Origin: an uncultured Candidatus Saccharibacteria bacterium
Lineage (GTDB): Bacteria; Patescibacteriota; Minisyncoccia; Minisyncoccales; JAGMDC01
NCBI GenBank assembly: GCA_964615205.1
Contig: CAZTQA010000001.1
Coordinates: 510 to 64,509, forward strand
Direction: 5' to 3'
Length of the DNA: 64,000 nt
A model generated the notes under the pieces. That model worked only from the letters and a program-made list of their open reading frames with translations, did not search any database and had not been told where the DNA came from. Below, one piece after another: positions 1 through 64,000 of the stretch. Both the position numbers and the translations under genes were made by a program. How positions within the stretch are numbered: the first letter of the stretch is position 1; the number at the start of each line of letters is the position of its first letter.

Positions 1-1
1 G

Positions 2-895
2 GAGGAGATTTCTATTCCTTTGGAAACCCAGGATGACTATGGCAGAATTGCTGCTCAAACAGCCAAACAGGTTGTGCTTCAGAAGATCAGAGAAGCAGAA
101 AGAGAATCTATTTTAGAAGAATTTGAATCCAAAAAAGGAGGAATAATTTCCGGATTGGTTCAGAGGGTTGAGCCCAGAGTTATTTTTTTTGACATTGGTA
201 AGACAATAGGTGTTTTACCAAGAGAAGAACAGATTCCCGGAGAATTCTATAGACCTAACCAGAGATTTAGACTTTATGTTCTGGATGTAGAAATAACTCC
301 TAAAGGGCCACAAATTATTTTATCCCGGGCTTATCCCAAAATGATTTCAAAATTATTTGAGCTGGAAGTGCCGGAGATTTCTGCTGGCCAGGTTGTTATC
401 AATTCTATTGCCAGAGAAGCTGGCTCCCGTTCCAAAATCGCGGTCAGCTCTGACGTGGAAGGTATGGATCCTATTGGAGCCATGGTGGGACAGAGGGGAA
501 CGAGAGTAGCAGCTGTTATTAATGAATTAGGAGGAGAGAAGATTGATATTATAGAATATTCTGAAAATCCAGAGGAATACATTGCCAATTCTTTATCTCC
601 GGCGAAAATAGTGGAAGTAAAGATTATGCCTAAAAACAAGGCCCTGGCTTTATTACCCGAAGATCAGCTTTCCTTAGCTATTGGAAAAGATGGCCAGAAT
701 GTTCGCCTGGCAGCCAAGCTAACCGGCTGGAAAATAGATGTAAGGAGTTCTGAAGGAAAGGAAGAGCCAAAACAAGAAAAATCTGAAAAACCTAAGGCGG
801 AAAAGTCCCAAAAAGAAGAACCCAAAAAAGAAAATAAAAAAGAGGAAGAACCCAAAAAAGAAAAACCCAAAAAAGAAGAGAAGAAAAAACTATAA
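2..895 (+). CDS. nusA: Transcription termination/antitermination factor NusA, 5'-truncated by the window edge, with Lys/Glu-rich C-terminal tail
   Basis: The frame is open from nt 2 ([25 protein letters not shown]), so the TTG at 20 in the ORF track is probably not the true start. Has an S1-like segment ([21 protein letters not shown]) and two KH-like segments ([14 protein letters not shown]; [23 protein letters not shown]). Confidence 0.9.
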
Positions 896-911
896 ACTAA
901 CAGCTAATAAT

Positions 912-1499
912 ATGAACCTTATACCAACAGTTATTGAAAAAACTAAATATGGAGAGCGGGCATTTGATATTTACTCCCGCTTGTTAAAAGAAAGGATCGT
1001 CTTTTTGGCCGGGCCTATTAACGACATTATGGCTAATTCTGTTATTGCTCAGATGCTTTTTTTGGCATCCAAAGATCCTAAAAAAGACATTCAGCTTTAT
1101 ATCAATACCCCTGGCGGAGTAGTCACTTCTGGTTTGGCGATCTATGATACTATGCAGTATGTTAAGTCGCCTATCTCCACTGTCTGTATTGGCATGGCGG
1201 CTTCTATGGGTGCTACTTTACTGGCAGCTGGTGAAAAAGGAAAAAGATTTACTTTGCCCAATTCAGAAATTCTGCTTCATCAGGTGGCTGGTGGTAATAT
1301 TGGAGGAGCAGCTGTAGAAATTGAAATTACAGCCAAACAGATTGTAAAAATAAAAGAAAAGCTTAACAGAATTTTAGCTAAGCATACAGGTCAGCCTTTG
1401 AGCAAGGTTGAAAAAGATACAGACAGAGATTTTTATTTAACTGCTCAAGAGGCTAAAGAGTATGGAATTATTGATCAAGTAATTAATACCAAAAAATAA
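912..1499 (+). CDS. clpP: ATP-dependent Clp protease proteolytic subunit
   Basis: 195 aa. [25 protein letters not shown] (catalytic Ser context), LLHQ (His) and the YGIIDQV C-terminus are typical of ClpP. Confidence 0.95.
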
Positions 1500-1910
1500 C
1501 TATCTTACAGCTTCCAACTTTCTCTGGGTATTTTGACAGGTACCCATAGAATAGTAGCAGAAAAAATAAGCCGCACAGTCGTCGTCAATAAACTCTATCC
1601 CTAGAGGGCAGACTGGTTCATCTGGATATTCTGGGTCTCTTGGATAATCAGGGCTACAAAAAACATTCGTTTCGTAACTAGCTCCATCTAAAGAACCTGA
1701 ATAATTCTGGTCGGGGTTGCCTTCTTCGCCATAAAGAGCTCTCTCCATGCCTGTGTCAGCAGCAAATAAAGCTCTCATAGAGTTTTCCATTTGTTCAATG
1801 GTTTTGATTTGCCCTACTAAAATAGTGCTCAATCCTAAAACAACTGCCATACCAATGGTAAGAATTATTAAAGCTAAATAAAGAATAACTCCTTTTTCTT
1901 TTTTAAACAT
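1500..1910 (-). CDS. PilX-like minor pilin-associated protein (hypothetical)
   Basis: ORF track gives 1500..1937. A likelier start is the internal MFKKEKGVILYLALIILTIGMAVVLGL, a single N-terminal hydrophobic helix of the PilX_N type. Last gene of the pilin-like operon; Cys-rich C-terminus. Confidence 0.45.
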   Translation of the reverse strand: MFKKEKGVILYLALIILTIGMAVVLGLSTILVGQIKTIEQMENSMRALFAADTGMERALYGEEGNPDQNYSGSLDGASYETNVFCSPDYPRDPEYPDEPVCPLGIEFIDDDCAAYFFCYYSMGTCQNTQRKLEAVR

Positions 1911-1914
1911 AATT

Positions 1915-2496
1915 TCAATATAATTGATATGTATCAATATTTCTCTGGGAAATGGTTGTTTCTAAAGTAATTTTTGGTCCTTCTGGACTGGTTTGAACAA
2001 TTAAAAGCATAGTTACTCTAGATTGATAATTGTCATCCTGATTATGTCCTTGAAGCTTGAATTTGAAATTAGTAATCTCAAGTTTAGACGAAGTTAGGTT
2101 TACGGTTTCTTCATTAGTTGTACCAATGCCTTTTCTATATTTGAGCTGGTTGTTTTCCAAAAAGAATTCTTGGCAATCATCTTCCTCTAAATGGTTAATA
2201 AATTTTATTCCGGTTCCTAAACCTTCATCTCCTCCGATGCGAAAAGCAGACGGGATTTCATAATTTAATCCCAAAGAAGAAAGACATCCCTGGCCTGATT
2301 CTTTTTCTGCCATTCTCAAAGAACGGCTCATTAATTCCATAGAATAACCGCTTTGGTTAAGAAGTTCATAAGAAGATAGAATTCTTTTTTGGGATGTATG
2401 GGTAGTAATAAAAATACTTAATACAGCTCCTATAATAGAAACAGAGACACAAATAGATACCAATATCTCTACTAAAGTGAAACCTGGATTTTTCAT
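1915..2496 (-). CDS. Type IV pilus minor pilin, PilW-like (prepilin-type N-terminal cleavage/methylation domain)
   Basis: ORF track gives 1915..2550. The internal start MKNPG/FTLVEILVSI is the canonical prepilin peptidase motif G|FTLxE followed by a hydrophobic helix. Confidence 0.6.
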   Translation of the reverse strand: MKNPGFTLVEILVSICVSVSIIGAVLSIFITTHTSQKRILSSYELLNQSGYSMELMSRSLRMAEKESGQGCLSSLGLNYEIPSAFRIGGDEGLGTGIKFINHLEEDDCQEFFLENNQLKYRKGIGTTNEETVNLTSSKLEITNFKFKLQGHNQDDNYQSRVTMLLIVQTSPEGPKITLETTISQRNIDTYQLY

Positions 2497-2500
2497 AGAT

Positions 2501-3031
2501 TTATTGCCAATTATATAAATATTCATTAACCGTAGTAGTTTTGATAACATCTTCTCCTGGCCAATAAACTTCTACTTTGACTTCAAGGCTGTCGCCGTTG
2601 GGATCAGGATTTAATGGGTCTATTTCATTAATAATTATTTTTCTCTGGAAGACACTTTCAGGATAATCAGGGGAACTGGAGTAGAAATAAAAACCCTGGT
2701 TATCTGTTTTTAAATATCTGCCAGTGTAAGAGCTTAATTCTAAATCTTGGTATGTATATGTATAATCAGCCTCATATTCTCCAGTAACAGAAAAACCTCG
2801 ATTCCAAGGAATCTCTGGAGAGCCTCTTTGCTCTTCAATAAAATTACTGTCTCTTATGTTGCGTACTATTTCAACTCCTTCCTGCGCTAAAGCCAGGGCA
2901 GAAAGTTTTTTAGAATAATTAGAAGTTATGCGTAGAGTTTTATCTATGGCCGCCAAAGTTGCCAAAAGACCAATTGTGATAATAAAAATGGTGACTAATA
3001 TTTCTAATAAAGTAAAAGCCTTGTTATCCAT
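2501..3031 (-). CDS. Type IV pilus minor pilin, PilV-like
   Basis: MDNKA/FTLLEILVTIFIITIGLL is a prepilin-type N-terminus. Sits in the pilin operon. Confidence 0.6.
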   Translation of the reverse strand: MDNKAFTLLEILVTIFIITIGLLATLAAIDKTLRITSNYSKKLSALALAQEGVEIVRNIRDSNFIEEQRGSPEIPWNRGFSVTGEYEADYTYTYQDLELSSYTGRYLKTDNQGFYFYSSSPDYPESVFQRKIIINEIDPLNPDPNGDSLEVKVEVYWPGEDVIKTTTVNEYLYNWQ

Positions 3032-3059
3032 AAGAATACTTATGTTTTTATTGTTTTTG

Positions 3060-3569
3060 TCATTCTATTTCTACTAAGCCAGCTTTATTAATTCTTACAG
3101 TTTTAGTACCTATGTCTTCAATACCCAAAGTTATTTCTGCTTTATCTGCATCGTTAGTTATATAAATATTAGGATTGGGAGCCCTAAAAATGACAACTAT
3201 GTTTGCTTTGGGAGAAAGTTGAACTATTTTGACATTTGGTTCCAAAATTATATCTCTAATATGTTCAGTTCCTGCCTGATAATGACCACTATTATCAATA
3301 TCTGAAAAAATACTTATTATTCCTTCATTTTTATTACAATATATTCCATATCCTCCTTGAGGATAAAACTCTTCCCCCGGATCGCCTATTGTTTCTCCTG
3401 ATATGGCCATTTGTTCCACTCTCCTTATTTCCTGGGCTAAGTTATTAGCTGATCTTTCTAAAGCATAATTTTTTCCCATTGTTTTATAATTAGTCAAAGT
3501 TATGGCGGTAAGAATGGCAATAATAGCGATAACCACTAAAAGTTCTACTAATGTGAACCCTGTTTTCAT
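3060..3569 (-). CDS. Type IV pilin/pseudopilin, FimT/GspH-like
   Basis: MKTG/FTLVELLVVIAIIAILTAI is a canonical class III signal peptide. First gene of the minus-strand pilin operon. Confidence 0.65.
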   Translation of the reverse strand: MKTGFTLVELLVVIAIIAILTAITLTNYKTMGKNYALERSANNLAQEIRRVEQMAISGETIGDPGEEFYPQGGYGIYCNKNEGIISIFSDIDNSGHYQAGTEHIRDIILEPNVKIVQLSPKANIVVIFRAPNPNIYITNDADKAEITLGIEDIGTKTVRINKAGLVEIE

Positions 3570-3581
3570 TCTTGTATTATA

Positions 3582-3655
3582 GCTTATTTTTTATTTTTTT
3601 GCTAAAATATAAAAAGGGTATTGACTGGCTTATTTTTTATTTTTTTGCTAAAATA
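3582..3655. repeat. Perfect 28-nt direct repeat x2 in the divergent promoter region, each copy carrying an extended -10-like TGCTAAAAT
   Basis: GCTTATTTTTTATTTTTTTGCTAAAATA occurs at about 3582-3609 and 3628-3655 (46-nt period). TGCTAAAAT lies at about 3600-3608 and 3646-3654. The second copy ends 8 nt before the ATG at 3663. Confidence 0.7.
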
Positions 3656-3662
3656 AAAGAAT

Positions 3663-4277
3663 ATGGAGCTAAAAACTTTAAAGATAAAAAAAGGTAAAAT
3701 TGATTTCAAAAATAAATACTTAAAATTATCAATAATTATTGTTGTTTTATGTTCTTTAGTTTTGATCTGGGTTTTGAACAGTCAAGATTTTTTTATTCCA
3801 GAACAGCCTGAAAGCAAGAAATTTTTTGAAAATTGCCAGGCATTATCCTCTTCTTGTCTAAACAATGAATGTCCTTATTATTTTCTCTGCGATGTAATTG
3901 CTTTCACTGATTGTAAGGTTTATGATTGCGATGCTTATTATGGGGTTGTAATCAAAGACAATAATGGCGAAACAATTACTAGAGAACAGTCAAAACCGGA
4001 CGAGAAAAAAATTAAGGAAAAGCTCAATAAGTGCAGGGGAACCGTTGAGGTTTTGGAGAAAGAATTTAAAGATGGAAAATTGAATGTCAATGTTAAAGTG
4101 AACACTGTCGGCGATTGCAAAATAGTATCTTTTATAGCTCAAAGCCAAAATGGACTCAAAACCGCCTTTTTTGAAGAGAAGGATGATTATTATAATTTAA
4201 TTTTTAATTCTCCCCCTTCTGAACCATTTAAAACCATAGCTGTAGGTGAAGGAGGAATAAGCATAAGAGAGAAATGA
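3663..4277 (+). CDS. Membrane-anchored Cys-rich hypothetical protein
   Basis: N-terminal hydrophobic helix (LSIIIVVLCSLVLIWVL). Its stop overlaps the start of the giant gene (ATGA at 4274), so the two are probably co-translated. Confidence 0.5.
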   Translation: MELKTLKIKKGKIDFKNKYLKLSIIIVVLCSLVLIWVLNSQDFFIPEQPESKKFFENCQALSSSCLNNECPYYFLCDVIAFTDCKVYDCDAYYGVVIKDNNGETITREQSKPDEKKIKEKLNKCRGTVEVLEKEFKDGKLNVNVKVNTVGDCKIVSFIAQSQNGLKTAFFEEKDDYYNLIFNSPPSEPFKTIAVGEGGISIREK

Positions 4278-7200
4278 AGTTATCCTTATTTATATTCTTC
4301 TTTGTTTTGATAGGTCTGATTATGCCTCTGCAAGCCTTTGGCGTTGATCCGCCAAAGGTGACTTTAATTTCTCCCAATGATAATTGTGAGATTGAAGAAA
4401 ATGTTTTGGATTTAACATTTAAACAAACTAATTCTGGAGGAGTAGCTTGTTCCTGCAGTTTATATTTGGACGATGTAGTTGTTCAAACCAATTCATCTGT
4501 TCCTCATAACACGCCAACAACATTTTCAGTTTCAGAAATCAAGCCCGGTCAGCATTGGTGGACTGTAAAGTGTACTGACGCTTCCGGCAACACAGGCAGT
4601 CCTTATTATGTAGCTGCTTCATCTAGAGATGGTGGGATTTATCAGAGCAGTACTGGGAATGCGGGAGAGTGGAGCAAACTTGATTTAAGTCCTTATACCT
4701 ACAATAGTACTACAGGATATATAGAACCACAGATTTATTTTATGGATGCGGATCAAAGAGGCCAACTTTTTGCCCATTTGGATTATGAGAACGAATATTA
4801 TCAAGGAGAACCCCAATATTACGGAGGATATTATGGAGATGTAGATCATAGGTCACTTTTTAGAAGACCGGACGAAGGATCGGCTTGGCAGATTTTAGAT
4901 TTGAAAAAAGATGAATATAGCAACTGGAATATTGTATCAATGGCTGAAGACCCAGCCAGTGAAGATGTTTACATTTCTGTTAGCGGTGAAGGAATTTATA
5001 AAAGTGAAGATGGAGGGATTAATTTTGAACTGCTTCCCAACAGTCCTAGCTCTTCCATACTTTATTTAACAGTTGACCCAACCACAAGCGATATTTATGC
5101 TGGAAAGTTTAATTATAGTGGAAGCAGTATTTATAAAAGTGAAGATAGAGGAGATTCTTGGAATCTTTTAGAAGGAAGTCCTACCGTCTATAGCTATACT
5201 TATACTACTGGCAATGGAATGGATGTTGCTCCTAACGGTGATGTTTATTCAACCAATAATCGCGGGGGCGTATGCAAAAGCATAGACAAAGGAGCAACTT
5301 GGAGTTGTAAAAATTATCTTATTGGTGGTACTGATCCCTCTCGAACTGTTAAAGCAATTTCCAATGATATTATTTTTGTCGGAGGAGAACTAGACGGCTA
5401 TAAAATTCAAAGAAGCACAGACGCCGGAGAGAACTGGGAGACAGTTTTTGACTTATCATCTTTAGGCACTAGAAGATATGTAAATGCTATTGAAATGGCT
5501 CCTAATGGCGATATTTATATTGCCATAGATTATTATTCGGTTTCAGGTTACAAAACTGCTATTTATAGAAGTACTGGTAATGGTGATTTAGGCACCTGGA
5601 CCAAGGTTTTGGATTTAGCAAGCGGGTACGTTTTTAGCCAAGTAAGAGTGGTTGATAATGTTAAGAGATCATTTACAGTCTCTTCTTGGTCTCATATTGG
5701 GAGAACAGAAACCCACTCCGGTTTTACTCCAGCCATTGGTAATATTACGGCTGAAAAATGGTCTGCTTCGGTAGGAGGGGGTTTTAATTTTTATAATTCT
5801 CCGCTTACAGCAGATGTTAATGACGATGGAAAGGATGAGATTGTTTTAGTTAGAGATAGGACATTTGTTTTTGACGGAGAAGGAAACAAGCTTTTTGAGG
5901 GGGGGTGTTGTTTTCCCTCATGGCATTGTGCTTCTGAAACTTGTTTATCAGATAATTTAAGACCGTCTCATCCCGATATTGCTGATATTGATAATGATGG
6001 ATTGAAAGAATTAGTTACTAAGGGAGGGGGTGTTGCACTTTTGTTCTCTCGCGAGTTAGATTTGACAGGAAATTTGAGATGGTATTACGATAATCCTTCC
6101 TATTTGCCTGTAGTTAGTGGATCTTTTACTCCAGTTATTTTTGATCTTGGTATAGTTGGTGCAAAAAAGGAGATAATTTTTGCCACAAACGGAGGCCTGA
6201 TTGTTTTTGAAGAAGAGAACGGCTTGCCCTATCTTGGCAGAAACGATGGTCTGATGGGGGTTTGGCAGGATGGTATTGGCTTTAAAACAGATCCATATGG
6301 TTCAGTTCCTGCTGTGGGTGACATAAACAATGACGGCCAAATGGAAATAGTTGTTCAGGGCAGTCCAGACATTTATGCTTTTGATAGATGGGGAAATAAT
6401 CTTTGGCAAACATCTACTGGCTATGACAGAACAGGCTATACTATTTTAGCTGATGTTGTTTCTGGAAATTCAGGATTAGAGGTTATTACACAGTACACAG
6501 ATCATGTCCTCTGCCTTGACGGAGATAATGGCAGTATTTTATGGGATGTAAATATAGGAGCAGGTAGTCCTAACTTAACAGCTTTTCCTTCTCCAGCTGT
6601 GGCTGATATAGATAATGATGGAATAATAGAAGTGATTGCTCCAAAGGACGCCGGTGGATTCTATGTTTTAAACGGAGAAACTGGAGCTATAGAACAAACC
6701 ATAGAAAGCGGATTAATATATGGATCAATTGTTATTGCTGATATTAATGCGGATGGGAGTCTTGATATCATTGCGCCTACTTACGAAGATCTCTATGTTT
6801 TTGATAAAGACGGTAATAAATTGTGGAGCGGCCTTTCCCTCACTGGCAGCGCTATTCCTTCCCTTAATTCCCCGGCCATATCTGATGTAGATGGTGATGG
6901 CTGGGCAGAAGTTATTTTAATTGATACAAGCGGTGTTCTTCATGTTTTGGGCAAAGACAATGATCCGCCTATAGTAACTATTGAAGCCAAAGACAAAAAT
7001 AATGTTTTAATACCAGATGGAGGAATAGTTAAAAGCGAAGATACCGACTTAATAACTATTTCTTCTATTGCTTCTGATTTCTCTGGCATTCAAAACCACA
7101 AAATTAAGTATTGGGTAAACGGTATTCTTCAAGAACCAATAGATGAATGGTCTGAAGGAGGAACCCATTTTATTACTATTGGTCCACTTTTGATAGGAAC

Positions 7201-10200
7201 CAAAATTGAATATCAAGCTACAGCAACTGATTATAGTCTTAATTACAGCGAAACTACTAAAAAATCGTTTTTGGTTGAAGTAGATACTCATCCGCCAAAG
7301 GTGTTTTTGCTTTCTCCAGATGACAATATTGAAACTGAAGAACAAAGCATGCAGGTTTCTTTTAAGCAGATTGACGATGTTTCTTCTTCCTGTTCCTGCA
7401 GCTTATATTTAGACGATGAAGTTATCCAGACCAATTCATCGGTTCCCAATGATACTGTTACTTATTTTACTCTTAGTAATATGAAGCCAGGAACCAATTA
7501 TTGGACAGTTAAATGTACGGATGAAGCTGGAAATACGGGCAGTCCTTATTATATAAGCCTTGTAGCTAGCCATAATAATCTTTATCAAAGCGATGATGAT
7601 GGACAAACCTGGACAGGGTTGGATGTTTTGAAATATTTCAATTCTCCTATTACGGGAGAAGATTCCATAGGAGGTGTTTCTTTTCTAGATTCCACTTCAG
7701 ATGGAAAAATGTTTATGAGTTTAGGGTATGATAATCATTATGACTGTGACGGAACATATAAAAGCGTATGGCAGGTGCATCAAGCTACTTTTAGAAAAAA
7801 TAGTGACTCATCCATTTTAAAAATGATTAAGGGTGATTGTATAAATGGAAGTTCTAATTTGATCAGTTCTTTAGCTGAAGCTTCTAACGGAGATTTATAT
7901 GCGGTCAATGGTGGTATTTATAAAAGTACAGACAAGGGAGGTATTTGGGATCAAATATCTGGTCCATCTGGCTGTAAATCTGTAGCTGTGAGTGATAATG
8001 GATATATTTTTGCTACCGGCAGCAATGGCGTTTACAGAAGCATAGATAATGGTGAATCCTTTGAACTGCTTTCCGGAAGTCCTAAAATAACTATTACGCC
8101 CACAGCGCATCTTATTATTTCGGTTAATAATGATATTTACGTTGCCAGTGGGAAATATGTTTATAAAAGTATTAACAATGGAGATAACTGGACAATTGTT
8201 TTTACTTCTCCTTATGCAAGCCCTGGCAAAGAAGTTGCCTCTTTATTTGCTTTTAATCAAAACACTATTTTTGCTGGCATTAAACAAGACGATGAACTTT
8301 TAGGGGCAATTTATGTAAGCTATAATGCTGGAGTTGACTGGCAGATATCTTTACAACAACAGCAGATTTATAATGAAACAGATTCTATGGAAGGATGGAC
8401 GCAGTCTATTGATAAATCTCCACAAGGAGATATTTATGCAGCTATCTACGGTTATTGTTATTCTACTGAGCCAAAAGCATTAGTATATAGGAGTATGGAT
8501 TTGGGAGCAACTTGGCAATTATCTTTTTCAAGCCCAAAAAATACCAGTAATAATCCAAGCTTTTCAAGTGTAGTGGAGAATATTCGCCGTTCCATTATTA
8601 TTCCTAGTTGGCCTGAGGTCGGAAGAGAAAAAGATCATAATGCTTACACTTTTCTGGAAGGAGGAATAAGTTTTGTTGAAAAATACTGGAATCAATCCAT
8701 TAGTTCCCCTGTTGATTTAGATTGGGCTGGATTGGTAACGGCTGATATAGATGGCAATGGAAAAGATGAAATTTTTTCAATCAATGAAACAGCTCAAGCC
8801 TTTGATGGACAAGGAAACTTATTATGGAGCAGAACCTGCGGAGTAGGCTGGTCTTCTCCTCGTCCATGTTTTGAGCCAAGCGGATATGGGCAAATTTCAG
8901 CAGTGGGGGATGTTGATAATGACGGTGTTATGGAAATAGTTTTTAATGGCTATGACAATGAGATAATTTGCCGTAATGCAGCCACTGGTACTTTAAAATG
9001 GTTTACCTCTAGTCTCGATATCTATGAAGATGATGTAATAACACCGGTTATTGCTGATATTAATAACGATGGCTTAAATGAAATTATAATTCACGGAAAA
9101 AATCTTTATGTATTAGAAGGTTCCACAGGCGAAGTTTTATGGTCTAAAAGTATTTTGAACCGAGGCACAGTTCCTGCATTGGCTGATTTAAATCAGGACG
9201 GACAAATGGACATTGTGGTTGAAAATGCTAGTGATAATTATTTATATGCTTTTGATGGTCAGGAAAATCCATTATGGCAAGTTCAAGTTCAACCAAATTA
9301 CAATGATGTAACCGGCTATATTTCAATAGCTGATGTAGATAATGACAATAAGCCGGAAGTCATTGAAACTTGTTGGGGGGAAATTTTTGTCTTTAATGGA
9401 GAAGACGGTAGCAAACTATGGAGCAAACCATATGCTGAATTTCCTGGACAGCAAGCAGTTAACGATTATGGTTCCCCAGCTATAGGAGATGTAAGAACTG
9501 ATATTGCGGGAATGGAAATAGCCTTGGGATTAGCTGATCCTGGTGGTCATCCAGCCCAGGGATTATTCCTGTTAAATGGGAAGACAGGAGAGATTATTTG
9601 GAGTGATGCCTCTATTGGCAGTGTCTATGGCTCGCCAGCCATAGCTGATATTAACAGTGATGGAGAATTGGAAATTATTATTCAGACAGATATGGTTTAT
9701 TGTTTTAATTCCAGCGGAGAAATTATTTGGAGTTATCCGGCTGGCGGAAGGTCAAATGTAGCCATAGCAGATGTAATGGATACAGAAGGAGCTGAAGTGA
9801 TTGTTTTTTCTGGAGGAGAAATTTATGTTTTAGGAGAGGACAATGTCCCGCCCCAGCTTGTTATTGAAAGAGTGCCTGCGGGCGATGTTTACAATGATGA
9901 TACAGTAATTTTTACTTCTATAGCTTTAGATACATCAGGTATTTATTATCATGCTGTTCAATATCGTATAAACGAAGGAGAATGGGCAACTATTTTCGAA
10001 TGTTATGATTCAAACGGCGATAACAAATGCGACAGTGATTTCAGAGATGTTAATCCTTTAGTAGTATCAGTTGATCCCTATACTTATGCGGTTGATGATT
10101 ATATTGAATATCGTTCTACGGCTGTAGATAATAGTTTTCCTCCTAATACTGGCTATAGTGATATAGGTTCTTTTACTGTGCTTTTAGGTAATGCTCCGCC

Positions 10201-10921
10201 ATATATTCAATCCCAGGAAGTTAATTATCAAGAATACTGCGGATCAGGTCTTTGTGATGGAGCAGTAGGATTTAAGTGGATCTATAAAGATGAAGATGGG
10301 GACAATGAAATTAGATATGATTTCAAAATAAACGATGTTGATGATGTGGATGATCTCGATCCAGAAGTTGATAAGACTTTTAAGGGATTAAGTTATCCAG
10401 ATGGAACAGAAAATAATCAGCAAGTAACAGTAGCTAAGTCTGCAGGAGAGAACGAAATTACCTACAACACCACTTATTATTGGTGGGCAAAGGTATATGA
10501 TGAGTGGGGTGATTCCGGATGGATTAGCGGTAGTTCCTTTGCTACAGCTGCTCACGCTTATCCTGATCCTGATTTTACTTTGGAACCTGAAGCCCCGGCA
10601 GTAGATGTATTTGCTCAGTTATGCTCAGTGGAAGCACCGGGCCTTTGTGATTCAGATATTAGCAAATGCTATGACATTAATAATGAGGAAGTTTCTTGTT
10701 CCGGAGCCGAATTTACATGGGACATTAGTGGCTGCAATGGCATCTTTGTGGGAGGAACAGATGAGCATTCTGAAAATCCCAAAGTCAAACTTTATTCATC
10801 AGGTCAAATAAAGCTTTGGATTACAGACCAAGACGGTTTTGGCCCCTGTACTATTTCAAAAGATATTGAACCTAAACTTCCTTATCCCGGGTGGAAGGAA
10901 ATTCCTCCCCAGAAGGAATAA
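4274..10921 (+). CDS. Giant secreted surface protein (2215 aa) with duplicated Ig-like + BNR/Asp-box + FG-GAP/VCBS-like modules and a PKD/FN3-like C-terminus
   Basis: Signal peptide MKLSLFIFFFVLIGLIMPLQAFG. Many Asp-box-like SxDxGxxW motifs (SEDRGDSW, SIDKGATW, STDAGENW, SDDDGQTW, SMDLGATW). Many FG-GAP-like Ca-binding loops (DVNDDGKDEIV, DIDNDGLKELV, DINNDGQMEIV, DINADGSLDII, DVDNDGVMEIV). Confidence 0.85.
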   Translation: MKLSLFIFFFVLIGLIMPLQAFGVDPPKVTLISPNDNCEIEENVLDLTFKQTNSGGVACSCSLYLDDVVVQTNSSVPHNTPTTFSVSEIKPGQHWWTVKCTDASGNTGSPYYVAASSRDGGIYQSSTGNAGEWSKLDLSPYTYNSTTGYIEPQIYFMDADQRGQLFAHLDYENEYYQGEPQYYGGYYGDVDHRSLFRRPDEGSAWQILDLKKDEYSNWNIVSMAEDPASEDVYISVSGEGIYKSEDGGINFELLPNSPSSSILYLTVDPTTSDIYAGKFNYSGSSIYKSEDRGDSWNLLEGSPTVYSYTYTTGNGMDVAPNGDVYSTNNRGGVCKSIDKGATWSCKNYLIGGTDPSRTVKAISNDIIFVGGELDGYKIQRSTDAGENWETVFDLSSLGTRRYVNAIEMAPNGDIYIAIDYYSVSGYKTAIYRSTGNGDLGTWTKVLDLASGYVFSQVRVVDNVKRSFTVSSWSHIGRTETHSGFTPAIGNITAEKWSASVGGGFNFYNSPLTADVNDDGKDEIVLVRDRTFVFDGEGNKLFEGGCCFPSWHCASETCLSDNLRPSHPDIADIDNDGLKELVTKGGGVALLFSRELDLTGNLRWYYDNPSYLPVVSGSFTPVIFDLGIVGAKKEIIFATNGGLIVFEEENGLPYLGRNDGLMGVWQDGIGFKTDPYGSVPAVGDINNDGQMEIVVQGSPDIYAFDRWGNNLWQTSTGYDRTGYTILADVVSGNSGLEVITQYTDHVLCLDGDNGSILWDVNIGAGSPNLTAFPSPAVADIDNDGIIEVIAPKDAGGFYVLNGETGAIEQTIESGLIYGSIVIADINADGSLDIIAPTYEDLYVFDKDGNKLWSGLSLTGSAIPSLNSPAISDVDGDGWAEVILIDTSGVLHVLGKDNDPPIVTIEAKDKNNVLIPDGGIVKSEDTDLITISSIASDFSGIQNHKIKYWVNGILQEPIDEWSEGGTHFITIGPLLIGTKIEYQATATDYSLNYSETTKKSFLVEVDTHPPKVFLLSPDDNIETEEQSMQVSFKQIDDVSSSCSCSLYLDDEVIQTNSSVPNDTVTYFTLSNMKPGTNYWTVKCTDEAGNTGSPYYISLVASHNNLYQSDDDGQTWTGLDVLKYFNSPITGEDSIGGVSFLDSTSDGKMFMSLGYDNHYDCDGTYKSVWQVHQATFRKNSDSSILKMIKGDCINGSSNLISSLAEASNGDLYAVNGGIYKSTDKGGIWDQISGPSGCKSVAVSDNGYIFATGSNGVYRSIDNGESFELLSGSPKITITPTAHLIISVNNDIYVASGKYVYKSINNGDNWTIVFTSPYASPGKEVASLFAFNQNTIFAGIKQDDELLGAIYVSYNAGVDWQISLQQQQIYNETDSMEGWTQSIDKSPQGDIYAAIYGYCYSTEPKALVYRSMDLGATWQLSFSSPKNTSNNPSFSSVVENIRRSIIIPSWPEVGREKDHNAYTFLEGGISFVEKYWNQSISSPVDLDWAGLVTADIDGNGKDEIFSINETAQAFDGQGNLLWSRTCGVGWSSPRPCFEPSGYGQISAVGDVDNDGVMEIVFNGYDNEIICRNAATGTLKWFTSSLDIYEDDVITPVIADINNDGLNEIIIHGKNLYVLEGSTGEVLWSKSILNRGTVPALADLNQDGQMDIVVENASDNYLYAFDGQENPLWQVQVQPNYNDVTGYISIADVDNDNKPEVIETCWGEIFVFNGEDGSKLWSKPYAEFPGQQAVNDYGSPAIGDVRTDIAGMEIALGLADPGGHPAQGLFLLNGKTGEIIWSDASIGSVYGSPAIADINSDGELEIIIQTDMVYCFNSSGEIIWSYPAGGRSNVAIADVMDTEGAEVIVFSGGEIYVLGEDNVPPQLVIERVPAGDVYNDDTVIFTSIALDTSGIYYHAVQYRINEGEWATIFECYDSNGDNKCDSDFRDVNPLVVSVDPYTYAVDDYIEYRSTAVDNSFPPNTGYSDIGSFTVLLGNAPPYIQSQEVNYQEYCGSGLCDGAVGFKWIYKDEDGDNEIRYDFKINDVDDVDDLDPEVDKTFKGLSYPDGTENNQQVTVAKSAGENEITYNTTYYWWAKVYDEWGDSGWISGSSFATAAHAYPDPDFTLEPEAPAVDVFAQLCSVEAPGLCDSDISKCYDINNEEVSCSGAEFTWDISGCNGIFVGGTDEHSENPKVKLYSSGQIKLWITDQDGFGPCTISKDIEPKLPYPGWKEIPPQKE

Positions 10922-10924
10922 TTT

Positions 10925-10952
10925 TTGACAAGAAATATTTTTCTGCTATACT
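10925..10952 (+). promoter_or_regulatory. Sigma70-like promoter upstream of rny
   Basis: TTGACA (10925-10930), 16-nt spacer, TGcTATACT (-10 at 10947-10952). Confidence 0.5.
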
Positions 10953-11025
10953 AACTTTATAGATACTAAATAAAATAATATGGTTTTTGGTATGAAAAAA
11001 TATTGCCAATCTCTCATTTTAAACC

Positions 11026-12555
11026 ATGGAATCATTAAACCTACTTTTAGCGGGCTTAGTTTCCTTAGTGCTGGGTTCGGTTTTAGGTTACTATGCCCGT
11101 CAATCAATTGCCAAGAAAAGAGTTGGAACCATAGAGCAAAAGCTGCAGAAGAAAGTAGCTCAAGCCAAGGAAGAAGCGGAAAAAATTGTTTCTGAAGCGG
11201 AAAAGAAATCATCTAGTTTTTTAGAAAAAACCAAGAGAGAAGCAGATAAAAGGCAAAAAGACCTTTTGAAAACAGAACAAATTTTACTGCGTCGGGAAAG
11301 CATTCTAGAAAGAAAAATTTCTGATTTTGAAGACAAGGAAAAAGATTTTCACGAGAAAGTGGATAAATTAAGAAAAATAAAAGAAAGTCTGGAAGACTAC
11401 AGGCAGGAAGCTATCGAAAAATTGGAAAAAGTTGCCAAGCTTTCCCAAAAAGAAGCTAAAGAAGAGCTCTTAAAGAATATTGAAAAACAGAATGAGTTGG
11501 AAGTTTTAGGGAAGATGAGCAGACTGGAAAGAGAAGGATTGGAAAAATTTGATAAACGAGCTAAAGAAATCTTAGCTTCAGCTATTCAAAAATGCGCTGT
11601 TTCTCAAGCTCAAGAAATTACCACTACTAATGTCTCTCTTCCTAATGAAGAAATCAAAGGGAGAATTATTGGCAAAGAAGGAAGGAATATCAGGGCTTTG
11701 GAGAATTTAACAGGGGTGGAAGTTGTTGTAGACGAAACACCAGGCATGGTGGTTATTTCTGGTTTTGACCCCATTAGGAGACAAGTGGCTAAAAATGCTT
11801 TGGAAAAACTTATTCAAGACGGCAGAATTCAGCCAGCCAGAATTGAAGAAGTAGTCAACAAAGCAGAAGAAGAAATTATTACTCAAATAAAAGAAGCTGG
11901 AGAGCAGGCAGTTTATGAGACAGGAATAGTTGGATTGGATCCCAAGATTGTTCAGCTTTTGGGACGGCTTCGTTTTAGAACCAGTTATGGTCAGAATGTT
12001 TTGCTTCACTCTATTGAGGTTTCCCACTTGGCAGCTACCTTGGCTGAAGAAATAAGAGTCAATGTTCAGGTGGCCCGTAAGGCTGGTTTGCTTCATGATA
12101 TTGGCAAAGCTTTGGACTGGAAGGTAGAGGGTTCTCATGTGGATATAGGTATAAAAATTTTGGAAAGATTTAATGTGGAAAAGGAGGTTATTGATGCTAT
12201 GAAGTCCCATCACGGGGAATATCCAGAGGAAAGTATAGAAGCAGTTTTAGTGCAGACAGCCGATGCTATTTCTGGTTCTCGTCCCGGAGCCAGAAAAGAT
12301 ACTTTAGAAAATTATCTTAAACGTTTAGGTGATTTAGAAGATATTGCCAACGGGTTTTCCGGAGTAGAAAAGGCCTGGGCTTTGCAAGCGGGCAGGGAAT
12401 TAAGAGTTTTTGTAAGACCGGAAGAAATAGATGATTTAACAGCTAATAAATTAGCCCGGGAAATAGCTAAGAGGATTCAAGAAGAATTAAGATATCCGGG
12501 AGAAATTAAGGTTACGGTTATCAGAGAAAAAAGAGTAGTAGAATACGCCAAGTAA
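11026..12555 (+). CDS. rny: Ribonuclease Y
   Basis: N-terminal TM helix, long coiled-coil, KH domain (GRIIGKEGRNIRALENLTGVEVVVD) and HD domain (LLHDIGKA ... SHHGE). Confidence 0.9.
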   Translation: MESLNLLLAGLVSLVLGSVLGYYARQSIAKKRVGTIEQKLQKKVAQAKEEAEKIVSEAEKKSSSFLEKTKREADKRQKDLLKTEQILLRRESILERKISDFEDKEKDFHEKVDKLRKIKESLEDYRQEAIEKLEKVAKLSQKEAKEELLKNIEKQNELEVLGKMSRLEREGLEKFDKRAKEILASAIQKCAVSQAQEITTTNVSLPNEEIKGRIIGKEGRNIRALENLTGVEVVVDETPGMVVISGFDPIRRQVAKNALEKLIQDGRIQPARIEEVVNKAEEEIITQIKEAGEQAVYETGIVGLDPKIVQLLGRLRFRTSYGQNVLLHSIEVSHLAATLAEEIRVNVQVARKAGLLHDIGKALDWKVEGSHVDIGIKILERFNVEKEVIDAMKSHHGEYPEESIEAVLVQTADAISGSRPGARKDTLENYLKRLGDLEDIANGFSGVEKAWALQAGRELRVFVRPEEIDDLTANKLAREIAKRIQEELRYPGEIKVTVIREKRVVEYAK

Positions 12556-12578
12556 TGAATTTCTAATTTCTAAAATTT

Positions 12579-12851
12579 ATGGATAAAAAGAATTTAGTTG
12601 AAACAATTAGTAAAAAAATAGGAATTTCTAAAAGCGACAGCAACGAAATAGTGAATTTGATTTTAGATGAAATAACTAAATCTCTTTCTCAAGGAGAAGA
12701 GGTTGTTTTTACTGGCTTTGGTAAATTTTGTATTTCTCAAAGAAAAGAAAGAAATGGAATCAATCCCCAAACCAAAGAAAAAATTAAAATCCCAGCTTCT
12801 AAATCGCCCAAATTTAAACCAGGTAAGATTCTGAAAGAAGCTGTTAAATAA
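12579..12851 (+). CDS. hup: DNA-binding protein HU
   Basis: 90 aa. MDKKNLVETISKK...GFGKF...RKERNGINPQTKEKIKIPASKSPKFKPGK matches the HU/IHF signature. Confidence 0.9.
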   Translation: MDKKNLVETISKKIGISKSDSNEIVNLILDEITKSLSQGEEVVFTGFGKFCISQRKERNGINPQTKEKIKIPASKSPKFKPGKILKEAVK

Positions 12852-12863
12852 AAAATTCTACTA

Positions 12864-12895
12864 AAAAATCCCGCACCTCGGTGCGGGATTTTTTA
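12864..12895 (+). terminator. Rho-independent terminator after hup
   Basis: AAAAATCCCGCAC-CTCG-GTGCGGGATTTTT is a perfect GC-containing stem followed by a T-run. Confidence 0.8.
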
Positions 12896-12905
12896 GTTGG
12901 AATAT

Positions 12906-12958
12906 ACAGGACTGTGGATAAAGTATCTATGGACTTTCTATTTTCTTTCTATTATAAT
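12906..12958 (+). promoter_or_regulatory. Candidate promoter/operator region of the lexA-methyltransferase gene
   Basis: TGGACT (12930-12935), 17-nt spacer, TATAAT (12953-12958). CTTTCTATT direct repeat at 12934-12942 and 12945-12953 (11-nt period) overlaps the spacer and -10. Small palindromes ACAGGACTGT (12906-12915) and GATAAAGTATC lie upstream. Confidence 0.4.
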
Positions 12959-12990
12959 TAAGTATAGAGAATATAAAAATAAATCAAGTC

Positions 12991-14313
12991 ATGATTACTA
13001 AAAAGCAAAAACAAGTTTTAGATTTCATAACTTTATATCGCAAGAAACGAGGATATTCTCCGTCTCTTGAAGAAATACAAAAAAAATTCAGACTTGCTTC
13101 TGTTTCTACTGCTCATTTCCATGTTAAAAAATTACAAGAATTGGGACTTTTAGAAAAAAAACACAACAAACCAAGGTCAATTAATATCTACGAGAACGAA
13201 AAAATGGTTAATATTCCTCTCCTGGGCTTAATAGCTGCTGGGCAGCCGATTGAAGCAATACAAGATAAAGAAACAATTGCTTTTCCCCAAAACAAACTTC
13301 CTCGCTTTGGAGAATTTTATGCTTTACGAGTAGCAGGAAATAGTATGATAGAGGAGAACATCAAGGATGGTGATATTATTTTAGTAAAAGAACAACAAAC
13401 AGTTGAAAATGGACAAAAAGTTGTTGCGCTGATCGATAATTATAAAGCAACCTTAAAAACGTTTTATAAAGAAAGAGATAAAATTCGTTTACAACCAGCC
13501 AATAAAAATTATGAACCAATTATTATAAAGAGCGGTGAACGAGAGATTGTTATTCAAGGACTTGTTATTGATGTAATAAAAAACAATGAAGAATTGCAAG
13601 CAACAGAATTATTATCGCAAAAGGAAATAAAGAGATATAATAACCTACCACTAAATAAAGTTATCTGTGGAGATGCTATAGAAGAATTGAAAAAACTACC
13701 AAATAAATCTATTGATTTGATATTAACAGATCCTCCTTACGGATTAAATAAAAAGGGCATTAGTAATGATACTGATTTAAGCTTATTTTATTCGTCTTTG
13801 CCGGAAAGTTACCGAGTTTTAAAGGATAACTCTTTCTTTATAACCTTTTTTAGTACAAAATTTTTACCACAAATTTTCAGAAGTAATCCTTTTGAATATT
13901 TCTGGAATTTTGTTCTTTATTGTCCGAATGGAAGCGTCTCTTCCCCTATAGGATATACAAAATATATGTCTTGTATGGTCTTCAAAAAGGGTAATCCTAA
14001 GATGATAAAAAGAGGGAAAGATATTTTTGTTGATACTCCAGGTAGAATGGTGGAACCTGACGAAGGGTTTATTAATCATCCAACGCCAAAACCAAAAACC
14101 TTTATAAAAGATATTTTGTTAATGTTCTCTAGAAACGGAGATATCGTTTTAGATCCTTTTATAGGTAGCGGGAGTACAGCAATTGCTTGTAAGCAAATTG
14201 GAAGAAATTTCATTGGATTTGAGATTGATGTAAATTACTATAAATTGGCTAAAGAAAGATTAAAGAAAATTGAAGGAAAATCTAAGACCTATGACCTTAA
14301 ACTTAATTTTTAA
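12991..14313 (+). CDS. Fusion protein: full-length LexA-like repressor (wHTH + S24 autopeptidase) fused to a beta-class N6A/N4C DNA methyltransferase
   Basis: aa 1-200 are colinear with LexA: cleavage site LIAA83|G84QP, Ser118 in AGNSM, Lys156 in ATLKTF, end GLVIDVIKN. aa 225-440 are a methyltransferase: DPPY at aa 247-250, HPTPKP, LDPFIGSGST, FIGFEID. The motif order IV then I defines the beta class. Confidence 0.85.
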   Translation: MITKKQKQVLDFITLYRKKRGYSPSLEEIQKKFRLASVSTAHFHVKKLQELGLLEKKHNKPRSINIYENEKMVNIPLLGLIAAGQPIEAIQDKETIAFPQNKLPRFGEFYALRVAGNSMIEENIKDGDIILVKEQQTVENGQKVVALIDNYKATLKTFYKERDKIRLQPANKNYEPIIIKSGEREIVIQGLVIDVIKNNEELQATELLSQKEIKRYNNLPLNKVICGDAIEELKKLPNKSIDLILTDPPYGLNKKGISNDTDLSLFYSSLPESYRVLKDNSFFITFFSTKFLPQIFRSNPFEYFWNFVLYCPNGSVSSPIGYTKYMSCMVFKKGNPKMIKRGKDIFVDTPGRMVEPDEGFINHPTPKPKTFIKDILLMFSRNGDIVLDPFIGSGSTAIACKQIGRNFIGFEIDVNYYKLAKERLKKIEGKSKTYDLKLNF

Positions 14314-15190
14314 TAAGGTTCTTTAGAACTGTTTTCATATCCCAAGCATGCTCTTTTGAGGCAACGATAAAGCTTTCTGCAAGTCCTATCAGATCATCTT
14401 TACTAATTGGTAAAAAGATTACTTCATTACTTTTTGCTGTTCGTCCAATAATTGAACGGTTGTCTTTGTCAAAAAGATTGTTTGCTTTTGAACAGAAATA
14501 TATCATACTTTGATAACCAACTGCTTTTTGTTTGTGTTGTAAAATAATTTCAACAAGAGTATTGCTACTTATTCTATTCATAAATAAAGGATTTTTTTCT
14601 TCAAATAATTCAAACTTGCCCAAAATTTTTTTATGAGTCGTTGTTCTGATAATTTTATACTGTTTTTCAATATCTAATTCATTTTTATTATTAAAATCTA
14701 TCAATTGTTCAATTTCCTGTTTGTTTATTAATTTATCTTTTAATGCGATTTTGAACAAATCAGATAATTCATAACCGACATAAGTATTTCCATTTTTGTG
14801 CTCTTTTATAACTATTATTTCATTATTTCTTTTAAAAATTTCAAGTATTTCATTCTTAAAATCTTTTCTACTTTTGATGTTCGTTTCTAGAATAAATTTT
14901 TTAATATCGCTAAGGATGTTTATATTTTTATAATTTAAAGATAAATTTTCTAAAATGTTCTCGCGATCTTTTGGCGTTTTAGCTGTTCGATAGTTTTTCC
15001 AGATTGTATCAATCGGCAAGAAATAAGAAATTTGCCATTCAACATAATCATTTTCAGAAAATACATTTTTCTTTACAGAAATTGGTTCGCCAAAATTATC
15101 TTTCCTTCGTTTAACTCTAATTTTGCTAGTTGCACCAGTTATTGGGATAGAACAAATAATTTTACTATTTTTTATAAAAAGCATTGACAT
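14303..15190 (-). CDS. Hypothetical protein; candidate cognate restriction endonuclease
   Basis: 295-aa ORF convergent with the methyltransferase, 3' ends overlapping by 11 nt. Visibly very AT-rich. I could find no nuclease motif, so the call rests on context only. Confidence 0.35.
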   Translation of the reverse strand: MSMLFIKNSKIICSIPITGATSKIRVKRRKDNFGEPISVKKNVFSENDYVEWQISYFLPIDTIWKNYRTAKTPKDRENILENLSLNYKNINILSDIKKFILETNIKSRKDFKNEILEIFKRNNEIIVIKEHKNGNTYVGYELSDLFKIALKDKLINKQEIEQLIDFNNKNELDIEKQYKIIRTTTHKKILGKFELFEEKNPLFMNRISSNTLVEIILQHKQKAVGYQSMIYFCSKANNLFDKDNRSIIGRTAKSNEVIFLPISKDDLIGLAESFIVASKEHAWDMKTVLKNLIKN

Positions 15191-15226
15191 ATTATAATAA
15201 CAAATGACTTTTATTTTTTAAATTGA

Positions 15227-15297
15227 AGCGAGTGAAGGGAATCGAACCCTCATGACCAGGTTGGAAACCTGAGGCTCTGCCATTGAGCTACACTCGC
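15227..15297 (-). tRNA. tRNA-Gly (anticodon UCC)
   Basis: Reverse complement is GCGAGTGTAGCTCAATGGCAGAGCCTCAGGTTTCCAACCTGGTCATGAGGGTTCGATTCCCTTCACTCGCT. Acceptor GCGAGTG/CACTCGC, anticodon stem TCAGG/CCTGG with loop TTTCCAA, T-loop TTCGATT. CCA is not encoded. Confidence 0.85.
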
Positions 15298-15299
15298 CT

Positions 15300-15370
15300 T
15301 CGGGGTACCCAGATTTGAACTGGGACTAAATCCTCCCAAAGGACTCGTGCTGCCGTTACACTATACCCCG
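15300..15370 (-). tRNA. tRNA-Pro (anticodon UGG)
   Basis: Reverse complement is CGGGGTATAGTGTAACGGCAGCACGAGTCCTTTGGGAGGATTTAGTCCCAGTTCAAATCTGGGTACCCCGA. Acceptor CGGGGTA/TACCCCG, anticodon stem AGTCC/GGATT with loop TTTGGGA, T-arm CCCAG-TTCAAAT-CTGGG. Confidence 0.85.
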
Positions 15371-15450
15371 AACTCATTCATATTTTAATAAAACTTTTGC
15401 TTTTAGTCAATCAATGTTATCATAAATGTATGTATTAACAATTTAATTTA

Positions 15451-15459
15451 TGCTATAAT
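15451..15459 (+). promoter_or_regulatory. Extended -10 element upstream of the histidine kinase gene
   Basis: TGCTATAAT lies 7 nt upstream of the ATG at 15466, which suggests a leaderless or very short-leader mRNA. Confidence 0.4.
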
Positions 15460-15465
15460 CATAAA

Positions 15466-16416
15466 ATGAAAAAAGAATCTCCTTTGTCACAATTGAATAT
15501 TTTAAAACAATGCAAAAAATACGGACTGCCCTTATGGCAATGTCCCCAATTTTTATTTTTAATAATGGGTCTCGTAACTATTTTTACAGCTGTGACTACC
15601 TATACTATAGGAACACGGCTTTTCGGAGATCCGGAAACAGTGGCTTTGATTGTTCTTGGCTTATCCGCGGTTTTATTTATGCTTTCCTTTGTTATTAATC
15701 ACAGCTTGGAAAAACTGGCTGAAGCCAGTCGTATGAAATCAGAGTTTGTAAGAATAGTTTCTCATCAATTAAGAGCTCCTTTAACTAATTTAAAATGGGG
15801 GATTGAAATGATAATTTCCCGAGGCTTGGAACACGTGGAAGAAAAACAGCTTCTGAATTTTATTAAGATGTTAAGAGAGAACAGCAATAGAATGGAAGAA
15901 TTAATTAATGATTTATTGATAGTTTCCAGGATGGAGAAAGATGGTTTGCCGGAGAAAAAAGAGAAAGTTGATTTTGGAGAGATCGTTAAGAATTTTATTT
16001 CTGAATTTGAGGCTTTTGCTATTTCTTCCAATATTAAATTAAAATTCGATTATTCTAAAGATATACCTTCTATCACGGCTGATCCTGGTCAGGTAAAATT
16101 AGTTGTGGAAAACTTTATAGATAACGCTATTCGCTATACTAAAAAAGGAGGCGTTGTAAAAATTAGATTAAAAAAAACCAAAAAGAATATTCATTTTGAA
16201 GTTGAAGATGAAGGAGTAGGTATTCCTAAGGAAGATCAAAAATATATTTTTGATAAATTTTTCCGAGCAAGCAATGCCATGAAATATCAAACCCAAGGAA
16301 GCGGTTTAGGCCTTTTTATCGCTAAATCCGTAGCAGATAAAATGAAAGGAGAAATCGGATTTAAATCAAAAGAGAGCAAAGGTTCCACTTTCTGGGTTAA
16401 AATACCTATAAAATAA
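15466..16416 (+). CDS. Sensor histidine kinase (2 TM + HisKA + HATPase_c)
   Basis: H-box SEFVRIVSHQLRAPLT, N-box VVENFIDNAIRYT, G-boxes EDEGVGIP and GSGLGLFIAK. Confidence 0.85.
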   Translation: MKKESPLSQLNILKQCKKYGLPLWQCPQFLFLIMGLVTIFTAVTTYTIGTRLFGDPETVALIVLGLSAVLFMLSFVINHSLEKLAEASRMKSEFVRIVSHQLRAPLTNLKWGIEMIISRGLEHVEEKQLLNFIKMLRENSNRMEELINDLLIVSRMEKDGLPEKKEKVDFGEIVKNFISEFEAFAISSNIKLKFDYSKDIPSITADPGQVKLVVENFIDNAIRYTKKGGVVKIRLKKTKKNIHFEVEDEGVGIPKEDQKYIFDKFFRASNAMKYQTQGSGLGLFIAKSVADKMKGEIGFKSKESKGSTFWVKIPIK

Positions 16417-16424
16417 TATCTATG

Positions 16425-16479
16425 AATTACGAATTAATACGAATATGCGAATTTGTACATTCGTAAACTGTTCGTAATT
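16425..16479. promoter_or_regulatory. Array of TACGAAT motifs (3 direct, 2 inverted) forming a nested imperfect palindrome between the kinase and receiver genes
   Basis: TACGAAT at 16428 and 16438, TGCGAAT at 16446, ATTCGTA at 16459, GTTCGTA at 16470. Outer arms 16425-16434 / 16470-16479 and inner arms 16446-16452 / 16459-16465 can pair. Confidence 0.4.
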
Positions 16480-16490
16480 AGTAGAAAGCT

Positions 16491-16862
16491 ATGAAGACAA
16501 TTCTTTTTATCGAAGACGAATCTGCTCTTCAAAAAACCTTTGGTAAGGTTTTAGAACAAGAGGGTTTCCAGGTTATTTCTGCTCTGGATGGAGATGTAGG
16601 TTTAAAGTTGGCTAAACTAAGGAGGCCGGATTTAATTTTATTAGACTTGATTCTGCCTAAGCTTAACGGGTTTGAGGTATTGCAGGAGATTAAGCAAGAT
16701 TCAGAACTGCAAAGCATTCCAGTTATTGTTCTGACTAATTTGGAAACTATGGACAATGTTGATAGAGCTATTGAATTAGGAGCTAAAACCTATTTAGTCA
16801 AAGCCAATTATACTCTTAAGGAAGTAATTAATAAAGTAAAGGAAACCCTTGGCGAAGAATAA
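16491..16862 (+). CDS. Stand-alone response regulator receiver protein (CheY-like)
   Basis: 123 aa. Acidic pocket IEDE, phospho-acceptor in LILLDLILP, VIVLTN, KTYLVK. No output domain. Confidence 0.85.
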   Translation: MKTILFIEDESALQKTFGKVLEQEGFQVISALDGDVGLKLAKLRRPDLILLDLILPKLNGFEVLQEIKQDSELQSIPVIVLTNLETMDNVDRAIELGAKTYLVKANYTLKEVINKVKETLGEE

Positions 16863-16867
16863 TCTTT

Positions 16868-18643
16868 ATGAGGGTAGAACCCGGACAATTAAAAGCTTTT
16901 CTTATAGACGCCAATATAGTTACTGATGTCCAGTTTGAAAAGCTTTATATAAAAGCTAAAAAAGCCGGTAAAGAGATCGGCCAAGTTTTAATTTCCGAGG
17001 GATTAATCAGCGAAGAGGACTTAATTAAATTAAAAGCCTATATTTTAGGTGTTCCTTTTGTAGATCTAGAAAAGGAAACCATTACTCCGGAAATTTTAAA
17101 AATTATTCCTGAACCCATTGCCAGAACTCATAATATTGTAGCTTTCCGAAAAAAGGAAAATAATCTGGAAGTAGCTATGCTTGATCCCAATGATTTGCAG
17201 ACAATTGATTTCATCCGAAAAAAAGCAGGATTGAAAATTCTGCCCCGTCTTACTTCTCCTGCCAGCATTAAAAAAGTGCTTCAGCAGTACCAAAAAACTC
17301 TTAAAGCTGAATTCGGTGATATTATTTTAGACCAGGTAAAAGATCTTTCCAGACCGAAAATTGGGATAGAGATGAAATCGATCAAAGAGGAGAAAAAAGA
17401 AGAAAAGAAAGAGGATCTAAAGAAAACAGCTGAAGAGATGCCGGTAATCAGGATTGTAGACACTTTACTCAAACACGCTATTCTTCAGAGATCTTCTGAC
17501 ATTCATATCGAACCCACAGAAAAAGAAGTCATTGTCCGTTACCGCATTGATGGTATTTTGCGGGATGCTATGACTCTGCCCTTACAAGTCACTTCAGGAA
17601 TTGTGGCGCGAATTAAAGTTCTCTCTAATTTAAAATTAGACGAACATCGTCTTCCCCAAGACGGGCGTTTTAAGGTTGAAAGTGAGGATTACAAATATTC
17701 AGTCAGAGTGTCTATTCTTCCGGTTTTTAGCGGTGAGAAAATCGTTATGCGTTTGTTGGCAGAAACCTCTAAAAGTTTTAGTTTGGAGGAATTAGGTTTA
17801 CAGGGTGGGACTTTAGAAAATGTTCAAACAAATATTAGAAGGCCGGTGGGTATGATTTTAGTCACTGGTCCTACTGGTTCTGGAAAAACAACCACTCTCT
17901 ATTCAATTTTGGAAATTCTTAATACTCCTGAAGTGAATATATCCACCATTGAAGATCCCATTGAATATCAAATTCCCAGAATAAACCAAACTCAAGTTAT
18001 GCCAAAGATTGGTTTAACTTTTTCCAATGGGCTTCGTTCCCTGGTAAGACAGGATCCGGATATAATTATGGTGGGTGAAATTAGAGATAAGGAAACCGCT
18101 GGACTAGCAATTAATGCTGCTTTAACCGGGCACATGGTTTTGTCTACTCTGCATACCACTAATGCTGCCGGCGCCCTTCCTCGTTTAATAGATATGGAAG
18201 CAGAACCTTTTTTGATTGCTTCTACTCTTAATGTGATTATTGCCCAACGCTTGGTAAGATGTTTCTGCGACGACAAAAAACCTTATAAGCTAACTGATTT
18301 AGAGATGAAAAGCTTGTCAAGATACTGCGATTTGGATAGAATAACAGATATTTTAAGACAAGAAAAAGTAATTAAGAAAAATGAGAATATTAAAGATGTG
18401 CAGTTCTATAAACCAGTGCCTTCTAAAAACTGTCCGGACGGCTATCGAGGCAGAAAAGGAATTTATGAGGTTCTGCCAGTAAATGAAACAATTAAAGAAT
18501 TAATTATGAAAGGAGCTAATTCAAGCCAGATTCAGAATCAAGCCCAAAAAGAAGGTATGATAACTATGATTGAAGACGGCCTTATTAAAGCTGCCCAGGG
18601 AGTGACTAGTTTAGAAGAGGTTTTAAGAGTAATTAAAGAATAA
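16868..18643 (+). CDS. pilB: Type IV pilus assembly ATPase PilB (GspE family)
   Basis: T2SSE N-terminal domain, Walker A GPTGSGKTTTLYS, Asp box, Walker B IIMVGEIRD, His box TGHMVLSTLHT. Confidence 0.9.
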   Translation: MRVEPGQLKAFLIDANIVTDVQFEKLYIKAKKAGKEIGQVLISEGLISEEDLIKLKAYILGVPFVDLEKETITPEILKIIPEPIARTHNIVAFRKKENNLEVAMLDPNDLQTIDFIRKKAGLKILPRLTSPASIKKVLQQYQKTLKAEFGDIILDQVKDLSRPKIGIEMKSIKEEKKEEKKEDLKKTAEEMPVIRIVDTLLKHAILQRSSDIHIEPTEKEVIVRYRIDGILRDAMTLPLQVTSGIVARIKVLSNLKLDEHRLPQDGRFKVESEDYKYSVRVSILPVFSGEKIVMRLLAETSKSFSLEELGLQGGTLENVQTNIRRPVGMILVTGPTGSGKTTTLYSILEILNTPEVNISTIEDPIEYQIPRINQTQVMPKIGLTFSNGLRSLVRQDPDIIMVGEIRDKETAGLAINAALTGHMVLSTLHTTNAAGALPRLIDMEAEPFLIASTLNVIIAQRLVRCFCDDKKPYKLTDLEMKSLSRYCDLDRITDILRQEKVIKKNENIKDVQFYKPVPSKNCPDGYRGRKGIYEVLPVNETIKELIMKGANSSQIQNQAQKEGMITMIEDGLIKAAQGVTSLEEVLRVIKE

Positions 18644-18653
18644 AAAATAAATT

Positions 18654-19646
18654 ATGAAAAAAAGAATTTTAACAGGAGACAGACCTACAGGACCATTGCA
18701 TTTAGGGCATTATGTTGGTTCTTTGGAAAACCGGGTTAAACTTCAGGATGAATACGAATGCTTTTTTATTATCTCTGATTATGAATTTTTAACAGACCAC
18801 TTGAACCAAACTAAAGAATTAAGTAAAAATGTGGAAAATATAGTTTTAGATTATCTTTCAGTGGGAATTGATTCCCGAAAAGCAGTTATTTTTTTGGAAT
18901 CCAAGATTCCTCAGATTTCCGAGCTTAGTTTCCTTTTTTCTATGTTGGTAAGTTTGTCTCGGGTTCAGAGAAATCCTACTATTAAAGAAGAACTTAAAAG
19001 TCGAGGAATAAGTAAAGCCAGTTACGGTTTTATTGGCTGGCCTATTGCCCAAGCAGCTGATATCCTTTGCGTAAGAGCTAATTTGGTACCAGTGGGTGAA
19101 GATCAGCTTTCCCATATCGAGCAGACTCGGGAAATAGCCAGGGATTTTAACCGTATTTTTGGCAAGGTTTTTCCTATGCCTGAAGCTTTAGTAAGCCGGG
19201 TTCCTCGTTTACCGGGCTTAGATGGAAGAAAAATGTCTAAGAGCTTAGGCAATGCTATTTTTCTTTCTGATTCTTCTGAACAAGTAGAGGAGAAAGTAAA
19301 AAAGGCCATTACTGATCCTAAACGTATTCATAGCACAGACAAAGGTCATCCTGATGTCTGTAATATTTTTAAATATTATCAAGCATTTGCCAGAGATAGA
19401 GTTGACAAAATTGAAGAAAAATGTAAAAAGGGGGAAATTGGATGTACAGCTTGTAAAAAAGAGATAGCTCAAGTTATAAACGAGTTTTTAGAGCCCATTA
19501 GAAAAAAAAGAAGATTCTATCAGAAAAAGAAAACACTAGTTAAAGAAATTTTAGAAGCCGGTAATAGAAAGACTCAAAAAGAAGCTGCTGAAACCTTGAA
19601 AATAGTTAAACAAAAAATGCATCTTGATTATGAAAACCTTCTATAA
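18654..19646 (+). CDS. trpS: Tryptophanyl-tRNA synthetase
   Basis: 330 aa class I aaRS. HIGH-type TGPLHLGHYVG, KMSKS, GEDQ. Confidence 0.9.
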   Translation: MKKRILTGDRPTGPLHLGHYVGSLENRVKLQDEYECFFIISDYEFLTDHLNQTKELSKNVENIVLDYLSVGIDSRKAVIFLESKIPQISELSFLFSMLVSLSRVQRNPTIKEELKSRGISKASYGFIGWPIAQAADILCVRANLVPVGEDQLSHIEQTREIARDFNRIFGKVFPMPEALVSRVPRLPGLDGRKMSKSLGNAIFLSDSSEQVEEKVKKAITDPKRIHSTDKGHPDVCNIFKYYQAFARDRVDKIEEKCKKGEIGCTACKKEIAQVINEFLEPIRKKRRFYQKKKTLVKEILEAGNRKTQKEAAETLKIVKQKMHLDYENLL

Positions 19647-20709
19647 TTCAAAAAAAATTCTAAAGCTTTTTAATATTTTTGTTCCAGAAAAGCAAGAAGA
19701 TATTAATTCCTTTTCTGAAAAAGTAAATAAGCTTATTAATCCGGTTATCAAACAACTACTCACCTCTTATGTTGATAAAAAAAACAAAGAGGTTGTTTTT
19801 TACCAAATTGAAGTAGGAGGGAAAAGATTAAGGCCGGCCCTGGCTATGATTTGCTGCAAGATGCTGAGAGGCAAGATTAAAGATGTCATATATCCGGCTG
19901 CCGGCTTGGAAATCTTGCATAATTATTCTTTAATTATTGACGATATTATTGATAACAGCCAGAAAAGAAGAGGTGAGCCAACTTGTTGGGTGAAATTCGG
20001 TAGTTCTGTGAGCCAGTGTATCGGGGTTGACTATTCAGCAGCTATTTTTCAGTCAGCTAAAAATTCTAAAGACCCGACTAAAATTTCAGAAATTTTTTCT
20101 ACTACCTTAAAAGAAATAGTTGATGGTGAAATTATGGATATGCTTTTTGAGCAAAGAGGAAGAGAGAACGAGCCATATATTGTTAAAAATAGGTATAAAA
20201 AGATTAATGAAAAGGATTATCTGTATATGATAAACAAGAAAACCTCGGCTTTGTTTCGAAGTTGTTGCGAAATCGGGGGCATTTGCGCTGATGCTAATCA
20301 AAAACAGCTTGAAGCTTTAAGAGAATATGGCTTGAATATAGGTATTGCTTTTCAAGTTAAAGATGACATTTTGGATATTTTCGGCAAGGAAAGAAAATTC
20401 GGAAAGAAAATCGGAAAAGACATTATGGAGAGAAAAAGAGGGAATATAGTTGTTCTTTTGGCTTTGAAGCAGCTCAATTCCAGTGATAAAAACGAACTTT
20501 CCGAGATTTTGAAGAAAGATAGAATCAGTCGGAAAAATGTTAAAAAAGCAGTAGCCATAATTGAAAAAACTAATGCTAAAAACTTAGCTTTTCAATTCGG
20601 GGAAAAATATATTCAGAAAGCCAAAGATAACTTGGATTTGCTTCCCCATAATAAATGGAATCAAATTTTAAAACAGCTTACAGAATTCACCCTCACCCGC
20701 GAAAAATAA
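19624..20709 (+). CDS. Polyprenyl diphosphate synthase (GGPP/FPP synthase family)
   Basis: First Asp-rich motif LIIDDIIDNSQKRRG, second FQVKDDILD, GGKRLRP. Confidence 0.85.
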   Translation: MIMKTFYNSKKILKLFNIFVPEKQEDINSFSEKVNKLINPVIKQLLTSYVDKKNKEVVFYQIEVGGKRLRPALAMICCKMLRGKIKDVIYPAAGLEILHNYSLIIDDIIDNSQKRRGEPTCWVKFGSSVSQCIGVDYSAAIFQSAKNSKDPTKISEIFSTTLKEIVDGEIMDMLFEQRGRENEPYIVKNRYKKINEKDYLYMINKKTSALFRSCCEIGGICADANQKQLEALREYGLNIGIAFQVKDDILDIFGKERKFGKKIGKDIMERKRGNIVVLLALKQLNSSDKNELSEILKKDRISRKNVKKAVAIIEKTNAKNLAFQFGEKYIQKAKDNLDLLPHNKWNQILKQLTEFTLTREK

Positions 20710-20760
20710 AAGGAGCTAAGCTCCTTTTGGAATAACTCAAAATGATTTGAGTATTTTTTT
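20710..20760 (+). terminator. Two tandem hairpin terminators after the polyprenyl synthase gene
   Basis: AAGGAGC-TAA-GCTCCTT then TTGG (20710-20729). ACTCAAA-ATGA-TTTGAGT followed by ATTTTTTT (20735-20760). Confidence 0.6.
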
Positions 20761-20909
20761 CTAATGGGGTAGAATTAAACAATGGCGGAAAAAGACACCT
20801 CTTTGCTTTCTTATTATGGTTTTACCAAGGCAGACCAGAAAAAATACCCGGTCATCTCGGGTATAGTTTTAAAAAATAGACATTAATAAAGGAAGTTTGT
20901 AAAAAACAA

Positions 20910-22040
20910 ATGAATAGAATTTATCAAACTATTATTATCGGTGCAGGACCTGCAGGGTTGATAGCGGGTAGACATTTAAAAGATTCTTTAATTTTAGATC
21001 AAAAACAAGAAATTGGTAAACCGGTACAATGTGGAGAAGGAATTAGCAGAGATGCTCTTAAAATACATAATATAGAACCAGATTCTTCCTGGATTTCTTG
21101 TGACATTCATAGGGTTGAAAGAATAATGCCGAACGGTAAAAGAATAGGTAAATTTCATAAGGAAGCAATAGGATATATTCTAGATAGAACTGCTTTCGAA
21201 AAATTCTTAGCGAGTACTGTCAAGGCTGAGATTAAATTAAAAAGCAAAGTTGTTGATTTAAATAAAGAAAACAATATTTGGTGTGTTAAAACGCAAAATG
21301 GAGAAATATTTAAATCTAAATATATTATTGGAGCCGATGGACCAAATTCTATAGTACGAGAAAAGGTTTTTAAAGAGAGAATAAAGATCCTCCCAGCAGT
21401 TGAATATTTATTAGAATTAGAGAAAGAAATAAAAGTAGATACCTTGGAAATTTATTTAAATAATGAAAAATATCCTCAGGGATATGCTTGGATTTTTCCT
21501 AAATCAAGAAATACGGCTAATATAGGTATTGGTGGACAAGGGGATCTTTTAGAAAAATTTAGGGAATTTTTAGAAGAGGAGGTGAGAATTAAATATCAAA
21601 ATTATAAAATTCTAGAAAATAGAAGTGGAGTTGTTCCTTTTGCTAAACCCTCAACAATTATTAAAGATGGAGTATTATTAGTCGGTGATGCCGCTGGTTT
21701 TACAAATAGCGTTTTTAAGGCAGGAATAAGTAGAGCGATGTGGTCTGCAAGGATTTGCAGTCAACTTATTTTAGATAATGATATAAGTTCTCATAAGCAC
21801 AAAACAAGAGTAATTTTGTTTACCGGTTCTAAACTAGATAGAGCAGGAAGTATATTGTATGCTTTTAGCAATGAATCACTCAATGAATTAGGAGGTTTTT
21901 TAGAGAATAAGAATGCTTCTTATTATAAAAATATATTAGTAATAATGAAAATGTTATTTAGTCATTCTTTAAGAAAGGATATTTTGAAAATGTTTGAATT
22001 TATTTCAATCTGGAAAAAATACAAAAAATATAGTTGGTAA
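20910..22040 (+). CDS. Geranylgeranyl reductase family FAD-dependent oxidoreductase
   Basis: IIIGAGPAGLIAG dinucleotide fold, CGEGIS, IIGADGPNSIVR, GYAWIFPK...ANIGIGG. These are signatures of the archaeal/bacterial GGR family. Confidence 0.75.
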   Translation: MNRIYQTIIIGAGPAGLIAGRHLKDSLILDQKQEIGKPVQCGEGISRDALKIHNIEPDSSWISCDIHRVERIMPNGKRIGKFHKEAIGYILDRTAFEKFLASTVKAEIKLKSKVVDLNKENNIWCVKTQNGEIFKSKYIIGADGPNSIVREKVFKERIKILPAVEYLLELEKEIKVDTLEIYLNNEKYPQGYAWIFPKSRNTANIGIGGQGDLLEKFREFLEEEVRIKYQNYKILENRSGVVPFAKPSTIIKDGVLLVGDAAGFTNSVFKAGISRAMWSARICSQLILDNDISSHKHKTRVILFTGSKLDRAGSILYAFSNESLNELGGFLENKNASYYKNILVIMKMLFSHSLRKDILKMFEFISIWKKYKKYSW

Positions 22041-22912
22041 TAATTAAAATAATCATGAATTTTTCACAAGCCTTGAAATTAATCTTTAATGAATTTCTTT
22101 ACGGTGGACATTTAATCTCACTAGGAGCTGTTGGCATAGTTTTTTCGTCGGCTATTTTATTAGAAATAAAAATAGATTTGGATTTTTTGATAATTGTATA
22201 TTTATTTAGTTATAATTCTATTTTATATAATCGGTATAGAGAATTTAGAATTGATTATTTAACTAATCCAGAGAGGACTAAAAATTTAAGAAAATATTTT
22301 AAATATATTTCTTTAATTCTTTGTTTTTCCATACTGATTACTACAGGTATATTTATTTTTAATAATAAATTTTTGGCTTTATTCTTTTTGATTCTATTAT
22401 CTTTATTGACTTTCTTATATACAGAGTATTTTAAAAATATAACTAAAAATATATTTATTTTTAAGAATATTTATTTCTCTTTTGTCACGGGTTTATTATT
22501 AATATTATTGGTCCTTTATTATTCTTATCCAATTTTGAATTTCATTTTTTTTATAATTTTCATTTTTGTTTTTCTAAGAATGTTTATCAATACAGTGTTT
22601 CTTGATATCAAAGATGTTAAAGGTGATAATAAAATAAGGTTAAAGACAATTCCAATTTTATTTGGCGAAACCAAAACATTAAAAATTTTACAATTATTAA
22701 GTATGATATCAATATTACCAATACTTATTGGGGTTTATCTTGGTTTTTTACATCTTTTTTCTTTAGTTCTTATTTTCATAGTTCCTTATTCTTTTTACTA
22801 TTTTTTTGAGTCTAAAAAGAGAAAAAATTTTTATTTAGTAAATTATTTTTTAGCTGATTTAGAGTTTATTTTATGGCCAATTTTACTTTTATTGTCTAAA
22901 AATTTAATATGA
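22034..22912 (+). CDS. UbiA-superfamily membrane prenyltransferase
   Basis: About 8 hydrophobic helices. Second Asp-rich motif DIKDVKGD...LKTIPILFG. The first motif is the variant N-RYR-E-FRI-D (NxxxExxxD). Overlaps the GGR stop. Confidence 0.65.
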   Translation: MVIIKIIMNFSQALKLIFNEFLYGGHLISLGAVGIVFSSAILLEIKIDLDFLIIVYLFSYNSILYNRYREFRIDYLTNPERTKNLRKYFKYISLILCFSILITTGIFIFNNKFLALFFLILLSLLTFLYTEYFKNITKNIFIFKNIYFSFVTGLLLILLVLYYSYPILNFIFFIIFIFVFLRMFINTVFLDIKDVKGDNKIRLKTIPILFGETKTLKILQLLSMISILPILIGVYLGFLHLFSLVLIFIVPYSFYYFFESKKRKNFYLVNYFLADLEFILWPILLLLSKNLI

Positions 22913-24540
22913 TCGAATTAATTAATTTCTTATTCATAAATAAATTTATTATTATTTTAGTAAGTAGTTTTGGAATCTATCTGGCTTTTTGGGTTTATTA
23001 TGCTGATCGAAAAGCGAAAACGAATCAATTATTCACTTTGATGATGCTTTTTGCTCTTTCTTGGATTATTCTTTGTTATTTCAGTGGGATATTAATTAAT
23101 AATTTAGGTTTATCATTATTTTTGGCAAGACTAGCTTACGGGATAGCTATTCTTTTTTTCATACCCTTTTATTTTTTCTCTTTATGGTTTATCAAGAAAA
23201 AAGAAGAGGTTCGGCTTTTAAAGATTTTTATTCCGATAGGAAGTTTAACTATCTTTTTTCTATCTGTTTTTACTGATTTTATGGCAGAAAAAATGATTCC
23301 TATAAATATAATAGGAATTTCTATGGGTGTAGCTCCCGTTATAGGTGTTGGAAAATTTATTTATTTTGGTTTTGTATTCTTTGTCGCCGTATTAGTTGTT
23401 GTTCGTCTTATTAAGGCATATTTTAAAGTATCGAAAATTGAGAAGTTAAAATTACAATATTTCTTAATCGGCATTATAATTTTTGTAATTGCTAATCTTG
23501 TTTTTAATGTTATTTTTGCTTCGTGGGTGGGGGATGCGAGATATTATCAACTTGGGAATTATTCGGCCATATTTTTGTTGGCGTTTACGGCGTATGCGAT
23601 TGTGAAAAGGGAATTGTTCGGGATTAAGGTTATTGTAACCTCCATATTTGTAGTTTTGATTGCGATTCTGCTTGCCTTAGATATGCTGTTGTTTACAGAA
23701 GTTTTCTTAATTAAAGCACTGAAAACTGCGGCTTTATTGATATTCCTTGTCTTTGGCAGAATCTTGATAAACAGCGTTGCAAATGAAGTTAAAAGAAGAG
23801 AGGAGTTGGAGAAATTAAGCCGAGCTAAGTCAGAGTTTATTTCTATGGCTTCCCACCAATTGAGAACCCCTTTGACTGCTATTAAAGGATATAGCTCTTT
23901 GATGATGGAAGGCACTTACGATAAATCAAAAGCAAAACAAAAGAAAGTTTTAAAGAATATTTTTATTTCTACAGAAAGATTGATTAAAATCGTAAATGAC
24001 TTGTTGAATCTTTCCAGAATTGAATTAGGTAGATTAGAGATAGAAAAAGAGCCGGTAAGGATTGAAGAATTGGCAGAGAGCGTTTTTAAAGAAATGAAGT
24101 CGCGCGCCAAAGAAAAAGAAATAAAACTTTTATATGAGAAGCCGAAGCAAGAGTTACCGGAACTAAATCTTGATTCTTTGAAAATAAGGCAGGCCATATT
24201 TAATTTAGTTGACAATGCCATAAAGTATACAGAAGATGGAGAAATAAAGATTATTATTGAAAAAATAAAAGATAAGATTAGGATTACCATTAGCGACACA
24301 GGCAGGGGTTTTAGCAGCGAAGAGGCCAAAAGATTATTTGAGCTTTTTATTAGAGGAGAAGCGGGCATAGATACTTTTGTGGAAGGAACAGGGATTGGTC
24401 TCAATGTTGCCAGAAAATTTGTTGAGCTTCACGGGGGCAATATTAGAGCAGAATCAGAAGGAAAAAATAAGGGAGCTAAATTTTACATTGAACTTCCCAT
24501 TGTTTCCAAAGAAGCAGAAGAATTTATTAAAAGAATATAA
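22909..24540 (+). CDS. Sensor histidine kinase with polytopic N-terminal membrane domain
   Basis: About 7 TM helices, then H-box SEFISMASHQLRTPLT, N-box NLVDNAIKYT, DTGRGF, GTGIGLNVAR. Confidence 0.8.
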   Translation: MIELINFLFINKFIIILVSSFGIYLAFWVYYADRKAKTNQLFTLMMLFALSWIILCYFSGILINNLGLSLFLARLAYGIAILFFIPFYFFSLWFIKKKEEVRLLKIFIPIGSLTIFFLSVFTDFMAEKMIPINIIGISMGVAPVIGVGKFIYFGFVFFVAVLVVVRLIKAYFKVSKIEKLKLQYFLIGIIIFVIANLVFNVIFASWVGDARYYQLGNYSAIFLLAFTAYAIVKRELFGIKVIVTSIFVVLIAILLALDMLLFTEVFLIKALKTAALLIFLVFGRILINSVANEVKRREELEKLSRAKSEFISMASHQLRTPLTAIKGYSSLMMEGTYDKSKAKQKKVLKNIFISTERLIKIVNDLLNLSRIELGRLEIEKEPVRIEELAESVFKEMKSRAKEKEIKLLYEKPKQELPELNLDSLKIRQAIFNLVDNAIKYTEDGEIKIIIEKIKDKIRITISDTGRGFSSEEAKRLFELFIRGEAGIDTFVEGTGIGLNVARKFVELHGGNIRAESEGKNKGAKFYIELPIVSKEAEEFIKRI

Positions 24541-26678
24541 TGGATAAGCAGTATCAAGCGGAGAAAATTGAAGAAAAAATTTATGACCTTTGGGAAAAGG
24601 GCGGTTTTTTTAATCCAGACAAACATAAAGCAAAACTTAAGAAAAGTTTTTCCATTGTTTTACCGCCGCCCAACATTACCGGCTCTTTGCATATAGGCCA
24701 CGCCTTGAATGCCACTATTCAGGATATTATTATAAGGTGGAAAAGAATGTCTGGCTTTAAGACTCTCTGGGTGCCCGGCATTGATCATGCCGGAATTGCC
24801 ACCCAGAATGTAGTTGAAAAGAAACTTAAGAAAGAAGGCAAGACAAGATTTGATTTAGGAAGAGAAAATTTTGTTAAAGAAGTTTGGAAATGGAAAAAAG
24901 AGAAAGGGGATACTATTTTAAAACAGCTTAGAAAGATGGGCGTTTCCTGCGACTGGTCCAGAACTACATTCACCATGGATGACCATTATATTGAAGCAGT
25001 CAAACAGGCTTTTCTGCATTACTATAATAAGGGCATGATTTACAGAGGGGAAAGGCCGGTTAATTGGTGCCCGCGCTGCCAGACCAGTTTGTCTGATTTG
25101 GAAGTAGAATATAAAGAAGAGAAAAGCAAACTTTGGTATTTAAAATACCCTTTCAAAGAAGATAAAACAAAGTTTGTTGTAGTGGCGACTACTCGGCCGG
25201 AAACAATGCTGGGCGATACAGCTGTGGCTGTTAATCCAAGAGATAAAAGGTATAAGGATAAGATTGGCAAAACTTTAATCTTGCCCATAATTAAGAGAGA
25301 AATACCTATTATTACTGACCAAGCCATAGATCCTAAATTCGGCACAGGAGCTATTAAAGTAACGCCAGCTCATGACTTTGTGGATTACCAAATAAGTCAG
25401 AGAAACAATTTGGAAATGGTTAAAGTCATTGATGAAAAAGGAGAAATAGAAGGAGTGCCTGTTCAAGAAACCAGAAAAAACATTTTGGAAAAATTAGAAA
25501 AATTAGGATTAATTGAGAAAACTGAAGATTATATCCATAAAGTTCCCCAGTGTTATCGTTGCGGTACTGTTTTAGAAATAATTCCTTCCAAACAATGGTT
25601 CTTGAAAATGGACAAATTAGCCAAGTTAGCCATTAAACCAGTAAAGAAAGGGGAGATAAAATTTCATCCTAATAAATGGGAAAAGCCGTATTTTGAATGG
25701 CTGGAGAAAACCTTGGATTGGTGCATTTCCAGACAGCTTTGGTGGGGACATCGGCTTCCTGTCTGGCAGTGCCAGAATCAAAAAGAAAAATATTTTGCTT
25801 CTTTAGATAAACCAAAAAAATGTTCTATCTGCGGGAAATGCCAACCCAAGCAATCAGAAGATGTTTTAGATACTTGGTTTTCTTCTGCTCTCTGGCCTTT
25901 CGCTGTTTTTGGATGGCCTCAAAAAACTAAACATCTGAAAATATTTTATCCTACTGATGTTTTAAGTACGGCGAGAGACATTATTAATTCTTGGGTGGCT
26001 AGAATGGTTTTTTCTTCGCAGGAATTCAATAAAAAAAATCCTTTCCAAAATATTATTATTCATCCTACTGTTCTTACCAAAGACGGAAGAAGAATGTCCA
26101 AGTCATTAGGAACAGGCGTAGATCCTTTGGATTTAATAGATAAATATGGTGCGGATGCGGTTCGTTTCGGATTAGCTTGGGAAATAACCGGATTGCAGGA
26201 TATTAGATTTACTGAAGATAACATAATAGCGGGCAAGAAGTTTTGCAATAAATTATGGAATGCTTCCCGGTTTGTAACTTTTCAGCTTGGAAGAAAGAAA
26301 TTTGATGATAAAAAAAAGCCCAAATCAATTACCGCTCAAGACAAAAAAATACTTAAAGATTTTGAAAAATTAGTTCACTCTAATACAGATAATTTAAACC
26401 AATTTCGTTTTGCTAAAGCTATTCAAAATACCTACCATTTTTTCTGGCATAATTTCTGCGATATCTATATTGAAAAATCAAAGATTCAAATTAAAGAAGC
26501 TAATTCAGAAAAAGAAGCTGACAATACAAGACAGATCCTCGTTTATGTCTTAATTAATTCTTTAAAAATGCTCCATCCTTTCATTCCATTTGTCACAGAA
26601 GAAATATACCAGAACTTTCCTTTAAAGCAAAAAAAGACATTGATTATTGAGGATTGGCCGTGTTATAATAGAAGATAG
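24540..26678 (+). CDS. valS: Valyl-tRNA synthetase (short form, 712 aa)
   Basis: PPPNITGSLHIGHALN, TTRPETMLGDTAVAV, KMSKSLGTGVDP. No long C-terminal coiled-coil is apparent. Confidence 0.9.
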   Translation: MDKQYQAEKIEEKIYDLWEKGGFFNPDKHKAKLKKSFSIVLPPPNITGSLHIGHALNATIQDIIIRWKRMSGFKTLWVPGIDHAGIATQNVVEKKLKKEGKTRFDLGRENFVKEVWKWKKEKGDTILKQLRKMGVSCDWSRTTFTMDDHYIEAVKQAFLHYYNKGMIYRGERPVNWCPRCQTSLSDLEVEYKEEKSKLWYLKYPFKEDKTKFVVVATTRPETMLGDTAVAVNPRDKRYKDKIGKTLILPIIKREIPIITDQAIDPKFGTGAIKVTPAHDFVDYQISQRNNLEMVKVIDEKGEIEGVPVQETRKNILEKLEKLGLIEKTEDYIHKVPQCYRCGTVLEIIPSKQWFLKMDKLAKLAIKPVKKGEIKFHPNKWEKPYFEWLEKTLDWCISRQLWWGHRLPVWQCQNQKEKYFASLDKPKKCSICGKCQPKQSEDVLDTWFSSALWPFAVFGWPQKTKHLKIFYPTDVLSTARDIINSWVARMVFSSQEFNKKNPFQNIIIHPTVLTKDGRRMSKSLGTGVDPLDLIDKYGADAVRFGLAWEITGLQDIRFTEDNIIAGKKFCNKLWNASRFVTFQLGRKKFDDKKKPKSITAQDKKILKDFEKLVHSNTDNLNQFRFAKAIQNTYHFFWHNFCDIYIEKSKIQIKEANSEKEADNTRQILVYVLINSLKMLHPFIPFVTEEIYQNFPLKQKKTLIIEDWPCYNRR

Positions 26679-26682
26679 AGTT

Positions 26683-27054
26683 ATGGCTAAAAAGATACTT
26701 TTAATAGAAGACGAGGATCTTTTGTCAGACATGTATATAGACAAGCTGAAAAAGGCTAAGTTTAAGGTCTTTTCTGCTTTTGACGCTGAAGATGGTTTAA
26801 GATTAGCTGTAGAAGAAAAGCCGGATTTGATTATTTTAGATATTATTCTTCCTAAAAAAACAGGACTTGAATTCTTGGAAGAAATGCGCTGCAATAAAGA
26901 AACATCTTCCCTTTCAGTGGTTGTTTTATCCAATTATGACAATCCCAAAGCTCGCAAAAAAGCTCGCCAGTTAGGAGCTTTAGATTATTTAATTAAAACT
27001 GATTTTACCCCTTCAGCTTTAATAAAAAGAATTAAGCAATACATAGCTGTTTAA
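26683..27054 (+). CDS. Stand-alone response regulator receiver protein
   Basis: ORF track starts at 26647. The likelier start is MAKKILLIEDED at 26683, just after the valS stop. LIILDIILP, VVVLSN and DYLIK are receiver motifs. Confidence 0.8.
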   Translation: MAKKILLIEDEDLLSDMYIDKLKKAKFKVFSAFDAEDGLRLAVEEKPDLIILDIILPKKTGLEFLEEMRCNKETSSLSVVVLSNYDNPKARKKARQLGALDYLIKTDFTPSALIKRIKQYIAV

Positions 27055-27070
27055 AATCTGGTTCTGAATT

Positions 27071-28279
27071 ATGATTAAAGAAACAATAAAAAAATTTATT
27101 CCTGATTTTGTGCTCTCTTGGTATCACCTTTCCTTGGCTGGCTTAGGTGCTTTTTTATATCTTTTTCCAAGCAAGAAGATAAAAGTAATAGGAGTGACAG
27201 GCACTAATGGAAAATCAACTGTAATCTATTTTATTTCTGCCATTTTAGAAGAAGCCGGATTTAAAACAGCTTCCATTTCTTCCATTAAATTTAAAATCAA
27301 AGACAAGGAATGGAGAAATAATTTAAAGATGACTATGCCTGGCCGTTTTAAGCTTCAGAAATTCTTAAGGCAGGCAGTTAAATCCGGATGCGAGTATGTT
27401 CTAATAGAAGTTACTTCTGAAGGCATAAAACAGCACCGCCATCGCTTTATTGGTTTTGATACAGCTGTTTTTACCAATCTTACGCCAGAGCATATTGAAA
27501 GCCATAAAGGATTTGAAAACTACAAAAAAGCCAAAGGCCAGCTTTTTAAGGCAGCCAAAAATATTCATATTATTAACATTGAAGACAAAAACGCAAATTA
27601 TTTTTTACATTTTCCGGCCAAGAAAAAGATAACTTATGGATTATTTAAAGGCGACATTAATCTTTCCAATACTCCGGTTAAACTGGGTTTAACAGGAGAG
27701 TTCAATAAATATAATGCTTTGGCAGCTGCAGCTGTGGGCTTATCGCAGAAAATTAATTTGGAAACCTGCCAAAAAGCCATAGAAAAAATTAATTACATCC
27801 CTGGCAGAATGGAAACAGTTATTTCTTCTCCTTTTAGGGTAATAGTTGATTATGCTTTCACCCCTGCTGCTTTGGAAAAGGTTTATCAAACTTTTAAACC
27901 TGAAAACAAAAGAATGATTTGTGTTTTGGGTGCTTGCGGAGGCGGCAGAGACAAGTGGAAAAGGCCAGTTTTGGGAGAGTTGGCTGGAAAATACTGCGAT
28001 AAGGTTATTGTTACCAACGAAGATCCTTATGATGAAAATCCAATGGAAATTATAGAACAAGTAGCAAAAGGAGCAGGAGATAAAGCTGAAAAAATAGAGG
28101 ACAGGCGGGAAGCTATCAGAAAAGCGCTTCAATTAGCAGAGCCAGAAGATACGGTTATTGTTACTGGCAAGGGATGCGAACCCTGGATTTGCGTTGCCAA
28201 CGGCAAGAAGATTCCCTGGGATGATAGGGCAGTAGTGAAAGAAGAATTTGGAAAATACTGGACAGAAGGTAATAAATAG
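27071..28279 (+). CDS. Mur ligase family protein (MurE-like, lacking the usual N-terminal domain)
   Basis: P-loop VTGTNGKST, FTNLTPEHIESH, central and C-terminal Mur ligase domains (NEDPYDENP). N-terminal hydrophobic segment; only 402 aa. Confidence 0.7.
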   Translation: MIKETIKKFIPDFVLSWYHLSLAGLGAFLYLFPSKKIKVIGVTGTNGKSTVIYFISAILEEAGFKTASISSIKFKIKDKEWRNNLKMTMPGRFKLQKFLRQAVKSGCEYVLIEVTSEGIKQHRHRFIGFDTAVFTNLTPEHIESHKGFENYKKAKGQLFKAAKNIHIINIEDKNANYFLHFPAKKKITYGLFKGDINLSNTPVKLGLTGEFNKYNALAAAAVGLSQKINLETCQKAIEKINYIPGRMETVISSPFRVIVDYAFTPAALEKVYQTFKPENKRMICVLGACGGGRDKWKRPVLGELAGKYCDKVIVTNEDPYDENPMEIIEQVAKGAGDKAEKIEDRREAIRKALQLAEPEDTVIVTGKGCEPWICVANGKKIPWDDRAVVKEEFGKYWTEGNK

Positions 28280-28318
28280 TTTAGAATCAAAGAGTGTTTT
28301 GCAGAAAGAATAAATAAA

Positions 28319-28459
28319 ATGAAAAATAAAGACAAAAAGAAAATGCCTTATTCATTGAGAAAACATATACGTAGAGAAAAAGCCCGCATCCGCCGGGAAG
28401 TTTTAGATCCTAAAAAGCAAAAAGAAAAAATAGATAAACTTTACCAAAAATTTCAATGA
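28319..28459 (+). CDS. Small highly basic protein (46 aa), below the ORF-track length cutoff
   Basis: ATG at 28319 gives MKNKDKKKMPYSLRKHIRREKARIRREVLDPKKQKEKIDKLYQKFQ*. Followed by a weak hairpin plus T-run at about 28477-28498. Confidence 0.35.
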   Translation: MKNKDKKKMPYSLRKHIRREKARIRREVLDPKKQKEKIDKLYQKFQ

Positions 28460-28545
28460 ATGTATTATTCATTAATCCTGCTCTTAGCGGGGTTTTTTGT
28501 TATGAAATGTTTGAAATAATTATTTTTTCGTGTTAAATTTAAAAC

Positions 28546-29148
28546 ATGGAAGAAGAAAAGTATAAAAAGATTGTTAATTTTTTCTTTGAACTCTTACACT
28601 TAAAAAGAGTTCCTAGAAGTGGTTTGACTACCATCGGCATCAAAGACATTGATTCAGTTGCCGAGCATATTTGCGTTGCAGCCCAAATTGCCTTTATACT
28701 TGGGAAAATAGAAAAAGTCAATGCCGAAAGAGCTGCCTTAATGACGCTTTTTCACGATAATGGCGAAGCCAGGACTTTTGATATTTGTCTGTTGCAGAAA
28801 ATTTATTTAAATAACCACAATGATGCTGAGAGCGAGGCTTTTTTAGATCAAATTAATGATTTACCGGCCAAAGAGGATATTGAAGAACTGTTTCAAGAAT
28901 TTGTAGATAAGAAAACTCCAGAAGCCCAGATTGCCAGAGAAGCTGATAAATTAGAATTAGCTCTCCAAGCAAAACTTTATATCAATCAAGGGCATAAAGA
29001 TGCTCAACTTTGGATTGATAATTTAAGGCCGGTGATAAAAAGTGATTCAGGAAAAAAACTTTTAGAGATAATTGAAAAATGCAATTCCAATGATTGGTGG
29101 AGGACAATCCCGGAAATAGAAGAAAGAATAAATAAATTAGAAAAATAA
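28546..29148 (+). CDS. HD-domain phosphohydrolase (YfbR-like 5'-nucleotidase family)
   Basis: SVAEH...LFHDNGEA...EADKLE is the metal-binding pattern H..HD..D. Confidence 0.7.
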   Translation: MEEEKYKKIVNFFFELLHLKRVPRSGLTTIGIKDIDSVAEHICVAAQIAFILGKIEKVNAERAALMTLFHDNGEARTFDICLLQKIYLNNHNDAESEAFLDQINDLPAKEDIEELFQEFVDKKTPEAQIAREADKLELALQAKLYINQGHKDAQLWIDNLRPVIKSDSGKKLLEIIEKCNSNDWWRTIPEIEERINKLEK

Positions 29149-29149
29149 T

Positions 29150-29923
29150 ATGTTAAGTAAAAAGCAAAAATATTTGCAGATTGCCCTGAACAGTGATTTA
29201 AGTGAGGCTAAGAGCATTATTAGCCAGATTCCGCTTGACCAAAGAATTATCATTGAAGCCGGCACTCCTTTAATAAAAGCTTCTGGCGTCAGGGGGATAC
29301 GAAGCATAAGACAATGGTGGGAGCAGAGAATTTTTGGGATGCAATATTTTAATCCGCAATATAGAGGATTAGTCAATCCTTTATTCGTAAAAGCAATAGA
29401 GAAAAAAAATCTTGAAACAGTTAGAGAAAAAAAAGAAAACTTTTTCTCGCCTTACATCGTAGCTGATTTAAAATGTATGGACAGGGGATTAAGAGAAGTA
29501 GAAATCGCCAAGGAAGGAGGAGCAAATGCAGCTACTGCCTTAGGCCATGCTCCTATTGAGACATTAGATTCTTTTATTGAAAAATGTGGAGAATATGAGC
29601 TTGACTCTATGATTGATATGATGAATGTTGATTTTCCCTTGAATATTCTGCGACAACTAAAAGAACTACCTAAGGTAGTAGTTCTTCATCGTGGAGTAGA
29701 CCAAGAAGCTTTTAATCCGGAAAGTGAAATTCCTTTTCATGAAATAACTAGGATTAAAAACGAATACGATATTTTAATTGCTGTGGCTGGTGGAGATGAT
29801 TTTCAGGAAGTTCAAAGAGCGATTTTCAATGATGCAGATATTGTAGTGGTTTGGAAATCATTTTATGAAAGCACAAAAGAGACCGCCAAATTGGCCGAGC
29901 AATTTTTAAAAGAGATTAGATAA
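29150..29923 (+). CDS. OMP decarboxylase / 3-hexulose-6-phosphate synthase-family (KGPDC-like) protein
   Basis: YLQIALN, IIEAGTPLIK, VADLKCMD and IAVAGG are colinear with HPS/KGPDC motifs. Carries an extra segment of about 35 aa after the first beta-alpha unit. Confidence 0.5.
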   Translation: MLSKKQKYLQIALNSDLSEAKSIISQIPLDQRIIIEAGTPLIKASGVRGIRSIRQWWEQRIFGMQYFNPQYRGLVNPLFVKAIEKKNLETVREKKENFFSPYIVADLKCMDRGLREVEIAKEGGANAATALGHAPIETLDSFIEKCGEYELDSMIDMMNVDFPLNILRQLKELPKVVVLHRGVDQEAFNPESEIPFHEITRIKNEYDILIAVAGGDDFQEVQRAIFNDADIVVVWKSFYESTKETAKLAEQFLKEIR

Positions 29924-29925
29924 TA

Positions 29926-30693
29926 TTATTCGCTTTGTTTTTTACGGGAAGACATTAACGACTTCAGTCCTTCCATCACCTCTACTGGCAAAGCAAAAAT
30001 AATTGTTTTAGAAGGATCAGGCTGAAGCTTGTCTATTGTTTCCAGAGTCCTTAAAGACATTCCTCCAGGCGTAACCCCCAGTATTTGGGCGGCTTTTTGA
30101 AGATTTTCAGCTGCTTTAACTTCTCCCTCGGCCTTAATAATAATAGCCCTCTTTTCTCTTTCGGTTTCAGCCTGGGCGGCCATTGCTCTTTTCATGCCAG
30201 CTGGAAGTTCAATATCCTGCATTTTTATAGCTGTGACATCAATTCCCCAAGGATCAGTTTCGGCATCAACCACTTTTTTAATCTCTGTAGCGATGCTTTC
30301 CCTTTCCGTTAACAGAATATCAAGCTCAACTCCTCCAACAATATCTCTCATTGCTGCTAAGGCGTATTGAGAAACAGCATAGCGGTAATTTTCAACTTTT
30401 AAAACAGCATCTTCTGCTTTTTCTACTTTGAAATAAACGACAGCATTAATGCCTACTGGAACATTGTCTTTGGTGATGGCTTCCTGTCTGGGAATATCAA
30501 CTGTAGTGATTCTCATATCAACTTTTATCATTCTCTGAATGCCTATGAAAATCCAGCGCAGGCCTGGCATATAAGTTCCGGTATATTTTCCCAAAGTAAG
30601 AATAACTCCTCTTTCATATTGATTGATAACTCTTAATCCGCCTAATCCGAAAACAACTAAAATGATTATTATAACTATAGTTATCGGCTCCAT
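29926..30693 (-). CDS. SPFH/band 7 (stomatin/prohibitin-like) membrane protein
   Basis: N-terminal TM, then RVINQYERGVILTLGKY, TKDNVPV, Ala/Glu-rich coiled segment RAMAAQAETEREKRA. Confidence 0.9.
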   Translation of the reverse strand: MEPITIVIIIILVVFGLGGLRVINQYERGVILTLGKYTGTYMPGLRWIFIGIQRMIKVDMRITTVDIPRQEAITKDNVPVGINAVVYFKVEKAEDAVLKVENYRYAVSQYALAAMRDIVGGVELDILLTERESIATEIKKVVDAETDPWGIDVTAIKMQDIELPAGMKRAMAAQAETEREKRAIIIKAEGEVKAAENLQKAAQILGVTPGGMSLRTLETIDKLQPDPSKTIIFALPVEVMEGLKSLMSSRKKQSE

Positions 30694-30709
30694 ATTTTTA
30701 AATTAGTTT

Positions 30710-32290
30710 TTAGCGACCTTGTTCTAAATATTTTATCATATATGTGTTTTTGAGTCCATATCCTAATTTGCGGTAGTATCCGCGAACTCCCACTCCGGAA
30801 ATAACAGCGATTTTTTTTACTTTGAATTCTTTTTGAGTAATTCTTTCAGCTTCTTTCATCAATTTTTTGCCCAATCCCTTGTGCTGGGGGGAAAGTGATT
30901 TTTGAGCTACAGCTGCCATTTGTCCAAAGGTATGCAATTCCCGAATCATGGCCGGGTAAAGGCCTTTTTCTTTCTGTATTCTTAGACGAAGCATGCTGTA
31001 AAGCTTAGTTCTTTGTTTATTCTCATAGCTTAGAAATATTTCTCTGCCTTGGGAGGCATTGTAATCTTGGCGGAAAAGATGAACTTTTTCTTGAGGATCA
31101 TATCTTTCTCTTATTTCTCGGCATCTTATGCAATGACAGGTTTTACCTCTTTGAGCCATTTTTTTCTGGATAACCTGTCTTATATTGGAAATCTTGCTTC
31201 CGGCTTCAATTTTTTCTGCTGGGATATCGCGAAAAAGTCTGGCCATACGCACCCAATAGGGAAGAATTTCTTTTATTTTTATCAAAAGTTCAATTAACTC
31301 TTTGTCAGTATGGGGCTGATATTCGCCTTGTTTCCAGAGTTGATAAAGTTTGGTGTTTTTACAAACCAAGCAAGGGTAAATTTTAAGCCAGTCTGGTTTA
31401 AAGTCCGGGTTAGCAAATATTTCTTTTGCCATTAGGAAATCTTTTTTCAAGTCAGAACCGGGCAGATTAGGCATAATTTGATACATTATTTTAAAACCAG
31501 CATTTTTTAAGAATTCAGTGGCTTGAATAGTTTTTTCAAGCGTATGTCCCCTTTGGCAAAACTTTAATATTTCGTCGTAAATAGTTTGTACCCCAAGCTC
31601 CACTAAAGTTACGCCTAATTTTCTTAAATAGAGAATTTCTTTTTTATCAATTAAATCCGGCCTGGTTTCAACAGAAATTCCTACTATCCTGTGTTTGGCT
31701 TTTTCGTTTTTCTTTTGTTCTTTTTCTAAATTAAGTTTGATTTTTGTTTTTTTGGAAAAATCATTTGCCGCTCGAAAGCATTCTTTTACAAACCATTCCT
31801 GGTATTTTTTAGGATAATTACTAAAGCTGGCTCCAATAATTCTTAATTCAATCTTATCAGTAGGATGGCCCTGGATTTCCAAACTTTTAATTCTATCTTT
31901 TACCTGAAGATAAGGGTTAAATTTGTTTCTCTTGGCTCTTTCTACTGCTGGTTCACCGGAAAGATAACTTTTTGGCAGACCTTTTTCCTCTGGACAGTAA
32001 ATACATTTTTCTGGGCAGGGATATGGCTTGGTTAAAACAGAAACAACTACTACGCCGGACAAGCTTCTTATTTTTCTTTTTCTTAGAATTTGTTCTAAAA
32101 GAGGATTCTTCTGGATAGTTTTGTTTTTAACTAATTTATGGTAAACTTGTATTAATTCAACATTGGAAGGAGAACTAATCTTATGCTTTTTAGCTGTTTC
32201 TCTTTTAATCTTAGCCAAACTTTCCAGAGTTTTTTCTCTGTTTGTCATAAACTTTTCGATTATCTCTTCATAAATATCCATCACTATCAT
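30710..32290 (-). CDS. elp3: Elp3-like radical SAM + GNAT acetyltransferase (tRNA U34 modification family)
   Basis: Radical SAM cluster motif CPEKCIYC, central Elp3 domain, C-terminal GNAT motif QHKGLGKKLMKEAE. Confidence 0.8.
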   Translation of the reverse strand: MIVMDIYEEIIEKFMTNREKTLESLAKIKRETAKKHKISSPSNVELIQVYHKLVKNKTIQKNPLLEQILRKRKIRSLSGVVVVSVLTKPYPCPEKCIYCPEEKGLPKSYLSGEPAVERAKRNKFNPYLQVKDRIKSLEIQGHPTDKIELRIIGASFSNYPKKYQEWFVKECFRAANDFSKKTKIKLNLEKEQKKNEKAKHRIVGISVETRPDLIDKKEILYLRKLGVTLVELGVQTIYDEILKFCQRGHTLEKTIQATEFLKNAGFKIMYQIMPNLPGSDLKKDFLMAKEIFANPDFKPDWLKIYPCLVCKNTKLYQLWKQGEYQPHTDKELIELLIKIKEILPYWVRMARLFRDIPAEKIEAGSKISNIRQVIQKKMAQRGKTCHCIRCREIRERYDPQEKVHLFRQDYNASQGREIFLSYENKQRTKLYSMLRLRIQKEKGLYPAMIRELHTFGQMAAVAQKSLSPQHKGLGKKLMKEAERITQKEFKVKKIAVISGVGVRGYYRKLGYGLKNTYMIKYLEQGR

Positions 32291-32302
32291 ATTAGCTTAT
32301 TT

Positions 32303-32374
32303 GTCCTTGTGGTTCAACGGATAGGGCGCAACCCTCCGGAGGTTGAGATGCAGGTTCGATTCCTGCCAAGGACA
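32303..32374 (+). tRNA. tRNA-Arg (anticodon CCG)
   Basis: GTCCTTGTGGTTCAACGGATAGGGCGCAACCCTCCGGAGGTTGAGATGCAGGTTCGATTCCTGCCAAGGACA. Acceptor GTCCTTG/CAAGGAC, anticodon stem CAACC/GGTTG with loop CTCCGGA, T-arm GCAGG-TTCGATT-CCTGC. Confidence 0.85.
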
Positions 32375-32428
32375 CATTCGGTTCAAAAGACCTTATTCTT
32401 ATGTTTATAATGTGATATTATTAGAGTA

Positions 32429-32968
32429 ATGGTATTAGGAATAAAGGAATTATTAAAATTAGTAAAGGAGAAAAAATTAGTAGAGAATCTTTCAAAAAGG
32501 GAATTAACTAATCCAGAAGGAGCAGGTTTTGATTTTCGAATAGGTGAAATTTATGAAATTTCTGGAAAAGGTTTTCTGGGTATAGAAGAGAGAAAAACGC
32601 CAAAAACAAAATTGCTAGCCAAGTACAATTCTAGAAAGGAGAAAAGTTTTATTTTTAAAACAGGTGAATATTACTTAATGAAGACAATTGAGAGGGTTAA
32701 CTTGCCAGAGAATATTCTGCTTTTACTGAAACAAAGATCAACACTTCATAGGTCAGGAATGATGATTTTTAGCGCTAATGTCTCGCCTGGTTATAAAGGA
32801 GAATTAACTTTTGGTATTATAAATTTAGGACCTGCTGAAGTAGAAATTGAACTTGGGGCAAGAGTTGTTTACGCAATGTTTTTTGAAGTAAAGGGAAAAA
32901 CTAATTTATATCGCGGCCAATGGCAAGGTGGTCGAGTTTCAACCCAAAAAAGAGAAAAACAAGTTTAA
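32429..32968 (+). CDS. dCTP deaminase/dUTPase superfamily protein
   Basis: RSTLHRSGMMIF and VSPGYKGELTFGIINLG resemble the dUTPase/Dcd beta-barrel motifs. The usual Asp before PG/SG appears to be replaced by Ser. Confidence 0.6.
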   Translation: MVLGIKELLKLVKEKKLVENLSKRELTNPEGAGFDFRIGEIYEISGKGFLGIEERKTPKTKLLAKYNSRKEKSFIFKTGEYYLMKTIERVNLPENILLLLKQRSTLHRSGMMIFSANVSPGYKGELTFGIINLGPAEVEIELGARVVYAMFFEVKGKTNLYRGQWQGGRVSTQKREKQV

Positions 32969-33058
32969 AAATGTCAGTAAATTTAGCTTAAAAATAAAAA
33001 TTATTGACAAATTTGTTAAAAGTTATAAGAATAGAAAGAGAACAAGAGGTGTCAGAGT

Positions 33059-33286
33059 ATGATAAAGATAGATGAAGATATAACCTGGATGATGTCTTTG
33101 ATAGCTTCTTTCTTCCTAGTATTAGTAATAGCAAACCCTGTTTATTTTTGTGCCGAGCGAATCCCTGGGACAGTCTTAGGTGGTTTCATGGCAACTATAA
33201 CATTAAATCGTTTTCTTTCTAGTAATAAACAGGGTGCTTTTAAAGATATTCAACATCAAGGGGTAGCGCCCTCTTTTTTTTATTGA
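33059..33286 (+). CDS. Small hydrophobic hypothetical protein
   Basis: 75-aa ORF with a TM helix (LIASFFLVLVIANPVYF), preceded by TTGACA near 33006 and AGAGGTG as a possible SD. No family recognised. Confidence 0.3.
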   Translation: MIKIDEDITWMMSLIASFFLVLVIANPVYFCAERIPGTVLGGFMATITLNRFLSSNKQGAFKDIQHQGVAPSFFY

Positions 33287-33318
33287 AAAAATAGGGGATT
33301 TGTGATGTAATAGGAAAT

Positions 33319-33906
33319 ATGAAAGCAAGCGTTTTGTTTAGCGGAGGAAAAGATTCAGCTTTAGCGGCTGTGATGCTTCTAAGGTTTTTTGAAGTGGAAT
33401 TGGTTACTTGTACTTTTGGAGCAATGGACAACTGGAAAAAGGCTCAAGAAGCAGCTCAAAAAATGAATATGCCTTTCAGATTGATGAAATTAGACAGAGA
33501 AATTTTAGGTCAGGCAGTAGAAATGACTCTTAAAGATAATTTTCCTTCCAATGCTATAAAATATATTCATCAGAAAGCTTTGGAGAAATTAGCCCAAGAA
33601 TCAAAAATAATTGCTGATGGAGTAAGGAGGGATGACAGAACCCCGGTTCTGTCATTGGGAGAAATAAAAAGCTTGGAGGATAAGTTTAATATCCATTATA
33701 TCCAGCCCTTGTCCGGATACAGCCGGAAAACAATAAACATTTTAGTAGAAAAATTATTTAAGATCAAAGAATACAAAAGCACTGATGAGATTGGAGCAGA
33801 ATATGAGTTTGAACTGCGCAATCAGATTAAAAAGAAGAACATTTTTCCTCTAGAGCATACTCAAACAATAATATTGGAAATAAAAGAAAAATCTGCTAAG
33901 ATATAG
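33319..33906 (+). CDS. PP-loop (adenine nucleotide alpha-hydrolase superfamily) ATPase, MJ0570/Dph6-like
   Basis: N-terminal SGGKDS PP-loop motif (MKASVLFSGGKDSALAA); 195 aa. Confidence 0.55.
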   Translation: MKASVLFSGGKDSALAAVMLLRFFEVELVTCTFGAMDNWKKAQEAAQKMNMPFRLMKLDREILGQAVEMTLKDNFPSNAIKYIHQKALEKLAQESKIIADGVRRDDRTPVLSLGEIKSLEDKFNIHYIQPLSGYSRKTINILVEKLFKIKEYKSTDEIGAEYEFELRNQIKKKNIFPLEHTQTIILEIKEKSAKI

Positions 33907-33908
33907 AT

Positions 33909-34469
33909 ATGGCTAAAAAGAAATATAGAATTGCTGTTTCCGGTGCAGCTGAAATAAAACACTGCTGTCCAGAAATAGAAAAATTAGCTAAAAAAATAGG
34001 CAAGGAAATTGCCAGGCAAGGTTGCATTTTAGTTACCGGCGCGACAACCGGCGTACCTTATTTAGTGGCTAAAGCAGCTGATCCAGATTGTACTAGTATC
34101 GGCTTTTCGCCAGCTGCTTCAGAATTAGCTCATAAAAAATCTTACAGGCTGCCGACTGATGCTTTTGATGTTATGGTTTATACTGGTTTTGATTATGCTG
34201 GCAGAAATCTTTTGATGACCAGGGCAGCTGATGGTGTTATTATAATCTGTGGTCGTATGGGAACCTTGAACGAGTTTACTATTGCCTTTGAAGATCAAAA
34301 ACCCATTGGTGTTTTAGAGGGAAGCGGAGGAACAGCTGATATTATCAGAGATTTAACAAAATTTCCTCATCGTCGAGGAAAATTCCCGCTTATTTTTGAT
34401 AAAGATCCAGAGAGGTTAGTTCGAAAATTGATTAAATTAATAGATAATTCAAAAAGGTCGAAAAAATAG
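33909..34469 (+). CDS. LOG/TIGR00725-like Rossmann-fold nucleotide-binding protein
   Basis: IAVSGAA...LVTGATTGVP...GVIIICGRMGTLNEFT...GSGGTAD, typical of the LOG/DprA-like SLOG family. Confidence 0.55.
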   Translation: MAKKKYRIAVSGAAEIKHCCPEIEKLAKKIGKEIARQGCILVTGATTGVPYLVAKAADPDCTSIGFSPAASELAHKKSYRLPTDAFDVMVYTGFDYAGRNLLMTRAADGVIIICGRMGTLNEFTIAFEDQKPIGVLEGSGGTADIIRDLTKFPHRRGKFPLIFDKDPERLVRKLIKLIDNSKRSKK

Positions 34470-34488
34470 TATTAAATAATTTTAAAAT

Positions 34489-34761
34489 ATGCCTCAAAAA
34501 AACTCTGCAGAACAAGGAAAATTAGTAGGCGAAGTTACCCATTTTTTCGGAAACATAGGAGTAGCTGTAATTAAACTCTCTGCTCCTCTTAAAGTTGGAG
34601 ACGAAATAAGAATTGTTGGCGGCGAGGAAACTGATTTTAATCAAACCGTGGACTCAATGGAGGTTGAGCATAAAAAGATTAAGTCAGCTAAAAAAGGAGA
34701 TGAAGTTGGAATGAAGGCTAAGGAGAAAGTCAGGGAAGGTTACAAAGTATATAAAATTTAA
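34489..34761 (+). CDS. Small EF-Tu-domain-2-like beta-barrel protein (hypothetical)
   Basis: GEVTHFFGNIGVAVIKLSAPLKVGDEIRIVG resembles the so-called translation elongation factor-like small proteins. Weak call. Confidence 0.35.
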   Translation: MPQKNSAEQGKLVGEVTHFFGNIGVAVIKLSAPLKVGDEIRIVGGEETDFNQTVDSMEVEHKKIKSAKKGDEVGMKAKEKVREGYKVYKI

Positions 34762-34776
34762 ATAGACAGTTTTAAA

Positions 34777-35061
34777 ATGAATAAAATGGTCAGACTCCAC
34801 TTATTTGTTAGTGGCAGGGTTCAGGGTGTTTTTTTTAGGCAAAGCACCAAGGAAAAAGCCCGGAAATTAAACCTTAATGGCTGGGTAAAAAATTTAAAAG
34901 ATGGAAAAGTAGAAATTGTTTCCGAAGGAGAGAAAGAAAAAAATAAAAAATTACTTGATTGGGTTAGAAAGAGCGGTCCTCTTCTGGCCCGGGTAGATAA
35001 TGTAGAAATAAAAGAAGAGGATTCTAAGAACGAGTTTAAATCTTTTGATATTCTTTATTAA
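34777..35061 (+). CDS. acyP: Acylphosphatase
   Basis: VSGRVQGVFFRQSTKEKARKLNLNGWVKNLKDGKVEIVSEG matches the acylphosphatase signature VxGxVQGVxFR...GWVxN. Confidence 0.85.
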   Translation: MNKMVRLHLFVSGRVQGVFFRQSTKEKARKLNLNGWVKNLKDGKVEIVSEGEKEKNKKLLDWVRKSGPLLARVDNVEIKEEDSKNEFKSFDILY

Positions 35062-35062
35062 T

Positions 35063-35338
35063 ATGTCAGTTTTTCAAATCATTTTCATATACGGGTTAAT
35101 TTTTTTAGGTTCCTTCTTATTTGCTTTAAGATATAAAGACCGTTTAGCCAAGCATGACGGAAATTTTCCTGAAACCCTAGTTAAAAGCTTTGTTATTTTT
35201 GTTTATATAGGAGGTATTTTTAGTATTTCATTTCTTTCACCTTTTTTAATATCTCAAGCAGGTGAGATTCAAACCATCGCTCAATCAATAGATTATTCTG
35301 CCTTGATTGCTTCAATAGCAGGTAATCTGGGTATTTAA
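35063..35338 (+). CDS. Small membrane protein (hypothetical)
   Basis: ORF track gives 35045..35338. The likelier start is MSVFQIIFIYG. Two to three hydrophobic helices. Confidence 0.4.
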   Translation: MSVFQIIFIYGLIFLGSFLFALRYKDRLAKHDGNFPETLVKSFVIFVYIGGIFSISFLSPFLISQAGEIQTIAQSIDYSALIASIAGNLGI

Positions 35339-35339
35339 T

Positions 35340-35678
35340 ATGAATTTTAAAAAGATTTTTGGCTGGCTGCTTCTTATTATAGGAATTGGAATTATTGTTT
35401 TTGTTCTCTACCTCTCTTATAATATTTTTACAGCCAAAGCTGAAATGCCCCAAGTTTTTAAAGCCCCAGAAGAAAATAAAAGCTTAGCTTTGGACAATAA
35501 GGATTTGAGTGTTGAAGAAGAAATGAAAAAGACGATCCAAGAAGAAATTAAGAATATAATGCCAAGCGAAATAATATTTACTCTTTTTAATTTGATTGCT
35601 TGGTCTATATTTGCTGGCATTAGTATTTTTGGCGGCGCTCAGATATCCGGATTAGGCATCAGATTAATTAAGGAATAA
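35340..35678 (+). CDS. Small membrane protein (hypothetical)
   Basis: N- and C-terminal hydrophobic helices flank an acidic loop. Confidence 0.4.
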   Translation: MNFKKIFGWLLLIIGIGIIVFVLYLSYNIFTAKAEMPQVFKAPEENKSLALDNKDLSVEEEMKKTIQEEIKNIMPSEIIFTLFNLIAWSIFAGISIFGGAQISGLGIRLIKE

Positions 35679-35681
35679 AAA

Positions 35682-36791
35682 ATGAGAGATTTTCTCAAAG
35701 CCCTGGCTCTTTTTATGGGCACTATAATTGGAGTAGGAGTTTTTGGCTTGCCCTATGTTGCATCCAAGGCAGGTTTTTTTATAGTTGTTTTCTATTTTAT
35801 TCTTATTTCTTTTTTTGTGATTATTACGGATTTGATTTTTGGTGAGGTTTGTTTAAACACTAAGGGTTTTCATCGTCTTCCTGGCTACGTGGAAAAATAT
35901 TTAGGAAAGAACTGGAAAAAATTTTCTTTTTTCACTTCTTTTTTCCTTGTTACAGGCGCTTGTTTAGCTTATATGATTGTGGGAGGAAAATTCCTTTTTT
36001 ATATATTGGGACCTGTATTAGGAGGAGAATCTTCAGTTTACAGTCTATTGTTTTTTGCCCTTGGAAGTTATCTTGTTTTCAGAGGAGTAAAAACTATTTC
36101 TCAAATAGAACTCTCTCTTTTAATAGTCCTTTTTGCAATTTTAATTACTTTCTTTTTAGAAGGTTTTTCTTTCGTTAATATTGATTATTTGAAAAACATT
36201 GATTTAACTTTTCTTGCTTTGCCCTACGGAGTAGTCCTTTTTTCTTTAACCGGTTTATGCGTCATTCCGGAACTAAAAGAAATGCTCAATAACAGAATTA
36301 AATTAAGAAAAGTTATTGTTTCAGGCGTTCTAATTTCAATGCTTACTTATTTACTTTTTACTTTTATCATTTTCAGCGTAAGCGGTTCAGTCACTTCTAA
36401 AGATGCTCTTTCTGGATTTGTTTCTGTGGTTGGAGACGGAACAGTTAAAATAGGTTTTGTTTTTGGCATTATTGCTTGTTTTACTTCTTTCATCTCTTTA
36501 GGCCTTACTTTAAAGAAGACTCTTTGGTATGACATAGGTTTACCTAAAAACATTTCTTGGTTAATATTCTCTTTGCTGCCTTTATCTTTTTTCCTCTTAG
36601 GCTTCTCTCAATTTATTGAGATTATTGCCTTAACTGGAGCTGTAGCCATTGGTAGTGAAGCCATCATTGTTATTTTTCTCTATAAAGCCTTTTTAGAGGA
36701 AAAGAAAAAGAAATTTAATTCTTGCTTTTATTTAATACCTTTGTTTTTCTGTTTAGGCATTATCTGTCAAATTTTTTATTTATTAAATTAA
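35682..36791 (+). CDS. Polytopic membrane transporter, amino-acid permease-like
   Basis: 369 aa with about 10-11 hydrophobic helices. The N-terminus (GTIIGVGVFGLPYVASKAG) resembles aromatic amino-acid/APC-type permeases. Confidence 0.55.
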   Translation: MRDFLKALALFMGTIIGVGVFGLPYVASKAGFFIVVFYFILISFFVIITDLIFGEVCLNTKGFHRLPGYVEKYLGKNWKKFSFFTSFFLVTGACLAYMIVGGKFLFYILGPVLGGESSVYSLLFFALGSYLVFRGVKTISQIELSLLIVLFAILITFFLEGFSFVNIDYLKNIDLTFLALPYGVVLFSLTGLCVIPELKEMLNNRIKLRKVIVSGVLISMLTYLLFTFIIFSVSGSVTSKDALSGFVSVVGDGTVKIGFVFGIIACFTSFISLGLTLKKTLWYDIGLPKNISWLIFSLLPLSFFLLGFSQFIEIIALTGAVAIGSEAIIVIFLYKAFLEEKKKKFNSCFYLIPLFFCLGIICQIFYLLN

Positions 36792-36845
36792 TTTACATCT
36801 CTTTTTAATAAGTTATAATAAAATAATTTAAATGAATTTAACAAG

Positions 36846-39041
36846 ATGAAGTTGTTTAATTTTTTAATTCTTATATTTTTATTATTTTTCTTTGGTTTTT
36901 TTTTAATTCCCGACCAGGTTGAAGCAGATACTAACGAACTTAAAGTATTTTTCTTTAAAAATACACCAATTTGTATAGTTGGTGATGCTTGTATCGTTGA
37001 TTATGGCTGTATAAATAGTACGAACAAATGTTGTACTATTGAGAACGGTATCAATATAACAGAAGCAAATATGAGGGCGGAAAACAGTGACTGGGATCAG
37101 CTTCCATTATTAGAGAAGCAAAAAAAGATACAATATAAATGCTGCATTTCTGTTAGGGATAAAGATGATAATGTTATAAAAGCATTTCAGAAAAATGATA
37201 ACGTGAAGGGACTTAAGCCAAGCGATAATAATGATTGCAGCAATATTAGTGGTGATAATAAGATTTTCCTAAATCCAGGTTTAACATATTCAGAGATATA
37301 TGGTAATTATCCAGAGGATGATACAGATGATATTGGGCTTAGAGACGAAGTTAAAAAATTTGTAACGCAAGTTAAAGACTGGACCAACGAAACTCTGAAT
37401 CTTGAGCCAGATTTTGTAGAGATAGAAATTTTAGAAACTTCAGAAAAAGTAGAATTATCTAGGCTTTGGGACGGTCTCTGGATGTCTCCAGACAATGCAG
37501 GATCTTTAATAAATCCTTACATAACAAAAGATACGGATTTTGTTATTGTTACTCAAAATATTTATGATAGTTCGCGTAATTTATTCTTTCCCCTTCCTGC
37601 CTGTGGTCTTAATTTTGGTGCTGATAATGGTGTTGGAGGAGCAAGTTATAGTTGGATACCTAAGAGTTTTGTTCATGGTCATAGTGTTTGGTTTGAATGT
37701 GCCAATAGCGGTACTTATATGCATGAGTGGTTGAATGCTATGGATTATGCTGTAGATCAGGTAACAGGTGTGCCTGATCAATATAAAAATAATTATCCAG
37801 ATTATTGTTATAATCCTAACTCTACTAATTGTAGTGCTTCCCAGACTCGTTTATGGTTTCCGTGCGCTTCCGCTCATTCTACTAAAGACCCGTGTTTTGA
37901 GGCTTGCGGACAGAACTGGAATAATTATTGTGCTTCTGTTGATGACTGTAATTCAGTATGGCATAGATTTATCTTAGAAAAACATTATGTTCCGACATAT
38001 GAGTATTCTTTAGACCCAAATTCTAGTTCTTATTTAGGACATTCTTTAATTGGCAACCATTGCAGAAATGGAATAAAAGATTGTGGCGAAACTGATATAG
38101 ATTGCGGAGGAAGTCATTGTTCTGTCTGTTCATCAGTCAAGTCAATTACCGTCACTTCTCCCAATGGCGGAGAAATCTGGATACATGGTCACACATATGA
38201 CATTACTTGGACAGCTACTGGAGTAGCTAATGTTACAATTAGTCTTCAAGGTATAAACACGAAGACAATTGCTACAAGCGTTTCAGCTTCTCTTGGAGAA
38301 TATTCTTGGACCGTACCAATAGATATTTCTTTATCAAGTGGCTATAAAATTCTAATTAAAGATACTAATAGTTTAATGAATGATCAAAGTGATAATTTCT
38401 TTACTATTATACCACCTATCTGTCTTGATAGTGACAGTGGCAAGAATTATTACTTAAAAGGAACCGTTACCGACTCTACAGGTAAAAGTTATCCTGATAT
38501 TTGTTCATCGGATACGTTAATCGAATATTATTGTGGAACTGATAATATTTACAGAAATGAGTTTTTTACCTGTCCTTACGGTTGCAATAATGGTGCTTGT
38601 AAGGAGGGCATTACCATCAATCTCTCCTTGGAAGCTAAACCAGTTGGAGGTAATCATCTAATCAATAAAGTATCCATCTTTAAATCGGGACAAACTACAG
38701 TTATCTGGAGTAAGACAAACAGTACTACAGATAATAATGATTTAATTTTAGATTTATCTAACTTTACTTACAATAGAAGTGATCTCTATAATATTAAGAC
38801 AGAAATAGACAATTATTTAGATAAAAAGGTAACCCACAACTTAGTTGATAACATTACTACTGCTGTCCAGATGAAGATAGGTGATTTAGACAATAATAAC
38901 ATTATCAGTTCAAGCGATTGGACTGCTATGGCAGATAATTGGCAGACTGGTGATTCAGATGCCGACTTCAACGAGGATGGCATTGTTAACACCATTGACT
39001 TCTCTTTTATGAATCGCAATTGGGGAGCTAGTGGTGACTAA
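36846..39041 (+). CDS. Secreted Cys-rich surface protein with C-terminal dockerin-like repeats
   Basis: Signal/anchor [21 protein letters not shown]. Cys-rich modules (CGETDIDCGGSHCSVC; CLDSDSGKNYY...CPYGCNNGAC). Kre9/KNH-like ITVTSPNGGEIW...YDITW. Dockerin-like GDLDNNNIISSSDW and ADFNEDGIVNTIDF. Confidence 0.7.
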   Translation: MKLFNFLILIFLLFFFGFFLIPDQVEADTNELKVFFFKNTPICIVGDACIVDYGCINSTNKCCTIENGINITEANMRAENSDWDQLPLLEKQKKIQYKCCISVRDKDDNVIKAFQKNDNVKGLKPSDNNDCSNISGDNKIFLNPGLTYSEIYGNYPEDDTDDIGLRDEVKKFVTQVKDWTNETLNLEPDFVEIEILETSEKVELSRLWDGLWMSPDNAGSLINPYITKDTDFVIVTQNIYDSSRNLFFPLPACGLNFGADNGVGGASYSWIPKSFVHGHSVWFECANSGTYMHEWLNAMDYAVDQVTGVPDQYKNNYPDYCYNPNSTNCSASQTRLWFPCASAHSTKDPCFEACGQNWNNYCASVDDCNSVWHRFILEKHYVPTYEYSLDPNSSSYLGHSLIGNHCRNGIKDCGETDIDCGGSHCSVCSSVKSITVTSPNGGEIWIHGHTYDITWTATGVANVTISLQGINTKTIATSVSASLGEYSWTVPIDISLSSGYKILIKDTNSLMNDQSDNFFTIIPPICLDSDSGKNYYLKGTVTDSTGKSYPDICSSDTLIEYYCGTDNIYRNEFFTCPYGCNNGACKEGITINLSLEAKPVGGNHLINKVSIFKSGQTTVIWSKTNSTTDNNDLILDLSNFTYNRSDLYNIKTEIDNYLDKKVTHNLVDNITTAVQMKIGDLDNNNIISSSDWTAMADNWQTGDSDADFNEDGIVNTIDFSFMNRNWGASGD

Positions 39042-39052
39042 TCATTTTAAAA

Positions 39053-40324
39053 ATGCAATTTATTGCTGACTTTCATTTGCATTCAAAATATTCTCGGGCT
39101 ACTTCCAGCCAAATGAACCTGGAAGGCATGGGCTATTGGGCAAAAATAAAGGGAATAAATATTTTAGGAACAGGAGACTTTACTCATCCAGAATGGTTTC
39201 AAGGCTTGAAACAAAATTTGGAACCAGCGGAGAACGGCCTATACAAACTGAAATCTAATAATAAAGCCAAGTTTATTTTAACTTCAGAAATAAGCTGTAT
39301 TTATTCTAAAAATGGAAAGGTGCGCAAGGTGCATATAGTAGTTTTAGCTCCCTCTCTTGAAGTAGTGGAGAAAATTAATACTCAGCTTGGCTGGATAGGA
39401 AATATAAAGTCAGACGGCAGGCCCATTTTGGGTTTGGATGCCAAAGAACTGGCAAAAATAGTTCTTAATATTTCCCAGGATTGCTTGATTATTCCAGCTC
39501 ATGTAATGACACCCTGGTTTGGTCTTTTCGGTTCCAAGTCCGGCTTTGATTCTTTGGAAGAATGTTTTGAAGAATATTCAAAACATATTTATGCTTTGGA
39601 AACAGGGCTTTCAGCTGATCCGGCCATGCTCTGGCGAATTCCTGATGCCAGGAAACTGACTTTAGTTTCTAACAGTGACGCCCACAGCCCAGCCAAATTA
39701 GGTAGGGAGGCCAATGTTTTTGAGGGAAACGGATTAAACTACAATTCTATTGTTGGTGCCATAAAAAATAGAGGTCTGTCCTCCAAGGGAGGACAGACCT
39801 CGGTTAAACTCGTTTACACTATTGAGTTTTTTCCTGAGGAAGGCAAATACCATTATGACGGCCACCGCAACTGCGATATCAGTTTATCTCCCTCAGAATC
39901 AAAAAAATATAATAATATTTGTCCGGTTTGCGGAAAACCCTTGACTATCGGCGTGTTGAATAGAGTAGAAAAATTAGCAGACAAAGCGCATGGGTTTAAA
40001 CCAGATAGTTTTATCCCTTATAAGAGCTTGGTTCCTTTAGAAGAAATAATTGCTGAAAGCTTAGGCCAGTCAACCGGGACCAAGCAAGTAGAAGCAGAGT
40101 ATCAAAAGCTTATTGATAAATTTGAGAATGAATTTAATATTTTAATTAATATTTCCCAACAAGACCTGGAATCCGCTAGTTTATCGGAGATTGCAGAGGG
40201 AATTATAAAGGTAAGAGAGGGCGATGTTGATGTTGAGCCGGGATATGACGGAGTTTTTGGCAAAGTAAGGATTTTTTCAAAGGCCGAAAAAAAAGAAATT
40301 ATTAAACAAAAAACATTATTTTAA
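39053..40324 (+). CDS. Endonuclease Q-like PHP-domain nuclease
   Basis: DFHLHSKYSRA, GTGDFTHP, DGRP, PAHVMTPW, ETGLSADP, SNSDAHSPAKLGREANVF and the Zn-finger CPVCGKPLTIGVLNRV are colinear with archaeal EndoQ. Confidence 0.75.
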   Translation: MQFIADFHLHSKYSRATSSQMNLEGMGYWAKIKGINILGTGDFTHPEWFQGLKQNLEPAENGLYKLKSNNKAKFILTSEISCIYSKNGKVRKVHIVVLAPSLEVVEKINTQLGWIGNIKSDGRPILGLDAKELAKIVLNISQDCLIIPAHVMTPWFGLFGSKSGFDSLEECFEEYSKHIYALETGLSADPAMLWRIPDARKLTLVSNSDAHSPAKLGREANVFEGNGLNYNSIVGAIKNRGLSSKGGQTSVKLVYTIEFFPEEGKYHYDGHRNCDISLSPSESKKYNNICPVCGKPLTIGVLNRVEKLADKAHGFKPDSFIPYKSLVPLEEIIAESLGQSTGTKQVEAEYQKLIDKFENEFNILINISQQDLESASLSEIAEGIIKVREGDVDVEPGYDGVFGKVRIFSKAEKKEIIKQKTLF

Positions 40325-40325
40325 A

Positions 40326-40598
40326 ATGACTGATATTTTTGGTGATAAGAAGACAATTAGTTTCAGAGATCTTAAAAACGCCATAGTTGATAATTCTTCA
40401 GACTTAGCTTTAAAGATAGGAAGAGAAGGAAGGGAGGAACTTTGCGACAGATTGTATTCCATGTTAGGAGAGTATGTTTCTAAGGAAGAAATTAGAAATG
40501 CTTTAAACAAATTAGGAGAAGAAAGAAGCCGGGTTTCAGGCGAAGAAAAAGAAAAATTGGATAGATGGATAAGGTTGCTGGAGCAGGTGACAGAATAA
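40326..40598 (+). CDS. Hypothetical protein
   Basis: 90-aa helical-looking ORF tightly coupled to the upstream gene (TAAAATG). No family recognised. Confidence 0.4.
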   Translation: MTDIFGDKKTISFRDLKNAIVDNSSDLALKIGREGREELCDRLYSMLGEYVSKEEIRNALNKLGEERSRVSGEEKEKLDRWIRLLEQVTE

Positions 40599-40695
40599 TA
40601 AATTTTCAAATTAGGCGCTCAATCCAACTACTTGACAAGTATTCTTTTTTTGGTTAAGGTTTATATTACAAAAGCATAGGAGGGATAAAGAAAGA

Positions 40696-41355
40696 ATGGA
40701 AAGCAAGTTATTGACTGGACTAGGTATTTTGTGTTTTCTGGCAGGGATAGTTTTGGTATCAGCAAACATAGACACAGGGGAAAATGCAGTCGTAGTTGAT
40801 AGCAATACAGTTACAGCAGCCAGATTGACCTTGACAGAGATAGCACCTTTAAACATCAATATAACGCCGGGTACTAACAATACCTGGACAGTGAACGTCA
40901 CGAACACTGGAACGATGAAAGGTAATGTTACGATAGAGACAATTAAATTCCTTGGCTTAGAGAACGGCGTGCTGGATATAGAAAATAAGACAATGGGAGA
41001 CGAAGAAGGAAAGGATCTCGGCTGCGACCAGATTGAAGGGGACGGAGAATTGGACAACTTGGTAGAAGTTTTACTCAAGAACGGCGATACTATTGTTCTG
41101 CATTTGAAGGACGGAGAACTTTTCACCAACTCTTCTAATTGTACGCTGACGCCCGGAGAAACAAGGCAGTTGAATCTAACAGTGCTGTGGTCACCTTCCA
41201 AACCACCGCGGATAAGTGATCTGACTGCCCAAACAGACAGTTTTGAATTCGCTTTAGAAATAGAAATTGGGCAGATAGGAATTGCCAGAGGATTCTCTGA
41301 CTCAAAAATAGTGCCAGTAGAGATAATAGCTGAAACCTGGGAGGAAGAGACATGA
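40696..41355 (+). CDS. Secreted/anchored beta-rich protein, TasA/camelysin-like (tentative), rich in N-x-S/T sequons
   Basis: SD AGGAGGG. N-terminal hydrophobic segment LLTGLGILCFLAGIVLV. NTVTAARLTL...ITPGTNNTWTVNVTNTGTMKGNVTIE resembles TasA-family motifs. 8 N-x-S/T sequons. Confidence 0.45.
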   Translation: MESKLLTGLGILCFLAGIVLVSANIDTGENAVVVDSNTVTAARLTLTEIAPLNINITPGTNNTWTVNVTNTGTMKGNVTIETIKFLGLENGVLDIENKTMGDEEGKDLGCDQIEGDGELDNLVEVLLKNGDTIVLHLKDGELFTNSSNCTLTPGETRQLNLTVLWSPSKPPRISDLTAQTDSFEFALEIEIGQIGIARGFSDSKIVPVEIIAETWEEET

Positions 41356-42092
41356 ATCTGACTAGACGAGCCTTATTCGTTGTCCTGATGATTATACTCG
41401 TATGGGTTTTTGTGGGTTCGCTAATGTGGTATGTTTCTAAATCCATAGAGCGACCTGAACCCTCACCAATGCCGACGCCGTATCAAACACTCTATCCGAC
41501 TTTTAGACCACCAGTTCCAACTTTCGTCCCAACTCCAAATCCGAGCCCTACTTCGACTCCAAGTTCAATTCCAACGCCTACCCCAATAGTTAGACGCAGC
41601 GGAGGAGGTGGAGGAGGAGGCGGTGGTGGCGGAACACCGTCAACGCCAACACCATCACCAACACCAGCGCCAATAGCGATAGGATTATGGTTGTGTGGGG
41701 CAGATGGCAGTAATTGCACCCAGAGAACAGAAGGTCTTATAAAGGCAGTCAATATAGCGCCGGGAGACAGCGGAGAAATTACTAGGACACTGAAAAACAA
41801 TGGCAATGCTACTGCAGTATACTTCGAGGTGTTTAATTTAACTTCAGAAGGCTCAGGACGGCTAGAGAATCATTTTTATCTGGAGATTGATTTTGATAAT
41901 CGGACAACCGTAGCTAATATTTCAGCATTCCAGAACAATTCAACCGAAATTGGAGAAATCCAGAATAACCAAACACTGCCTATAACCATGACTTGGGAGT
42001 TCAACGCAACGCAAATTGTCAGCCAAGAAGAGATAAATAAACTGCAAGGCACCGGCATAAACTTCGCATTCAGATACTTACCAAAACAATAA
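41352..42092 (+). CDS. Membrane-anchored protein with Pro/Thr linker, Gly11 run and TasA-like C-terminal domain, rich in N-x-S/T sequons
   Basis: TM helix ALFVVLMIILVWVFVGSLMWYV, PT-rich linker, RRSGGGGGGGGGGGTPSTPTPSPTP, then VNIAPGDSGEITRTLKNNGNATAVYFEV. Confidence 0.45.
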   Translation: MNLTRRALFVVLMIILVWVFVGSLMWYVSKSIERPEPSPMPTPYQTLYPTFRPPVPTFVPTPNPSPTSTPSSIPTPTPIVRRSGGGGGGGGGGGTPSTPTPSPTPAPIAIGLWLCGADGSNCTQRTEGLIKAVNIAPGDSGEITRTLKNNGNATAVYFEVFNLTSEGSGRLENHFYLEIDFDNRTTVANISAFQNNSTEIGEIQNNQTLPITMTWEFNATQIVSQEEINKLQGTGINFAFRYLPKQ

Positions 42093-42102
42093 TAAAAATT
42101 AA

Positions 42103-42136
42103 AAGAGGATTTATTTTTTACTCCTCTTATTTTTTA
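42103..42136 (+). terminator. Hairpin terminator after the island
   Basis: AAGAGGA-12 nt loop-TCCTCTT followed by ATTTTTTATTT. Confidence 0.55.
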
Positions 42137-42182
42137 TTTATTTTTCAAATTAATTGAGATATAATAAGATATAATTATCTAT

Positions 42183-43934
42183 ATGAATAATCAGGAGATA
42201 GCCCAAGTTTTTTATGAAATTGCTGATTACTTGGAAATGGAAGAAGCAGCTTTTAGGCCAGCGGCTTATCGCAAAGCAGCTCTTTCTATTGAGAATTTAG
42301 ACAAAGATGTTAGATTAGTTTATAGAGAAGAGGGAATTAAGGGTTTGGAAAATATTCCTGGAGTAGGGAAAAGCATTGCCGAGAAAATAGAAGAATATTT
42401 GAAAACAGGAAAAATAAAATACTATCAAAAATTGAAAAAGAAAGTTCCCGTAGACATAAAAGAGCTTTCAGCTGTAGAAGGAATTGGCCCTAAGAAAATC
42501 AAGGTTCTGTATCAGAAATTGGGAATTAAAAATCTAAAAGATTTAGAGAAAGCGGCTCGCAGTCATAAAATTGCAAGCCTTTTTAATTTTGGAGAGAAAA
42601 CAGAGAAAAATATCTTAGAAGGCATTGCTTTTCTTAAGAAAAGCAAAGGCAGATTTTTATTGGGCGATATTCTGCCCCAAATTAAAGAAATTATTTCTAA
42701 ATTAGAAAAATTAAAGAAAGTTAAAAAAATCAGTATTGCCGGCTCTATAAGAAGAAAAAAAGAGACTATTGGAGATGCAGATATTTTAGTTGTGTCTGAA
42801 AATCCGTCCCAGGTTATGGATTTCTTTGTTTCTATGCCAGAAGTGCTAAAAATTTGGGGAAAGGGTCCTACTCGTTCTTCAGTCAGATTAAAGCAAGGCT
42901 TTGACTACGATTTAAGAATTGTACCAGAAAAATCTTATGGTGCAGCCTTGCAGTACTTTACGGGTTCAAAAGAGCACAATGTAGCTCTTAGGAAAATTGC
43001 TATCCAGAATAATTTAAAATTAAATGAATACGGGCTTTTCAAAGGAAAGAAAACTATTGCTGGCAAAGAGGAAAAAGAAGTTTATAAAGCTCTTGGTATG
43101 GACTGGATGGAACCGGAATTAAGGGAGAATAATGGAGAAATTGAGGCTTCCCTTCGGCGAGCTCAGGGTAAACTCCCTGGTTTGCCTAAACTTATTGATT
43201 ATAGCGATGTCAAAGGAGATCTGCATATTCATTCTAACTGGAATGGTGGTGATGATTCTATACAAGAGTTAGCAAATCAGGCTATAGGAATGGGATATGA
43301 ATATTTAGGTATCAGCGACCATACTAAGTTTTTGAAAATAGAAAATGGATTGGACGAAAAAAAGTTATCTCAGCAGAGAAAAGAAATTAATAAACTCAAT
43401 AAAAGATTCAAGATTCAAAATTTAAAATTCAAGATTTTACAAGGAGCAGAAACAAATATTTTGAATGATGGTTCAATTGATATAGAAGACGAGGCCTTAA
43501 AAAAACTAGATTATACTATTGCTGGAATTCATTCCAGCTTCAAAATGTCTAGAGAAAAAATGACTAATAGGATTATTACTGCCATGAAAAACCCTTATGT
43601 TAAAATTATTTCTCATCCCACAGGCAGGATTCTTAAAAAAAGAGACGAATATGAATGTGATTTTAATCAGATTTTGAAAGCAGCCAAAGAATATAATGTT
43701 ATTCTGGAAATAAATTCTTTTCCCCAGCGTTTGGATTTAAATGATATAAACATTAGGAAGGCTAAGGAAGCAGGAGTGAAAATGGTAATTAATACTGACA
43801 GTCACCAGAAGAGTCATTTAAGGTTCATGGAATTTGGTATTGCCCAGGCCCGGAGGGGCTGGGCTGAAAAAGAAGATATTATTAATACTTGGAGTTTGAA
43901 TAAAATTTCAGAAATCTTGTTGGCAAAAAAATAA
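42183..43934 (+). CDS. polX: Family X DNA polymerase with C-terminal PHP domain
   Basis: HhH motifs (IPGVGKSIAEKI, VEGIGPKKIK), catalytic GSIRRKKETIGDADILV, PHP motifs GDLHIHSNW and ISDHT. Confidence 0.9.
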   Translation: MNNQEIAQVFYEIADYLEMEEAAFRPAAYRKAALSIENLDKDVRLVYREEGIKGLENIPGVGKSIAEKIEEYLKTGKIKYYQKLKKKVPVDIKELSAVEGIGPKKIKVLYQKLGIKNLKDLEKAARSHKIASLFNFGEKTEKNILEGIAFLKKSKGRFLLGDILPQIKEIISKLEKLKKVKKISIAGSIRRKKETIGDADILVVSENPSQVMDFFVSMPEVLKIWGKGPTRSSVRLKQGFDYDLRIVPEKSYGAALQYFTGSKEHNVALRKIAIQNNLKLNEYGLFKGKKTIAGKEEKEVYKALGMDWMEPELRENNGEIEASLRRAQGKLPGLPKLIDYSDVKGDLHIHSNWNGGDDSIQELANQAIGMGYEYLGISDHTKFLKIENGLDEKKLSQQRKEINKLNKRFKIQNLKFKILQGAETNILNDGSIDIEDEALKKLDYTIAGIHSSFKMSREKMTNRIITAMKNPYVKIISHPTGRILKKRDEYECDFNQILKAAKEYNVILEINSFPQRLDLNDINIRKAKEAGVKMVINTDSHQKSHLRFMEFGIAQARRGWAEKEDIINTWSLNKISEILLAKK

Positions 43935-43936
43935 AA

Positions 43937-43945
43937 TGCTATAAT
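43937..43945 (+). promoter_or_regulatory. Extended -10 promoter element (TGCTATAAT) directly after the polX stop
   Basis: A perfect TGnTATAAT about 40 nt upstream of the TTG at 43984. Confidence 0.5.
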
Positions 43946-43983
43946 AATATAGCACCCTAATAAATGGGTATGGGAGGACAAAA

Positions 43984-44280
43984 TTGGAACTAGATAAGCT
44001 ATCAAAGTTAGAAGATGGGACAGAGTTAAGAAATGTAAGAGTCGTTCTGCGAAGGAAAGTGGGAGAGGAAACTGTCGGGACAAACCATATAAGAGATATC
44101 TTTGGTAGAGAAAGCTTTTTATATCTGCCAAGAGCTATATGGCGAGCGAATAACGGGAACAGGCGACTTGAGGACGAGAAAGGAAATAATATGCTCCTCT
44201 TGTCGGATCCTGACTGTAAGATAACAAATCTTGAGTTTTCAGCAACAATCCAAATATTCTCCCAAACCAAGACAACGTAA
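43984..44280 (+). CDS. Hypothetical 98-aa protein with atypical codon usage (alternative: structured RNA)
   Basis: GGAGG SD (43973-43977), 6 nt, then TTG start. The ORF fills the promoter-to-terminator interval. Third codon positions are visibly G/C-rich, unlike neighbouring genes. Confidence 0.4.
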   Translation: MELDKLSKLEDGTELRNVRVVLRRKVGEETVGTNHIRDIFGRESFLYLPRAIWRANNGNRRLEDEKGNNMLLLSDPDCKITNLEFSATIQIFSQTKTT

Positions 44281-44283
44281 AGA

Positions 44284-44321
44284 ATCAAAAAGGCCAGATT
44301 TTCATCTGACCTTCCCTTTTT
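44284..44321. terminator. Bidirectional hairpin terminator (rplT on the minus strand, 43984 unit on the plus strand)
   Basis: GGCCAGAT-TTTC-ATCTGACC, flanked by an A-run on the left and a T-run on the right. The minus-strand RNA pairs fully (one G-U); the plus-strand RNA has one C-A mismatch. Confidence 0.7.
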
Positions 44322-44667
44322 ATTCCTTGGATTTCTCCACTATTTTTTTGAAAACTTCAGGTTTGGTTTGGGCTAATTGAGCTAATATTTTTCTATCCAG
44401 CTCAATCTTGTTTTTCTTCAAACCAGCTATAAATCTGCTATAAGTTATGCCTTGTTCTCGACAAGCAGCATTGATTTTGATTTGCCAGAGCTGTCTAAAG
44501 TTTCTTTTCTTTGTTCTGCGGTCTCGATAAGCATAAGACCAAGCATGAGCTAAGGCATCTTTAGCTGCTTTGTATTTTGTTTTTCTTCCCCACCTAAAAC
44601 CTTTGGCGTGTTTCAAAATATTTTTTCTGCGTTTATGAGCAGTTGTCCCTCTTTTTACCCTAACCAT
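44320..44667 (-). CDS. rplT: 50S ribosomal protein L20
   Basis: MVRVKRGTTAHKRRKNILKHAKGFRG-like N-terminus, 115 aa, in the infC-rpmI-rplT order. Confidence 0.95.
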   Translation of the reverse strand: MVRVKRGTTAHKRRKNILKHAKGFRWGRKTKYKAAKDALAHAWSYAYRDRRTKKRNFRQLWQIKINAACREQGITYSRFIAGLKKNKIELDRKILAQLAQTKPEVFKKIVEKSKE

Positions 44668-44837
44668 TTTTTTATCTTTTTAGTTTCCCATTTAGAAAGA
44701 TTAACCCATTTTCTGGATTCTCTTTTCTGTTTGCCGGATTTTTTTGCTCTTTGGTGATCCTGGCCGCAGGGCCGACGCAAAATCTTTCCGGTTTTGGTAA
44801 TTTTGAATCTTTTAGTTAAAGCTTTTCTTGTTTTCAT
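44655..44837 (-). CDS. rpmI: 50S ribosomal protein L35
   Basis: MKTRKALTKRFKITKTGKILRR, 60 aa. Confidence 0.9.
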   Translation of the reverse strand: MKTRKALTKRFKITKTGKILRRPCGQDHQRAKKSGKQKRESRKWVNLSKWETKKIKKWLG

Positions 44838-44838
44838 A

Positions 44839-45351
44839 TTATTTTTTTGAGATAATCATTGTCAATCCTCGGGCTTCTTTTTTTAAACCTCTTTCTACCT
44901 TAAATTCTACAAGTGCACTCAGCATTTCTTTGAATTTATTTGTTTTCTCTCTGGCAAAATCCTGTAGGGCTTTCTCTCTTCCTCTTAGGCGCATCTCAAT
45001 TCTTACTTTATTGCCTTCTTTCAAAAATTTTTCAGCTTGCTTAACCCGTGTTTCCATATCATGAGGAGAAATGTTAAAGCTTAGCTTTATGCCTTTCATT
45101 TCTCCGCCCTTTTGTTTCTTGGCGGATTTTCTTTCCTGTTTTTTTTCTAGATACTGGTATTTCCCATAATCCATTATTTTACAAACCGGAACATCCAATT
45201 TTTCCGTTACCTGAATTAAATCTAAATTGCGCTCCCGAGCTATGTGGAGCGCTTCCTCCAAATTTAAAACACCCAAGTTTTTGCCGCTTTCATCAATTAC
45301 TCTAACTTGTTTAGCCCTTATTCCATTGTTGACAAATGTTCTTTTAAACAA
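44839..45351 (-). CDS. infC: Translation initiation factor IF-3 (TTG start; the ORF-track N-terminus is spurious)
   Basis: VNNGIRAKQVRVIDESGKNLGVL...VCKIMDYGKYQY are IF3 motifs. ORF-track residues 1-21 are encoded by the tmRNA 3' end. The in-frame TTG at 45351 gives 170 aa, the normal IF3 size. Confidence 0.85.
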   Translation of the reverse strand: MFKRTFVNNGIRAKQVRVIDESGKNLGVLNLEEALHIARERNLDLIQVTEKLDVPVCKIMDYGKYQYLEKKQERKSAKKQKGGEMKGIKLSFNISPHDMETRVKQAEKFLKEGNKVRIEMRLRGREKALQDFAREKTNKFKEMLSALVEFKVERGLKKEARGLTMIISKK

Positions 45352-45358
45352 TTTTCTG

Positions 45359-45705
45359 TGGAGATGAGGAGAATTGAACTCCTGTCCAGAAACTTCCCTA
45401 AGATATTTCGACAAGCTTAAAAAGTTTTGCCTCTTTTTCTTAACAGCTATTCGAGGCGGGATAGCTGTCTATCTCGATAATATGACACCTTCCTTATTTA
45501 TCGAGAGTCAATAAAGAAGATGGCATTACGATTAAACGTAAGCAGGAACTAATCCAGCTACGCCGCCGCCAAAGGCATTGGCAAAAGCTGCTTTAGTTTT
45601 AGAAATTAAGTTGGCGCTTATTTCTTTTTCCCAAAGTTTAACGAGGTTTGAGAAAACTCGGCTTGCATACCTTAGTTCAGATTCCTGTCTATGCCTTTCA
45701 TCCCC
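45359..45705 (-). ncRNA. ssrA: tmRNA (SsrA)
   Basis: 5' GGGGATG pairs with 3' CATCTCC, including the G3-U70 Ala identity pair, followed by discriminator A. T-arm GGAC-AGGAG-TTCAATT-CTCCT matches E. coli GGAC-GCGGG-TTCAACT-CCCGC. Internal tag frame ends ...GGGVAGLVPAYV-TAA. Located directly downstream of smpB. Confidence 0.88.
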
Positions 45706-46141
45706 GTAAAATTCTTTGTTTTTCTCTTTCAAATTCGCGTTTCTTTATTTTTTCCCTTTTATCAATTTCTCTTTTTCCTTTGCCTAATCCAAATAAAAGC
45801 TTTACTTTCGTATTCTTAGTATACACCTTTAAAGGCATCAAAGTCAAGCCCTTTTGTTTGATTTTCCCAATCAATGATTTAATTTCTGATTTAGTTAGAA
45901 GCAGTTTGCGAGAGCGTTCAGGATTATAATCTTTGGGAGCGTTTTTAGGCTGGTAGGGAGGAATATTGGCGCCGATTAAGAATAATTCTTCATTTTTAAA
46001 AACTACATAAGCTCCTTTTAGGCTAATATGGCCGGTTTTAATAGATTTTACTTCTTGACCATTCAAAACCATACCTGCTTCGTAGGTATCTAAAATTTCA
46101 TAATCATAGTAAGCCTTTTTATTTTCAGCCAACACTTTCAT
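45698..46141 (-). CDS. smpB: SsrA-binding protein SmpB
   Basis: NKKAYYDYEILDTYEAGMVLNGQEVKS...LLLTKSEI... is typical SmpB. The stop TGA lies inside the tmRNA 5' end GGGGATGA. Confidence 0.95.
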   Translation of the reverse strand: MKVLAENKKAYYDYEILDTYEAGMVLNGQEVKSIKTGHISLKGAYVVFKNEELFLIGANIPPYQPKNAPKDYNPERSRKLLLTKSEIKSLIGKIKQKGLTLMPLKVYTKNTKVKLLFGLGKGKREIDKREKIKKREFEREKQRILRG

Positions 46142-46299
46142 TAATTTAGTTTAGCAACTTTGAAATTATTTGACAAACTTTTTGATTGGTTTATGATTAT
46201 TATGATCTTTTAAAATTGAAAATGATTAATGAAAAAGGGGAAATAAAAGAAAAAGCTTAGAGGTCTTTATAACAAAAGGATAACAAGTTTCTGTGAATG

Positions 46300-46451
46300 T
46301 GTTATACTCTTTCAAATAAAGGAGGGAATTATCTCTGAATGCAGAAATCCACCCCTGATAGATGATCCAGTGATAAAAGTGGAGAACGTGGAATTATCAT
46401 TTCAAACAGAATTAACGAAATAAATAGGCGAACCAGTTCGCCTTCTTTTTT
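46300..46451 (+). other. Stand-alone short transcription unit A (candidate sRNA or micropeptide)
   Basis: TGtTATACT extended -10 (46300-46308), AAGGAGGG, no good AUG ORF (only MQKSTPDR*), then a strong terminator AGGCGAA-CCAG-TTCGCCT followed by TCTTTTTT (46426-46451). Confidence 0.3.
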
Positions 46452-46462
46452 GCGCGTTACTA

Positions 46463-46491
46463 TTGACAAATAATAAAAAAAGTTATATTAT
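46463..46491 (+). promoter_or_regulatory. Sigma70-like promoter of cassette B
   Basis: TTGACA (46463-46468), 17-nt spacer, TATTAT. Contains the shared AAGTTATA block. Confidence 0.5.
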
Positions 46492-46510
46492 ATTATTGGA
46501 GGTGAGAGAC

Positions 46511-46702
46511 ATGAAAAGATATATACTTTTGGCTGTTCTGCTTGGTTTGGGTTCTTTGATAGCAAGTATTGCGTGGAACAACGTTTATCTAACGAGCTCA
46601 GGTTTTCTATTCCTCTGTTTGCCCATACCGATGTATATGGCAAAGAGAAAAAGTATGCCAGATTGCTTAAGAAGATATTGTCCAAGCGGAAATAATTTTT
46701 AA
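46511..46702 (+). CDS. Small two-helix membrane protein (63 aa), cassette B
   Basis: SD GGAGGTGAG, start MKRYILLAVLLGLGSLIASIAW (ORF track starts upstream at 46463). Followed by GCGG...CCGC hairpin plus T-run. Confidence 0.5.
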   Translation: MKRYILLAVLLGLGSLIASIAWNNVYLTSSGFLFLCLPIPMYMAKRKSMPDCLRRYCPSGNNF

Positions 46703-46739
46703 AGCGGTAGACTAATGCCGCCTTATTTTTTTAAATTTG

Positions 46740-46768
46740 TTGACATGTAAACAAGAGAAAGTTATACT
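46740..46768 (+). promoter_or_regulatory. Sigma70-like promoter of cassette C
   Basis: TTGACA (46740-46745), 17-nt spacer, TATACT (46763-46768). Confidence 0.55.
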
Positions 46769-46787
46769 CTTTAAGAGGAGGAAAAAG

Positions 46788-46967
46788 ATGAAAAAGTACC
46801 CGATCGATATGCTGATAATTATAGTAGCAGCGATTGCTTGTTATATACTAGTGATAATCGGACTAGAGACAAATATTTATCTCTGTCCAATCGGTCTAGG
46901 GATATTGGCTTTCGGTGTTTTTATAGCTGCTTTGTTTGATGTGATAACCCAGCCCTCGAGTTATTAA
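46788..46967 (+). CDS. Small two-helix membrane protein (59 aa), cassette C
   Basis: SD GAGGAGG, start MKKYPIDMLIIIVAAIACYILVIIG (ORF track starts at 46737). Terminator AAGCGG-TTTTTGTG-CCGCTT plus T-run at 46966-46991. Confidence 0.5.
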   Translation: MKKYPIDMLIIIVAAIACYILVIIGLETNIYLCPIGLGILAFGVFIAALFDVITQPSSY

Positions 46968-47022
46968 GCGGTTTTTGTGCCGCTTTTTTTATTGCTGAAC
47001 CAGGTTTAACTATTTAAATAGT

Positions 47023-47050
47023 TGACTTTTTTATTTTAAAAGTTATCCTG
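47023..47050 (+). promoter_or_regulatory. Sigma70-like promoter of cassette D
   Basis: TTGACT, 16-nt spacer, TATCCT, with the shared AAGTTAT block. Confidence 0.45.
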
Positions 47051-47067
47051 AAATTAGGAGATTAAAG

Positions 47068-47433
47068 ATGAATAAAGAATTAGCGCTTTCGCTGAGGGTT
47101 ATGTCTAGTTTATTGCTTTGGCCAGGGGCTCTCTGGATAATGATTTCTGTGGGATTACTGCTATTTCTGTGTTACGATTTCAGCGGAACAATGCTTGAAG
47201 ACATGTATCTTTCCTACGGAATGAATCTGCACCTATTTATAGTAGCAATAGCAATGGTGATTATTGCAACTATAGGAGATTTTTACAGTCATATCAAGAC
47301 ATATCTAATGTACCGTAGAGATAGTGAAGCTGCTTATTTAACGGGAAATGCACGTTTGTGCTTGAGAAGTAACGGTAGAATATGCTATAAGGTTGGAAGG
47401 AGAGCCAAGTCAAGCAAAATGGTACTAAAGTAA
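47068..47433 (+). CDS. Membrane protein (121 aa) with basic C-terminal tail, cassette D
   Basis: SD AGGAG. Three hydrophobic segments, then an RRDSEAAYLTGNARLCLRSNGRICYKVGRRAKSSK tail. Hairpin GGTACTAA...TTAGTACC plus T-run overlaps the stop (about 47421-47457). Confidence 0.5.
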   Translation: MNKELALSLRVMSSLLLWPGALWIMISVGLLLFLCYDFSGTMLEDMYLSYGMNLHLFIVAIAMVIIATIGDFYSHIKTYLMYRRDSEAAYLTGNARLCLRSNGRICYKVGRRAKSSKMVLK

Positions 47434-47497
47434 AAATAAACTTAGTACCTTTTTTTTAGCTATTTATTTTTAAGGGAAAATAAGTTAAAGTTTAATA

Positions 47498-49087
47498 ATG
47501 GATACCATTAGAGGAGAAATAAGAAGAGTAGTTCAGGAAGCAGTAAAAAAAGAATGGCCCAAAATAAGATTGGATGAAGTTTTAGTTGAAGTTCCGGAAA
47601 ATAATAAATATGGGGACTATTCAAGCAATATTGCTATGCAATTGGCAAGACAAGTCAAAGAAGAGCCACTAAAAATAGCAGAAATTTTACAGAAAGAAAT
47701 GCTAAATACTAAATATAAGATACAAGATACATTCGAGAAAATTGAATTATCAGAGCCGGGATTTATAAACTTTTTTGTATCCAAAGAATATTTACAAAAT
47801 CAGGTTAAAGAGATTTTAAGACAAAAAGAGAAATTCGGGCACTTAAAGATTGGCAAGAATAAAAAAATAAATATAGAATTTATTTCTGCCAATCCCACTG
47901 GTCCTTTAACCATCGGCAATGCTCGAGGCGGAGTTTTTGGAGATGTCTTAGGAAATGTTTTTAGGGTAGCTGGTTATAAAGCGGAGAAAGAATACTATAT
48001 TAATGATTTCGGGAATCAGATTATAGCATTAGGTCATTCTGTTCTAAAAGACAAGGAAACTGTTTATAAAGGAGACTATATTAATAAACTTCATAAAAAA
48101 GTAAAAGAAAAAGATGTTTTTAAGGCTGGACAGAAAACAGCCAAAATAATTTTAGAGGAAATGATAAAAAAGACAGTTAAGAGAATGGGTATTCAGTATG
48201 ATAATTGGTTTTGGGAAAGCCAGCTACATAAGAAAAAAGAAGTAGATAAAACAATAGATTTATTGAAAAAGAAAAACTTAGTTTATGAAAAAGATGATGC
48301 TTTCTGGTTTAAATCAAGAAAGTTCCAGGATAACAGAGACAGAGTTTTAATAAAAAAAGACGGGTCTAAGACTTATTTAGCCGGAGATATCGCTTATCAT
48401 AGAGACAAAATTGAAAAGAGAAGATTTGATAAAGTTATAAATGTTTGGGGTGCAGATCATGCTGGTGATGTAGCTGGTTTGAAGGCAGGAGTAGAAGCTT
48501 TGGGATATAAAAATAAAGTTGAGATAGTTTTGCATCAATTTATAACTATTCTGAAAAAAGGAGAAAGACAAAGAATGTCAAAAAGAAAAGGAATCTATTT
48601 TACTATGGATGAATTAATTGAAGAAGTGGGTAAGAATGTTATAAGATTCTTTTTTCTTCAGAAAACGATTAACACTCATTTGAACTTTGATCTGGATTTA
48701 GCCAAGGAAGAGTCAGAAAAGAACCCGGTTTATTATGTTCAATATGCCTATGCTCGAATTTGTTCAATAATTCGCAAATCCGAGAAATCCCAAATCCCAA
48801 ATCCCAAATTTAATTTATTAGAACATCCGAGCGAATTAAAGTTAATTAAACAATTAGTTAGATTTCCGGAAGTAGTTGCAGACGTTTCTAAGGATTATCA
48901 GGTTCAGAAATTGCCGCAATATGCTTTGGATTTAGCCGCAATTTTCCATCAGTTTTATCAAGACTGTCGAGTAATCTCTGATAATAAAAACCTTAGTCAA
49001 TCGCGTCTGGCCCTTATCACGGCCACGAAAATTATTTTTAAAAACAGTTTTGATTTGATGGGTATTTCTGCTCTCCGAAAGATGTAA
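47498..49087 (+). CDS. argS: Arginyl-tRNA synthetase
   Basis: SANPTGPLTIGNARG (HIGH-region equivalent), GADH, MSKRKG, anticodon-binding C-terminal domain. Confidence 0.9.
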   Translation: MDTIRGEIRRVVQEAVKKEWPKIRLDEVLVEVPENNKYGDYSSNIAMQLARQVKEEPLKIAEILQKEMLNTKYKIQDTFEKIELSEPGFINFFVSKEYLQNQVKEILRQKEKFGHLKIGKNKKINIEFISANPTGPLTIGNARGGVFGDVLGNVFRVAGYKAEKEYYINDFGNQIIALGHSVLKDKETVYKGDYINKLHKKVKEKDVFKAGQKTAKIILEEMIKKTVKRMGIQYDNWFWESQLHKKKEVDKTIDLLKKKNLVYEKDDAFWFKSRKFQDNRDRVLIKKDGSKTYLAGDIAYHRDKIEKRRFDKVINVWGADHAGDVAGLKAGVEALGYKNKVEIVLHQFITILKKGERQRMSKRKGIYFTMDELIEEVGKNVIRFFFLQKTINTHLNFDLDLAKEESEKNPVYYVQYAYARICSIIRKSEKSQIPNPKFNLLEHPSELKLIKQLVRFPEVVADVSKDYQVQKLPQYALDLAAIFHQFYQDCRVISDNKNLSQSRLALITATKIIFKNSFDLMGISALRKM

Positions 49088-49119
49088 AATTTAAAAAAAT
49101 CTGTTAGTATTTATAATAT

Positions 49120-52100
49120 ATGAACATTAATTTTCCTCAATTAGAAGATAGAATAATAACGTTTTGGAAAAGAAATAAAATTTTTGATAAATCAATCGAA
49201 AGGCGTAAAAAATCGCCCTATTTTGTTTTTTATGAAGGTCCGCCCACTGCCAACGGAAAACCAGGCATTCATCATCTTGAAGCGCGCGCCTTCAAAGATA
49301 TTATCTGCCGCTACAAAACAATGCAAGGATTTAAAGTTTTAAGAAAAGCAGGCTGGGATACCCATGGCTTGCCAGTGGAGCTGGAAGTAGAAAAGGAATT
49401 AGGTTTAAAAAGCAAAAAAGACATTGAGAAATTCGGTGTGGCTGAATTCAACCAGAAATGCAAAGAATCAGTTTGGAAGTATAAGAAAAATTGGGAAGAT
49501 TTAACTCAAAGAATCGGCTATTGGCTGGATACAGACAATCCCTATATCACTTATGAGAATGATTATATAGAAACAGTTTGGTGGATTTTAAGGCAGATTT
49601 GGAATAAAAAAATGTTATACCAAGATTATAAGGTAGTGCCTTATTGCCCGCGCTGCGGTACTTCGCTTTCTTCTCATGAAGTTGCCCAGGGATACAAGAA
49701 AGTTAAAGAACCGTCAATCTATATCAAATTCAAGATTAAGGATTCAAGATTTAAAAATACTTATTTATTGGTCTGGACGACTACGCCCTGGACTTTACCC
49801 GGCAATACGGCTGTGGCAATTAATCCTGATATTACTTATATTAAAGTTAAATTTAATAAAGAATATCTAATTTTAGCCAAGCAAAGAATAAAGGAATGCG
49901 GAATTGAGGGTGAAATTAAGGAGGAATTTAAAGGGAAAAAGTTAATTGGATTAAAGTACAAACCATTATATGAGGATAAAGCTCCTTATAAAATAATTAA
50001 AGGGGATTTTGTTACTACTGAAGAAGGAACCGGGTTAGTTCATATTGCGCCAGCTTTTGGCGAAGACGATATGAAAGTGGCTAAAGAAAATAATATTTCT
50101 GTTTTAATTACTGTAGATGAACAGGGAAAAATGAAAACATCTGGCTATAAATGGAACAAGCTCTTTATTAAGGAGGCGGATAGTTTAATTATTAATGAGT
50201 TAGCCAACAGAAATTTACTTCTTAAACAAGAACTTTACGAGCATGATTATCCCTTTTGCTGGAGATGTAAAACTCCCTTAATCTATTACGCTAAAAAATC
50301 TTGGTTCATCAAAACAACTAAGATTAAAAAAGAACTAATTAAAAACAATCAGGAAATAAATTGGATTCCGAATAATTTAAAACAAGGCAGGTTTGGTGAA
50401 TGGCTCAAAGAATTAAAAGACTGGGCAGTTTCCAGGGAAAGGTATTGGGGAACGCCTCTACCTGTTTGGCAGTGCCAGAAATGCGGTTATGAGGAATGCA
50501 TCGGCTCTAAAAAGGATTTATTAGAACAAGAATTCACCACTAATCATTATTTTGTTTTGCGGCATGGAGAAACTGAATGCTATAAAAAAGGGGTTCTTAA
50601 TTATAAAGATAGGGGGGCTAATTGTCCCTTAACTCAATATGGACAAGAACAGATTGAAAAAGTTGCTAAGAAAATAAAAAATAAAAAAATAGATTTAATT
50701 TTTTCATCTGATTTTTTTCGTACTAGGCAAACAGCTGAAATTATTTCTCAGAAATTAAGGATTAAGTCTCAATACGATTCTCGCTTGAGAGAAGTTAATC
50801 TGGGTATTTTTCACGGTGAGAATATTAAAAAATACTGGCAGAATTGGCAATCTAGAGTAGAGAAATTTAAAGAGAGAGCGCCAAAAGGGGAAAGTTATCT
50901 TGAGGTTAAAAAAAGAATGGCTGATTTTATTAAAGAAACAGATAGGAAATATAAGAATAAAAATATATTAATTATTAGTCACGGCGGCCCTATTTGGATG
51001 TTAGAAGTTTTAATGAAAGGTTTATCAAATGAGCAAAGTTTAGGGTACTGGACCAAAAGAGCAATTGAAGTCGGCGAATTAAGAGAAATAGAATTTAAAA
51101 AATTGTCTTATAATAATGATTTGAATTTAGATTTTCACCGGCCTTATCTTGATCAGGTAGAATTTCTTTGTCCTGAGTGCCATAATCTGATGAAAAGAGT
51201 TCCAGAAGTAATCGACTGCTGGTTTGATTCCGGGGCAATGCCTTTTGCCCAGTATCATTATCCTTTTGAGAAAGAAAAATTCAAGAGCCAGTTTCCCGCC
51301 GATTATATTTCTGAAGCTATTGACCAAACCAGAGGCTGGTTTTACACGCTTTTAGCTATTTCAACCTCGCTTAACCTTAAAAGCCCTTATAAAAATGTAA
51401 TTTCTTTAGGCCATGTTTTAGATGAAAAAGGAGAAAAGATGTCAAAATCAAAAGGCAATGTAGTTGATCCCTGGGATGTTGTTGAAAAAGACAGCGCTGA
51501 TGCAGCTCGTTGGTATTTCTACACCATTAATCAGCCCGGAGACGCCAAGCTTTTTGCAGAAAAAGATGTTAATACGGCTTTAAAGAAATTTATTTTGACG
51601 TATTACAATATATATGTCTTTTTTACTACTTATGCCGACAAAAAGGAAAAAACTAAAAGTAAGCATGTTTTGGATAAGTGGATTTTATCGCGCTTGAATA
51701 ATTTGATTTTAGAAACCACTAGTAAATTAGACAAATATGATGTTGTTTCAGCAGCCAGAACCATAGAAGATTTCGTTATTAATGATTTATCTTTATGGTA
51801 TGTCAGGCGATCAAGGAAAAGATTTCAAGAAGCTGCATCAACTTTAGAATTTGTTTTATTAACTTTGAGCAGATTAACGGCGCCCTTTGTTCCCTTTATA
51901 TCAGAAGAAATCTATAAAGACATTTCCAATAAAGAATCTGTACACTTGGAAGATTGGCCCAAAGCCAATAAAAAATTGATTAATAAAAAATTAGAAGAAG
52001 AAATGAAACAAGTTAGAGAAATAGTAACTGAAGGATTAAGCCAAAGAGCCAAGGCTGGAATTAAAGTTCGCCAACCCTTAGGCAAACTGGAAATAACTAA

Positions 52101-52449
52101 GAAATTAGAAAAAGATTTTTCAGATTTAATTAAAGAAGAAGTCAATATAAAGAAAGTTGTTTTTGGCAGGGAGATAAAATTAGACACTAAAATTACTCTT
52201 ATTTTGAAAGAAGAAGGTATAGCCAGGGAGATTATGCGTCATATTCAGGAAATGAGGAAAAGAGCTGGTTACAAGCCACAAGACAAAATCATAATTAGAT
52301 TTAGCGGAGATGATTATTTAAAAAAGATTTTAAAAAGAAATAAAGAACTTAATTTAGTAGAAGGCGATAGGCCAAAACAAGTTTTTGATATTGAAAGAAC
52401 TTTTGATATTGATGGAAAAAAACTCTGGCTGGGTATCAGAAAAATATAA
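49120..52449 (+). CDS. ileS: Isoleucyl-tRNA synthetase (type 2) carrying an inserted histidine-phosphatase (PGAM-like) domain
   Basis: PPTANGKPGIHHLEAR, WTTTPWTLPGN, KMSKSKGN, Zn motifs CPRCGT / CWRCKT / CQKCG / CPEC. The insert at aa 476-659 has RHGET, SSDFFRTRQTA, REVNLG and IISHGG. Confidence 0.9.
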   Translation: MNINFPQLEDRIITFWKRNKIFDKSIERRKKSPYFVFYEGPPTANGKPGIHHLEARAFKDIICRYKTMQGFKVLRKAGWDTHGLPVELEVEKELGLKSKKDIEKFGVAEFNQKCKESVWKYKKNWEDLTQRIGYWLDTDNPYITYENDYIETVWWILRQIWNKKMLYQDYKVVPYCPRCGTSLSSHEVAQGYKKVKEPSIYIKFKIKDSRFKNTYLLVWTTTPWTLPGNTAVAINPDITYIKVKFNKEYLILAKQRIKECGIEGEIKEEFKGKKLIGLKYKPLYEDKAPYKIIKGDFVTTEEGTGLVHIAPAFGEDDMKVAKENNISVLITVDEQGKMKTSGYKWNKLFIKEADSLIINELANRNLLLKQELYEHDYPFCWRCKTPLIYYAKKSWFIKTTKIKKELIKNNQEINWIPNNLKQGRFGEWLKELKDWAVSRERYWGTPLPVWQCQKCGYEECIGSKKDLLEQEFTTNHYFVLRHGETECYKKGVLNYKDRGANCPLTQYGQEQIEKVAKKIKNKKIDLIFSSDFFRTRQTAEIISQKLRIKSQYDSRLREVNLGIFHGENIKKYWQNWQSRVEKFKERAPKGESYLEVKKRMADFIKETDRKYKNKNILIISHGGPIWMLEVLMKGLSNEQSLGYWTKRAIEVGELREIEFKKLSYNNDLNLDFHRPYLDQVEFLCPECHNLMKRVPEVIDCWFDSGAMPFAQYHYPFEKEKFKSQFPADYISEAIDQTRGWFYTLLAISTSLNLKSPYKNVISLGHVLDEKGEKMSKSKGNVVDPWDVVEKDSADAARWYFYTINQPGDAKLFAEKDVNTALKKFILTYYNIYVFFTTYADKKEKTKSKHVLDKWILSRLNNLILETTSKLDKYDVVSAARTIEDFVINDLSLWYVRRSRKRFQEAASTLEFVLLTLSRLTAPFVPFISEEIYKDISNKESVHLEDWPKANKKLINKKLEEEMKQVREIVTEGLSQRAKAGIKVRQPLGKLEITKKLEKDFSDLIKEEVNIKKVVFGREIKLDTKITLILKEEGIAREIMRHIQEMRKRAGYKPQDKIIIRFSGDDYLKKILKRNKELNLVEGDRPKQVFDIERTFDIDGKKLWLGIRKI

Positions 52450-52454
52450 TTAAA

Positions 52455-53147
52455 ATGTTTATTCATTATCGGACAAAAGGGATTTTCATTAAAAGACAAG
52501 AAAGGGAAGAAGCAGATATTCTTTTTACAGTTTACACTCAAAATTTCGGAAAGATAGATATTTTAGGCAAAAGCATAAGAAAGATAAATTCCAAACTACG
52601 CGCTGGCTCCAGAGAATTGTGTTTGTCAGAAATTGAATTTATTCAAGGCAAGACCCATAAAACATTAACAGATTCTCTTCTGATTGACAACTTTCCAGAA
52701 ATAAGGGAAGATTTAGATAAAACAGAGATTGCTTTTCAGATTTGTAATATTTTAGATCAGTTAGTGGCTGAAGAACAGAAAGATGATCAGATCTGGGAGT
52801 TATTGTTAGAGAGTTTTGAAAGATTAAATACTGAACACAAGCTTTGTTATTTTTTCTTTCTCTGGAATCTTTTAGCTATTCTTGGTTATCAGCCCGAACT
52901 TTATAAATGCGCTTTATGCGAGAAGAAATTAGATCCAAATGATCTTCATTTTAGTTCAGAGCAGGGAGGATTGGTCTGTTCTGTCTGTGCTGGAAAAGAT
53001 TCTATTTCTGTAAAAGCAGAAGTAATAAAAATCCTGCGTTTGATTTTAAACAAAAATTGGGATATTTTAACGAAATTAAAAACAGAAGAAAAAAATTGGC
53101 AGGAATTAGAAAAAGTTTCTCAAAAATATGTTTTTGAGTTAAAATAG
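52455..53147 (+). CDS. recO: DNA repair protein RecO
   Basis: N-terminal OB-fold-like region (GIFIKRQEREEADILFTVYT), Zn-finger CALCEKK...CSVC. Confidence 0.8.
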   Translation: MFIHYRTKGIFIKRQEREEADILFTVYTQNFGKIDILGKSIRKINSKLRAGSRELCLSEIEFIQGKTHKTLTDSLLIDNFPEIREDLDKTEIAFQICNILDQLVAEEQKDDQIWELLLESFERLNTEHKLCYFFFLWNLLAILGYQPELYKCALCEKKLDPNDLHFSSEQGGLVCSVCAGKDSISVKAEVIKILRLILNKNWDILTKLKTEEKNWQELEKVSQKYVFELK

Positions 53148-53151
53148 ATAT

Positions 53152-54834
53152 ATGAATAATAAATCAATTTTTATAATAATTTTATTATTTTTGGCTGTAG
53201 GGGCAGTAGGTTTTGGCTATTATCAATATTATGAAAAAAATATCTATTCTAAGGAGATTATAAAATTGGAGATATCGGGCCCGGACCAAGTGGAAGCCGG
53301 CCAGGAAGTAGAATATATTGTTAAATATAAAAATAATGGAGATATCAGAGTGGAAAAGCCAAAGTTGGTATTTGAATACCCAGAGCACTCTATTACTGAT
53401 GATGGTTATTTAAGAAATGAAATAGGTTCTCAGGAATTAGGAGAAGCCATTTATCCAGGTCAGGAAAAAATCTTATATTTCAAGACCCGCATCTTAGGGA
53501 AAGAAGGGGAGAGTAAAGAAGCTAAAGCTACTTTGACTTATCGGCCCAAGAATATAGAGTCTGATTATAAGTCGGAAACGTCATTCAATTCAGTTATCAG
53601 CCGGGTGCCTCTGACTTTTGATTTTGATTTTCCTTCCAGGATTCAGTCTGGAAAAGAAATAGAATTCAGCTTGAACTATTTTTCTTATATTGACTATCCC
53701 CTTTCTGATTTAGGAATTAAAATTGTTTATCCTTCTGGTTTTGAATTTAAAAAGGCCTCGCCCGCAGCTTTAGAAAGCACAGAATGGTCTATTAATCTTT
53801 TGGAAAAATCAGAAGGAGGAAGGATTGAAATCACAGGTAAATTGTCCGGTAATGTGGGGCAACAAAAAATTTTTGAAGCCCAGTTAGGAATATGGAAAGA
53901 AGGGGAATACATTGTTTTAAAAGAAATTTCCAAAGGAGTGGAAATAATTGAACCCTCTTTATATATCACCCAGCAGATAAACGGCAATCCTCAATATGTG
54001 GCTAATGCAGGAGATGTTCTCCATTATGAGATTTTCTTCAGGAATATTGGAGAAAAGGCCCTAACCAATCTTTCTTTAGTAACCAAACTGGAAGGCAAGC
54101 CCTTTGATTTGGAAACCATTAAAACTTTTGACGGTGATTTTGGACCTGGAGATAATTCCATTATTTTTGACTGGAAAAAAGTGAATAAACTGCAATTTTT
54201 AGATTCTCAAGAAGAAGGCAAGGTTGAGTTCTGGGTTAATTTAAAAGAGGATTGGAAAATAGATAATTTGGGAGATTCAAATTTGACTCTTAAGAACACC
54301 ATTTATTTAGGACAGCAGGCGAGAGAAGAATTCACTTACAAAGTTAACTCTAAATTAACTATAGACCAGAGAGCTTATTTCAACGAGACTTTTTTCGGCA
54401 ATTCCGGACCTCTGCCTCCGGAAGCAGGAAAGACAACTACTTATACTATTCTTTGGCAGGTTCAGAATTATTATAATCATATTGAAAATGTAAAAGTTAA
54501 AGCTGTTTTGCCCAAAGAAGTAAATTTAACCGGTAAGATTTTTCCTGAAGAGCAGAGTGAAAAGTTTTCTTTTGACTCCAATTCCAGAGAGATTGTTTGG
54601 AATATTGGCGAATTAGATCCTAATATTGATAACCAGAATTCAATCCTAGTTTTTCAAGTATCTTTTATGCCTACTAGCAGCCAAAAAGGAACTACGCCGG
54701 AAATTATCAGACAGGTTTCTATTTTTGCAGAAGATACCTGGACAGAAGAAATACTAAAATCAGAAGATGAAGCCATAAATACGGGCTTGCCTGACGATGA
54801 AGGTGTAAATGAACAACAAGGAATTGTTCAATAA
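53152..54834 (+). CDS. Membrane-anchored protein with repeated DUF11/CARDB-like beta-sandwich domains (hypothetical)
   Basis: N-terminal TM FIIILLFLAVGAVGFGY. Repeated pattern xGDxxxYxIxxxNxG (EAGQEVEYIVKYKNNGD, NAGDVLHYEIFFRNIGE). Confidence 0.5.
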   Translation: MNNKSIFIIILLFLAVGAVGFGYYQYYEKNIYSKEIIKLEISGPDQVEAGQEVEYIVKYKNNGDIRVEKPKLVFEYPEHSITDDGYLRNEIGSQELGEAIYPGQEKILYFKTRILGKEGESKEAKATLTYRPKNIESDYKSETSFNSVISRVPLTFDFDFPSRIQSGKEIEFSLNYFSYIDYPLSDLGIKIVYPSGFEFKKASPAALESTEWSINLLEKSEGGRIEITGKLSGNVGQQKIFEAQLGIWKEGEYIVLKEISKGVEIIEPSLYITQQINGNPQYVANAGDVLHYEIFFRNIGEKALTNLSLVTKLEGKPFDLETIKTFDGDFGPGDNSIIFDWKKVNKLQFLDSQEEGKVEFWVNLKEDWKIDNLGDSNLTLKNTIYLGQQAREEFTYKVNSKLTIDQRAYFNETFFGNSGPLPPEAGKTTTYTILWQVQNYYNHIENVKVKAVLPKEVNLTGKIFPEEQSEKFSFDSNSREIVWNIGELDPNIDNQNSILVFQVSFMPTSSQKGTTPEIIRQVSIFAEDTWTEEILKSEDEAINTGLPDDEGVNEQQGIVQ

Positions 54835-54837
54835 AAA

Positions 54838-56163
54838 ATGCAAAATTTGATGCAAAAAATTATATCTTTGTCTAAACGCAGGGGATTTATTTTCCCTTCT
54901 TCAGATATTTATGGCGGTTTTGGAAGCTGTTATGATTTTGGTCCCTTAGGCGTGGAGATGAAAAGAAATATTAAAAATCTCTGGTGGGACGCAATGCTTA
55001 AAAAACATGATGGTATTGTAGGTTTAGATGCCAGCATTTTAATGTCTCCCAAGGTTTGGCAGGCCTCTGGTCATTTAACAGCCGGCTTTGCTGATGAATT
55101 AGTTGAGTGCAAAAAATGCCATAAAAGATTTAAATTAGATGAGATTTCCGGTTCAAAAAAATGTCCTGAATGCGGAGGAGAATTGACCAAACCCAGGAGA
55201 TTCAATTTAATGATGAAAACTTTTGTAGGTTCAGTGGAAAATGAAGCAGCTACTACTTATTTAAGAGCTGAAACTTGCCAGGGAATATATGTTAATTTTT
55301 TGAACGTTCTCAATTCTATGAGAATGAAACTTCCTCTTGGTATTGCACAGATAGGCAAGGCCTTTAGAAACGAAATAACTCCAGGCAATTACGTTTTTAG
55401 AGTGCGTGAATTTGAACAAATGGAAATGCAGTGGTTCTGTAAACCTTCTGAAGATAATAAATGGTTTAATTTTTGGAAAAAAGAAAGATTAAATTGGTAT
55501 TTAAATTTAGGAATAAAGAAAAAAGATTTAAAATTAGTAGAAGTTCCGGAAAAAGACAGGGCCCATTATGCTAAAAGACAGGTTGATATTGAATATCAGT
55601 TTCCCTTTGGTTGGAAAGAAATTGAGGGAGTACATAATCGAGGCGATTGGGATTTATCTAATCATTCTAAACACAGTGGTCAGGATTTATCTTATTTTGA
55701 CGATCAATCCAACAAGAAATACATCCCCCATATTATTGAGACATCAGTGGGAGTGGAAAGAATTTTATTAATGTTTCTTTGTAACAGCTATAAAGAAATC
55801 AAGGGAGGAAGAACCATAACTACTCAATCAGCTAAAGAAATAGAATCAGTTTTGGAATTAGATAAGAGATTGGCTCCAATTAAAGTAATTGTTCTTCCCT
55901 TAGTCAGAAATAAGCCGGAATTAATTAAAAAAGCAGACAAAGTCTATAACCTACTAAAGACAGAGTTTGTTACTCAATATGACGAAGTAGGTTCCATTGG
56001 CAGGCGTTATCGCCGGGCTGACGAAATTGGAATACCCTTTGCTGTTACTATTGATTTTGACACCTTGAAAGATGATACTGTCACGATCCGTGACCGCGAC
56101 ACTATGAAGCAAAAAAGGGTCAAGACAAATCAGCTTGTGGATATTTTAAATAAAAATATTTGA
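54838..56163 (+). CDS. glyQS: Glycyl-tRNA synthetase (alpha2 class II type)
   Basis: RRGFIFPSSDIYGGFGSCYDFGPLG, FRNEITPGN..FRVREFEQMEMQ (motif 2), ETSVGVERI (motif 3). Confidence 0.9.
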   Translation: MQNLMQKIISLSKRRGFIFPSSDIYGGFGSCYDFGPLGVEMKRNIKNLWWDAMLKKHDGIVGLDASILMSPKVWQASGHLTAGFADELVECKKCHKRFKLDEISGSKKCPECGGELTKPRRFNLMMKTFVGSVENEAATTYLRAETCQGIYVNFLNVLNSMRMKLPLGIAQIGKAFRNEITPGNYVFRVREFEQMEMQWFCKPSEDNKWFNFWKKERLNWYLNLGIKKKDLKLVEVPEKDRAHYAKRQVDIEYQFPFGWKEIEGVHNRGDWDLSNHSKHSGQDLSYFDDQSNKKYIPHIIETSVGVERILLMFLCNSYKEIKGGRTITTQSAKEIESVLELDKRLAPIKVIVLPLVRNKPELIKKADKVYNLLKTEFVTQYDEVGSIGRRYRRADEIGIPFAVTIDFDTLKDDTVTIRDRDTMKQKRVKTNQLVDILNKNI

Positions 56164-56167
56164 TTTT

Positions 56168-57658
56168 ATGCAAGCATTATTACCTCAATACTCTTCTTTA
56201 TTAGTAACCCTTCAGCAAATCGCTTTAAGAAGCGATTGTTATTTAATTGCTCGTATCCAGGACAAAAAATCAAAATTTGTAAATGTTGTAGGTGATAAAA
56301 TTGAACAAGCCAGAAAAGATCATATCAAAGGGATAGGCATGAGAATTTTTACTAAAAATGGAAATAATGCTTTTGGTTCAATAGATGATATTAATAATGA
56401 AAAAGAAGTTATTGAATGTTTAAAACAGATTATTTATTCCGCGAAGCAGGCAGAAAAATTTAACTTTGATAAAAATAAAGAGATTTTTAAATTAAAGCCG
56501 AATAAAGACATTGTTATTCCCCAAACAAAATATTCTTTTGATGGCATTGAATTAAATGAAATTAAAAATAGATTAGTATATCTAAATAAAAAGGTTAAGG
56601 AAATAATCCCGGCAGTAGTTAACAGTTTCTTTAATATTGAAGAAGAAGTCTGGAGAATAACACGTTCTGATAAAACCGATGTCAGCTTTAAAATTCCTCG
56701 TAGTTTTTTTTATGCTAATCTAACTTATAAAAAGGACAGTCAAACAATTCAAAGATTGCTTCGTCTTTCAGGAAAAAGTTATGAAATATTATTGGAGGGA
56801 AAAAATATTGATCAGCTGATAGAAAAAGCAAAGGATTTAGCTTCTATTTTTCCCAAATTGATTGAAGCTCCCAAGTATAAATCCGGACATTATGATTTGC
56901 TGATAGACGCTGATTTAGCTGGCGTTCTGATTCATGAAGCTTTTGGTCATGCTGCTGAATCTGACTCTTCTCTTTACGGTTCGGTTTTAAGTAAAAAGGG
57001 GAAATTTTTAAAAGGAAAGAAAGTGGCTAGTTCAGTTGTTTCCATTTATGATTATGCCAAGGAAGATGAAAGAGGTTTTTACCCTTATGATTCTCAAGGA
57101 GTGAAAAGGAAGAAAATAAAGATAGTGGATAAGGGAATTTTAAAAGAAAGCATTTCTGATGTTTATACAGCTAAAATAACAGGGCAATCCTTAACCGGCG
57201 GTTCCAAGGCAGAATTTTATACTTCAATTCCAGTGCCTCGGATGAGCAATATTGTTTTAAAAATAGAAAAAATTATTGATGGTGCTTTCTTAAGAAAAGA
57301 TACTTCAGTGGAAAAATTTCATAAGCTTTTGATTGATAAAAAAATCCTTAAAGGCAGTAGAAAAATCATATATCTTCAAGGGAGCAGTGGCGGACAAGTG
57401 GATCCTACCAAAGGGGTCTTTATGCTGGGTACAAATGTTCTTTTTGAACTAACAAAGGATTCTATAAAATTGTGCAAACCAGCTTCTTTCAGCGGTTCAA
57501 TTTTAGAAGCTCTAAAGTCAATTAAATTCGGCATAGGTAAATATTCTAATTTTCCTGGCAGTTGCGGTAAAGCCAATCAGTGGGTTCCGGTTTCGAATAC
57601 AGCTAACCAATTTGTTTTTATTTCTAAAAATAAGGGAATTAAAATCGGGGGTAATTAA
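56168..57658 (+). CDS. tldD: TldD-family metalloprotease
   Basis: HEAFGHAAESD is the HExxxH motif typical of TldD. Paired with a PmbA-like gene. Confidence 0.8.
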   Translation: MQALLPQYSSLLVTLQQIALRSDCYLIARIQDKKSKFVNVVGDKIEQARKDHIKGIGMRIFTKNGNNAFGSIDDINNEKEVIECLKQIIYSAKQAEKFNFDKNKEIFKLKPNKDIVIPQTKYSFDGIELNEIKNRLVYLNKKVKEIIPAVVNSFFNIEEEVWRITRSDKTDVSFKIPRSFFYANLTYKKDSQTIQRLLRLSGKSYEILLEGKNIDQLIEKAKDLASIFPKLIEAPKYKSGHYDLLIDADLAGVLIHEAFGHAAESDSSLYGSVLSKKGKFLKGKKVASSVVSIYDYAKEDERGFYPYDSQGVKRKKIKIVDKGILKESISDVYTAKITGQSLTGGSKAEFYTSIPVPRMSNIVLKIEKIIDGAFLRKDTSVEKFHKLLIDKKILKGSRKIIYLQGSSGGQVDPTKGVFMLGTNVLFELTKDSIKLCKPASFSGSILEALKSIKFGIGKYSNFPGSCGKANQWVPVSNTANQFVFISKNKGIKIGGN

Positions 57659-57661
57659 TCT

Positions 57662-58978
57662 ATGATTTTTTTCAAAGAAATACACAATACATTTCAAATA
57701 GCTAGCCAGAAAAAAAGAATAATTAATTTTCGCGTTTTTTTGGTTCATAATAAAAATGTTAGTTTAGGGGTTACTAATAAATCTATCGCCGGTGTTTATA
57801 ATCCAATCAATATTTCCTCTGGGATTTCAGGAGATTGCTTAATTGAATGGCCGGATAATTTGATCAGTTCTGTTTCTTTAAGCAGGGAAGATATGAATAA
57901 TTTTAATAAGTTTTTGAATGATGCTAAAAAGATGCGCTATAAAGATGTGGATGAAGCTAATTTTCTTTCCAAACAGAAATATAAGGAAGTTAAACTCTAT
58001 GACGAAGAAGTGGCTGATATTGTTGATGGCAAAAATGATTATTTATTTAAATTAGTTCTTAAGTTAAACCAGTGGCAAGACAAGATTAAGACAAAGCAAA
58101 AAGAAATCAATGCTTATGCTTCTAAAACAGAAAGCGCGATTTTTACTTCGCAAGGATTGTTTGAATCCCAAAAATCAACTTCTTTGGGTTATTATTCTAT
58201 TTATGACAATCGTTTTGCTTTAGAAGATACTCTGATAAAAATTCCTGAAGAGAAAACACTTAATTTAAAAAAAGATACTATTGAGAAATTTTATCTCTAT
58301 TTTGAAAAAGTTCCCAAAATCAAACCTAAACCTGGAAAGTTGCCTATTTTGTTAATGCCTTGGATTTCCAGTGAAATGTTCTTTCAATTTATTATTAGTA
58401 ACTTAGCCGGTTCTTCTGTGTATAATAAAATAAGTCGCTTTAACTTAGATGATTTTGAGAAGCATAAGAAGATTCTAAGGGAAGATTTAAACCTTAGCTG
58501 TGATCCCACGATTGATTTTGATATTTCTTCGTATAAATTTACTCTTGAAGGCGTAGATAGCAAGAAAACTGATTTTATTAAAAACGGAAGATTAAATTCT
58601 CAAGTTCTTGATTTAAAATATGCTAAGAAACAAAACCAGGAGCCAACAGCTTTTTTCAGTGACTATAAGTCAGCTATATTGAGATCAAGCAAGGAATTTT
58701 CTTTTGATAAAGTTTTGAAATCACTAAAAGAGGGAATCCTTGTTTTTAATATCTTGGGTCTTCATACTCAAAGTTCAGTAACCGGGGATTATTCTCTGCC
58801 AGTGCCAGACGCTCTATACATAAAAAAGGGAAAGATTGTAGGCAAAGCAAGGGCTATCATCATAGGTAATATTTTTGAAGATATGAATAAAAACGATTTT
58901 AGATTAATTAGGTTTAAGACCGAAAAGTTTCCTGGTTTTTTGATTGAAACCAATACTGTTTTCGAAACTGTCAAATAA
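57662..58978 (+). CDS. pmbA: PmbA/TldE-like partner protein
   Basis: Same fold-family size. Lacks HExxxH. Lies immediately downstream of tldD. Confidence 0.55.
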   Translation: MIFFKEIHNTFQIASQKKRIINFRVFLVHNKNVSLGVTNKSIAGVYNPINISSGISGDCLIEWPDNLISSVSLSREDMNNFNKFLNDAKKMRYKDVDEANFLSKQKYKEVKLYDEEVADIVDGKNDYLFKLVLKLNQWQDKIKTKQKEINAYASKTESAIFTSQGLFESQKSTSLGYYSIYDNRFALEDTLIKIPEEKTLNLKKDTIEKFYLYFEKVPKIKPKPGKLPILLMPWISSEMFFQFIISNLAGSSVYNKISRFNLDDFEKHKKILREDLNLSCDPTIDFDISSYKFTLEGVDSKKTDFIKNGRLNSQVLDLKYAKKQNQEPTAFFSDYKSAILRSSKEFSFDKVLKSLKEGILVFNILGLHTQSSVTGDYSLPVPDALYIKKGKIVGKARAIIIGNIFEDMNKNDFRLIRFKTEKFPGFLIETNTVFETVK

Positions 58979-59028
58979 AAGTTGATTATATCTTTTTAAA
59001 ATGATATTCTAAAAATAGATAAACTTTT

Positions 59029-60075
59029 ATGACTAATGAGAAATTATTAGATATAACTTGGGGAACCATTCTCAAAATCGCAGTAGCAGGATTGATTCTT
59101 TATTTTCTTTTTTCTATCAGCCAATTTTTGGTTTGGTTTGCTTTTGCTTTTGTTATTTCTATTCTTTTTGAACCAGCCATTGAATGGCTTGGCCGACACA
59201 GAGTTCCCCGGCTTTTAGCAGTCACTTTTCTTTATCTGGTAGTTTTTGGAGCTATAAGTATTTCTATTTATTTAGCTCTCCCTTATTTCATTTCTGAAAT
59301 AAAATATTTTTCTGAATATTTCCCTCAAGCTTTTCCAGAATTTTTTACTAAAATTTCTCCATTTTTTGAAAAGATAGGTTTTGAATCCTTTACAGATTTA
59401 GAAACTTTTTTGGGGTATATGCAGGAAAAATTAGAAGCATTGGGCAGTAATGCGCTTAGTGCTATATTTGCTTTCTTTGGAGGAATTTTCAGTGCTATTT
59501 TCACCATTACTATTGCTGTCTTTCTTTCTCTGGAAAGAAAGAATGTGGAAGAAGGTTTAAGGCTTTTTTTCCCAAAAAAATACGAAAATTATCTTTTAAA
59601 TGCTTGGGAAAAGTCACAGAAAAGAATTACGGGCTGGTTTTTTATGAGAATCATCGGGGTTATCTTTGTGGGAGTCAGTTCCTACGTAGCTTTCTACTTT
59701 CTTAATGTAGAATACCCTATCTTTCTGGCTTTAATTGCAGGCATTTTTGATTTTGTTCCTTTTATTGGTCCCTTTTTCGGAGCCATTATTATTTTTGCTG
59801 TGATTTTTGTAACCAATCCTTATCAAGCCATCTTTGTTTTAGTGGCTTTTGGCTTTATTGAGTTTATTGAAAACAGTATTCTTTTACCTGCTCTTTCCAG
59901 AAAAGTAATCAAGGTTTCTCCCATTGTAGTTTTAACTGCTTTGTTTATCGGAGGAAAATTCTGGGGACCTATGGGAGCTATTTTGGGAGTTCCTTTAGGC
60001 GCTATAATGCTGGACTTCTTTAGAGATTTTCTACAAAAAAGAAAAGAGGAGGAAGAAATTGTTGAAGAAGAATAA
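59029..60075 (+). CDS. AI-2E family transporter (PerM-like permease)
   Basis: About 8 TM helices. DFVPFIGPFFGA and GILGVPLGA are motifs typical of the family. Confidence 0.8.
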   Translation: MTNEKLLDITWGTILKIAVAGLILYFLFSISQFLVWFAFAFVISILFEPAIEWLGRHRVPRLLAVTFLYLVVFGAISISIYLALPYFISEIKYFSEYFPQAFPEFFTKISPFFEKIGFESFTDLETFLGYMQEKLEALGSNALSAIFAFFGGIFSAIFTITIAVFLSLERKNVEEGLRLFFPKKYENYLLNAWEKSQKRITGWFFMRIIGVIFVGVSSYVAFYFLNVEYPIFLALIAGIFDFVPFIGPFFGAIIIFAVIFVTNPYQAIFVLVAFGFIEFIENSILLPALSRKVIKVSPIVVLTALFIGGKFWGPMGAILGVPLGAIMLDFFRDFLQKRKEEEEIVEEE

Positions 60076-60080
60076 TATTT

Positions 60081-61511
60081 ATGTTAAATGAGAAATTTTT
60101 CATTTCTACAGCTATTGATTATGTTAATGCCAAGCCGCATTTAGGCCATGCTTTAGAAAAAGTTCAGGCCGACGTTATTGCAAGACACAGCCGCCTTTTA
60201 AACAAGGAGGTTTTCTTTTTGAGCGGTAGCGATGAAAACAGCTTAAAAAATGTTCAGGCCGCCAAAAAAGAAAATATTCCTGTTCAAGAATTGGTTAATA
60301 AGAATTCTCAAAAATTCTATAAATTAAAAGAAGTTTTGAATCTTTCTTATGATGATTTCATAAGAACCACGGAAGAGCGGCATATTCAAGGGGTTCAAAA
60401 ATTTTGGCAGGTTTGTCAAAAAGATATTTATAAGAAAAAGTACAAGGGGCTTTACTGTGTCGGATGCGAGCAGTTCTATACTGTAAAGGAACTTGAAAAT
60501 GGGCTTTGTCCAGAACACAAGACCAAGCCGGAATTAATAGAAGAAGAAAATTATTTTTTTCGTCTTTCTAAATACGAAAATCAGATTAAAGAATTAATAC
60601 AAAAAGATAAATTAAAAATAATTCCTCAAGCCAGGAAAAACGAAGTTTTAAGTTTTGTTAATCAGGGCTTAGAAGATATTTGCGTTTCCCGTTCCAGCCA
60701 GAGAGCTGGAGGCTGGGGGATTGAAGTGCCAGGAGATCCTACCCAAATCATATGGGTTTGGATGGATGCTCTTTCTAATTACATTAATGCCTTAGGTTAT
60801 ACTAATGAATCAAAAAAGTATAAAGATTTTTGGTCTCAAAAAAATCAAATTCTTCATGTGATTGGAAAAGGAATTTTAAGATTCCATGCTGTTTATTGGT
60901 CAGCTTTTCTTTTGAGCGCAGGTTTAACTTTGCCTAAAACTATTTTTGTTCATGGATATATTACTTCTGACAGCCAAAAAATGTCCAAATCATTAGGCAA
61001 TGTTATTGACCCTTTTGAATTAGTTGAAAAATATGGAGTTGATCCAGTGAGATATTTTCTTTTAAGAGAAATTTCTCCATACCAAGACGGTGATTTTAGT
61101 TATCAGAAATTTGAAGAGCGCTACAATGCTGATTTGGCCAGCGGCTTAGGGAATTTTACTGCCCGTGTTGTCACACTCGCAGATAAAAATTTCAAATCCC
61201 AGATTACGAATCCTGGATTACAAAGAATGATAAGCCAGACGCAAAAAGAATATCATAAGTTGTTAGATGAATTTAAATTTAATGAAGCCTTGGAAAAAAT
61301 TTGGAAGTTAATCAGTTTCTGTGATAAATACATTGAAGAGAAAAAACCTTGGGAAAAATCAAAAGAACGAGGATTAGTTATTAATGATTTACTCTTTGCT
61401 TTGGAAAATATTGCTCAGATGCTTGAACCATTCCTACCAGAAACATCAGAGAAGATATTAAAACAGATAGAAACTCAAAAAAGCAAACCACTCTTCCCGC
61501 GGATATGTTAA
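60081..61511 (+). CDS. metG: Methionyl-tRNA synthetase (short form)
   Basis: YVNAKPHLGHALE (HIGH), Zn knuckle CVGCEQF...CPEH, KMSKSLGNVIDP. Confidence 0.9.
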   Translation: MLNEKFFISTAIDYVNAKPHLGHALEKVQADVIARHSRLLNKEVFFLSGSDENSLKNVQAAKKENIPVQELVNKNSQKFYKLKEVLNLSYDDFIRTTEERHIQGVQKFWQVCQKDIYKKKYKGLYCVGCEQFYTVKELENGLCPEHKTKPELIEEENYFFRLSKYENQIKELIQKDKLKIIPQARKNEVLSFVNQGLEDICVSRSSQRAGGWGIEVPGDPTQIIWVWMDALSNYINALGYTNESKKYKDFWSQKNQILHVIGKGILRFHAVYWSAFLLSAGLTLPKTIFVHGYITSDSQKMSKSLGNVIDPFELVEKYGVDPVRYFLLREISPYQDGDFSYQKFEERYNADLASGLGNFTARVVTLADKNFKSQITNPGLQRMISQTQKEYHKLLDEFKFNEALEKIWKLISFCDKYIEEKKPWEKSKERGLVINDLLFALENIAQMLEPFLPETSEKILKQIETQKSKPLFPRIC

Positions 61512-62317
61512 TAGACACTCATACTCATTTGAATTTTTCTGCTTTTGATTCCGATAGAGATAAAGTTATAAAAAAATGCTTAGACGAAAATGTTTGGATG
61601 ATAAACGTAGGCACTAATTATGAAACTTCTCTCAAGGCAGTGGAGATAGCGGAAAAATACAATCAAGGCGTATATGCGGCTGTTGGACTGCATCCTATTA
61701 ATTTAGAAACAGATTTAATAAAACAAAAAGAAGATAAAGATGAGGAAGGCAGGTTTGAAAAAGGGTTTGATTACGGAAAGTATAAGCAGTTAGCGCTAAG
61801 CTCTAAGAAAGTTGTTGCCATTGGCGAAATCGGGTTGGATTTTTGGCGTAGGCCCAAAACTACTAAAAAAAAGGAAGAATTTAAGCAGCAACAGAAAAAT
61901 TTGCTTTTGCAAGAGATAAAATTAGCTCAAGAATTGAATTTGCCTATAATCTTCCATTGCCGCTTAGGCTTCGACGATTTATTAGAAATGAAGGAGGTTC
62001 AACCTCCTTCGGTAATTCACTCATTTACCGGTACTTGGCAGCAGGCCAAGAGGTTTTTAGATATGGGATTCCATCTAGGATTTAACGGTATCATCTATAA
62101 ACTGGATTTAAAAGAGGCCATTCAGAAAACACCGTTGGATAGAATTTTAATAGAAACCGATTGTCCTTATTTAACACCACCCGGATTTTCTGAAGAAAGG
62201 AATAATCCTCTGGGAGTCAAATTGATCGCTCAAGAGATTGCTAAAATTAAAAACCATTCCTTAGAAAAAATAGCTGAAATAACTTTTCAAAACGCCAGAA
62301 AAGTTTTCCACATTTGA
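61505..62317 (+). CDS. TatD-family metal-dependent hydrolase/DNase
   Basis: LIDTHTHLNF, GEIGLD, HCR, ETDCPYL. Confidence 0.85.
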   Translation: MLIDTHTHLNFSAFDSDRDKVIKKCLDENVWMINVGTNYETSLKAVEIAEKYNQGVYAAVGLHPINLETDLIKQKEDKDEEGRFEKGFDYGKYKQLALSSKKVVAIGEIGLDFWRRPKTTKKKEEFKQQQKNLLLQEIKLAQELNLPIIFHCRLGFDDLLEMKEVQPPSVIHSFTGTWQQAKRFLDMGFHLGFNGIIYKLDLKEAIQKTPLDRILIETDCPYLTPPGFSEERNNPLGVKLIAQEIAKIKNHSLEKIAEITFQNARKVFHI

Positions 62318-62362
62318 AAAATTTTTGATATATCATACAATATCTCAAAAGGGGGTTTTAAA

Positions 62363-62554
62363 ATGGGCTTTAGAGAGGTGATTAAGGAAGAACTAATGAA
62401 AAGAAAGAGACTGTTGAAAAGTGAGGTCATGGAAATAGCGGAAAAACTAGGCGTAAGCGATCCCCTTAGAGTTATCGCAGCTCTTTTGAACGATAGATTT
62501 ATTGATTCTTGCCTTAACTACCAACACGGTGAGGCAGAATATTATTTAATATAG
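62363..62554 (+). CDS. Small hypothetical protein (63 aa)
   Basis: SD AAGGGGG 7 nt upstream. Followed by a strong terminator. No family recognised. Confidence 0.35.
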   Translation: MGFREVIKEELMKRKRLLKSEVMEIAEKLGVSDPLRVIAALLNDRFIDSCLNYQHGEAEYYLI

Positions 62555-62578
62555 ATTCTAATGGGGCAGATTTTTCCG

Positions 62579-62615
62579 CCCTTCTTTTTTTAATCTTGAA
62601 AAGAAGGGTTTTTTT
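62579..62615 (+). terminator. Rho-independent terminator
   Basis: CCCTTCTTTT-10 nt loop-AAAAGAAGGG followed by TTTTTTT. Confidence 0.75.
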
Positions 62616-62635
62616 ATATATGATGAAAATATATT

Positions 62636-64000
62636 ATGGAAAATTACGAGCCGCAAAAAATAGAAAAAAAGTGGCAGAAATTTTGGGAAAAAGAAAAATT
62701 ATTTCAGGCAGAGGATTTTTCTAAAGAGCCAAAATACTATGTTTTAATTGAATTTCCTTATCCTTCTGGATCTGGATTGCATGTTGGTCATTGCCGGAGT
62801 TACACAGCTTTGGATACAGTAGCCAGAAAAAAGAGAATGGAAGGATATAATGTTTTGTTTCCTATTGGCTGGGATGCTTTTGGTTTACCAGCTGAGAATT
62901 TCGCCATTAAAACTGGAGTTCATCCCAGCAAAACTACTGCCCAAAATATTGCCAATTACACTCGGCAGATAAAAAGCCTGGGATTGTCTTTTGATTGGTC
63001 CAGGGAAATTAATACCACTGATCCAAACTATTATAAATGGACTCAATGGATTTTTCTACAACTTTTCAAAAAGGGATTGGCTTATCAAGCGGAGATACCT
63101 GTTAATTGGTGTCCTTCCTGTAAGATAGGCTTAGCTAATGAGGAAGTAGTGGCTGGCAAATGCGAGAGATGCGGAGCAGTTGTAAGTAAAAAAACTTTGA
63201 AGCAGTGGATGTTAAAAATTACTCAATATGCAGATAGGTTGATAGATGATTTAAAAAAAGTTGATTATTTGGATAAAATTAAAACCCAGCAGATAAATTG
63301 GATCGGAAGAAGCGAGGGAGCAGAAATAAAATTCCCAGTCCCTGATTCTAAATCTGAAATTAAAGTATTTACCACTAGGTTGGATACTATTTTTGGCGTG
63401 ACAGCTTTAGTTTTGGCGCCTGAACATAAATTAGCCCAAAAATTGGTTACTGAAAAGAACAAAGAAAAAGTCAACAAATATATTAAAGAATCCCAAAAGA
63501 AAAGTGAATTTGAGAGAACAGAATTAGAAAAAGAAAAAACGGGTGTTTTTACTGGTTCTTATTGTATCAATCCGGTTAACAATGAAAAAGTGCCTATTTG
63601 GACAGGTGATTATGTGGTAGCCAGTTATGGTGGAGGAGCAGTTATGGTGGTTCCAGCTCATGACAAACGAGATTATGAATTTGCTAAGAAATATGGATTG
63701 GAAATAAAAGAAGTTGTCTCTGGAGGAGATATCTCCAAAGAGGCTTTTGTGGATTATGGTGTTTTAGTTAATTCAGATAGGTTTAATGGATTAAAATCAG
63801 AAAAAGCAACAGAAAAAATCAGAGATTGGCTGGAGAAAAAAGATTTAGCTGAAAAAGCTATCCATTACAAGTTGAGGGACTGGATTTTTTCCAGACAGCA
63901 TTACTGGGGCGAGCCTATTCCAATTATCCATTGTCCTAAATGCGGAGCTGTGCCAGTGCCAGGAAAAGATTTGCCTGTAGAACTTCCTTATATTAAAAAA
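62636..64000 (+). CDS. leuS: Leucyl-tRNA synthetase, 3'-truncated by the window edge (absent from the ORF track because no stop is reached)
   Basis: ATG at 62636 gives MENYEPQKIEKKWQKFWEKEKLF...FPYPSGSGLHVGHCRSYTALD (HIGH), WDAFGLPAEN, NWCPSCKIGLANEEV..CERCG, TTRLDTIFGVTALVLAPEH. The frame stays open to nt 64000. Confidence 0.9.
   Translation, partial: MENYEPQKIEKKWQKFWEKEKLFQAEDFSKEPKYYVLIEFPYPSGSGLHVGHCRSYTALDTVARKKRMEGYNVLFPIGWDAFGLPAENFAIKTGVHPSKTTAQNIANYTRQIKSLGLSFDWSREINTTDPNYYKWTQWIFLQLFKKGLAYQAEIPVNWCPSCKIGLANEEVVAGKCERCGAVVSKKTLKQWMLKITQYADRLIDDLKKVDYLDKIKTQQINWIGRSEGAEIKFPVPDSKSEIKVFTTRLDTIFGVTALVLAPEHKLAQKLVTEKNKEKVNKYIKESQKKSEFERTELEKEKTGVFTGSYCINPVNNEKVPIWTGDYVVASYGGGAVMVVPAHDKRDYEFAKKYGLEIKEVVSGGDISKEAFVDYGVLVNSDRFNGLKSEKATEKIRDWLEKKDLAEKAIHYKLRDWIFSRQHYWGEPIPIIHCPKCGAVPVPGKDLPVELPYIKK

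Follow-up and report, generated by a model that had tools for sequence, protein, structure and literature searches.

Two overlapping genes, g1 and g2, in the stretch of DNA analysed here (64,000 nucleotides, hereafter the window) encode predicted TasA/camelysin-like proteins that are densely set with N-x-S/T sequons. On the basis of their homology, architecture, synteny, sequon statistics and compositional deviation, we lean towards reading the pair as a surface-fibre module that is lineage-specific and belongs to a CPR (Patescibacteria) bacterium related to Nealsonbacteria, in which g1 would polymerise, g2 would act as the anchor and the proteins would be N-glycosylated. Fibres of the TasA type are a main scaffold in the biofilms of Gram-positive bacteria, and their counterparts in archaea are glycosylated. 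The presence of PF12389 proteins in Patescibacteria is already known (PMC9245690), and we know of no role assigned to them there.

Relationship of g1 and g2 to the TasA/camelysin superfamily

The features of the gene pair and its flanks are collected in Table 1. The two reading frames overlap at an ATGA junction (g1 ends at 41355, g2 starts at 41352), as stated in the preliminary description of this DNA. No sigma-70 promoter was called by a consensus scan of the 97-bp spacer before g1, and the hairpin downstream of g2, with a fold of -7.8 kcal/mol and a z of only -1.4 (weak evidence), was not called by the terminator scan.

Table 1. Features of the g1-g2 module and its flanks (positions in the window)
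Feature	Position	Strand	Basis
Shine-Dalgarno-like AGGAGGGA, 10 nt 5' of the g1 ATG	40678..40685	+	read from sequence
g1, TasA/camelysin-superfamily subunit, predicted secreted, 219 aa, 8 N-x-S/T sequons	40696..41355	+	ORF, homologues
g1 putative signal peptide, residues 1-23, MESKLLTGLGILCFLAGIVLVSA	40696..40764	+	read from sequence
g1 N-terminal segment NIDTGENAVVVDSNTVTAARLTL, equivalent of the TasA donor strand and next strand	40765..40833	+	profile alignment
g1 C-terminal extension IGIARGFSDSKIVPVEIIAETWEEET, past the family's terminal Q	41275..41352	+	alignments
g2, TasA-like paralogue with a type II membrane anchor, 246 aa, 10 sequons, 9 of them extracytoplasmic	41352..42092	+	ORF, orthologues
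g2 N-terminal transmembrane anchor, residues 3-31	41358..41444	+	AlphaFold helix, hydrophobic stretch
g2 Pro/Thr-rich stalk, residues 32-110, with Gly11 run at 41601-41633	41445..41681	+	predicted disordered
g2 ectodomain, residues 111-246, predicted TasA-like	41682..42089	+	hhalign, invariant columns
Weak terminator-like hairpin, AAGAGGA / TCCTCTT, 12-nt loop, then T-rich tract, between g2 and polX	42103..42146	+	

Judged by profile comparisons, g1 and the ectodomain of g2 show homology to the TasA/camelysin superfamily (Pfam PF12389, Peptidase_M73), which agrees with the likeness first noticed for both proteins. With hhalign, the CPR g1 subfamily matched six bona fide PF12389 proteins at 99.1% (E 5e-19, 181 columns), the g2 family matched PF12389 proteins at 95.7% (E 1e-8, 110 columns), and the g2 and g1 families matched each other at 87.7% (E 3.4e-6). 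The paralogy of g1 and g2 is detectable by profiles only, BLASTP of one against the other not being significant. Against the PDB, the sole matches of the g1 family profile were to B. subtilis TasA (fibre 8aur and monomer 5of1, E 2e-4), and the best-conserved part in common was the TasA donor-strand region, the NIDTGENAVVVDSNTVTAARLTL segment aligning to TasA DIKSKDATFASGTLDL. The donor strand of TasA comprises residues 28-38 (PMC9674648). The g2 family profile gave weak chance matches only in the PDB (e.g., Mei2), and phmmer found nothing there for g1 and solely poly-Gly linker noise for g2. A direct Pfam scan of g1 and g2 returned no PF12389 match even at E<=1, and a scan of NCBIfam, a library that we take to include a SipW-cognate signal-peptide model, no match. 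Related proteins span the PF12389 gathering score of 22.5 bits: the orthologue of locus L009 reaches 18.4 bits, homologue P0013 (46% identity to g1, E 1e-21) 32 bits, and P0016 and P0019 reach 40 and 44 bits. Another homologue, P0012, is 44% identical to g1 (E 1.4e-29).

Where an N-terminal anchor had been proposed for g1, its sequence and the family alignment point rather to a cleavable Sec signal peptide: residues 1-23 probably serve this function, with a candidate signal peptidase I site after V-S-A and before N24, and in the orthologues, too, small-x-small sites stand just ahead of a conserved (F/W)DS motif. A lipoprotein signal (GILC) was considered and rejected because GILC does not fit the lipobox. 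The C-terminal extension of g1 is common to P0012 only. The AlphaFold model of g1, built from a 6-sequence alignment, is all-beta but of low confidence (pLDDT 49.8, pTM 0.51); a Foldseek search of the PDB with this low-confidence model gave nothing at E<=0.001, the archaeal AbpA (7ueg) ranking sixth with a non-significant E of 0.019 and a TM of 0.34.

The preliminary description had g2 as a transmembrane segment followed by a Pro/Thr linker, a Gly11 run and a beta domain, an architecture that our predictions reproduce, the beta domain by profile. Orthologues of g2 were found at L009:8473-9198 (36%, E 2e-12), at L079:2114-2890 (34%, E 1e-17) and also in L080 and L082. The helix of residues 3-31 is modelled confidently (pLDDT 88-98) and is followed by the disordered linker, in which all five family members keep 6 or more consecutive Gly; an N-in, C-out topology is predicted because R5 and R6 lie on the cytoplasmic side. 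The ectodomain begins with a GLWLC...NCT segment, in which a pair of Cys and one sequon are invariant across the family alignment, and continues into the TasA-like beta domain, ending in N-x-L-Q-G...Q. The single-sequence AlphaFold model of g2 has a pLDDT of 50.4 overall and is unusable for the fold. Secretion or surface exposure, suggested early on for both proteins, is supported. The g2 protein could equally be a stand-alone adhesin, which is a point against the fibre model.

Distribution, composition and origin of the module

The close homologues are confined to related Nealsonbacteria-like CPR genomes (L075, L079-81 and L009/L082), in which the orthologous modules lie between an MJ0043-like PHP gene and polX, as here, with g1 and g2 adjacent or overlapping. 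In L009 and L078 an extra small protein is encoded, in which a signal peptide and the donor-strand motif alone precede a tail rich in N-x-T. Of the remaining small proteins, the closest belong to PF12389 and come from short contigs with a GC of about 0.70 (P0016, P0019). When 1.84 billion representative proteins were scanned exhaustively with HMMER, 9 matches were obtained, none identifiably archaeal; k-mer-prefiltered homologue searches returned the query itself only, their profile version adding a few members, and in the metagenome scans the g1 alignment found nothing and the g2 alignment only the L079 contig again. Scans of viral contigs found nothing, and thus no sign that the module is phage-borne.

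The DNA of the module is GC-richer than the rest of the window, as first noted by eye, and deviates in sliding GC, GC3 and codon typicality alike. The GC of the module region is 0.443, whereas the window averages 0.345, and the region is the GC-richest 1400-bp stretch, ranked first in the window (sd 0.032, about +3 sd); the local peak of 0.505 at 41400-41799 arises because this stretch codes for the Pro/Thr/Gly11 stalk of g2. GC3 is 0.432 in g1 and 0.368 in g2, compared to 0.289 +/- 0.048 in 52 window ORFs, and the synonymous codon typicality of the two genes (-1.26 and -1.28 vs -0.97 +/- 0.086; z about -3.5) ranks them second and third most atypical among the 52 ORFs. High-expression codon bias was rejected as a source of the raised GC3, because the module prefers ATA, CTG, ACA/ACG, CCA and TCA and the nearby ribosomal-protein genes are no codon outliers. 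Long antisense ORFs are present (40611-41201, 41135-41446 and 41492-41806) and, as before, are regarded as spurious because the conserved homologues belong to the sense frames.

The pair had at first been taken for a horizontally acquired, possibly archaeal-derived module. According to that view, it would be a recent archaeal island, and its sequons would have been inherited from a surface protein that was N-glycosylated in archaea. It would account for the GC-richest segment of the window with its atypical codons and for the absence of the module from several relatives, including L006, which retains the flanking DUF72-like and MFS genes; moreover, archaea typically have relaxed N-x-T sequons and archaeal TasA homologues are patchy (PMC9245690). 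Nevertheless, every close homologue stems from a sister CPR genome and the same position, an outcome that the preliminary description itself had named as refuting its view, there is no near-homologue from a foreign clade, and no archaeal match appeared in the scan of 1.84 billion proteins, the k-mer searches or the metagenome scans. The raised GC and odd codon usage are themselves common to the orthologous modules of the relatives, so that they represent a conserved property of the module rather than the trace of a recent entry into this genome; as these orthologues are only 29-46% identical, the deviation must be old and maintained. Together with the turnover of sequon positions at constant density described below, which argues for selection inside CPR against a decaying relic, these data make a recent archaeal origin very improbable.

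Sequon excess and possible N-glycosylation

The density of sequons (N-x-S/T with x not P) exceeds the expectation from amino-acid composition about three- to fourfold in both proteins, as had been surmised for the density as such, and the excess is directional. In 1000 shuffles per protein, about 2.7-2.8 sequons were expected in g1 and 3.0 in g2, compared to 8 (z 3.6, p 0.004) and 10 (z 4.7, p <0.001) observed. Those of g1 are exactly the eight previously listed; for g2 the reported high density holds, and the count is ten where about nine had been given; one of the ten, at N2, is located cytoplasmically with respect to the anchor. No enrichment was found in any of the other window ORFs (52 tested), including secreted proteins of 2215 and 731 aa. 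Across nine module proteins there are 72 sequons against about 23 expected, an excess driven by N-x-T, compared to 23 against about 22 for the reverse motif. The excess is seen in every orthologue from the sister CPR genomes, and among 1654 ORFs of 85 loci 19 of the 21 most enriched were module proteins. One sequon is invariant in each of the two families. In the g1 family, 16 of the 24 sequon columns are lineage-specific, which indicates turnover of positions with the density maintained.

The excess might have a cause other than glycosylation, i.e., structural Asn/Thr capping or turns, or another Asn- or Thr-directed modification. However, none of the control motifs (S/T-x-N, N-S/T, N-x-x-S/T) departs from expectation, so that the excess is specific to the i/i+2 spacing; classical PF12389 proteins, as homologues within one fold family, show none; and it recurs in low-complexity tails that are non-homologous and lack a beta-sandwich (11 sequons vs 3.1 in L009:8058-8516, 6 vs 2.0 in L078:902-1246). 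What such explanations have in their favour is that the 64-kb window and the about 3 kb past its end, the latter holding housekeeping genes only, yielded no oligosaccharyltransferase (STT3/AglB/PglB, PF02516), N-glycosyltransferase or other glycosyltransferase, and that the literature searched reports no oligosaccharyltransferase (AglB, STT3, PglB), sequons or N-glycosylation for CPR/Patescibacteria. We consider them rather improbable.

The PglB of Campylobacter jejuni requires D/E at position -2. This position is acidic in only 13 of the 77 module-family sequons, which do not follow the extended PglB sequon D/E-x-N-x-S/T, and no PglB homologue was found in the 64-kb window; if the module proteins are glycosylated, the enzyme would thus use a relaxed sequon. 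A wider proposition, which we put forward tentatively as one possibility, is that the Nealsonbacteria-related CPR clade runs a relaxed, archaeal/eukaryote-like N-x-T glycosylation whose main client is the TasA-like fibre, with the membrane-anchored paralogue as its tether.

Fibre model and comparison with known systems

In the proposed fibre, g1 would be exported through Sec and its signal peptide removed, and the subunits might then polymerise as TasA and AbpA do, each lending its N-terminal strand to complete the beta-sandwich of its neighbour (donor-strand exchange). The paralogue g2 would have retained its TasA-like domain together with a GLW(L/I)C segment that resembles a donor strand; with its N-terminus held in the membrane by the signal-anchor helix and its domain spaced off by a Pro/Thr/poly-Gly stalk of about 80 residues, it may serve as cell-proximal base and nucleator, which is the job of TapA, by providing the initial donor strand and keeping the fibre tethered. 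The dense N-x-T sequons of both proteins appear to be kept by selection across the orthologues, and the fibre may be N-glycosylated through them with no need for an acidic residue at -2.

Alternatively, the proteins could be TasA-like and form no fibre, g1 being a soluble or cell-wall coat or a camelysin-like factor and g2 an independent stalked adhesin for host attachment. The low confidence of the structure models would allow this; other large secreted proteins that resemble adhesins are encoded in the window, as are type IV pilins, and in the portion of the literature consulted CPR bacteria are commonly described as episymbionts. The conservation pattern speaks against it, as the donor-strand region is the part best conserved in common with TasA; so do the tight coupling of the two genes, whose ATGA overlap is kept in four lineages, and the accessory protein of L009 and L078, the donor-strand-only design of which suggests a TapA-like logic. 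We regard a non-fibre role as unlikely.

The fibre module would add to the superfamily a TasA-like subfamily missed by standard profiles, a two-component design in which a stalked TasA paralogue appears to replace TapA with no SipW needed, and a statistically clean N-x-T excess maintained in evolution. If the sequons are used, N-linked glycosylation reaches CPR, and the module would point for the first time to N-glycoproteins in Patescibacteria and to a bacterial TasA-type fibre shielded by glycans. Given the tiny genomes of CPR bacteria and their life attached to host cells, a fibre coated with glycans would be a candidate for a structure that serves attachment or immune evasion.

Among bacterial systems that glycosylate Asn, HMW1 of Haemophilus influenzae is a surface adhesin modified by the cytoplasmic HMW1C at many plain N-x-S/T sites that lack the acidic residue at -2. 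It has another fold and another export route (two-partner secretion), and no GT41-type (HMW1C-like) enzyme was found in the 64-kb window or about 3 kb past its end. In the bacterial system of C. jejuni, Asn residues of secreted proteins are glycosylated en bloc (PMC4894442).

In tapA-sipW-tasA of B. subtilis, the N-terminal donor-strand region, the PG...N-G motif and the C-terminal N-x-x-Q...Q are shared with g1/g2, and the gene of the major subunit is likewise adjoined by that of a second, cell-proximal protein (a position only predicted for g2). TapA donates its N-terminus in fibre assembly (PMC9674648, PMC10151520). It is of the Ig-fold type, whereas the module has as its accessory protein a paralogue of TasA that bears a signal-anchor and a PT/Gly stalk. 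A further difference from B. subtilis concerns processing: in agreement with the preliminary description, no SipW or S26 signal peptidase was found in the 64-kb window, nor in the about 3 kb past its end (a LexA-type S24 domain being the sole signal-peptidase-related candidate in the window), and S26 peptidases are absent from four related loci (L009, L075, L079 and L082). In locus L086 the classical homologue P0016 is adjoined by a SipW-like peptidase with an SGSMEP motif. Compared to classical PF12389 proteins, g1 and g2 are too divergent for a direct PF12389 match and their sequons are dense.

The archaeal bundling pili of AbpA/AbpB combine a TasA-like jelly-roll subunit, N-glycosylated, with a downstream accessory gene (PMC9245690). 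AbpA of Pyrobaculum calidifontis (PDB 7ueg), a TasA homologue, is N-glycosylated at three N-x-S/T sites and is processed by a generic signal peptidase with no dedicated SipW (PMC9245690). No sequence relationship of the module to AbpA is detectable that is closer than that to bacterial PF12389 proteins. Furthermore, AbpB is a multi-domain TapA-like protein, whereas g2 is a predicted membrane-anchored paralogue of the subunit, and the host of the module is a bacterium.

Family and architecture of g1 and g2

The overlapping genes g1 and g2 (overlap ATGA) did not match PF12389, the Pfam TasA/camelysin family, directly. Three homologues of g1 matched it above the cut-off of 22.5 bits (P0013, 32 bits; P0016, 40; P0019, 44), and the g1 orthologue of L009, a Nealsonbacteria contig, scored 18 bits. 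A profile of the g1 family searched against the whole PDB retrieved only B. subtilis TasA (8aur, 5of1; E 2e-4); the alignment takes in the N-terminal segment and, with a weak match, the C-terminal Q motif. When compared by hhalign with six bona fide PF12389 proteins, five g1-type sequences from CPR bacteria gave 99.1% (E 5e-19, 181 columns) and the five sequences of the g2 family 95.7% (E 1e-8, C-terminal 110 columns), and the g2 and g1 family profiles matched each other at 87.7%. The Foldseek search, based on low-confidence models (pLDDT about 50 for each of g1 and g2), gave no significant match. The profile comparisons support the TasA-like character proposed in the preliminary description; by sequence, g1 and g2 both fall, as divergent members, within the TasA/camelysin superfamily. 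PF12389 proteins occur in Patescibacteria (PMC9245690).

As read from sequence and alignment, g1 starts with a predicted signal peptide whose last residues are V-S-A, continues with the counterpart of the TasA donor strand, and has a beta-rich core in which the motifs PG-x-N-x-T, G-D-G-E-L-D-N and A-Q-x-D-S...Q occur. Among the homologues, only P0012 (…TWEEEK) has its C-terminal extension, which in g1 ends in TWEEET. At the N-terminus of g2, residues 3-31 are predicted with confidence to form a helix, with Arg-Arg at its cytoplasmic side. Next comes a Pro/Thr stalk of some 80 residues, disordered and including Gly11, then the invariant segment G-L-x-(I/L)-C...G-x-N-C-T and last a TasA-like domain. 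All five members of the g2 family keep at least six consecutive Gly; Gly11, written in mixed GGN codons, has the same sequence in the three independent metagenome contigs spanning g2, and may serve as a hinge, a processing site or a cross-linking site. Some relatives carry an extra gene between the g1-like and g2-like genes, encoding a small secreted accessory protein with the TasA-type signal peptide and the (F/W)DS..IE(D/N)N donor-strand motif, no beta domain and otherwise only an acidic N-x-T-rich tail; the window's module (the term covers g1, g2 and orthologous pairs) is without it.

Features of the window and of compared contigs (L0xx)
Position	Strand	Feature	Details
1500-3569	-	surface-structure genes	
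4274-10921	+	surface-structure genes	
12991-14313	+	440-aa fusion protein	LexA DNA-binding domain, Peptidase_S24 autoprotease domain, N6/N4 DNA methylase
14303-15190	-	R.Pab1-type restriction endonuclease gene	GC 0.257; convergent with the 440-aa gene
16868-18643	+	surface-structure genes	
19624-22912	+	polyprenyl synthetase, geranylgeranyl reductase, UbiA-family prenyltransferase in a row, then 7TM histidine kinase	UbiA-family gene GC 0.203, window minimum
30710-32290	-	ELP3-like radical-SAM/acetyltransferase protein	
36846-39041	+	731-aa Cys-rich secreted protein	Kre9/KNH Ig-like domain, dockerin-like C-terminus
39053-40324	+	MJ0043-type PHP protein (TIGR00375)	conserved left flank of module slot
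40696-41355	+	g1	219 aa
41275-41352		g1 C-terminal extension	residues 194-219 (26 residues), beyond the family's usual terminal Q
41352-42092	+	g2	246 aa
41601-41633		Gly11	g2 residues 84-94, inside the Pro/Thr stalk
47068-47433	+	121-aa ORF	two hydrophobic segments; no Pfam family on record
L009:8058-8516 (also L082:1333-1791)		small accessory protein gene	
L078:902-1246		small accessory protein gene	
L086:58-855	-	gene of a neighbouring pair: classical PF12389 homologue P0016 and SipW-like signal peptidase	SGSMEP motif in the peptidase
L086:1068-1661	+	other gene of the P0016/SipW-like pair	next to L086:58-855

Two compared contigs form a useful contrast to the CPR module without SipW: L085 has two tandem TasA-like genes, and L086 (GC 0.69) pairs P0016 with its SipW-like peptidase.

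Sequon enrichment

The high density of N-x-S/T sequons reported from the sequence exceeds the expectation from shuffled proteins in both genes (g1, 8 observed vs 2.7 expected, z 3.6; g2, 10 vs 3.0, z 4.7), and shuffling revealed no enrichment in the other 50 ORFs of the window, large secreted proteins included (the 731-aa protein is at expectation). Nine module proteins from four lineages contain 72 sequons vs about 23 expected; in the same proteins the reverse motif S/T-x-N occurs 23 times vs about 22 expected, N-S/T and N-x-x-S/T are as frequent as expected, and the excess is due to N-x-T, N-x-S being near expectation. The small accessory protein of L009 has 11 sequons in 152 aa vs 3.1 expected. 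Among 1654 ORFs in 85 sequences, module proteins make up 19 of the 21 most sequon-enriched; classical PF12389 homologues show no excess. Each family has one invariant sequon (PG-x-N-x-T in g1, G-x-N-C-T in g2), 16 of the 24 sequon-bearing columns of the g1 family are lineage-specific, and D/E occurs at -2 in only 13 of 77 sequons. Sequon density is thus kept while positions turn over. Selection for N-glycan acceptor sites would predict such a pattern, which composition or fold could hardly explain.

AbpA, an archaeal TasA homologue, is N-glycosylated (PMC9245690), and no report of OSTs (oligosaccharyltransferases) or sequons in CPR bacteria was found in the literature searched. Neither the 64-kb window nor a short extension past its end encodes an OST, N-glycosyltransferase, other glycosyltransferase or signal peptidase. 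The polyprenyl genes of the window would yield a reduced polyprenyl, unusual in a bacterium, which could concern lipid carriers for glycosylation; any link to g1/g2 is speculative.

Locus conservation and origin of the module

The window is bacterial DNA, with genes for NusA, ClpP, L20, L35, IF3, SmpB and many aminoacyl-tRNA synthetases. Its PolX is 66-69% identical to PolX of Parcubacteria/Nealsonbacteria MAGs, which places the source organism, on sequence grounds, in the CPR/Patescibacteria. Locally the order is amino-acid permease, 731-aa secreted protein, MJ0043-like PHP, 90-aa protein, g1, g2 and PolX, after which L20/L35/IF3 lie on the opposite strand. The ELP3-like and MJ0043-type PHP families are mostly archaeal. 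The 731-aa gene is inserted between the permease and PHP genes, which adjoin in L006, L009 and L075, a second variable surface-protein slot in this neighbourhood.

The compositional deviation described from the sequence was confirmed: GC of the g1/g2 region is 0.443 vs 0.345 for the window (first among 1400-bp windows, about +3 sd), GC3 is 0.432 (g1) and 0.368 (g2) vs 0.289 +/- 0.048 for window ORFs, and log p(codon|aa) averages -1.26 and -1.28 vs -0.97 +/- 0.086, with ATA, CTG, ACA/ACG, CCA and TCA favoured. The GC maximum (0.505) falls on the Pro/Thr/Gly linker of g2, whose GC2 is 0.51, so amino-acid composition supplies part of the signal. The three long antisense ORFs noted earlier are present in the ORF listing and were treated as by-products of composition because the sense frames have conserved homologues. 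AGGAGGGA lies ten bases 5' of the g1 ATG, and a weak hairpin and then a T-rich tract lie between g2 and polX. The 121-aa ORF has the window's most atypical codon usage (-1.30), a g1/g2-like value.

Searches with g1 and g2 using a k-mer prefilter returned only the queries themselves; with g1 as query, HMMER run exhaustively over 1.84 billion representatives gave nine matches in all, the best three being P0012 (44%), P0013 (46%) and P0018. The L009/L082 orthologues match at 29% (g1-like, E 8e-11) and 36% (g2-like, E 2e-12).

Gene order at the module locus (RTC, p90, p92, p94: flanking genes)
Locus	Order
Window	PHP, p90, g1, g2, PolX
L075 (P0012)	permease, PHP (77% identical), p92, RTC (other strand), g1-like, overlapping g2-like
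L079-81 (P0018)	p94, RTC (other strand), g1-like, 258-aa g2-like, MFS, PolX
L009/L082 (Nealsonbacteria CSMAG_2411)	DUF72-like, g1-like, 152-aa protein, g2-like, MFS, PolX
L006	DUF72-like, MFS, PolX; no room for module

In the remaining relatives, tblastn with g1 and g2 found no match near PolX. Given the shared order and these absences, the module is an old, patchily retained feature of the clade at a fixed chromosomal position. The preliminary description had instead suggested horizontal acquisition, possibly from archaea. That archaeal-transfer reading was not supported. The scan of 1.84 billion proteins, the profile search and the scans of metagenomes and viral contigs revealed no archaeal or viral relative, homologues occupy the fixed position in sister CPR genomes, and raised GC with atypical codon usage recurs in every module copy, which argues against composition as a sign of recent transfer.

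Surface-structure genes are plentiful elsewhere in the window. The three stretches listed hold genes for a T2SSE/PilB-type ATPase, for a secreted FG-GAP/beta-propeller protein of 2215 aa, and for four proteins that resemble type IV pilins, judged by eye from FTL(V/L)E motifs at the N-terminus. The 440-aa fusion and R.Pab1-type genes look like a restriction-modification system with the methylase coupled to a LexA-like repressor.

A candidate fibre mechanism

A TasA fibre grows as each subunit lends its residues 28-38 to complete the next subunit's sheet, and TapA initiates assembly by giving its own N-terminus (PMC9674648, PMC10151520). From this analogy we infer polymerisation, nucleation, anchoring and glycan-coat steps. 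Glycans on the many sequons would coat the fibre. Like TasA, g1 would be the polymerising subunit, and g2 the first subunit, tethered in the membrane, with a stalk that would be long enough to cross the envelope and present at its end a donor-strand-like segment, which, so exposed, would nucleate and anchor the fibre. In some relatives the small donor-strand-only protein may serve as an additional, TapA-like nucleator or cap.

Follow-up and report, generated by a model that had tools for sequence, protein, structure and literature searches.

A block of about 1.3 kb, covering approximately positions 46180-47460 of the analysed window (the whole 64,000-nucleotide stretch of DNA), lies between smpB and argS of a CPR/Patescibacteria genome and is best read as a lineage-specific, probably horizontally acquired islet of four moron-like autonomous units, a reading to which we assign a probability of roughly 0.6. 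The smpB-argS interval measures 1356 bp and is occupied by four co-oriented units, called A to D (Table 1), within a wider neighbourhood of rplT-rpmI-infC-tmRNA-smpB on the left and argS-ileS-recO on the right. This reading is carried by the anatomy of the units, their insertion relative to related genomes, the foreign character of their signals and a homologue of the D protein, all of which are visible at the level of sequence.

Table 1. Features of the smpB-argS region, in positions of the window.
Feature	Position	Strand	Promoter-like site	SD	ORF	Terminator stem	Basis or context
tmRNA gene	45356-45705	-					Rfam RF00023, 131 bits; ARAGORN; left context
smpB	45698-46141	-					ORF list; Pfam SmpB on identical contig; left flank
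smpB promoter-like site	46176-46148	-	TTGTCA-17-TAAACT				Promoter scan
Extra promoter-like site	46170-46197	+	TTGACA-16-TATGAT; 11/12 matches				Promoter scan
Cassette A	46280-46452	+	TG-extended TATACT (-10), 46300-46308; -35 ATAACA; 9/12 matches	AGGAGGG, 46320-46326	8 codons from ATG, 46339-46365, or 30 codons from ATC, 46331-46423	46426-46443 plus T-run, bidirectional
Cassette B	46463-46734	+	TTGACA-17-TATTAT, 46463-46491; 11/12 matches	GGAGG, 46498-46502	46511-46702	46704-46721 plus T-run
Cassette C	46740-46992	+	TTGACA-17-TATACT, 46740-46768; 11/12 matches	AGGAGG, 46776-46781	46788-46967	46966-46985 plus T-run
Cassette D	47022-47457	+	TTGACT-16-TATCCT, 47022-47049; 9/12 matches	AGGAG, 47056-47060	47068-47433	47421-47449 plus T8
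argS-proximal spacer motif TTTTTAAGGGAAAATAAGTTAAAG	47464-47497	+					Also immediately precedes argS in L095 and L101
argS	47498-49087	+					ORF list; Pfam Arg_tRNA_synt_N, tRNA-synt_1d and DALR_1 on identical contig; right flank

The sequence-only reading had described a sigma70-like promoter, a strong SD motif and an intrinsic terminator for each of the four units, and every one of these elements is present. Promoter-like sites with at least 11 of 12 matches occur seven times on the two strands of the 64 kb, and three of these seven lie inside one 600-bp stretch at this locus; when all promoter-like sites of the scanned stretch are counted, there is no excess (15 as compared with 12 ± 4 in shuffled sequence). 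The four terminator hairpins have fold energies of -9 to -10.8 kcal/mol. Six terminator-like sites with a perfect stem occur on the plus strand of the whole window, half of which (three) are found in the block. The leaders comprise about 12-14 nt and start at the strong SD, and the terminator is located directly at the stop codon. In line with the earlier description, these individually insulated, strongly signalled small ORFs contrast with the neighbouring housekeeping operons.

A shared AAGTTATAYT block in the promoters and a duplication of whole cassettes had also been proposed. The motif is exact in B and C, which hold the only two copies in the window, while D carries it with one mismatch, and an exact 12-mer, GTTATACTCTTT, is common to A and C. 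Compared with shuffled sequence, the regulatory parts are similar for the pairs B-C and C-D (p = 0.003-0.009), with p = 0.07 for B-D, and the shared -35, -10 and SD motifs alone could explain this likeness. In their regulatory parts, B, C and D thus resemble one another more than shuffled sequence does. Copying of entire cassettes is unsupported, as the proteins are dissimilar: neither B-C nor B-D nor C-D showed a similarity above that of shuffled sequences (BLASTP, shuffle test), and no paralogues of B, C or D were found elsewhere in the window. The motifs MK(R/K)Y and N(V/I)YL reported for B and C are literally present, but the two proteins are no closer to each other than shuffled sequences (p = 0.2).

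In each of 12 loci from related Patescibacteria, smpB and argS are adjacent and divergently oriented, with spacers of 32-372 bp in 11 of them, and the cassettes are present in none of the 12. On the basis of these short and cassette-free spacers, the block is regarded as a lineage-specific insertion, which agrees with the earlier statement that the cassettes are unexpected at this position. In the closest relative (L087), a 226-aa ORF is found between smpB and argS, which is unrelated to the cassettes. A 75-aa ORF in the spacer of a further locus (L010) was considered as a relative of B, C or D and turned out to be unrelated as well. Conserved spacer sequences, both smpB-proximal and argS-proximal, are retained on either side of the block. 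On the right, TTTTTAAGGGAAAATAAGTTAAAG is probably the native argS promoter and can be taken as the right edge of the insert. On the left, the extra TTGACA-16-TATGAT site overlaps the smpB -35 on the opposite strand in a back-to-back arrangement and would represent the approximate edge of the insert, with the boundary derived from the spacer comparison. The block as such was recognized correctly, but its left limit lies further out than the start at 46290 given earlier, namely at about 46170-46180. This fifth promoter-like site was absent from the sequence-only reading. Close relatives are absent from the databases, and none with at least 90% identical ArgS or SmpB is present in the collection. 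The metagenome copies of the locus are all 99.9-100% identical, which makes dN/dS impossible and leaves no population signal of selection.

Judging from its SD use and its synonymous codon use, the block looks foreign. A 5-mer SD is found in front of all three cassette ORFs, plus in A, whereas of 42 host genes only 4 have one (Fisher p = 0.0025), and the synonymous-codon scores of the cassette ORFs (0.095, -0.238 and -0.019) compare with 0.256 ± 0.107 for host genes. The GC content differs slightly between the block (0.33-0.37) and the surrounding genes (0.29-0.34). The block was probably acquired horizontally; within the window, neither an integrase, transposase, flanking repeat or phage gene was found beside it, nor inverted repeats or a convincing target duplication around it. 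According to the explanation proposed here, it would have entered between the smpB and argS promoters, which lie back to back, leaving both of these native flanking promoters intact, and each unit would be transcribed and terminated on its own, apart from the flanking operons. Given the short leaders, which would offer no space for control of translation, and the lack of an evident antisense partner, the cassette proteins would most likely be expressed constitutively and tolerated by the cell.

ORF D codes for 121 aa with two predicted transmembrane helices, conserved loop and juxtamembrane motifs and a basic tail. Among 1.84 billion representatives, phmmer identified P0004 as its sole true homologue (E = 3e-11), the other two matches of the full HMMER search being repeat-protein artefacts. 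Both proteins are 36% identical over 101 aa (BLASTP, E = 2e-21), reach a score of 164 against 27 ± 5 in the shuffle test, and have in common two predicted transmembrane helices, the loop motif Y[DN]FSGT[ML]LE, the juxtamembrane motifs [DE]FY.[HY]IK[TS]Y and D.EA[AS]YL.G, and a basic tail. The layout of P0004 equals that of cassette D (TTGAC, 16-17 nt, TAT[CT]CT, AGGAG, ATG, and a terminator past the stop), and the upstream regions of the two are similar (p = 0.0005); outside the D coding region, the insert and the P0004 locus (L167) exhibited no DNA similarity. In a word-indexed database of 5.8 billion proteins, D matched only itself, a PDB sequence search yielded nothing, and the phage, plasmid and IMG/VR collections contained no matches. 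An AlphaFold model of D, generated from the two-sequence alignment, had a pLDDT of 57.7 and was too poor for a fold search.

P0004 is located in a 2.2-kb segment between copies of a 96-nt direct repeat and adjoins a gene with IS481-like transposase and rve matches, both of which are under the curated cut-offs. The P0004 genome contains rpsP and trmD, a gene for a KH-domain protein of the KhpA/B type, and a bacterial 16S rRNA gene that is interrupted by insertions, which identifies the host as a CPR bacterium. An archaeal host, considered because of archaeal-type matches to geranylgeranyl reductase (GGR) and NMN adenylyltransferase (NMNAT), is ruled out by these bacterial genes on the same contig. 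D appears to be a genuine protein and to belong to a very rare, mobile CPR protein family with two members. It is predicted to be a small inner-membrane protein that forms a hairpin of two transmembrane helices in N-in/C-in orientation with a basic cytoplasmic tail.

As genes, B and C are plausible, yet they are unproven and less certain than D. As to conservation, which the sequence-only reading had named as a means of judging the ORFs, D has one true homologue, whereas for B and C no homologues were found, each of them matching only itself in the same word-indexed database. Searches of B, C and D against Pfam, PHROGs, PADLOC and NCBIfam returned nothing above the cut-offs, and B and C were called as genes by one annotation pipeline only. 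ORF B (63 aa; its limits were corrected to 46511-46702) has a hydrophobic N-terminal half and a basic, Cys-containing tail, which would correspond to one clear hydrophobic helix, a short second segment and the tail; its hydrophobicity is within the chance range for T-rich composition. ORF C (59 aa) contains two hydrophobic helices (GRAVY 1.53) and looks like a two-helix hairpin. The chance that the space from SD to terminator is stop-free amounts to 0.017 for B, 0.022 for C and 0.0004 for D. For cassette A, the earlier finding of no convincing ORF was confirmed, with the 8-codon ATG ORF or the 30-codon ATC frame as the only candidates. Rfam gave no match to A, either in positions 44000-49000 at a permissive E ≤ 5 or across the whole window at gathering thresholds; as tmRNA and tRNAs were the only hits of these scans, A is not a known RNA. 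Its folding z-scores of 0.14 and -0.72 are close to zero and thus indicate no stable structure beyond the terminator, and A is regarded as a degenerate or micro-ORF unit.

It is unlikely, though deserving of real weight, that D is the sole gene of the block and that A, B and C are non-coding remnants, that is, decayed cassettes or short RNAs, with ORFs that are accidental in T-rich sequence. B and C lack homologues, their codon use is not distinguishable from random stop-free sequence and neither host-like nor otherwise distinctive, a hydrophobic helix occurs in about 30% of random stop-free ORFs with 60 codons and a like composition, and A has no proper ORF despite its promoter, SD and terminator. 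However, both B and C start with an ATG 6-8 nt past a strong SD and stay open exactly to the terminator (joint chance ~4e-4), the hydrophobicity of C is far beyond chance (p = 0.0003), and SD motifs are so rare in the genome that four consecutive ones are unlikely to be accidental. If B and C are genes, B might code for a secreted, cationic, Cys-containing peptide (bacteriocin-like) and C for its membrane immunity protein. By eye, the start of B resembles a Sec signal peptide, with MKR and a hydrophobic core up to SIA, the 42 residues past this putative signal peptide would be cationic and include three Cys, and the two-helix protein C is encoded immediately 3' of B. Nevertheless, we consider this pairing very improbable, given that no bacteriocin or immunity family was matched, B and C have separate promoters and terminators and form no operon, transporter and processing genes are absent, and B itself is uncertain as a gene.

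The sequence-only reading had likened the organization of the block to that of type I toxins or holins, in which case each cassette would encode a membrane-damaging peptide restrained by an RNA antitoxin or by timing. The small hydrophobic proteins with charged C-termini in B and D, the strong individual promoters and terminators, an antisense promoter-like site within D (47297 to 47269, 10/12 matches) and a possible role of cassette A as a small RNA are compatible with this, yet it appears improbable. Two helices are predicted for C as well as for D, and D comprises 121 aa, which is unlike typical type I toxins. Promoter-like sites in the scanned stretch are not in excess over shuffles, and none is antisense inside B or C. 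The RNA of A was dropped as a trans-antitoxin, as its pairing with the mRNAs of B, C and D shows no excess complementarity (duplex z = -0.7 to +0.9), and A has no stable fold. Endolysin or lysis genes are absent nearby, and no holin, toxin or defence family was matched in Pfam, PHROGs, PADLOC or NCBIfam. The leaders of 12-14 nt are too short for structured 5' UTRs and, together with the missing antisense partner, argue against tightly repressed toxins; the proposed likeness to toxin or holin genes is thus unsupported. Finally, that the block serves as a regulatory leader of argS, made of serial attenuators or a promoter stack, is scarcely credible. All units face argS and occupy the stretch just upstream of this gene, but the native argS-proximal motif is conserved and intact, four serial full terminators would block read-through, neither a T-box nor another Rfam leader was matched in positions 44000-49000 even at E ≤ 5, and spacers of 32-372 bp suffice in relatives. 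For the preferred islet of autonomous units, with its predicted transcription, translation and topology, we infer that an accessory membrane role (exclusion, immunity or envelope-modifying) would fit better than that of toxins.

The tiny genomes of CPR/Patescibacteria encode many small membrane proteins that lack annotation, and little is known about the ways in which they acquire accessory genes. As a genomic islet, the block is interesting but rather ordinary, and the locus provides a clean, datable case of a divergent promoter pair split by four autonomous cassettes, whose strong-SD translation signals contrast with an almost SD-free host. If expressed, the cassettes would offer natural promoter, SD and terminator parts for CPR biology, with D as a tractable candidate for a role at the envelope or in exclusion; if unexpressed, the locus would be a mere ORFan islet. 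In a tentative and rather unlikely extension, cassette D and P0004 would represent CPR-specific mobile 'moron-like' small-membrane-protein cassettes, with B and C as further unique members of the pool. Such cassettes might move from one Patescibacteria genome to another, whether accompanied by a DDE transposase or not, insert into permissive spacers between divergent promoters, bring their own SD-dependent signals into largely SD-less hosts and act at the envelope, e.g., by phage exclusion or by modulating the episymbiont-host interface.

Among the known systems to which the block can be compared, integron gene cassettes are promoterless ORFs associated with attC and intI, whereas each unit of the block has its own promoter; no attC-like repeated element was found among the repeats and no integrase ORF in the flanks of the block. 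The position of P0004 beside an IS481-like DDE transposase gene, in a segment surrounded by a 96-nt direct repeat, is reminiscent of IS or transposon passengers, but within the window the block is flanked by neither a transposase nor inverted repeats nor a convincing target duplication. Type I toxin-antitoxin systems such as hok/sok, tisB/istR, ibs/sib, and fst encode toxins that are shorter than about 60 aa and have one transmembrane helix, and the translation of these toxins is restrained by a structured leader. Like them, the block has intergenic ORFs for small hydrophobic proteins, each with its own strong promoter and its own terminator. It differs in that no antisense or complementary RNA was detected computationally, its leaders are very short, two helices instead of one are predicted for C and D, D reaches 121 aa, and its ORFs do not represent repeated paralogues. 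Class II holins and SieB resemble D in the two transmembrane helices, the N-in/C-in topology predicted for D and the charged C-terminal tail, and the shape of B and D (small, charged C-terminus) is holin-like. D matched SieB (PF14163) with E = 0.004 and 17.2 bits, below the cut-off of 26, and membership was rejected because P0004 gives no SieB match. Furthermore, the block has no endolysin or prophage context and no holin family match in Pfam or PHROGs, and its signals are apparently constitutive, unlike those of lysis genes.

A further close comparison is offered by phage 'moron' elements, which are said to have been defined by Juhala et al. in 2000. [quoted passage not shown] The block differs from them in being located outside any phage or prophage, flanked by tmRNA-smpB and argS-ileS, in comprising four units in tandem in a CPR bacterium, and in that its proteins have no sequence relation to gp15/YebO or any PHROG family. 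Regarding composition, its expression signals (SD) and synonymous codon use are atypical, whereas its GC content is only slightly shifted. Like a moron, the block is extra DNA that separates two genes which are direct neighbours in related genomes, each of its units has its own promoter and terminator at the sequence level (promoters with 9-11 of 12 matches), and its predicted products are, as HK97 gp15, small inner-membrane proteins.

The 1356-bp gap between smpB and argS, which lies in the order rplT-rpmI-infC, tmRNA, smpB, gap, argS, ileS, recO in a low-GC CPR/Patescibacteria bacterium, holds what is best classed as a lineage-specific islet, probably acquired horizontally, of moron-like cassettes for small membrane proteins. 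The promoters, Shine-Dalgarno (SD) sites, ORFs and terminators that a sequence-only reading had named were all located in four co-oriented units, A to D. Promoter-like sites were identified by a consensus scan and scored as matches out of 12. Only seven sites with at least 11/12 matches occur across both strands of the 64 kb, three of them within a 600-bp stretch at the cassettes, and a fifth cassette-side site was absent from the earlier list. The proposed common promoter block AAGTTATAYT is found in exact form nowhere in the window but at B and C, and D has it with one mismatch; the 12-mer GTTATACTCTTT is common to A and C. A hairpin followed by a T-run (-9 to -10.8 kcal/mol) closes each of the four units, and three of the six plus-strand terminators found in the window under a strict perfect-stem definition belong to the cassettes. 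Within each unit, the -10 element is followed after ~7 nt by the SD and after a further 6-8 nt by ATG. The B, C and D frames, which start at this distance, stay open right up to the terminator (chance probability of being stop-free 0.017, 0.022 and 0.0004). A possesses promoter, SD (AGGAGGG) and terminator and, as had been noted, no convincing ORF, but only an 8-codon ATG ORF (46339-46365) or a 30-codon frame requiring an ATC start; neither an Rfam match nor a significant fold was found for it. The array is clearly non-random.

Features of the smpB-argS region (window positions)
Feature	Position	Strand	Evidence or length
tmRNA	45356-45705	-	Rfam, 131 bits
smpB	45698-46141	-	
Fifth promoter-like site, TTGACA-16-TATGAT	46170	+	consensus scan
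A promoter-like site, TG-extended TATACT	46300-46308	+	consensus scan
B promoter-like site, TTGACA-17-TATTAT	46463	+	consensus scan
B ORF	46511-46702	+	63 aa
C promoter-like site, TTGACA-17-TATACT	46740	+	consensus scan
C ORF	46788-46967	+	59 aa
D promoter-like site, TTGACT-16-TATCCT	47022	+	consensus scan
D ORF	47068-47433	+	121 aa
argS	47498-49087	+	

The best ArgS matches come from Patescibacteria and Nealsonbacteria MAGs (48-52% identity) and one metagenome contig (62%). The tmRNA gene shares 8 nt with the 3′ end of smpB and encodes an unusually long tag of 27 residues, ANLISKTKAAFANAFGGGVAGLVPAYV. With the listed TTG start at 45414, infC would run into the 3′ end of the tmRNA, so its real start probably lies further inside. 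The window also contains a giant ORF of 2215 aa (4274-10921).

As in the window, smpB and argS lie side by side in divergent orientation in 12 related loci, with spacers of 32-372 bp in 11 of them (L009 ~32 bp, L101 56 bp, L093 66 bp, L007 124 bp, L090-L092 ~145 bp, L010 372 bp). L087, the closest relative, has an unrelated 226-aa ORF (2454-3134) between the two genes. None of the 12 loci carries cassettes A-D, in accordance with the earlier view that they are unexpected at this position. The smpB-proximal spacer sequence is retained at 46142 to ~46170 and the argS-proximal motif TTTTTAAGGGAAAATAAGTTAAAG, common to L095 and L101, at 47466-47489. Because the related loci lack the cassettes and both spacer ends are kept, the block at ~46180-47460 must have been inserted between two intact divergent promoters. 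Other lineage-specific ORFs are found there in L010 and L087, so that the smpB-argS spacer seems to tolerate insertions and looks like a recurrent landing site. The L010 ORF (75 aa; spacer 2668-3039) combines a hydrophobic segment at the N-terminus with a basic tail. Immediately 5′ of argS, the motif TTTTTAAG(G/T)GAAA(A)TAAG(C/T)TAAA(A/G)T (47464-47497; also L095 and L101) probably represents a conserved promoter from which argS would be transcribed with almost no leader; the ArgS proteins of these three genomes are only ~46-47% identical.

The block also looks foreign in its SD and codon usage; its GC content differs only slightly from the surroundings. An upstream GGAGG or AGGAG 5-mer occurs in only 4 of 42 host genes, two of these within a separate high-GC island, versus a strong SD in all three cassette ORFs (Fisher p = 0.0025) and in A. 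Synonymous codon scores (B 0.095, C -0.238, D -0.019) fall into the bottom 0-8% of host-gene windows (host genes 0.256 +/- 0.107) and resemble those of random stop-free sequence (0.04 +/- 0.12). In several host genes, a TATAAT-like hexamer lies no more than a few bases from the ATG (e.g., 14303-15190, 15466, 42183, 49120, 52455), which suggests that leaderless or SD-independent initiation may be widespread in this genome. The high-GC island (40700-42100; GC 0.44-0.505 versus ~0.32 elsewhere) spans two ORFs (40696-41355 and 41352-42092) that, unlike host genes, both have a strong SD and yielded no Pfam or PHROG match; this island, too, is probably of foreign origin. Two more small ORFs of hydrophobic character in intergenic gaps (33059-33286, 75 aa, with SD; 35045-35338, 97 aa) have no Pfam match and are not in the promoter-terminator cassette format.

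When 1.84 billion representatives were scanned in full with HMMER, exactly one true homolog of D emerged, P0004 (117 aa, E = 3e-11; BLASTP 36% identity across 101 residues, E = 2e-21). The inter-helix loop motif Y[DN]FSGT[ML]LE is conserved, as are [DE]FY.[HY]IK[TS]Y and D.EA[AS]YL.G beyond the second helix, and the two proteins also have a basic C-terminal tail in common. P0004 is likewise preceded by TTGACA-17-TATTCT, AGGAGG and ATG and followed by a GGGGCG...CGCCC hairpin with T-run; the two upstream regions are more similar than shuffles (p = 0.0005), to which the shared functional motifs contribute. On this evidence, D is a gene. The P0004 contig carries a bacterial 16S rRNA gene with large insertions as well as rpsP, trmD and a KH-domain (KhpA/B-type) gene; the P0004 bearer is another CPR bacterium and not an archaeon. 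A 16S rRNA gene split by insertions is a typical CPR feature; in DNA of this bacterium (L173) the gene lies in pieces at 3302-6505, ~3.2 kb overall. The only other gene common to both loci encodes a geranylgeranyl-reductase-like enzyme with 30% identity, so that D is at least as well conserved as an enzyme across the distance that separates the two genomes. P0004 adjoins a divergent 427-436-aa gene with IS481-family (E = 2.4e-8) and rve (E = 1.6e-4) similarity, both below curated cut-offs. The 2.2-kb segment with both genes (L167 4388-6781) is plausibly an integrative or mobile element: on either side lies a copy of a 96-nt direct repeat, 97% identical, in which the 3′ end of an MFS transporter gene is duplicated. 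The segment also contains a near-identical inverted hairpin pair at 6583-6608 and 6655-6680. With P0004, D makes up a new CPR family of two members that is apparently mobile.

B and C are weaker gene candidates: no homolog was found among 5.8 billion proteins, no viral relatives were found, and only one annotation pipeline calls them. The hydrophobicity of C is far above chance (GRAVY 1.53, p = 0.0003), that of B is not. Duplication of whole cassettes, previously suggested by shared promoter and terminator parts, is not supported by BLASTP and a shuffle test, in which B and C resemble neither each other (p = 0.2) nor D (p = 0.6 and 0.15).

B, C and D can be read as small membrane proteins, with two hydrophobic helices each in C and D, one clear helix plus a short second segment in B, and positive residues at the N-terminus and, in B and D, also in the C-terminal tail; a low-confidence model of D places helices at 3-16, 19-41 and 51-91. 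Every unit would form an autonomous expression cassette with its own promoter, SD and terminator, each gene being insulated from neighboring units and from smpB and argS by a leader of only ~12-14 nt and a terminator that directly adjoins the stop codon or overlaps it. Such an organization had been likened, among other options, to type I toxins or holin-like peptides. However, no regulatory leader, antisense-promoter excess or complementary RNA was detectable at the cassettes, which makes constitutively expressed, tolerated accessory membrane proteins more plausible than tightly repressed toxins. Hence, of the earlier interpretation, the insulated small hydrophobic ORFs, with promoters, SDs and terminators at the level of the single ORF, and their unexpected site are supported, whereas whole-cassette duplication and type I toxin or holin identity are not.

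The closest organizational analog is the phage moron, which has its own promoter and terminator, differs in composition and represents extra DNA when compared with related genomes (PMC3594210); the first one described, HK97 gp15, is a small exclusion protein of the inner membrane (PMC3594210). Unlike phage morons, the cassette block lies outside any prophage and is for this reason by definition not a moron, but by analogy it would work like one.

Follow-up and report, generated by a model that had tools for sequence, protein, structure and literature searches.

The analysed window, a stretch of 64 kb in total, carries the isoleucyl-tRNA synthetase gene ileS of an ultra-small (CPR/Patescibacteria) bacterium between argS and recO, and a histidine phosphatase domain lies inside the ileS product. 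The genes of the locus and the parts of the synthetase are listed below; conservation counts here and throughout refer to a set of 120 homologs sharing 57-100 % identity with the window protein.

47498..49087, + strand: argS, ending 32 nt 5' of ileS (Pfam Arg_tRNA_synt_N, tRNA-synt_1d, DALR_1)
49120..52449, + strand: ileS, type-2 isoleucyl-tRNA synthetase (IleRS) of 1109 aa with the phosphatase nested within, a single uninterrupted ORF
49264..49275, + strand: class I signature motif, here the swapped version GIHH (GXHH, not HXGH), aa 49-52, from the translation
49690..50259, + strand: CP1 editing domain of IleRS, aa ~191-380, placed by isolated editing-domain structures
50473..50484, + strand: first Cys pair of the CP3 zinc knuckle, C452-Q-K-C455, 5' of the insert, Cys in 120/120 homologs
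50524..50544, + strand: N-terminal linker EQEFTTN, aa 469-475 (the 1ILE alignment stops at aa 468)
50545..51096, + strand: histidine phosphatase (branch 1) domain, aa 476-659 (His_Phos_1)
51097..51126, + strand: C-terminal linker KKLSYNNDLN, aa 660-669, leading back to IleRS at LDFHRPY (the 1ILE alignment restarts at aa 670)
51169..51180, + strand: second Cys pair of the CP3 zinc knuckle, C684-P-E-C687, both Cys in 120/120 homologs
51436..51450, + strand: KMSKS loop, aa 773-777, invariant in 120/120 homologs
51673..52080, + strand: anticodon-binding helical domain, aa 852-987 (Pfam Anticodon_1)
52455..53147, + strand: recO, conserved neighbour 3' of ileS (Pfam RecO_N, RecO_C)

The host enzyme is readily recognised as IleRS, scoring 911.4 bits against the NCBIfam model TIGR00392 (cut-off 621.4) in two stretches that flank the insert. 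Pfam likewise splits tRNA-synt_1 (E=1e-117) into two stretches and adds His_Phos_1, Anticodon_1 and DUF5915. The best PDB matches are 1ILE, the Thermus thermophilus IleRS, and the IleRS2 (the type-2, mupirocin-resistant-type enzyme) of P. megaterium, with which the protein aligns end to end except for the insert, sharing GXHH, KMSKS, CP1, the CP3 Cys pairs and the C-terminal DUF5915. Its GIHH motif is aligned with HVGH of 1ILE and GVHH of the 8C8W mutant, and G49, H51 and H52 are near-invariant among the homologs; GXHH is a functional variant of the signature motif in IleRS2 (PMC10485003). Isolated editing domains of IleRS with solved structures (1WK8, 1WNY, 1UE0) match residues 191-378. No second ileS was found in the 64-kb window.

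The 32-nt gap between argS and ileS is, by synteny, the place where sister genomes carry a free phosphatase gene. On the other side, recO (neighbour cluster c2) recurs in 43 related loci. Terminator-like sites were not detected between 46985 and 56218, nor was a T-box or other Rfam element detected near ileS. Another neighbour cluster, c14, had been considered as Sua5, but its sequence, by reading, did not seem Sua5-like.

The alignment with 1ILE covers aa 4-468 and 670-981 of the window protein, and the gap between these segments is bordered by chain residues 477 and 488 of 1ILE. Roughly 190 extra residues stand here where 1ILE has about 10, in keeping with the first-pass annotation, which had put about 184 residues in place of the short type-2 linker. 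Its description of a nested insertion instead of a terminal fusion, with synthetase motifs intact and in frame on either side, is borne out as well, since 1ILE aligns on both sides of the insert, TIGR00392 matches in two stretches, and one uninterrupted ORF of 1109 aa runs through the whole. The location it had given, close to where the catalytic part joins the anticodon-binding one, has to be corrected: the domain sits in the CP3 zinc-knuckle subdomain, between its two Cys pairs, within the Rossmann-fold catalytic domain and about 100 residues ahead of KMSKS. The CP3 of the T. thermophilus enzyme bears a zinc-binding motif (PMC7191050). At the boundaries, N475 of the N-terminal linker is conserved in 120/120 homologs, and free-standing homologs of the phosphatase stop just short of the C-terminal linker segment.

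The inserted segment was examined by profile search, alignment and structure prediction. His_Phos_1 (PF00300, cut-off 21.7 bits) matches the whole protein at aa 478-639 with E=1e-35 and 123.6 bits, and the isolated 184-aa insert (50545-51096) with E=3.4e-37 and 128.4 bits, which disposes of the possibility that the region lacks similarity to histidine phosphatases. All five phosphatase motifs quoted beforehand, among them FVLRHGET, REVNLGIFHG and ILIISHGGPI, are present at their translated coordinates. The catalytic residues of a branch-1 histidine phosphatase, as the first-pass annotation had proposed, are complete and align, in both profile and structure comparisons, with those of PhoE, PspA and further solved histidine phosphatases:

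50560..50568, + strand: R481-H482-G483, catalytic Arg and nucleophilic His (R and H 120/120, G 117/120 homologs)
50581..50583, + strand: Y488, at the phosphate-pocket Asn/Gln position, where the window protein is the outlier
50719..50721, + strand: R534, second phosphate-binding Arg (120/120 homologs)
50791..50793, + strand: E558, general acid (E in 84/120, D in 36/120 homologs)
50980..50982, + strand: H621, second active-site His (120/120 homologs; aligned with the His of 'vtHG' in PhoE)

R481-H482-G483 follows the strand 476-481 and is aligned with the RHG of PhoE and PspA. R534, E558 and H621 align with their counterparts in the same two enzymes, E558 with the Glu of 'rlrEi.lG' in PhoE. An AF2 model of the domain (pLDDT 91.3, pTM 0.89) has the PGM-like alpha/beta fold and matches solved small histidine phosphatases in Foldseek with probability 1.00 and TM 0.73-0.80. 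The full-length model is of lower quality (pLDDT 76, pTM 0.54), its catalytic core being poorly modelled. The product of nucleotides 50545-51096 is a branch-1 histidine phosphatase that is complete, well folded and nested in an otherwise intact GXHH IleRS.

That the arrangement might be an assembly chimera, a frameshift artefact or an intein-like element can practically be dismissed. It is read from a single ORF, GC content is unchanged across the insert without any break in composition, and the identical protein is known from four independent sources (NCBI, JGI, ENA and Logan assemblies, on contigs of up to 205 kb). The same junctions recur in hundreds of orthologs, and all of the best 120 database matches combine PF00133 with PF00300. 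The possibility of a chimera raised earlier is, for practical purposes, refuted by these data. An intein or mobile element was rejected, as Pfam finds no Hint/intein domain and the junctions (...TTN|HYF... and ...NLDF|HRP...) show neither the Cys/Ser expected at the N-junction nor the His-Asn plus nucleophile expected at the C-junction.

A catalytically dead structural or regulatory insertion, in other words an ordinary lineage-specific expansion segment of IleRS, might be suspected, as CP3 varies structurally among IleRSs and forms a protein-protein interface in human IARS1. The window copy has moreover lost the pocket Asn/Gln: position 488 is Q or N in 114 homologs, F in 5 and Y in the window protein only, so that the phosphate-pocket Asn (Asn16/17 equivalent), a feature of the family, is missing from this copy. 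The other architectures described below carry N/Q at this position throughout, one tandem copy excepted. The CWPEK loop that distinguishes the family, placed between RHG and PLT, is also missing from the window's domain, and together with Y488 this sequence difference may set its activity or specificity apart from those of the family. Nevertheless, we regard a dead insertion as highly improbable. The set R, H, R, E/D, H is invariant in 120/120 homologs and in all copies of all architectures, and free-standing orthologs exist. Although the phosphatase domain is the fastest-evolving region of the protein, with a mean identity of 52 % across the 120 homologs versus 65-77 % for the IleRS core, its catalytic residues do not vary, which points to purifying selection on catalysis. 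Judged by its residues, the nested phosphatase is apparently still active.

The closest solved folds (TM 0.73-0.80) are the riboflavin-pathway phosphatase 9MMH, PspA (4IJ5/6), Rv2419c GpgP (4PZ9), PhoE/YhfR (1H2E, 1EBB), CobC (6E4B, 6NRU) and TIGAR. With the small branch-1 phosphatases the insert shares its size (~190-210 aa), the R-H, R, E, H layout and the phosphatase-type motifs, but it is only 20-23 % identical to them, stays below the cut-offs of their models, and resides within an aminoacyl-tRNA synthetase (aaRS) or is linked to one genetically. No NCBIfam equivalog matched the domain at or above its cut-off: the CobC models reached 110.1 bits versus 162.9 (TIGR03162) and 71 versus 250 (NF011580), the dPGM models 97.8 versus 225 (NF038349) and 25.6 versus 81.7 (TIGR01258), GpmB 80.6 versus 261 (NF002901) and SixA 34 versus 74.5. 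Membership in the dPGM, CobC, PspA, GpmB and SixA families was rejected on these curated cut-offs.

The domain could in principle be the cell's dPGM or another enzyme of central metabolism, its fusion being a neutral by-product of operon compaction. The second-best NCBIfam match is indeed the short archaeal dPGM model NF038349 (194 positions), CPR genomes are compact, and the choice of partner, IleRS or ArgRS, whichever adjoins, looks opportunistic. Both dPGM models stay far under their cut-offs, however, and the nearest folds are phosphatases. True dPGMs carry the motifs ERHYG and HGNSLR, whereas the insert has the phosphatase-type rE.nlG..G and SH[GE]xP in the alignment with PhoE and PspA. 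Nesting that recurs at four sites in IleRS, detailed below, would also be hard to reach neutrally. Furthermore, a described Parcubacterium relies on a cofactor-independent PGM (PMC5220378). We consider this explanation improbable. The domain might also be considered as the cell's pyrophosphatase; one described Parcubacterium has an H+-PPase.

Still less credible to us is a protein phosphatase that guards IleRS by removing an inhibitory phosphorylation, for instance on the KMSKS loop. The superfamily does include the protein phosphatases PGAM5, Sts-1 and SixA, the insert has a weak match to SixA, and HipA-type kinases inactivate other aaRS. Against this stand the sub-threshold SixA score and the persistence of the association across very different IleRS types and ArgRS; nor did a cognate kinase come to notice in those loci that were examined.

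Several known proteins resemble this architecture in part. Compared with IleRS2 and 1ILE, the ~190 extra residues amount to a second catalytic domain within CP3. NF040702 (ileS_w_GNAT) describes another IleRS of ~1100 aa with an additional enzyme domain; its accessory domain is a GNAT and not a phosphatase, the window protein scores 298 against its cut-off of 1999, and no paper on this type of IleRS was found in a literature search. A CobC/PhoE-like phosphatase is joined to a nucleic-acid enzyme in the RNase H/acid phosphatase (Rv2228c-type, NF005567), and the insert matches the phosphatase half of that model (85 bits at profile positions 181-333; cut-off 326), but there the fusion is terminal and the partner another one. 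In 6-phosphofructo-2-kinase/fructose-2,6-bisphosphatase, which together with TIGAR appears among the sequence and fold matches of the insert, a histidine phosphatase likewise serves as a module of a bifunctional protein, though a eukaryotic one and by terminal fusion with a kinase of the same pathway. In the class Ia synthetases IleRS, LeuRS and ValRS, the CP1 editing domain likewise forms a second catalytic domain in a Rossmann-fold loop. It occurs universally, acts by hydrolysis on mis-acylated products and works in a defined geometry, whereas the phosphatase is lineage-restricted, can be swapped for a free gene and occupies four sites. Synthetases are known as preferred hosts of domain insertion (PMC13114784).

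The survey of CPR and other genomes that had been suggested was carried out as a profile scan of a collection with one genome per species. A single insert sequence as query returned no matches, while an alignment of 36 sequences succeeded and gave 576 confirmed matches. Separately, the family amounted to 400 clusters at 50 % identity with E<=1e-30. Paceibacteria/Parcubacteria-type CPR bacteria carry the nested architecture as a stable trait. Of 80 related loci, 27 encode the phosphatase as a free gene of ~190 aa placed between argS and an ileS that lacks the insert, and none of the 80 has both the free and the nested form. The median distance from the stop of the free gene to the ileS start is 1.5 nt, often with overlap of the ileS start, and it was found beside three different IleRS types. 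Free and nested states are scattered in the IleRS tree, an NJ tree with bootstrap. Recombination of the N-terminal half was considered as a cause, and in separate trees of the N- and C-terminal halves, built the same way, the states are interspersed in both (7-8 changes).

Peregrinibacteria-like lineages carry the phosphatase domain in three other IleRS loops, which brings the total to four insertion sites with several members each. Their proteins contain one to four divergent phosphatase copies; the copies within one IleRS are just 25-35 % identical, and the catalytic set (R-H, R, E/D, H) is kept by every copy in every architecture. The two-copy form recurs, on contigs of up to 1.06 Mb. Single cases of fusion to the C-terminus of ArgRS, at a syntenic locus without ileS, and to a Sua5 domain were also observed, and nested copies recur in genomic contexts without argS. 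Many of these IleRS-phosphatase proteins are labelled at NCBI only as 'class I tRNA ligase family protein', so that surveys of CPR genomes may count IleRS as absent. Literature searches on IleRS or aaRS with histidine phosphatase or PGM, on Patescibacteria/CPR and on domain insertion returned no description of the architecture, and the IleRS evolution papers that were term-searched do not mention a phosphatase. The IleRS-phosphatase is a widespread lineage trait with split and nested forms that was apparently undescribed before.

The split, nested and multi-site pattern says that the pairing of IleRS and phosphatase is selected for. Our preferred explanation, to which we assign a probability of roughly 0.55, is a self-contained phosphomonoesterase that acts on a diffusible phosphorylated small molecule and is nested in IleRS for co-production and co-localisation. 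A phospho-His482 intermediate would be formed during catalysis, the phosphate pocket would consist of R481, R534 and H621, and E558 would serve as the acid. A nucleotide-like compound or a phosphosugar acid would be the most plausible substrate, because the structural neighbours are of the PhoE/CobC/PspA type. Through nesting, the phosphatase would necessarily be made 1:1 with, and kept beside, an essential enzyme that is produced constitutively; neither a new step in IleRS chemistry nor a fixed geometry between the two active sites would be added. The presence of a free gene in sister species, the four IleRS loops and the ArgRS fusion indicate that a fixed geometry to the IleRS active site is not required, which partly weakens the speculative cis roles of the first-pass annotation, such as tRNA-end repair or hydrolysis of an alarmone or by-product. 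The arrangement most likely arose from an argS-phosphatase-ileS operon and would later have spread and been rearranged along with a frequently exchanged ileS.

Nested copies outside the argS context and the four sites are not easily explained by co-expression alone, and the recurrent nesting hints that the phosphatase has a real functional connection with IleRS or tRNA(Ile). The tethered domain might act in cis on tRNA(Ile) or on an IleRS-bound ligand. Where damage or a toxin has left a CCA end with a 3'-phosphate, 2',3'-cyclic phosphate or 3'-pyrophosphate, it might, for example, strip this group and so permit charging, or it might hydrolyse PPi or AMP, as nucleotide by-products, where they arise. 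The subfamily is repeatedly associated with IleRS, by operon adjacency as well as by nesting at four sites, also in lineages without argS synteny; its other partners, ArgRS and Sua5/TsaC, are enzymes of tRNA metabolism that convert ATP to AMP and PPi; and two to four divergent, predicted active copies would suit a multi-step dephosphorylation. We nonetheless hold a cis-acting role to be possible but rather doubtful. The geometry varies among four loops, the protein is free in 27/80 loci, and the free gene pairs with three IleRS types and remains with argS where ileS is absent. Among the solved relatives that were found, none has RNA ends as its substrate, PPi is made by all aaRS, which leaves the preference for IleRS unexplained, and defence-system models (PADLOC) were not matched.

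A bolder proposal, which we judge unlikely, makes IleRS a translation-repair or licensing machine whose phosphatases would strip phosphate or pyrophosphate from the tRNA 3' end or from IleRS itself. Damage, or modification by a toxin or kinase, would be undone right before charging, each of the one to four phosphatases per IleRS would be a different paralog, and the whole would serve host-attached organisms as a built-in countermeasure. If true, the histidine phosphatase superfamily would gain its first activity directed at RNA ends or at an aaRS, and an aaRS with a phosphatase step of its own would be known for the first time.

Aminoacyl-tRNA synthetases rank among the most studied enzymes and, to our knowledge, their extra catalytic domains, such as the editing domains, have always proved mechanistically informative. 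Here, an essential synthetase of a very large, poorly understood bacterial radiation bears one to four apparently active phosphatase domains. Should their substrate be a compound of the aminoacylation cycle or a tRNA, translation would prove to be coupled to phosphate chemistry in a new way; should they be an unrelated housekeeping enzyme, the family would offer a clean natural experiment on how operon neighbours become nested domains and on how permissive the loops of an aaRS are.

The isoleucyl-tRNA synthetase (IleRS) of the window and its insert are encoded as follows.

49120-52449, + strand: ileS, a single open reading frame of 1109 amino acids (ORF translation)
49264-49275: class I signature motif GIHH (GXHH, not HXGH; translation and 1ILE alignment)
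50545-51096: inserted branch-1 histidine phosphatase domain, residues 476-659

Pfam assigns this open reading frame to tRNA-synt_1 in two stretches, Anticodon_1 and DUF5915, and NCBIfam likewise recognizes an isoleucine-tRNA ligase in two stretches (TIGR00392, 911 bits against a cut-off of 621). Thermus thermophilus IleRS (1ILE) aligns to residues 4-468 and 670-981, which defines the boundaries of about 190 inserted residues, as only about 10 residues of 1ILE bridge the gap. His_Phos_1 matches the whole protein at residues 478-639 (E=1e-35, 123.6 bits, cut-off 21.7), and the 184 residues of the insert scanned alone give E=3.4e-37. Translation confirmed the synthetase motifs GIHH (49-52), C452xxC455, C684xxC687 and KMSKS (773-777) as well as the phosphatase residues RHG (481-483), R534, E558 and H621. 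The nested histidine phosphatase proposed in the first-pass annotation thus holds as written; its placement near the junction of catalytic and anticodon-binding parts has to be corrected, as the insert lies between the Cys pairs of CP3, the zinc-knuckle subdomain inside the catalytic domain. These flanking pairs, invariant in all 120 closest homologs, match CP3 of T. thermophilus IleRS, a subdomain that binds zinc and for which a zinc motif is described (PMC7191050). CP3 of human IARS1 serves as a protein-protein interface, and the insertion site is a variable, exposed subdomain. GC content stays flat over the insert. G49, H51 and H52 are near-invariant among 70 aligned homologs, and PMC10485003 associates GXHH with mupirocin hyper-resistance in type-2 IleRS.

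In alignments, the catalytic residues fall on their counterparts in PhoE, PspA and further histidine phosphatases of solved structure. R481, H482, R534 and H621 never vary among the 120 closest proteins (57-100 % identity), and position 558 is always E or D, even though no part of the protein evolves faster than this domain (mean pairwise identity 52 % vs 65-77 % in the IleRS core), a signature of selection on catalysis. That the domain is a dead structural insert is highly improbable. An AF2 model of residues 470-672 reached a pLDDT of 91.3 and a pTM of 0.89 (full-length IleRS, pTM 0.54), and its best solved fold neighbours are small phosphatases, namely 9MMH, PspA, Rv2419c, PhoE, CobC and TIGAR (TM 0.73-0.80, 20-23 % identity). 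The motifs read as phosphatase-type, not mutase-type, and a glycolytic dPGM is an unlikely identity for the domain. All NCBIfam functional equivalog models scored under their cut-offs, including CobC (110 vs 163 bits), archaeal dPGM (98 vs 225), TIGR01258 (26 vs 82) and SixA (34 vs 74.5). Tyr488 (50581-50583) occupies the phosphate-pocket Asn position, which is Gln or Asn in 114 of the 120 homologs, and the family's CWPEK loop (residues 495-499, 50602-50616) reads YKDRG, with a similar variant in the closest relatives (protein P0002, locus L002). Both changes may reflect altered specificity or relaxed function in a small subclade.

The nested phosphatase is a lineage trait. Surveying for the same insert, as had been suggested, we found PF00133 and PF00300 together in all 120 best database matches (1100-1214 aa), whose source names are Parcubacteria, Nealsonbacteria, Pacebacteria and Patescibacteria. 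NCBI, JGI, ENA and Logan assemblies each contain a protein identical to the window's IleRS; a one-genome-per-species scan with a subfamily-specific pattern gave at least 576 tblastn-confirmed matches, and searching 1.84 billion representatives with a profile returned 400 clusters at E<=1e-30. An artefact is a practically negligible explanation.

Among the 80 best related loci, 53 carry the nested form, with an IleRS of about 1130-1270 aa and TIGR00392 scores of 800-880 bits for every one scored. The remaining 27 encode a free protein of about 190 aa, 41-50 % identical to the window's insert and spanned by the domain from start to end, between argS and an ileS of about 910-1015 aa that has a short linker alone at the insertion point. 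A median of 1.5 nt separates the phosphatase stop from the earliest possible ileS start, and several of these gene pairs overlap by 4 nt. Scored at locus level, none of the 80 loci combines a free and a nested copy. The shared gene order is rplT-infC-smpB(-)/argS-(phosphatase)-ileS-recO-DUF11 protein-glyS, identical in the window, where no terminator-like site was detected from 46985 to 56218.

In a bootstrapped neighbour-joining (NJ) tree of IleRS with inserts removed, at least seven free/nested changes are left after collapsing nodes below 70 % support, and free-type clades lie inside nested-type clades with 95-100 % support. The three states are also mixed in the ArgRS NJ tree, and the NJ tree of the free phosphatase follows ArgRS, not IleRS. 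States are interspersed in both the N-half and C-half IleRS trees (likewise NJ), which lends no support to simple recombination; to us the interspersion speaks for exchange or rearrangement having happened repeatedly at the argS-ileS locus. Twelve free-type loci (L013, L019, L024, L029, L031, L037, L042, L043, L047, L049, L051, L062) encode a very divergent IleRS downstream of the phosphatase at the same locus, with motifs such as KRYWGLALPIFEC ... SPHRPW ... VGN. Since a type-2 IleRS, either bearing or lacking the insert, is found in their close ArgRS relatives, ileS seems to have been replaced in situ frequently.

A census of the best 150 representatives comprised 60 free single domains, about 75 nested in IleRS (fragments included), three free double domains, several tandem double copies and one fragment with four copies. 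IleRSs with two to four domains, in tandem or at two sites, are P0122, P0205, P0246, P0169, P0364 and P0374. Reading the junctions revealed four distinct insertion sites in IleRS, each with several members.

Site A: as in the window's IleRS
Site A': downstream of DLHKHxxD and the second Cys pair and ahead of RRIPEVLDCWF; 16 or more members, some labelled Candidatus Peregrinibacteria by NCBI
Site B: between CWFESGSMPYAQxHYPF and FPAxFIAEGxDQTRGWF
Site C: loop that opens the anticodon-binding domain, ahead of LDRWxxSEL

The two-copy B+C form (P0246-type) is represented by six cluster members, with contigs reaching 1.06 Mb, and a search seeded with P0239 retrieved Peregrinibacteria-like IleRSs both with and without the domain. 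Copies sharing one protein are only 25-35 % identical to each other, and all copies in other architectures keep R-H-(N/Q)-R-E-H, the sole exception being one Ala at N/Q. Outside IleRS, the domain is fused C-terminally to ArgRS (P0139; L081, 5001-7070), the L081 locus being syntenic with the window except that argS::phosphatase runs directly into recO, without ileS. P0216 (387 aa) joins a Sua5/YciO/YrdC domain (TsaC-like, t6A pathway) to a phosphatase from this subfamily, weak evidence for a genuine fusion given a singleton on a 3.7-kb Logan contig. No argS occurs in the genomic surroundings of P0302 and P0374. At L083 (1.93-Mb contig), a YbaK-like tRNA_edit (trans-editing) gene (5509-5964) lies after mutS and just upstream of a phosphatase-bearing ileS.

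The 64 kb contain six aminoacyl-tRNA synthetase genes, and the five besides ileS lack an inserted domain.

12991-14313, + strand: LexA DNA-binding, Peptidase_S24 (LexA autocleavage) and N6/N4 DNA methylase in one 440-aa ORF
14303-15190, - strand: R.Pab1-type restriction endonuclease gene, convergent with and overlapping the 440-aa ORF
18654-19646: Trp/Tyr-type synthetase
24540-26678: short Val/Leu-type synthetase, 712 aa
45356-45705, - strand: tmRNA gene, 131 bits, predicted tag ANLISKTKAAFANAFGGGVAGLVPAYV
47498-49087: ArgRS
54838-56163: GlyRS
60081-61511: MetRS, 476 aa

The pair at 12991-15190 looks like a restriction-modification system with its methylase fused to a LexA-like repressor. A 191-aa ORF at 44839-45414 (- strand) is a doubtful call, as it overlaps the tmRNA at 45356-45414. 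At 4274-10921 (+ strand) lies a giant ORF of 2215 aa with FG-GAP/beta-propeller repeats; two small pilin-like (N_methyl) genes precede it on the opposite strand. Consecutive polyprenyl synthetase, geranylgeranyl-reductase-like and UbiA prenyltransferase genes (19624-22912, + strand) form a predicted isoprenoid-lipid-type cluster, unusual given a minimal-metabolism bacterium.

The comparisons show an autonomous phosphatase module with its catalytic residues intact, persistently tied to ileS either by nesting or as a neighbour coupled to it in translation; across the loci compared, this tie requires no single geometry or IleRS type. We favour, at a probability of roughly 55 %, a phosphomonoesterase acting via a putative phospho-His482 on a diffusible phosphorylated small molecule, whose nesting in IleRS would enforce stoichiometric co-production and co-localisation. 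The main competing explanation, in which the domain would act in cis on the ends of tRNA(Ile) or on ligands bound to IleRS, is possible at clearly lower odds; it draws on two observations, namely that nesting recurs specifically in IleRS, at four sites and in genomic contexts that are unrelated, and that the fusion partners are all adenylate-forming tRNA enzymes. A protein phosphatase protecting IleRS appears very unlikely beside the small-molecule phosphomonoesterase that we prefer.

Both domain families are textbook material and the combined architecture is already implicit in databases. Our literature searches found no published description of it, the IleRS evolution papers examined by term search do not mention a phosphatase, and a term search of a 2026 domain-insertion survey turned up neither 'histidine phosphatase' nor 'phosphoglycerate mutase'. 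Aminoacyl-tRNA synthetases with an accessory catalytic domain are a known kind, here with a phosphatase as the accessory, and the split, nested and multi-site pattern makes this case unusually informative.
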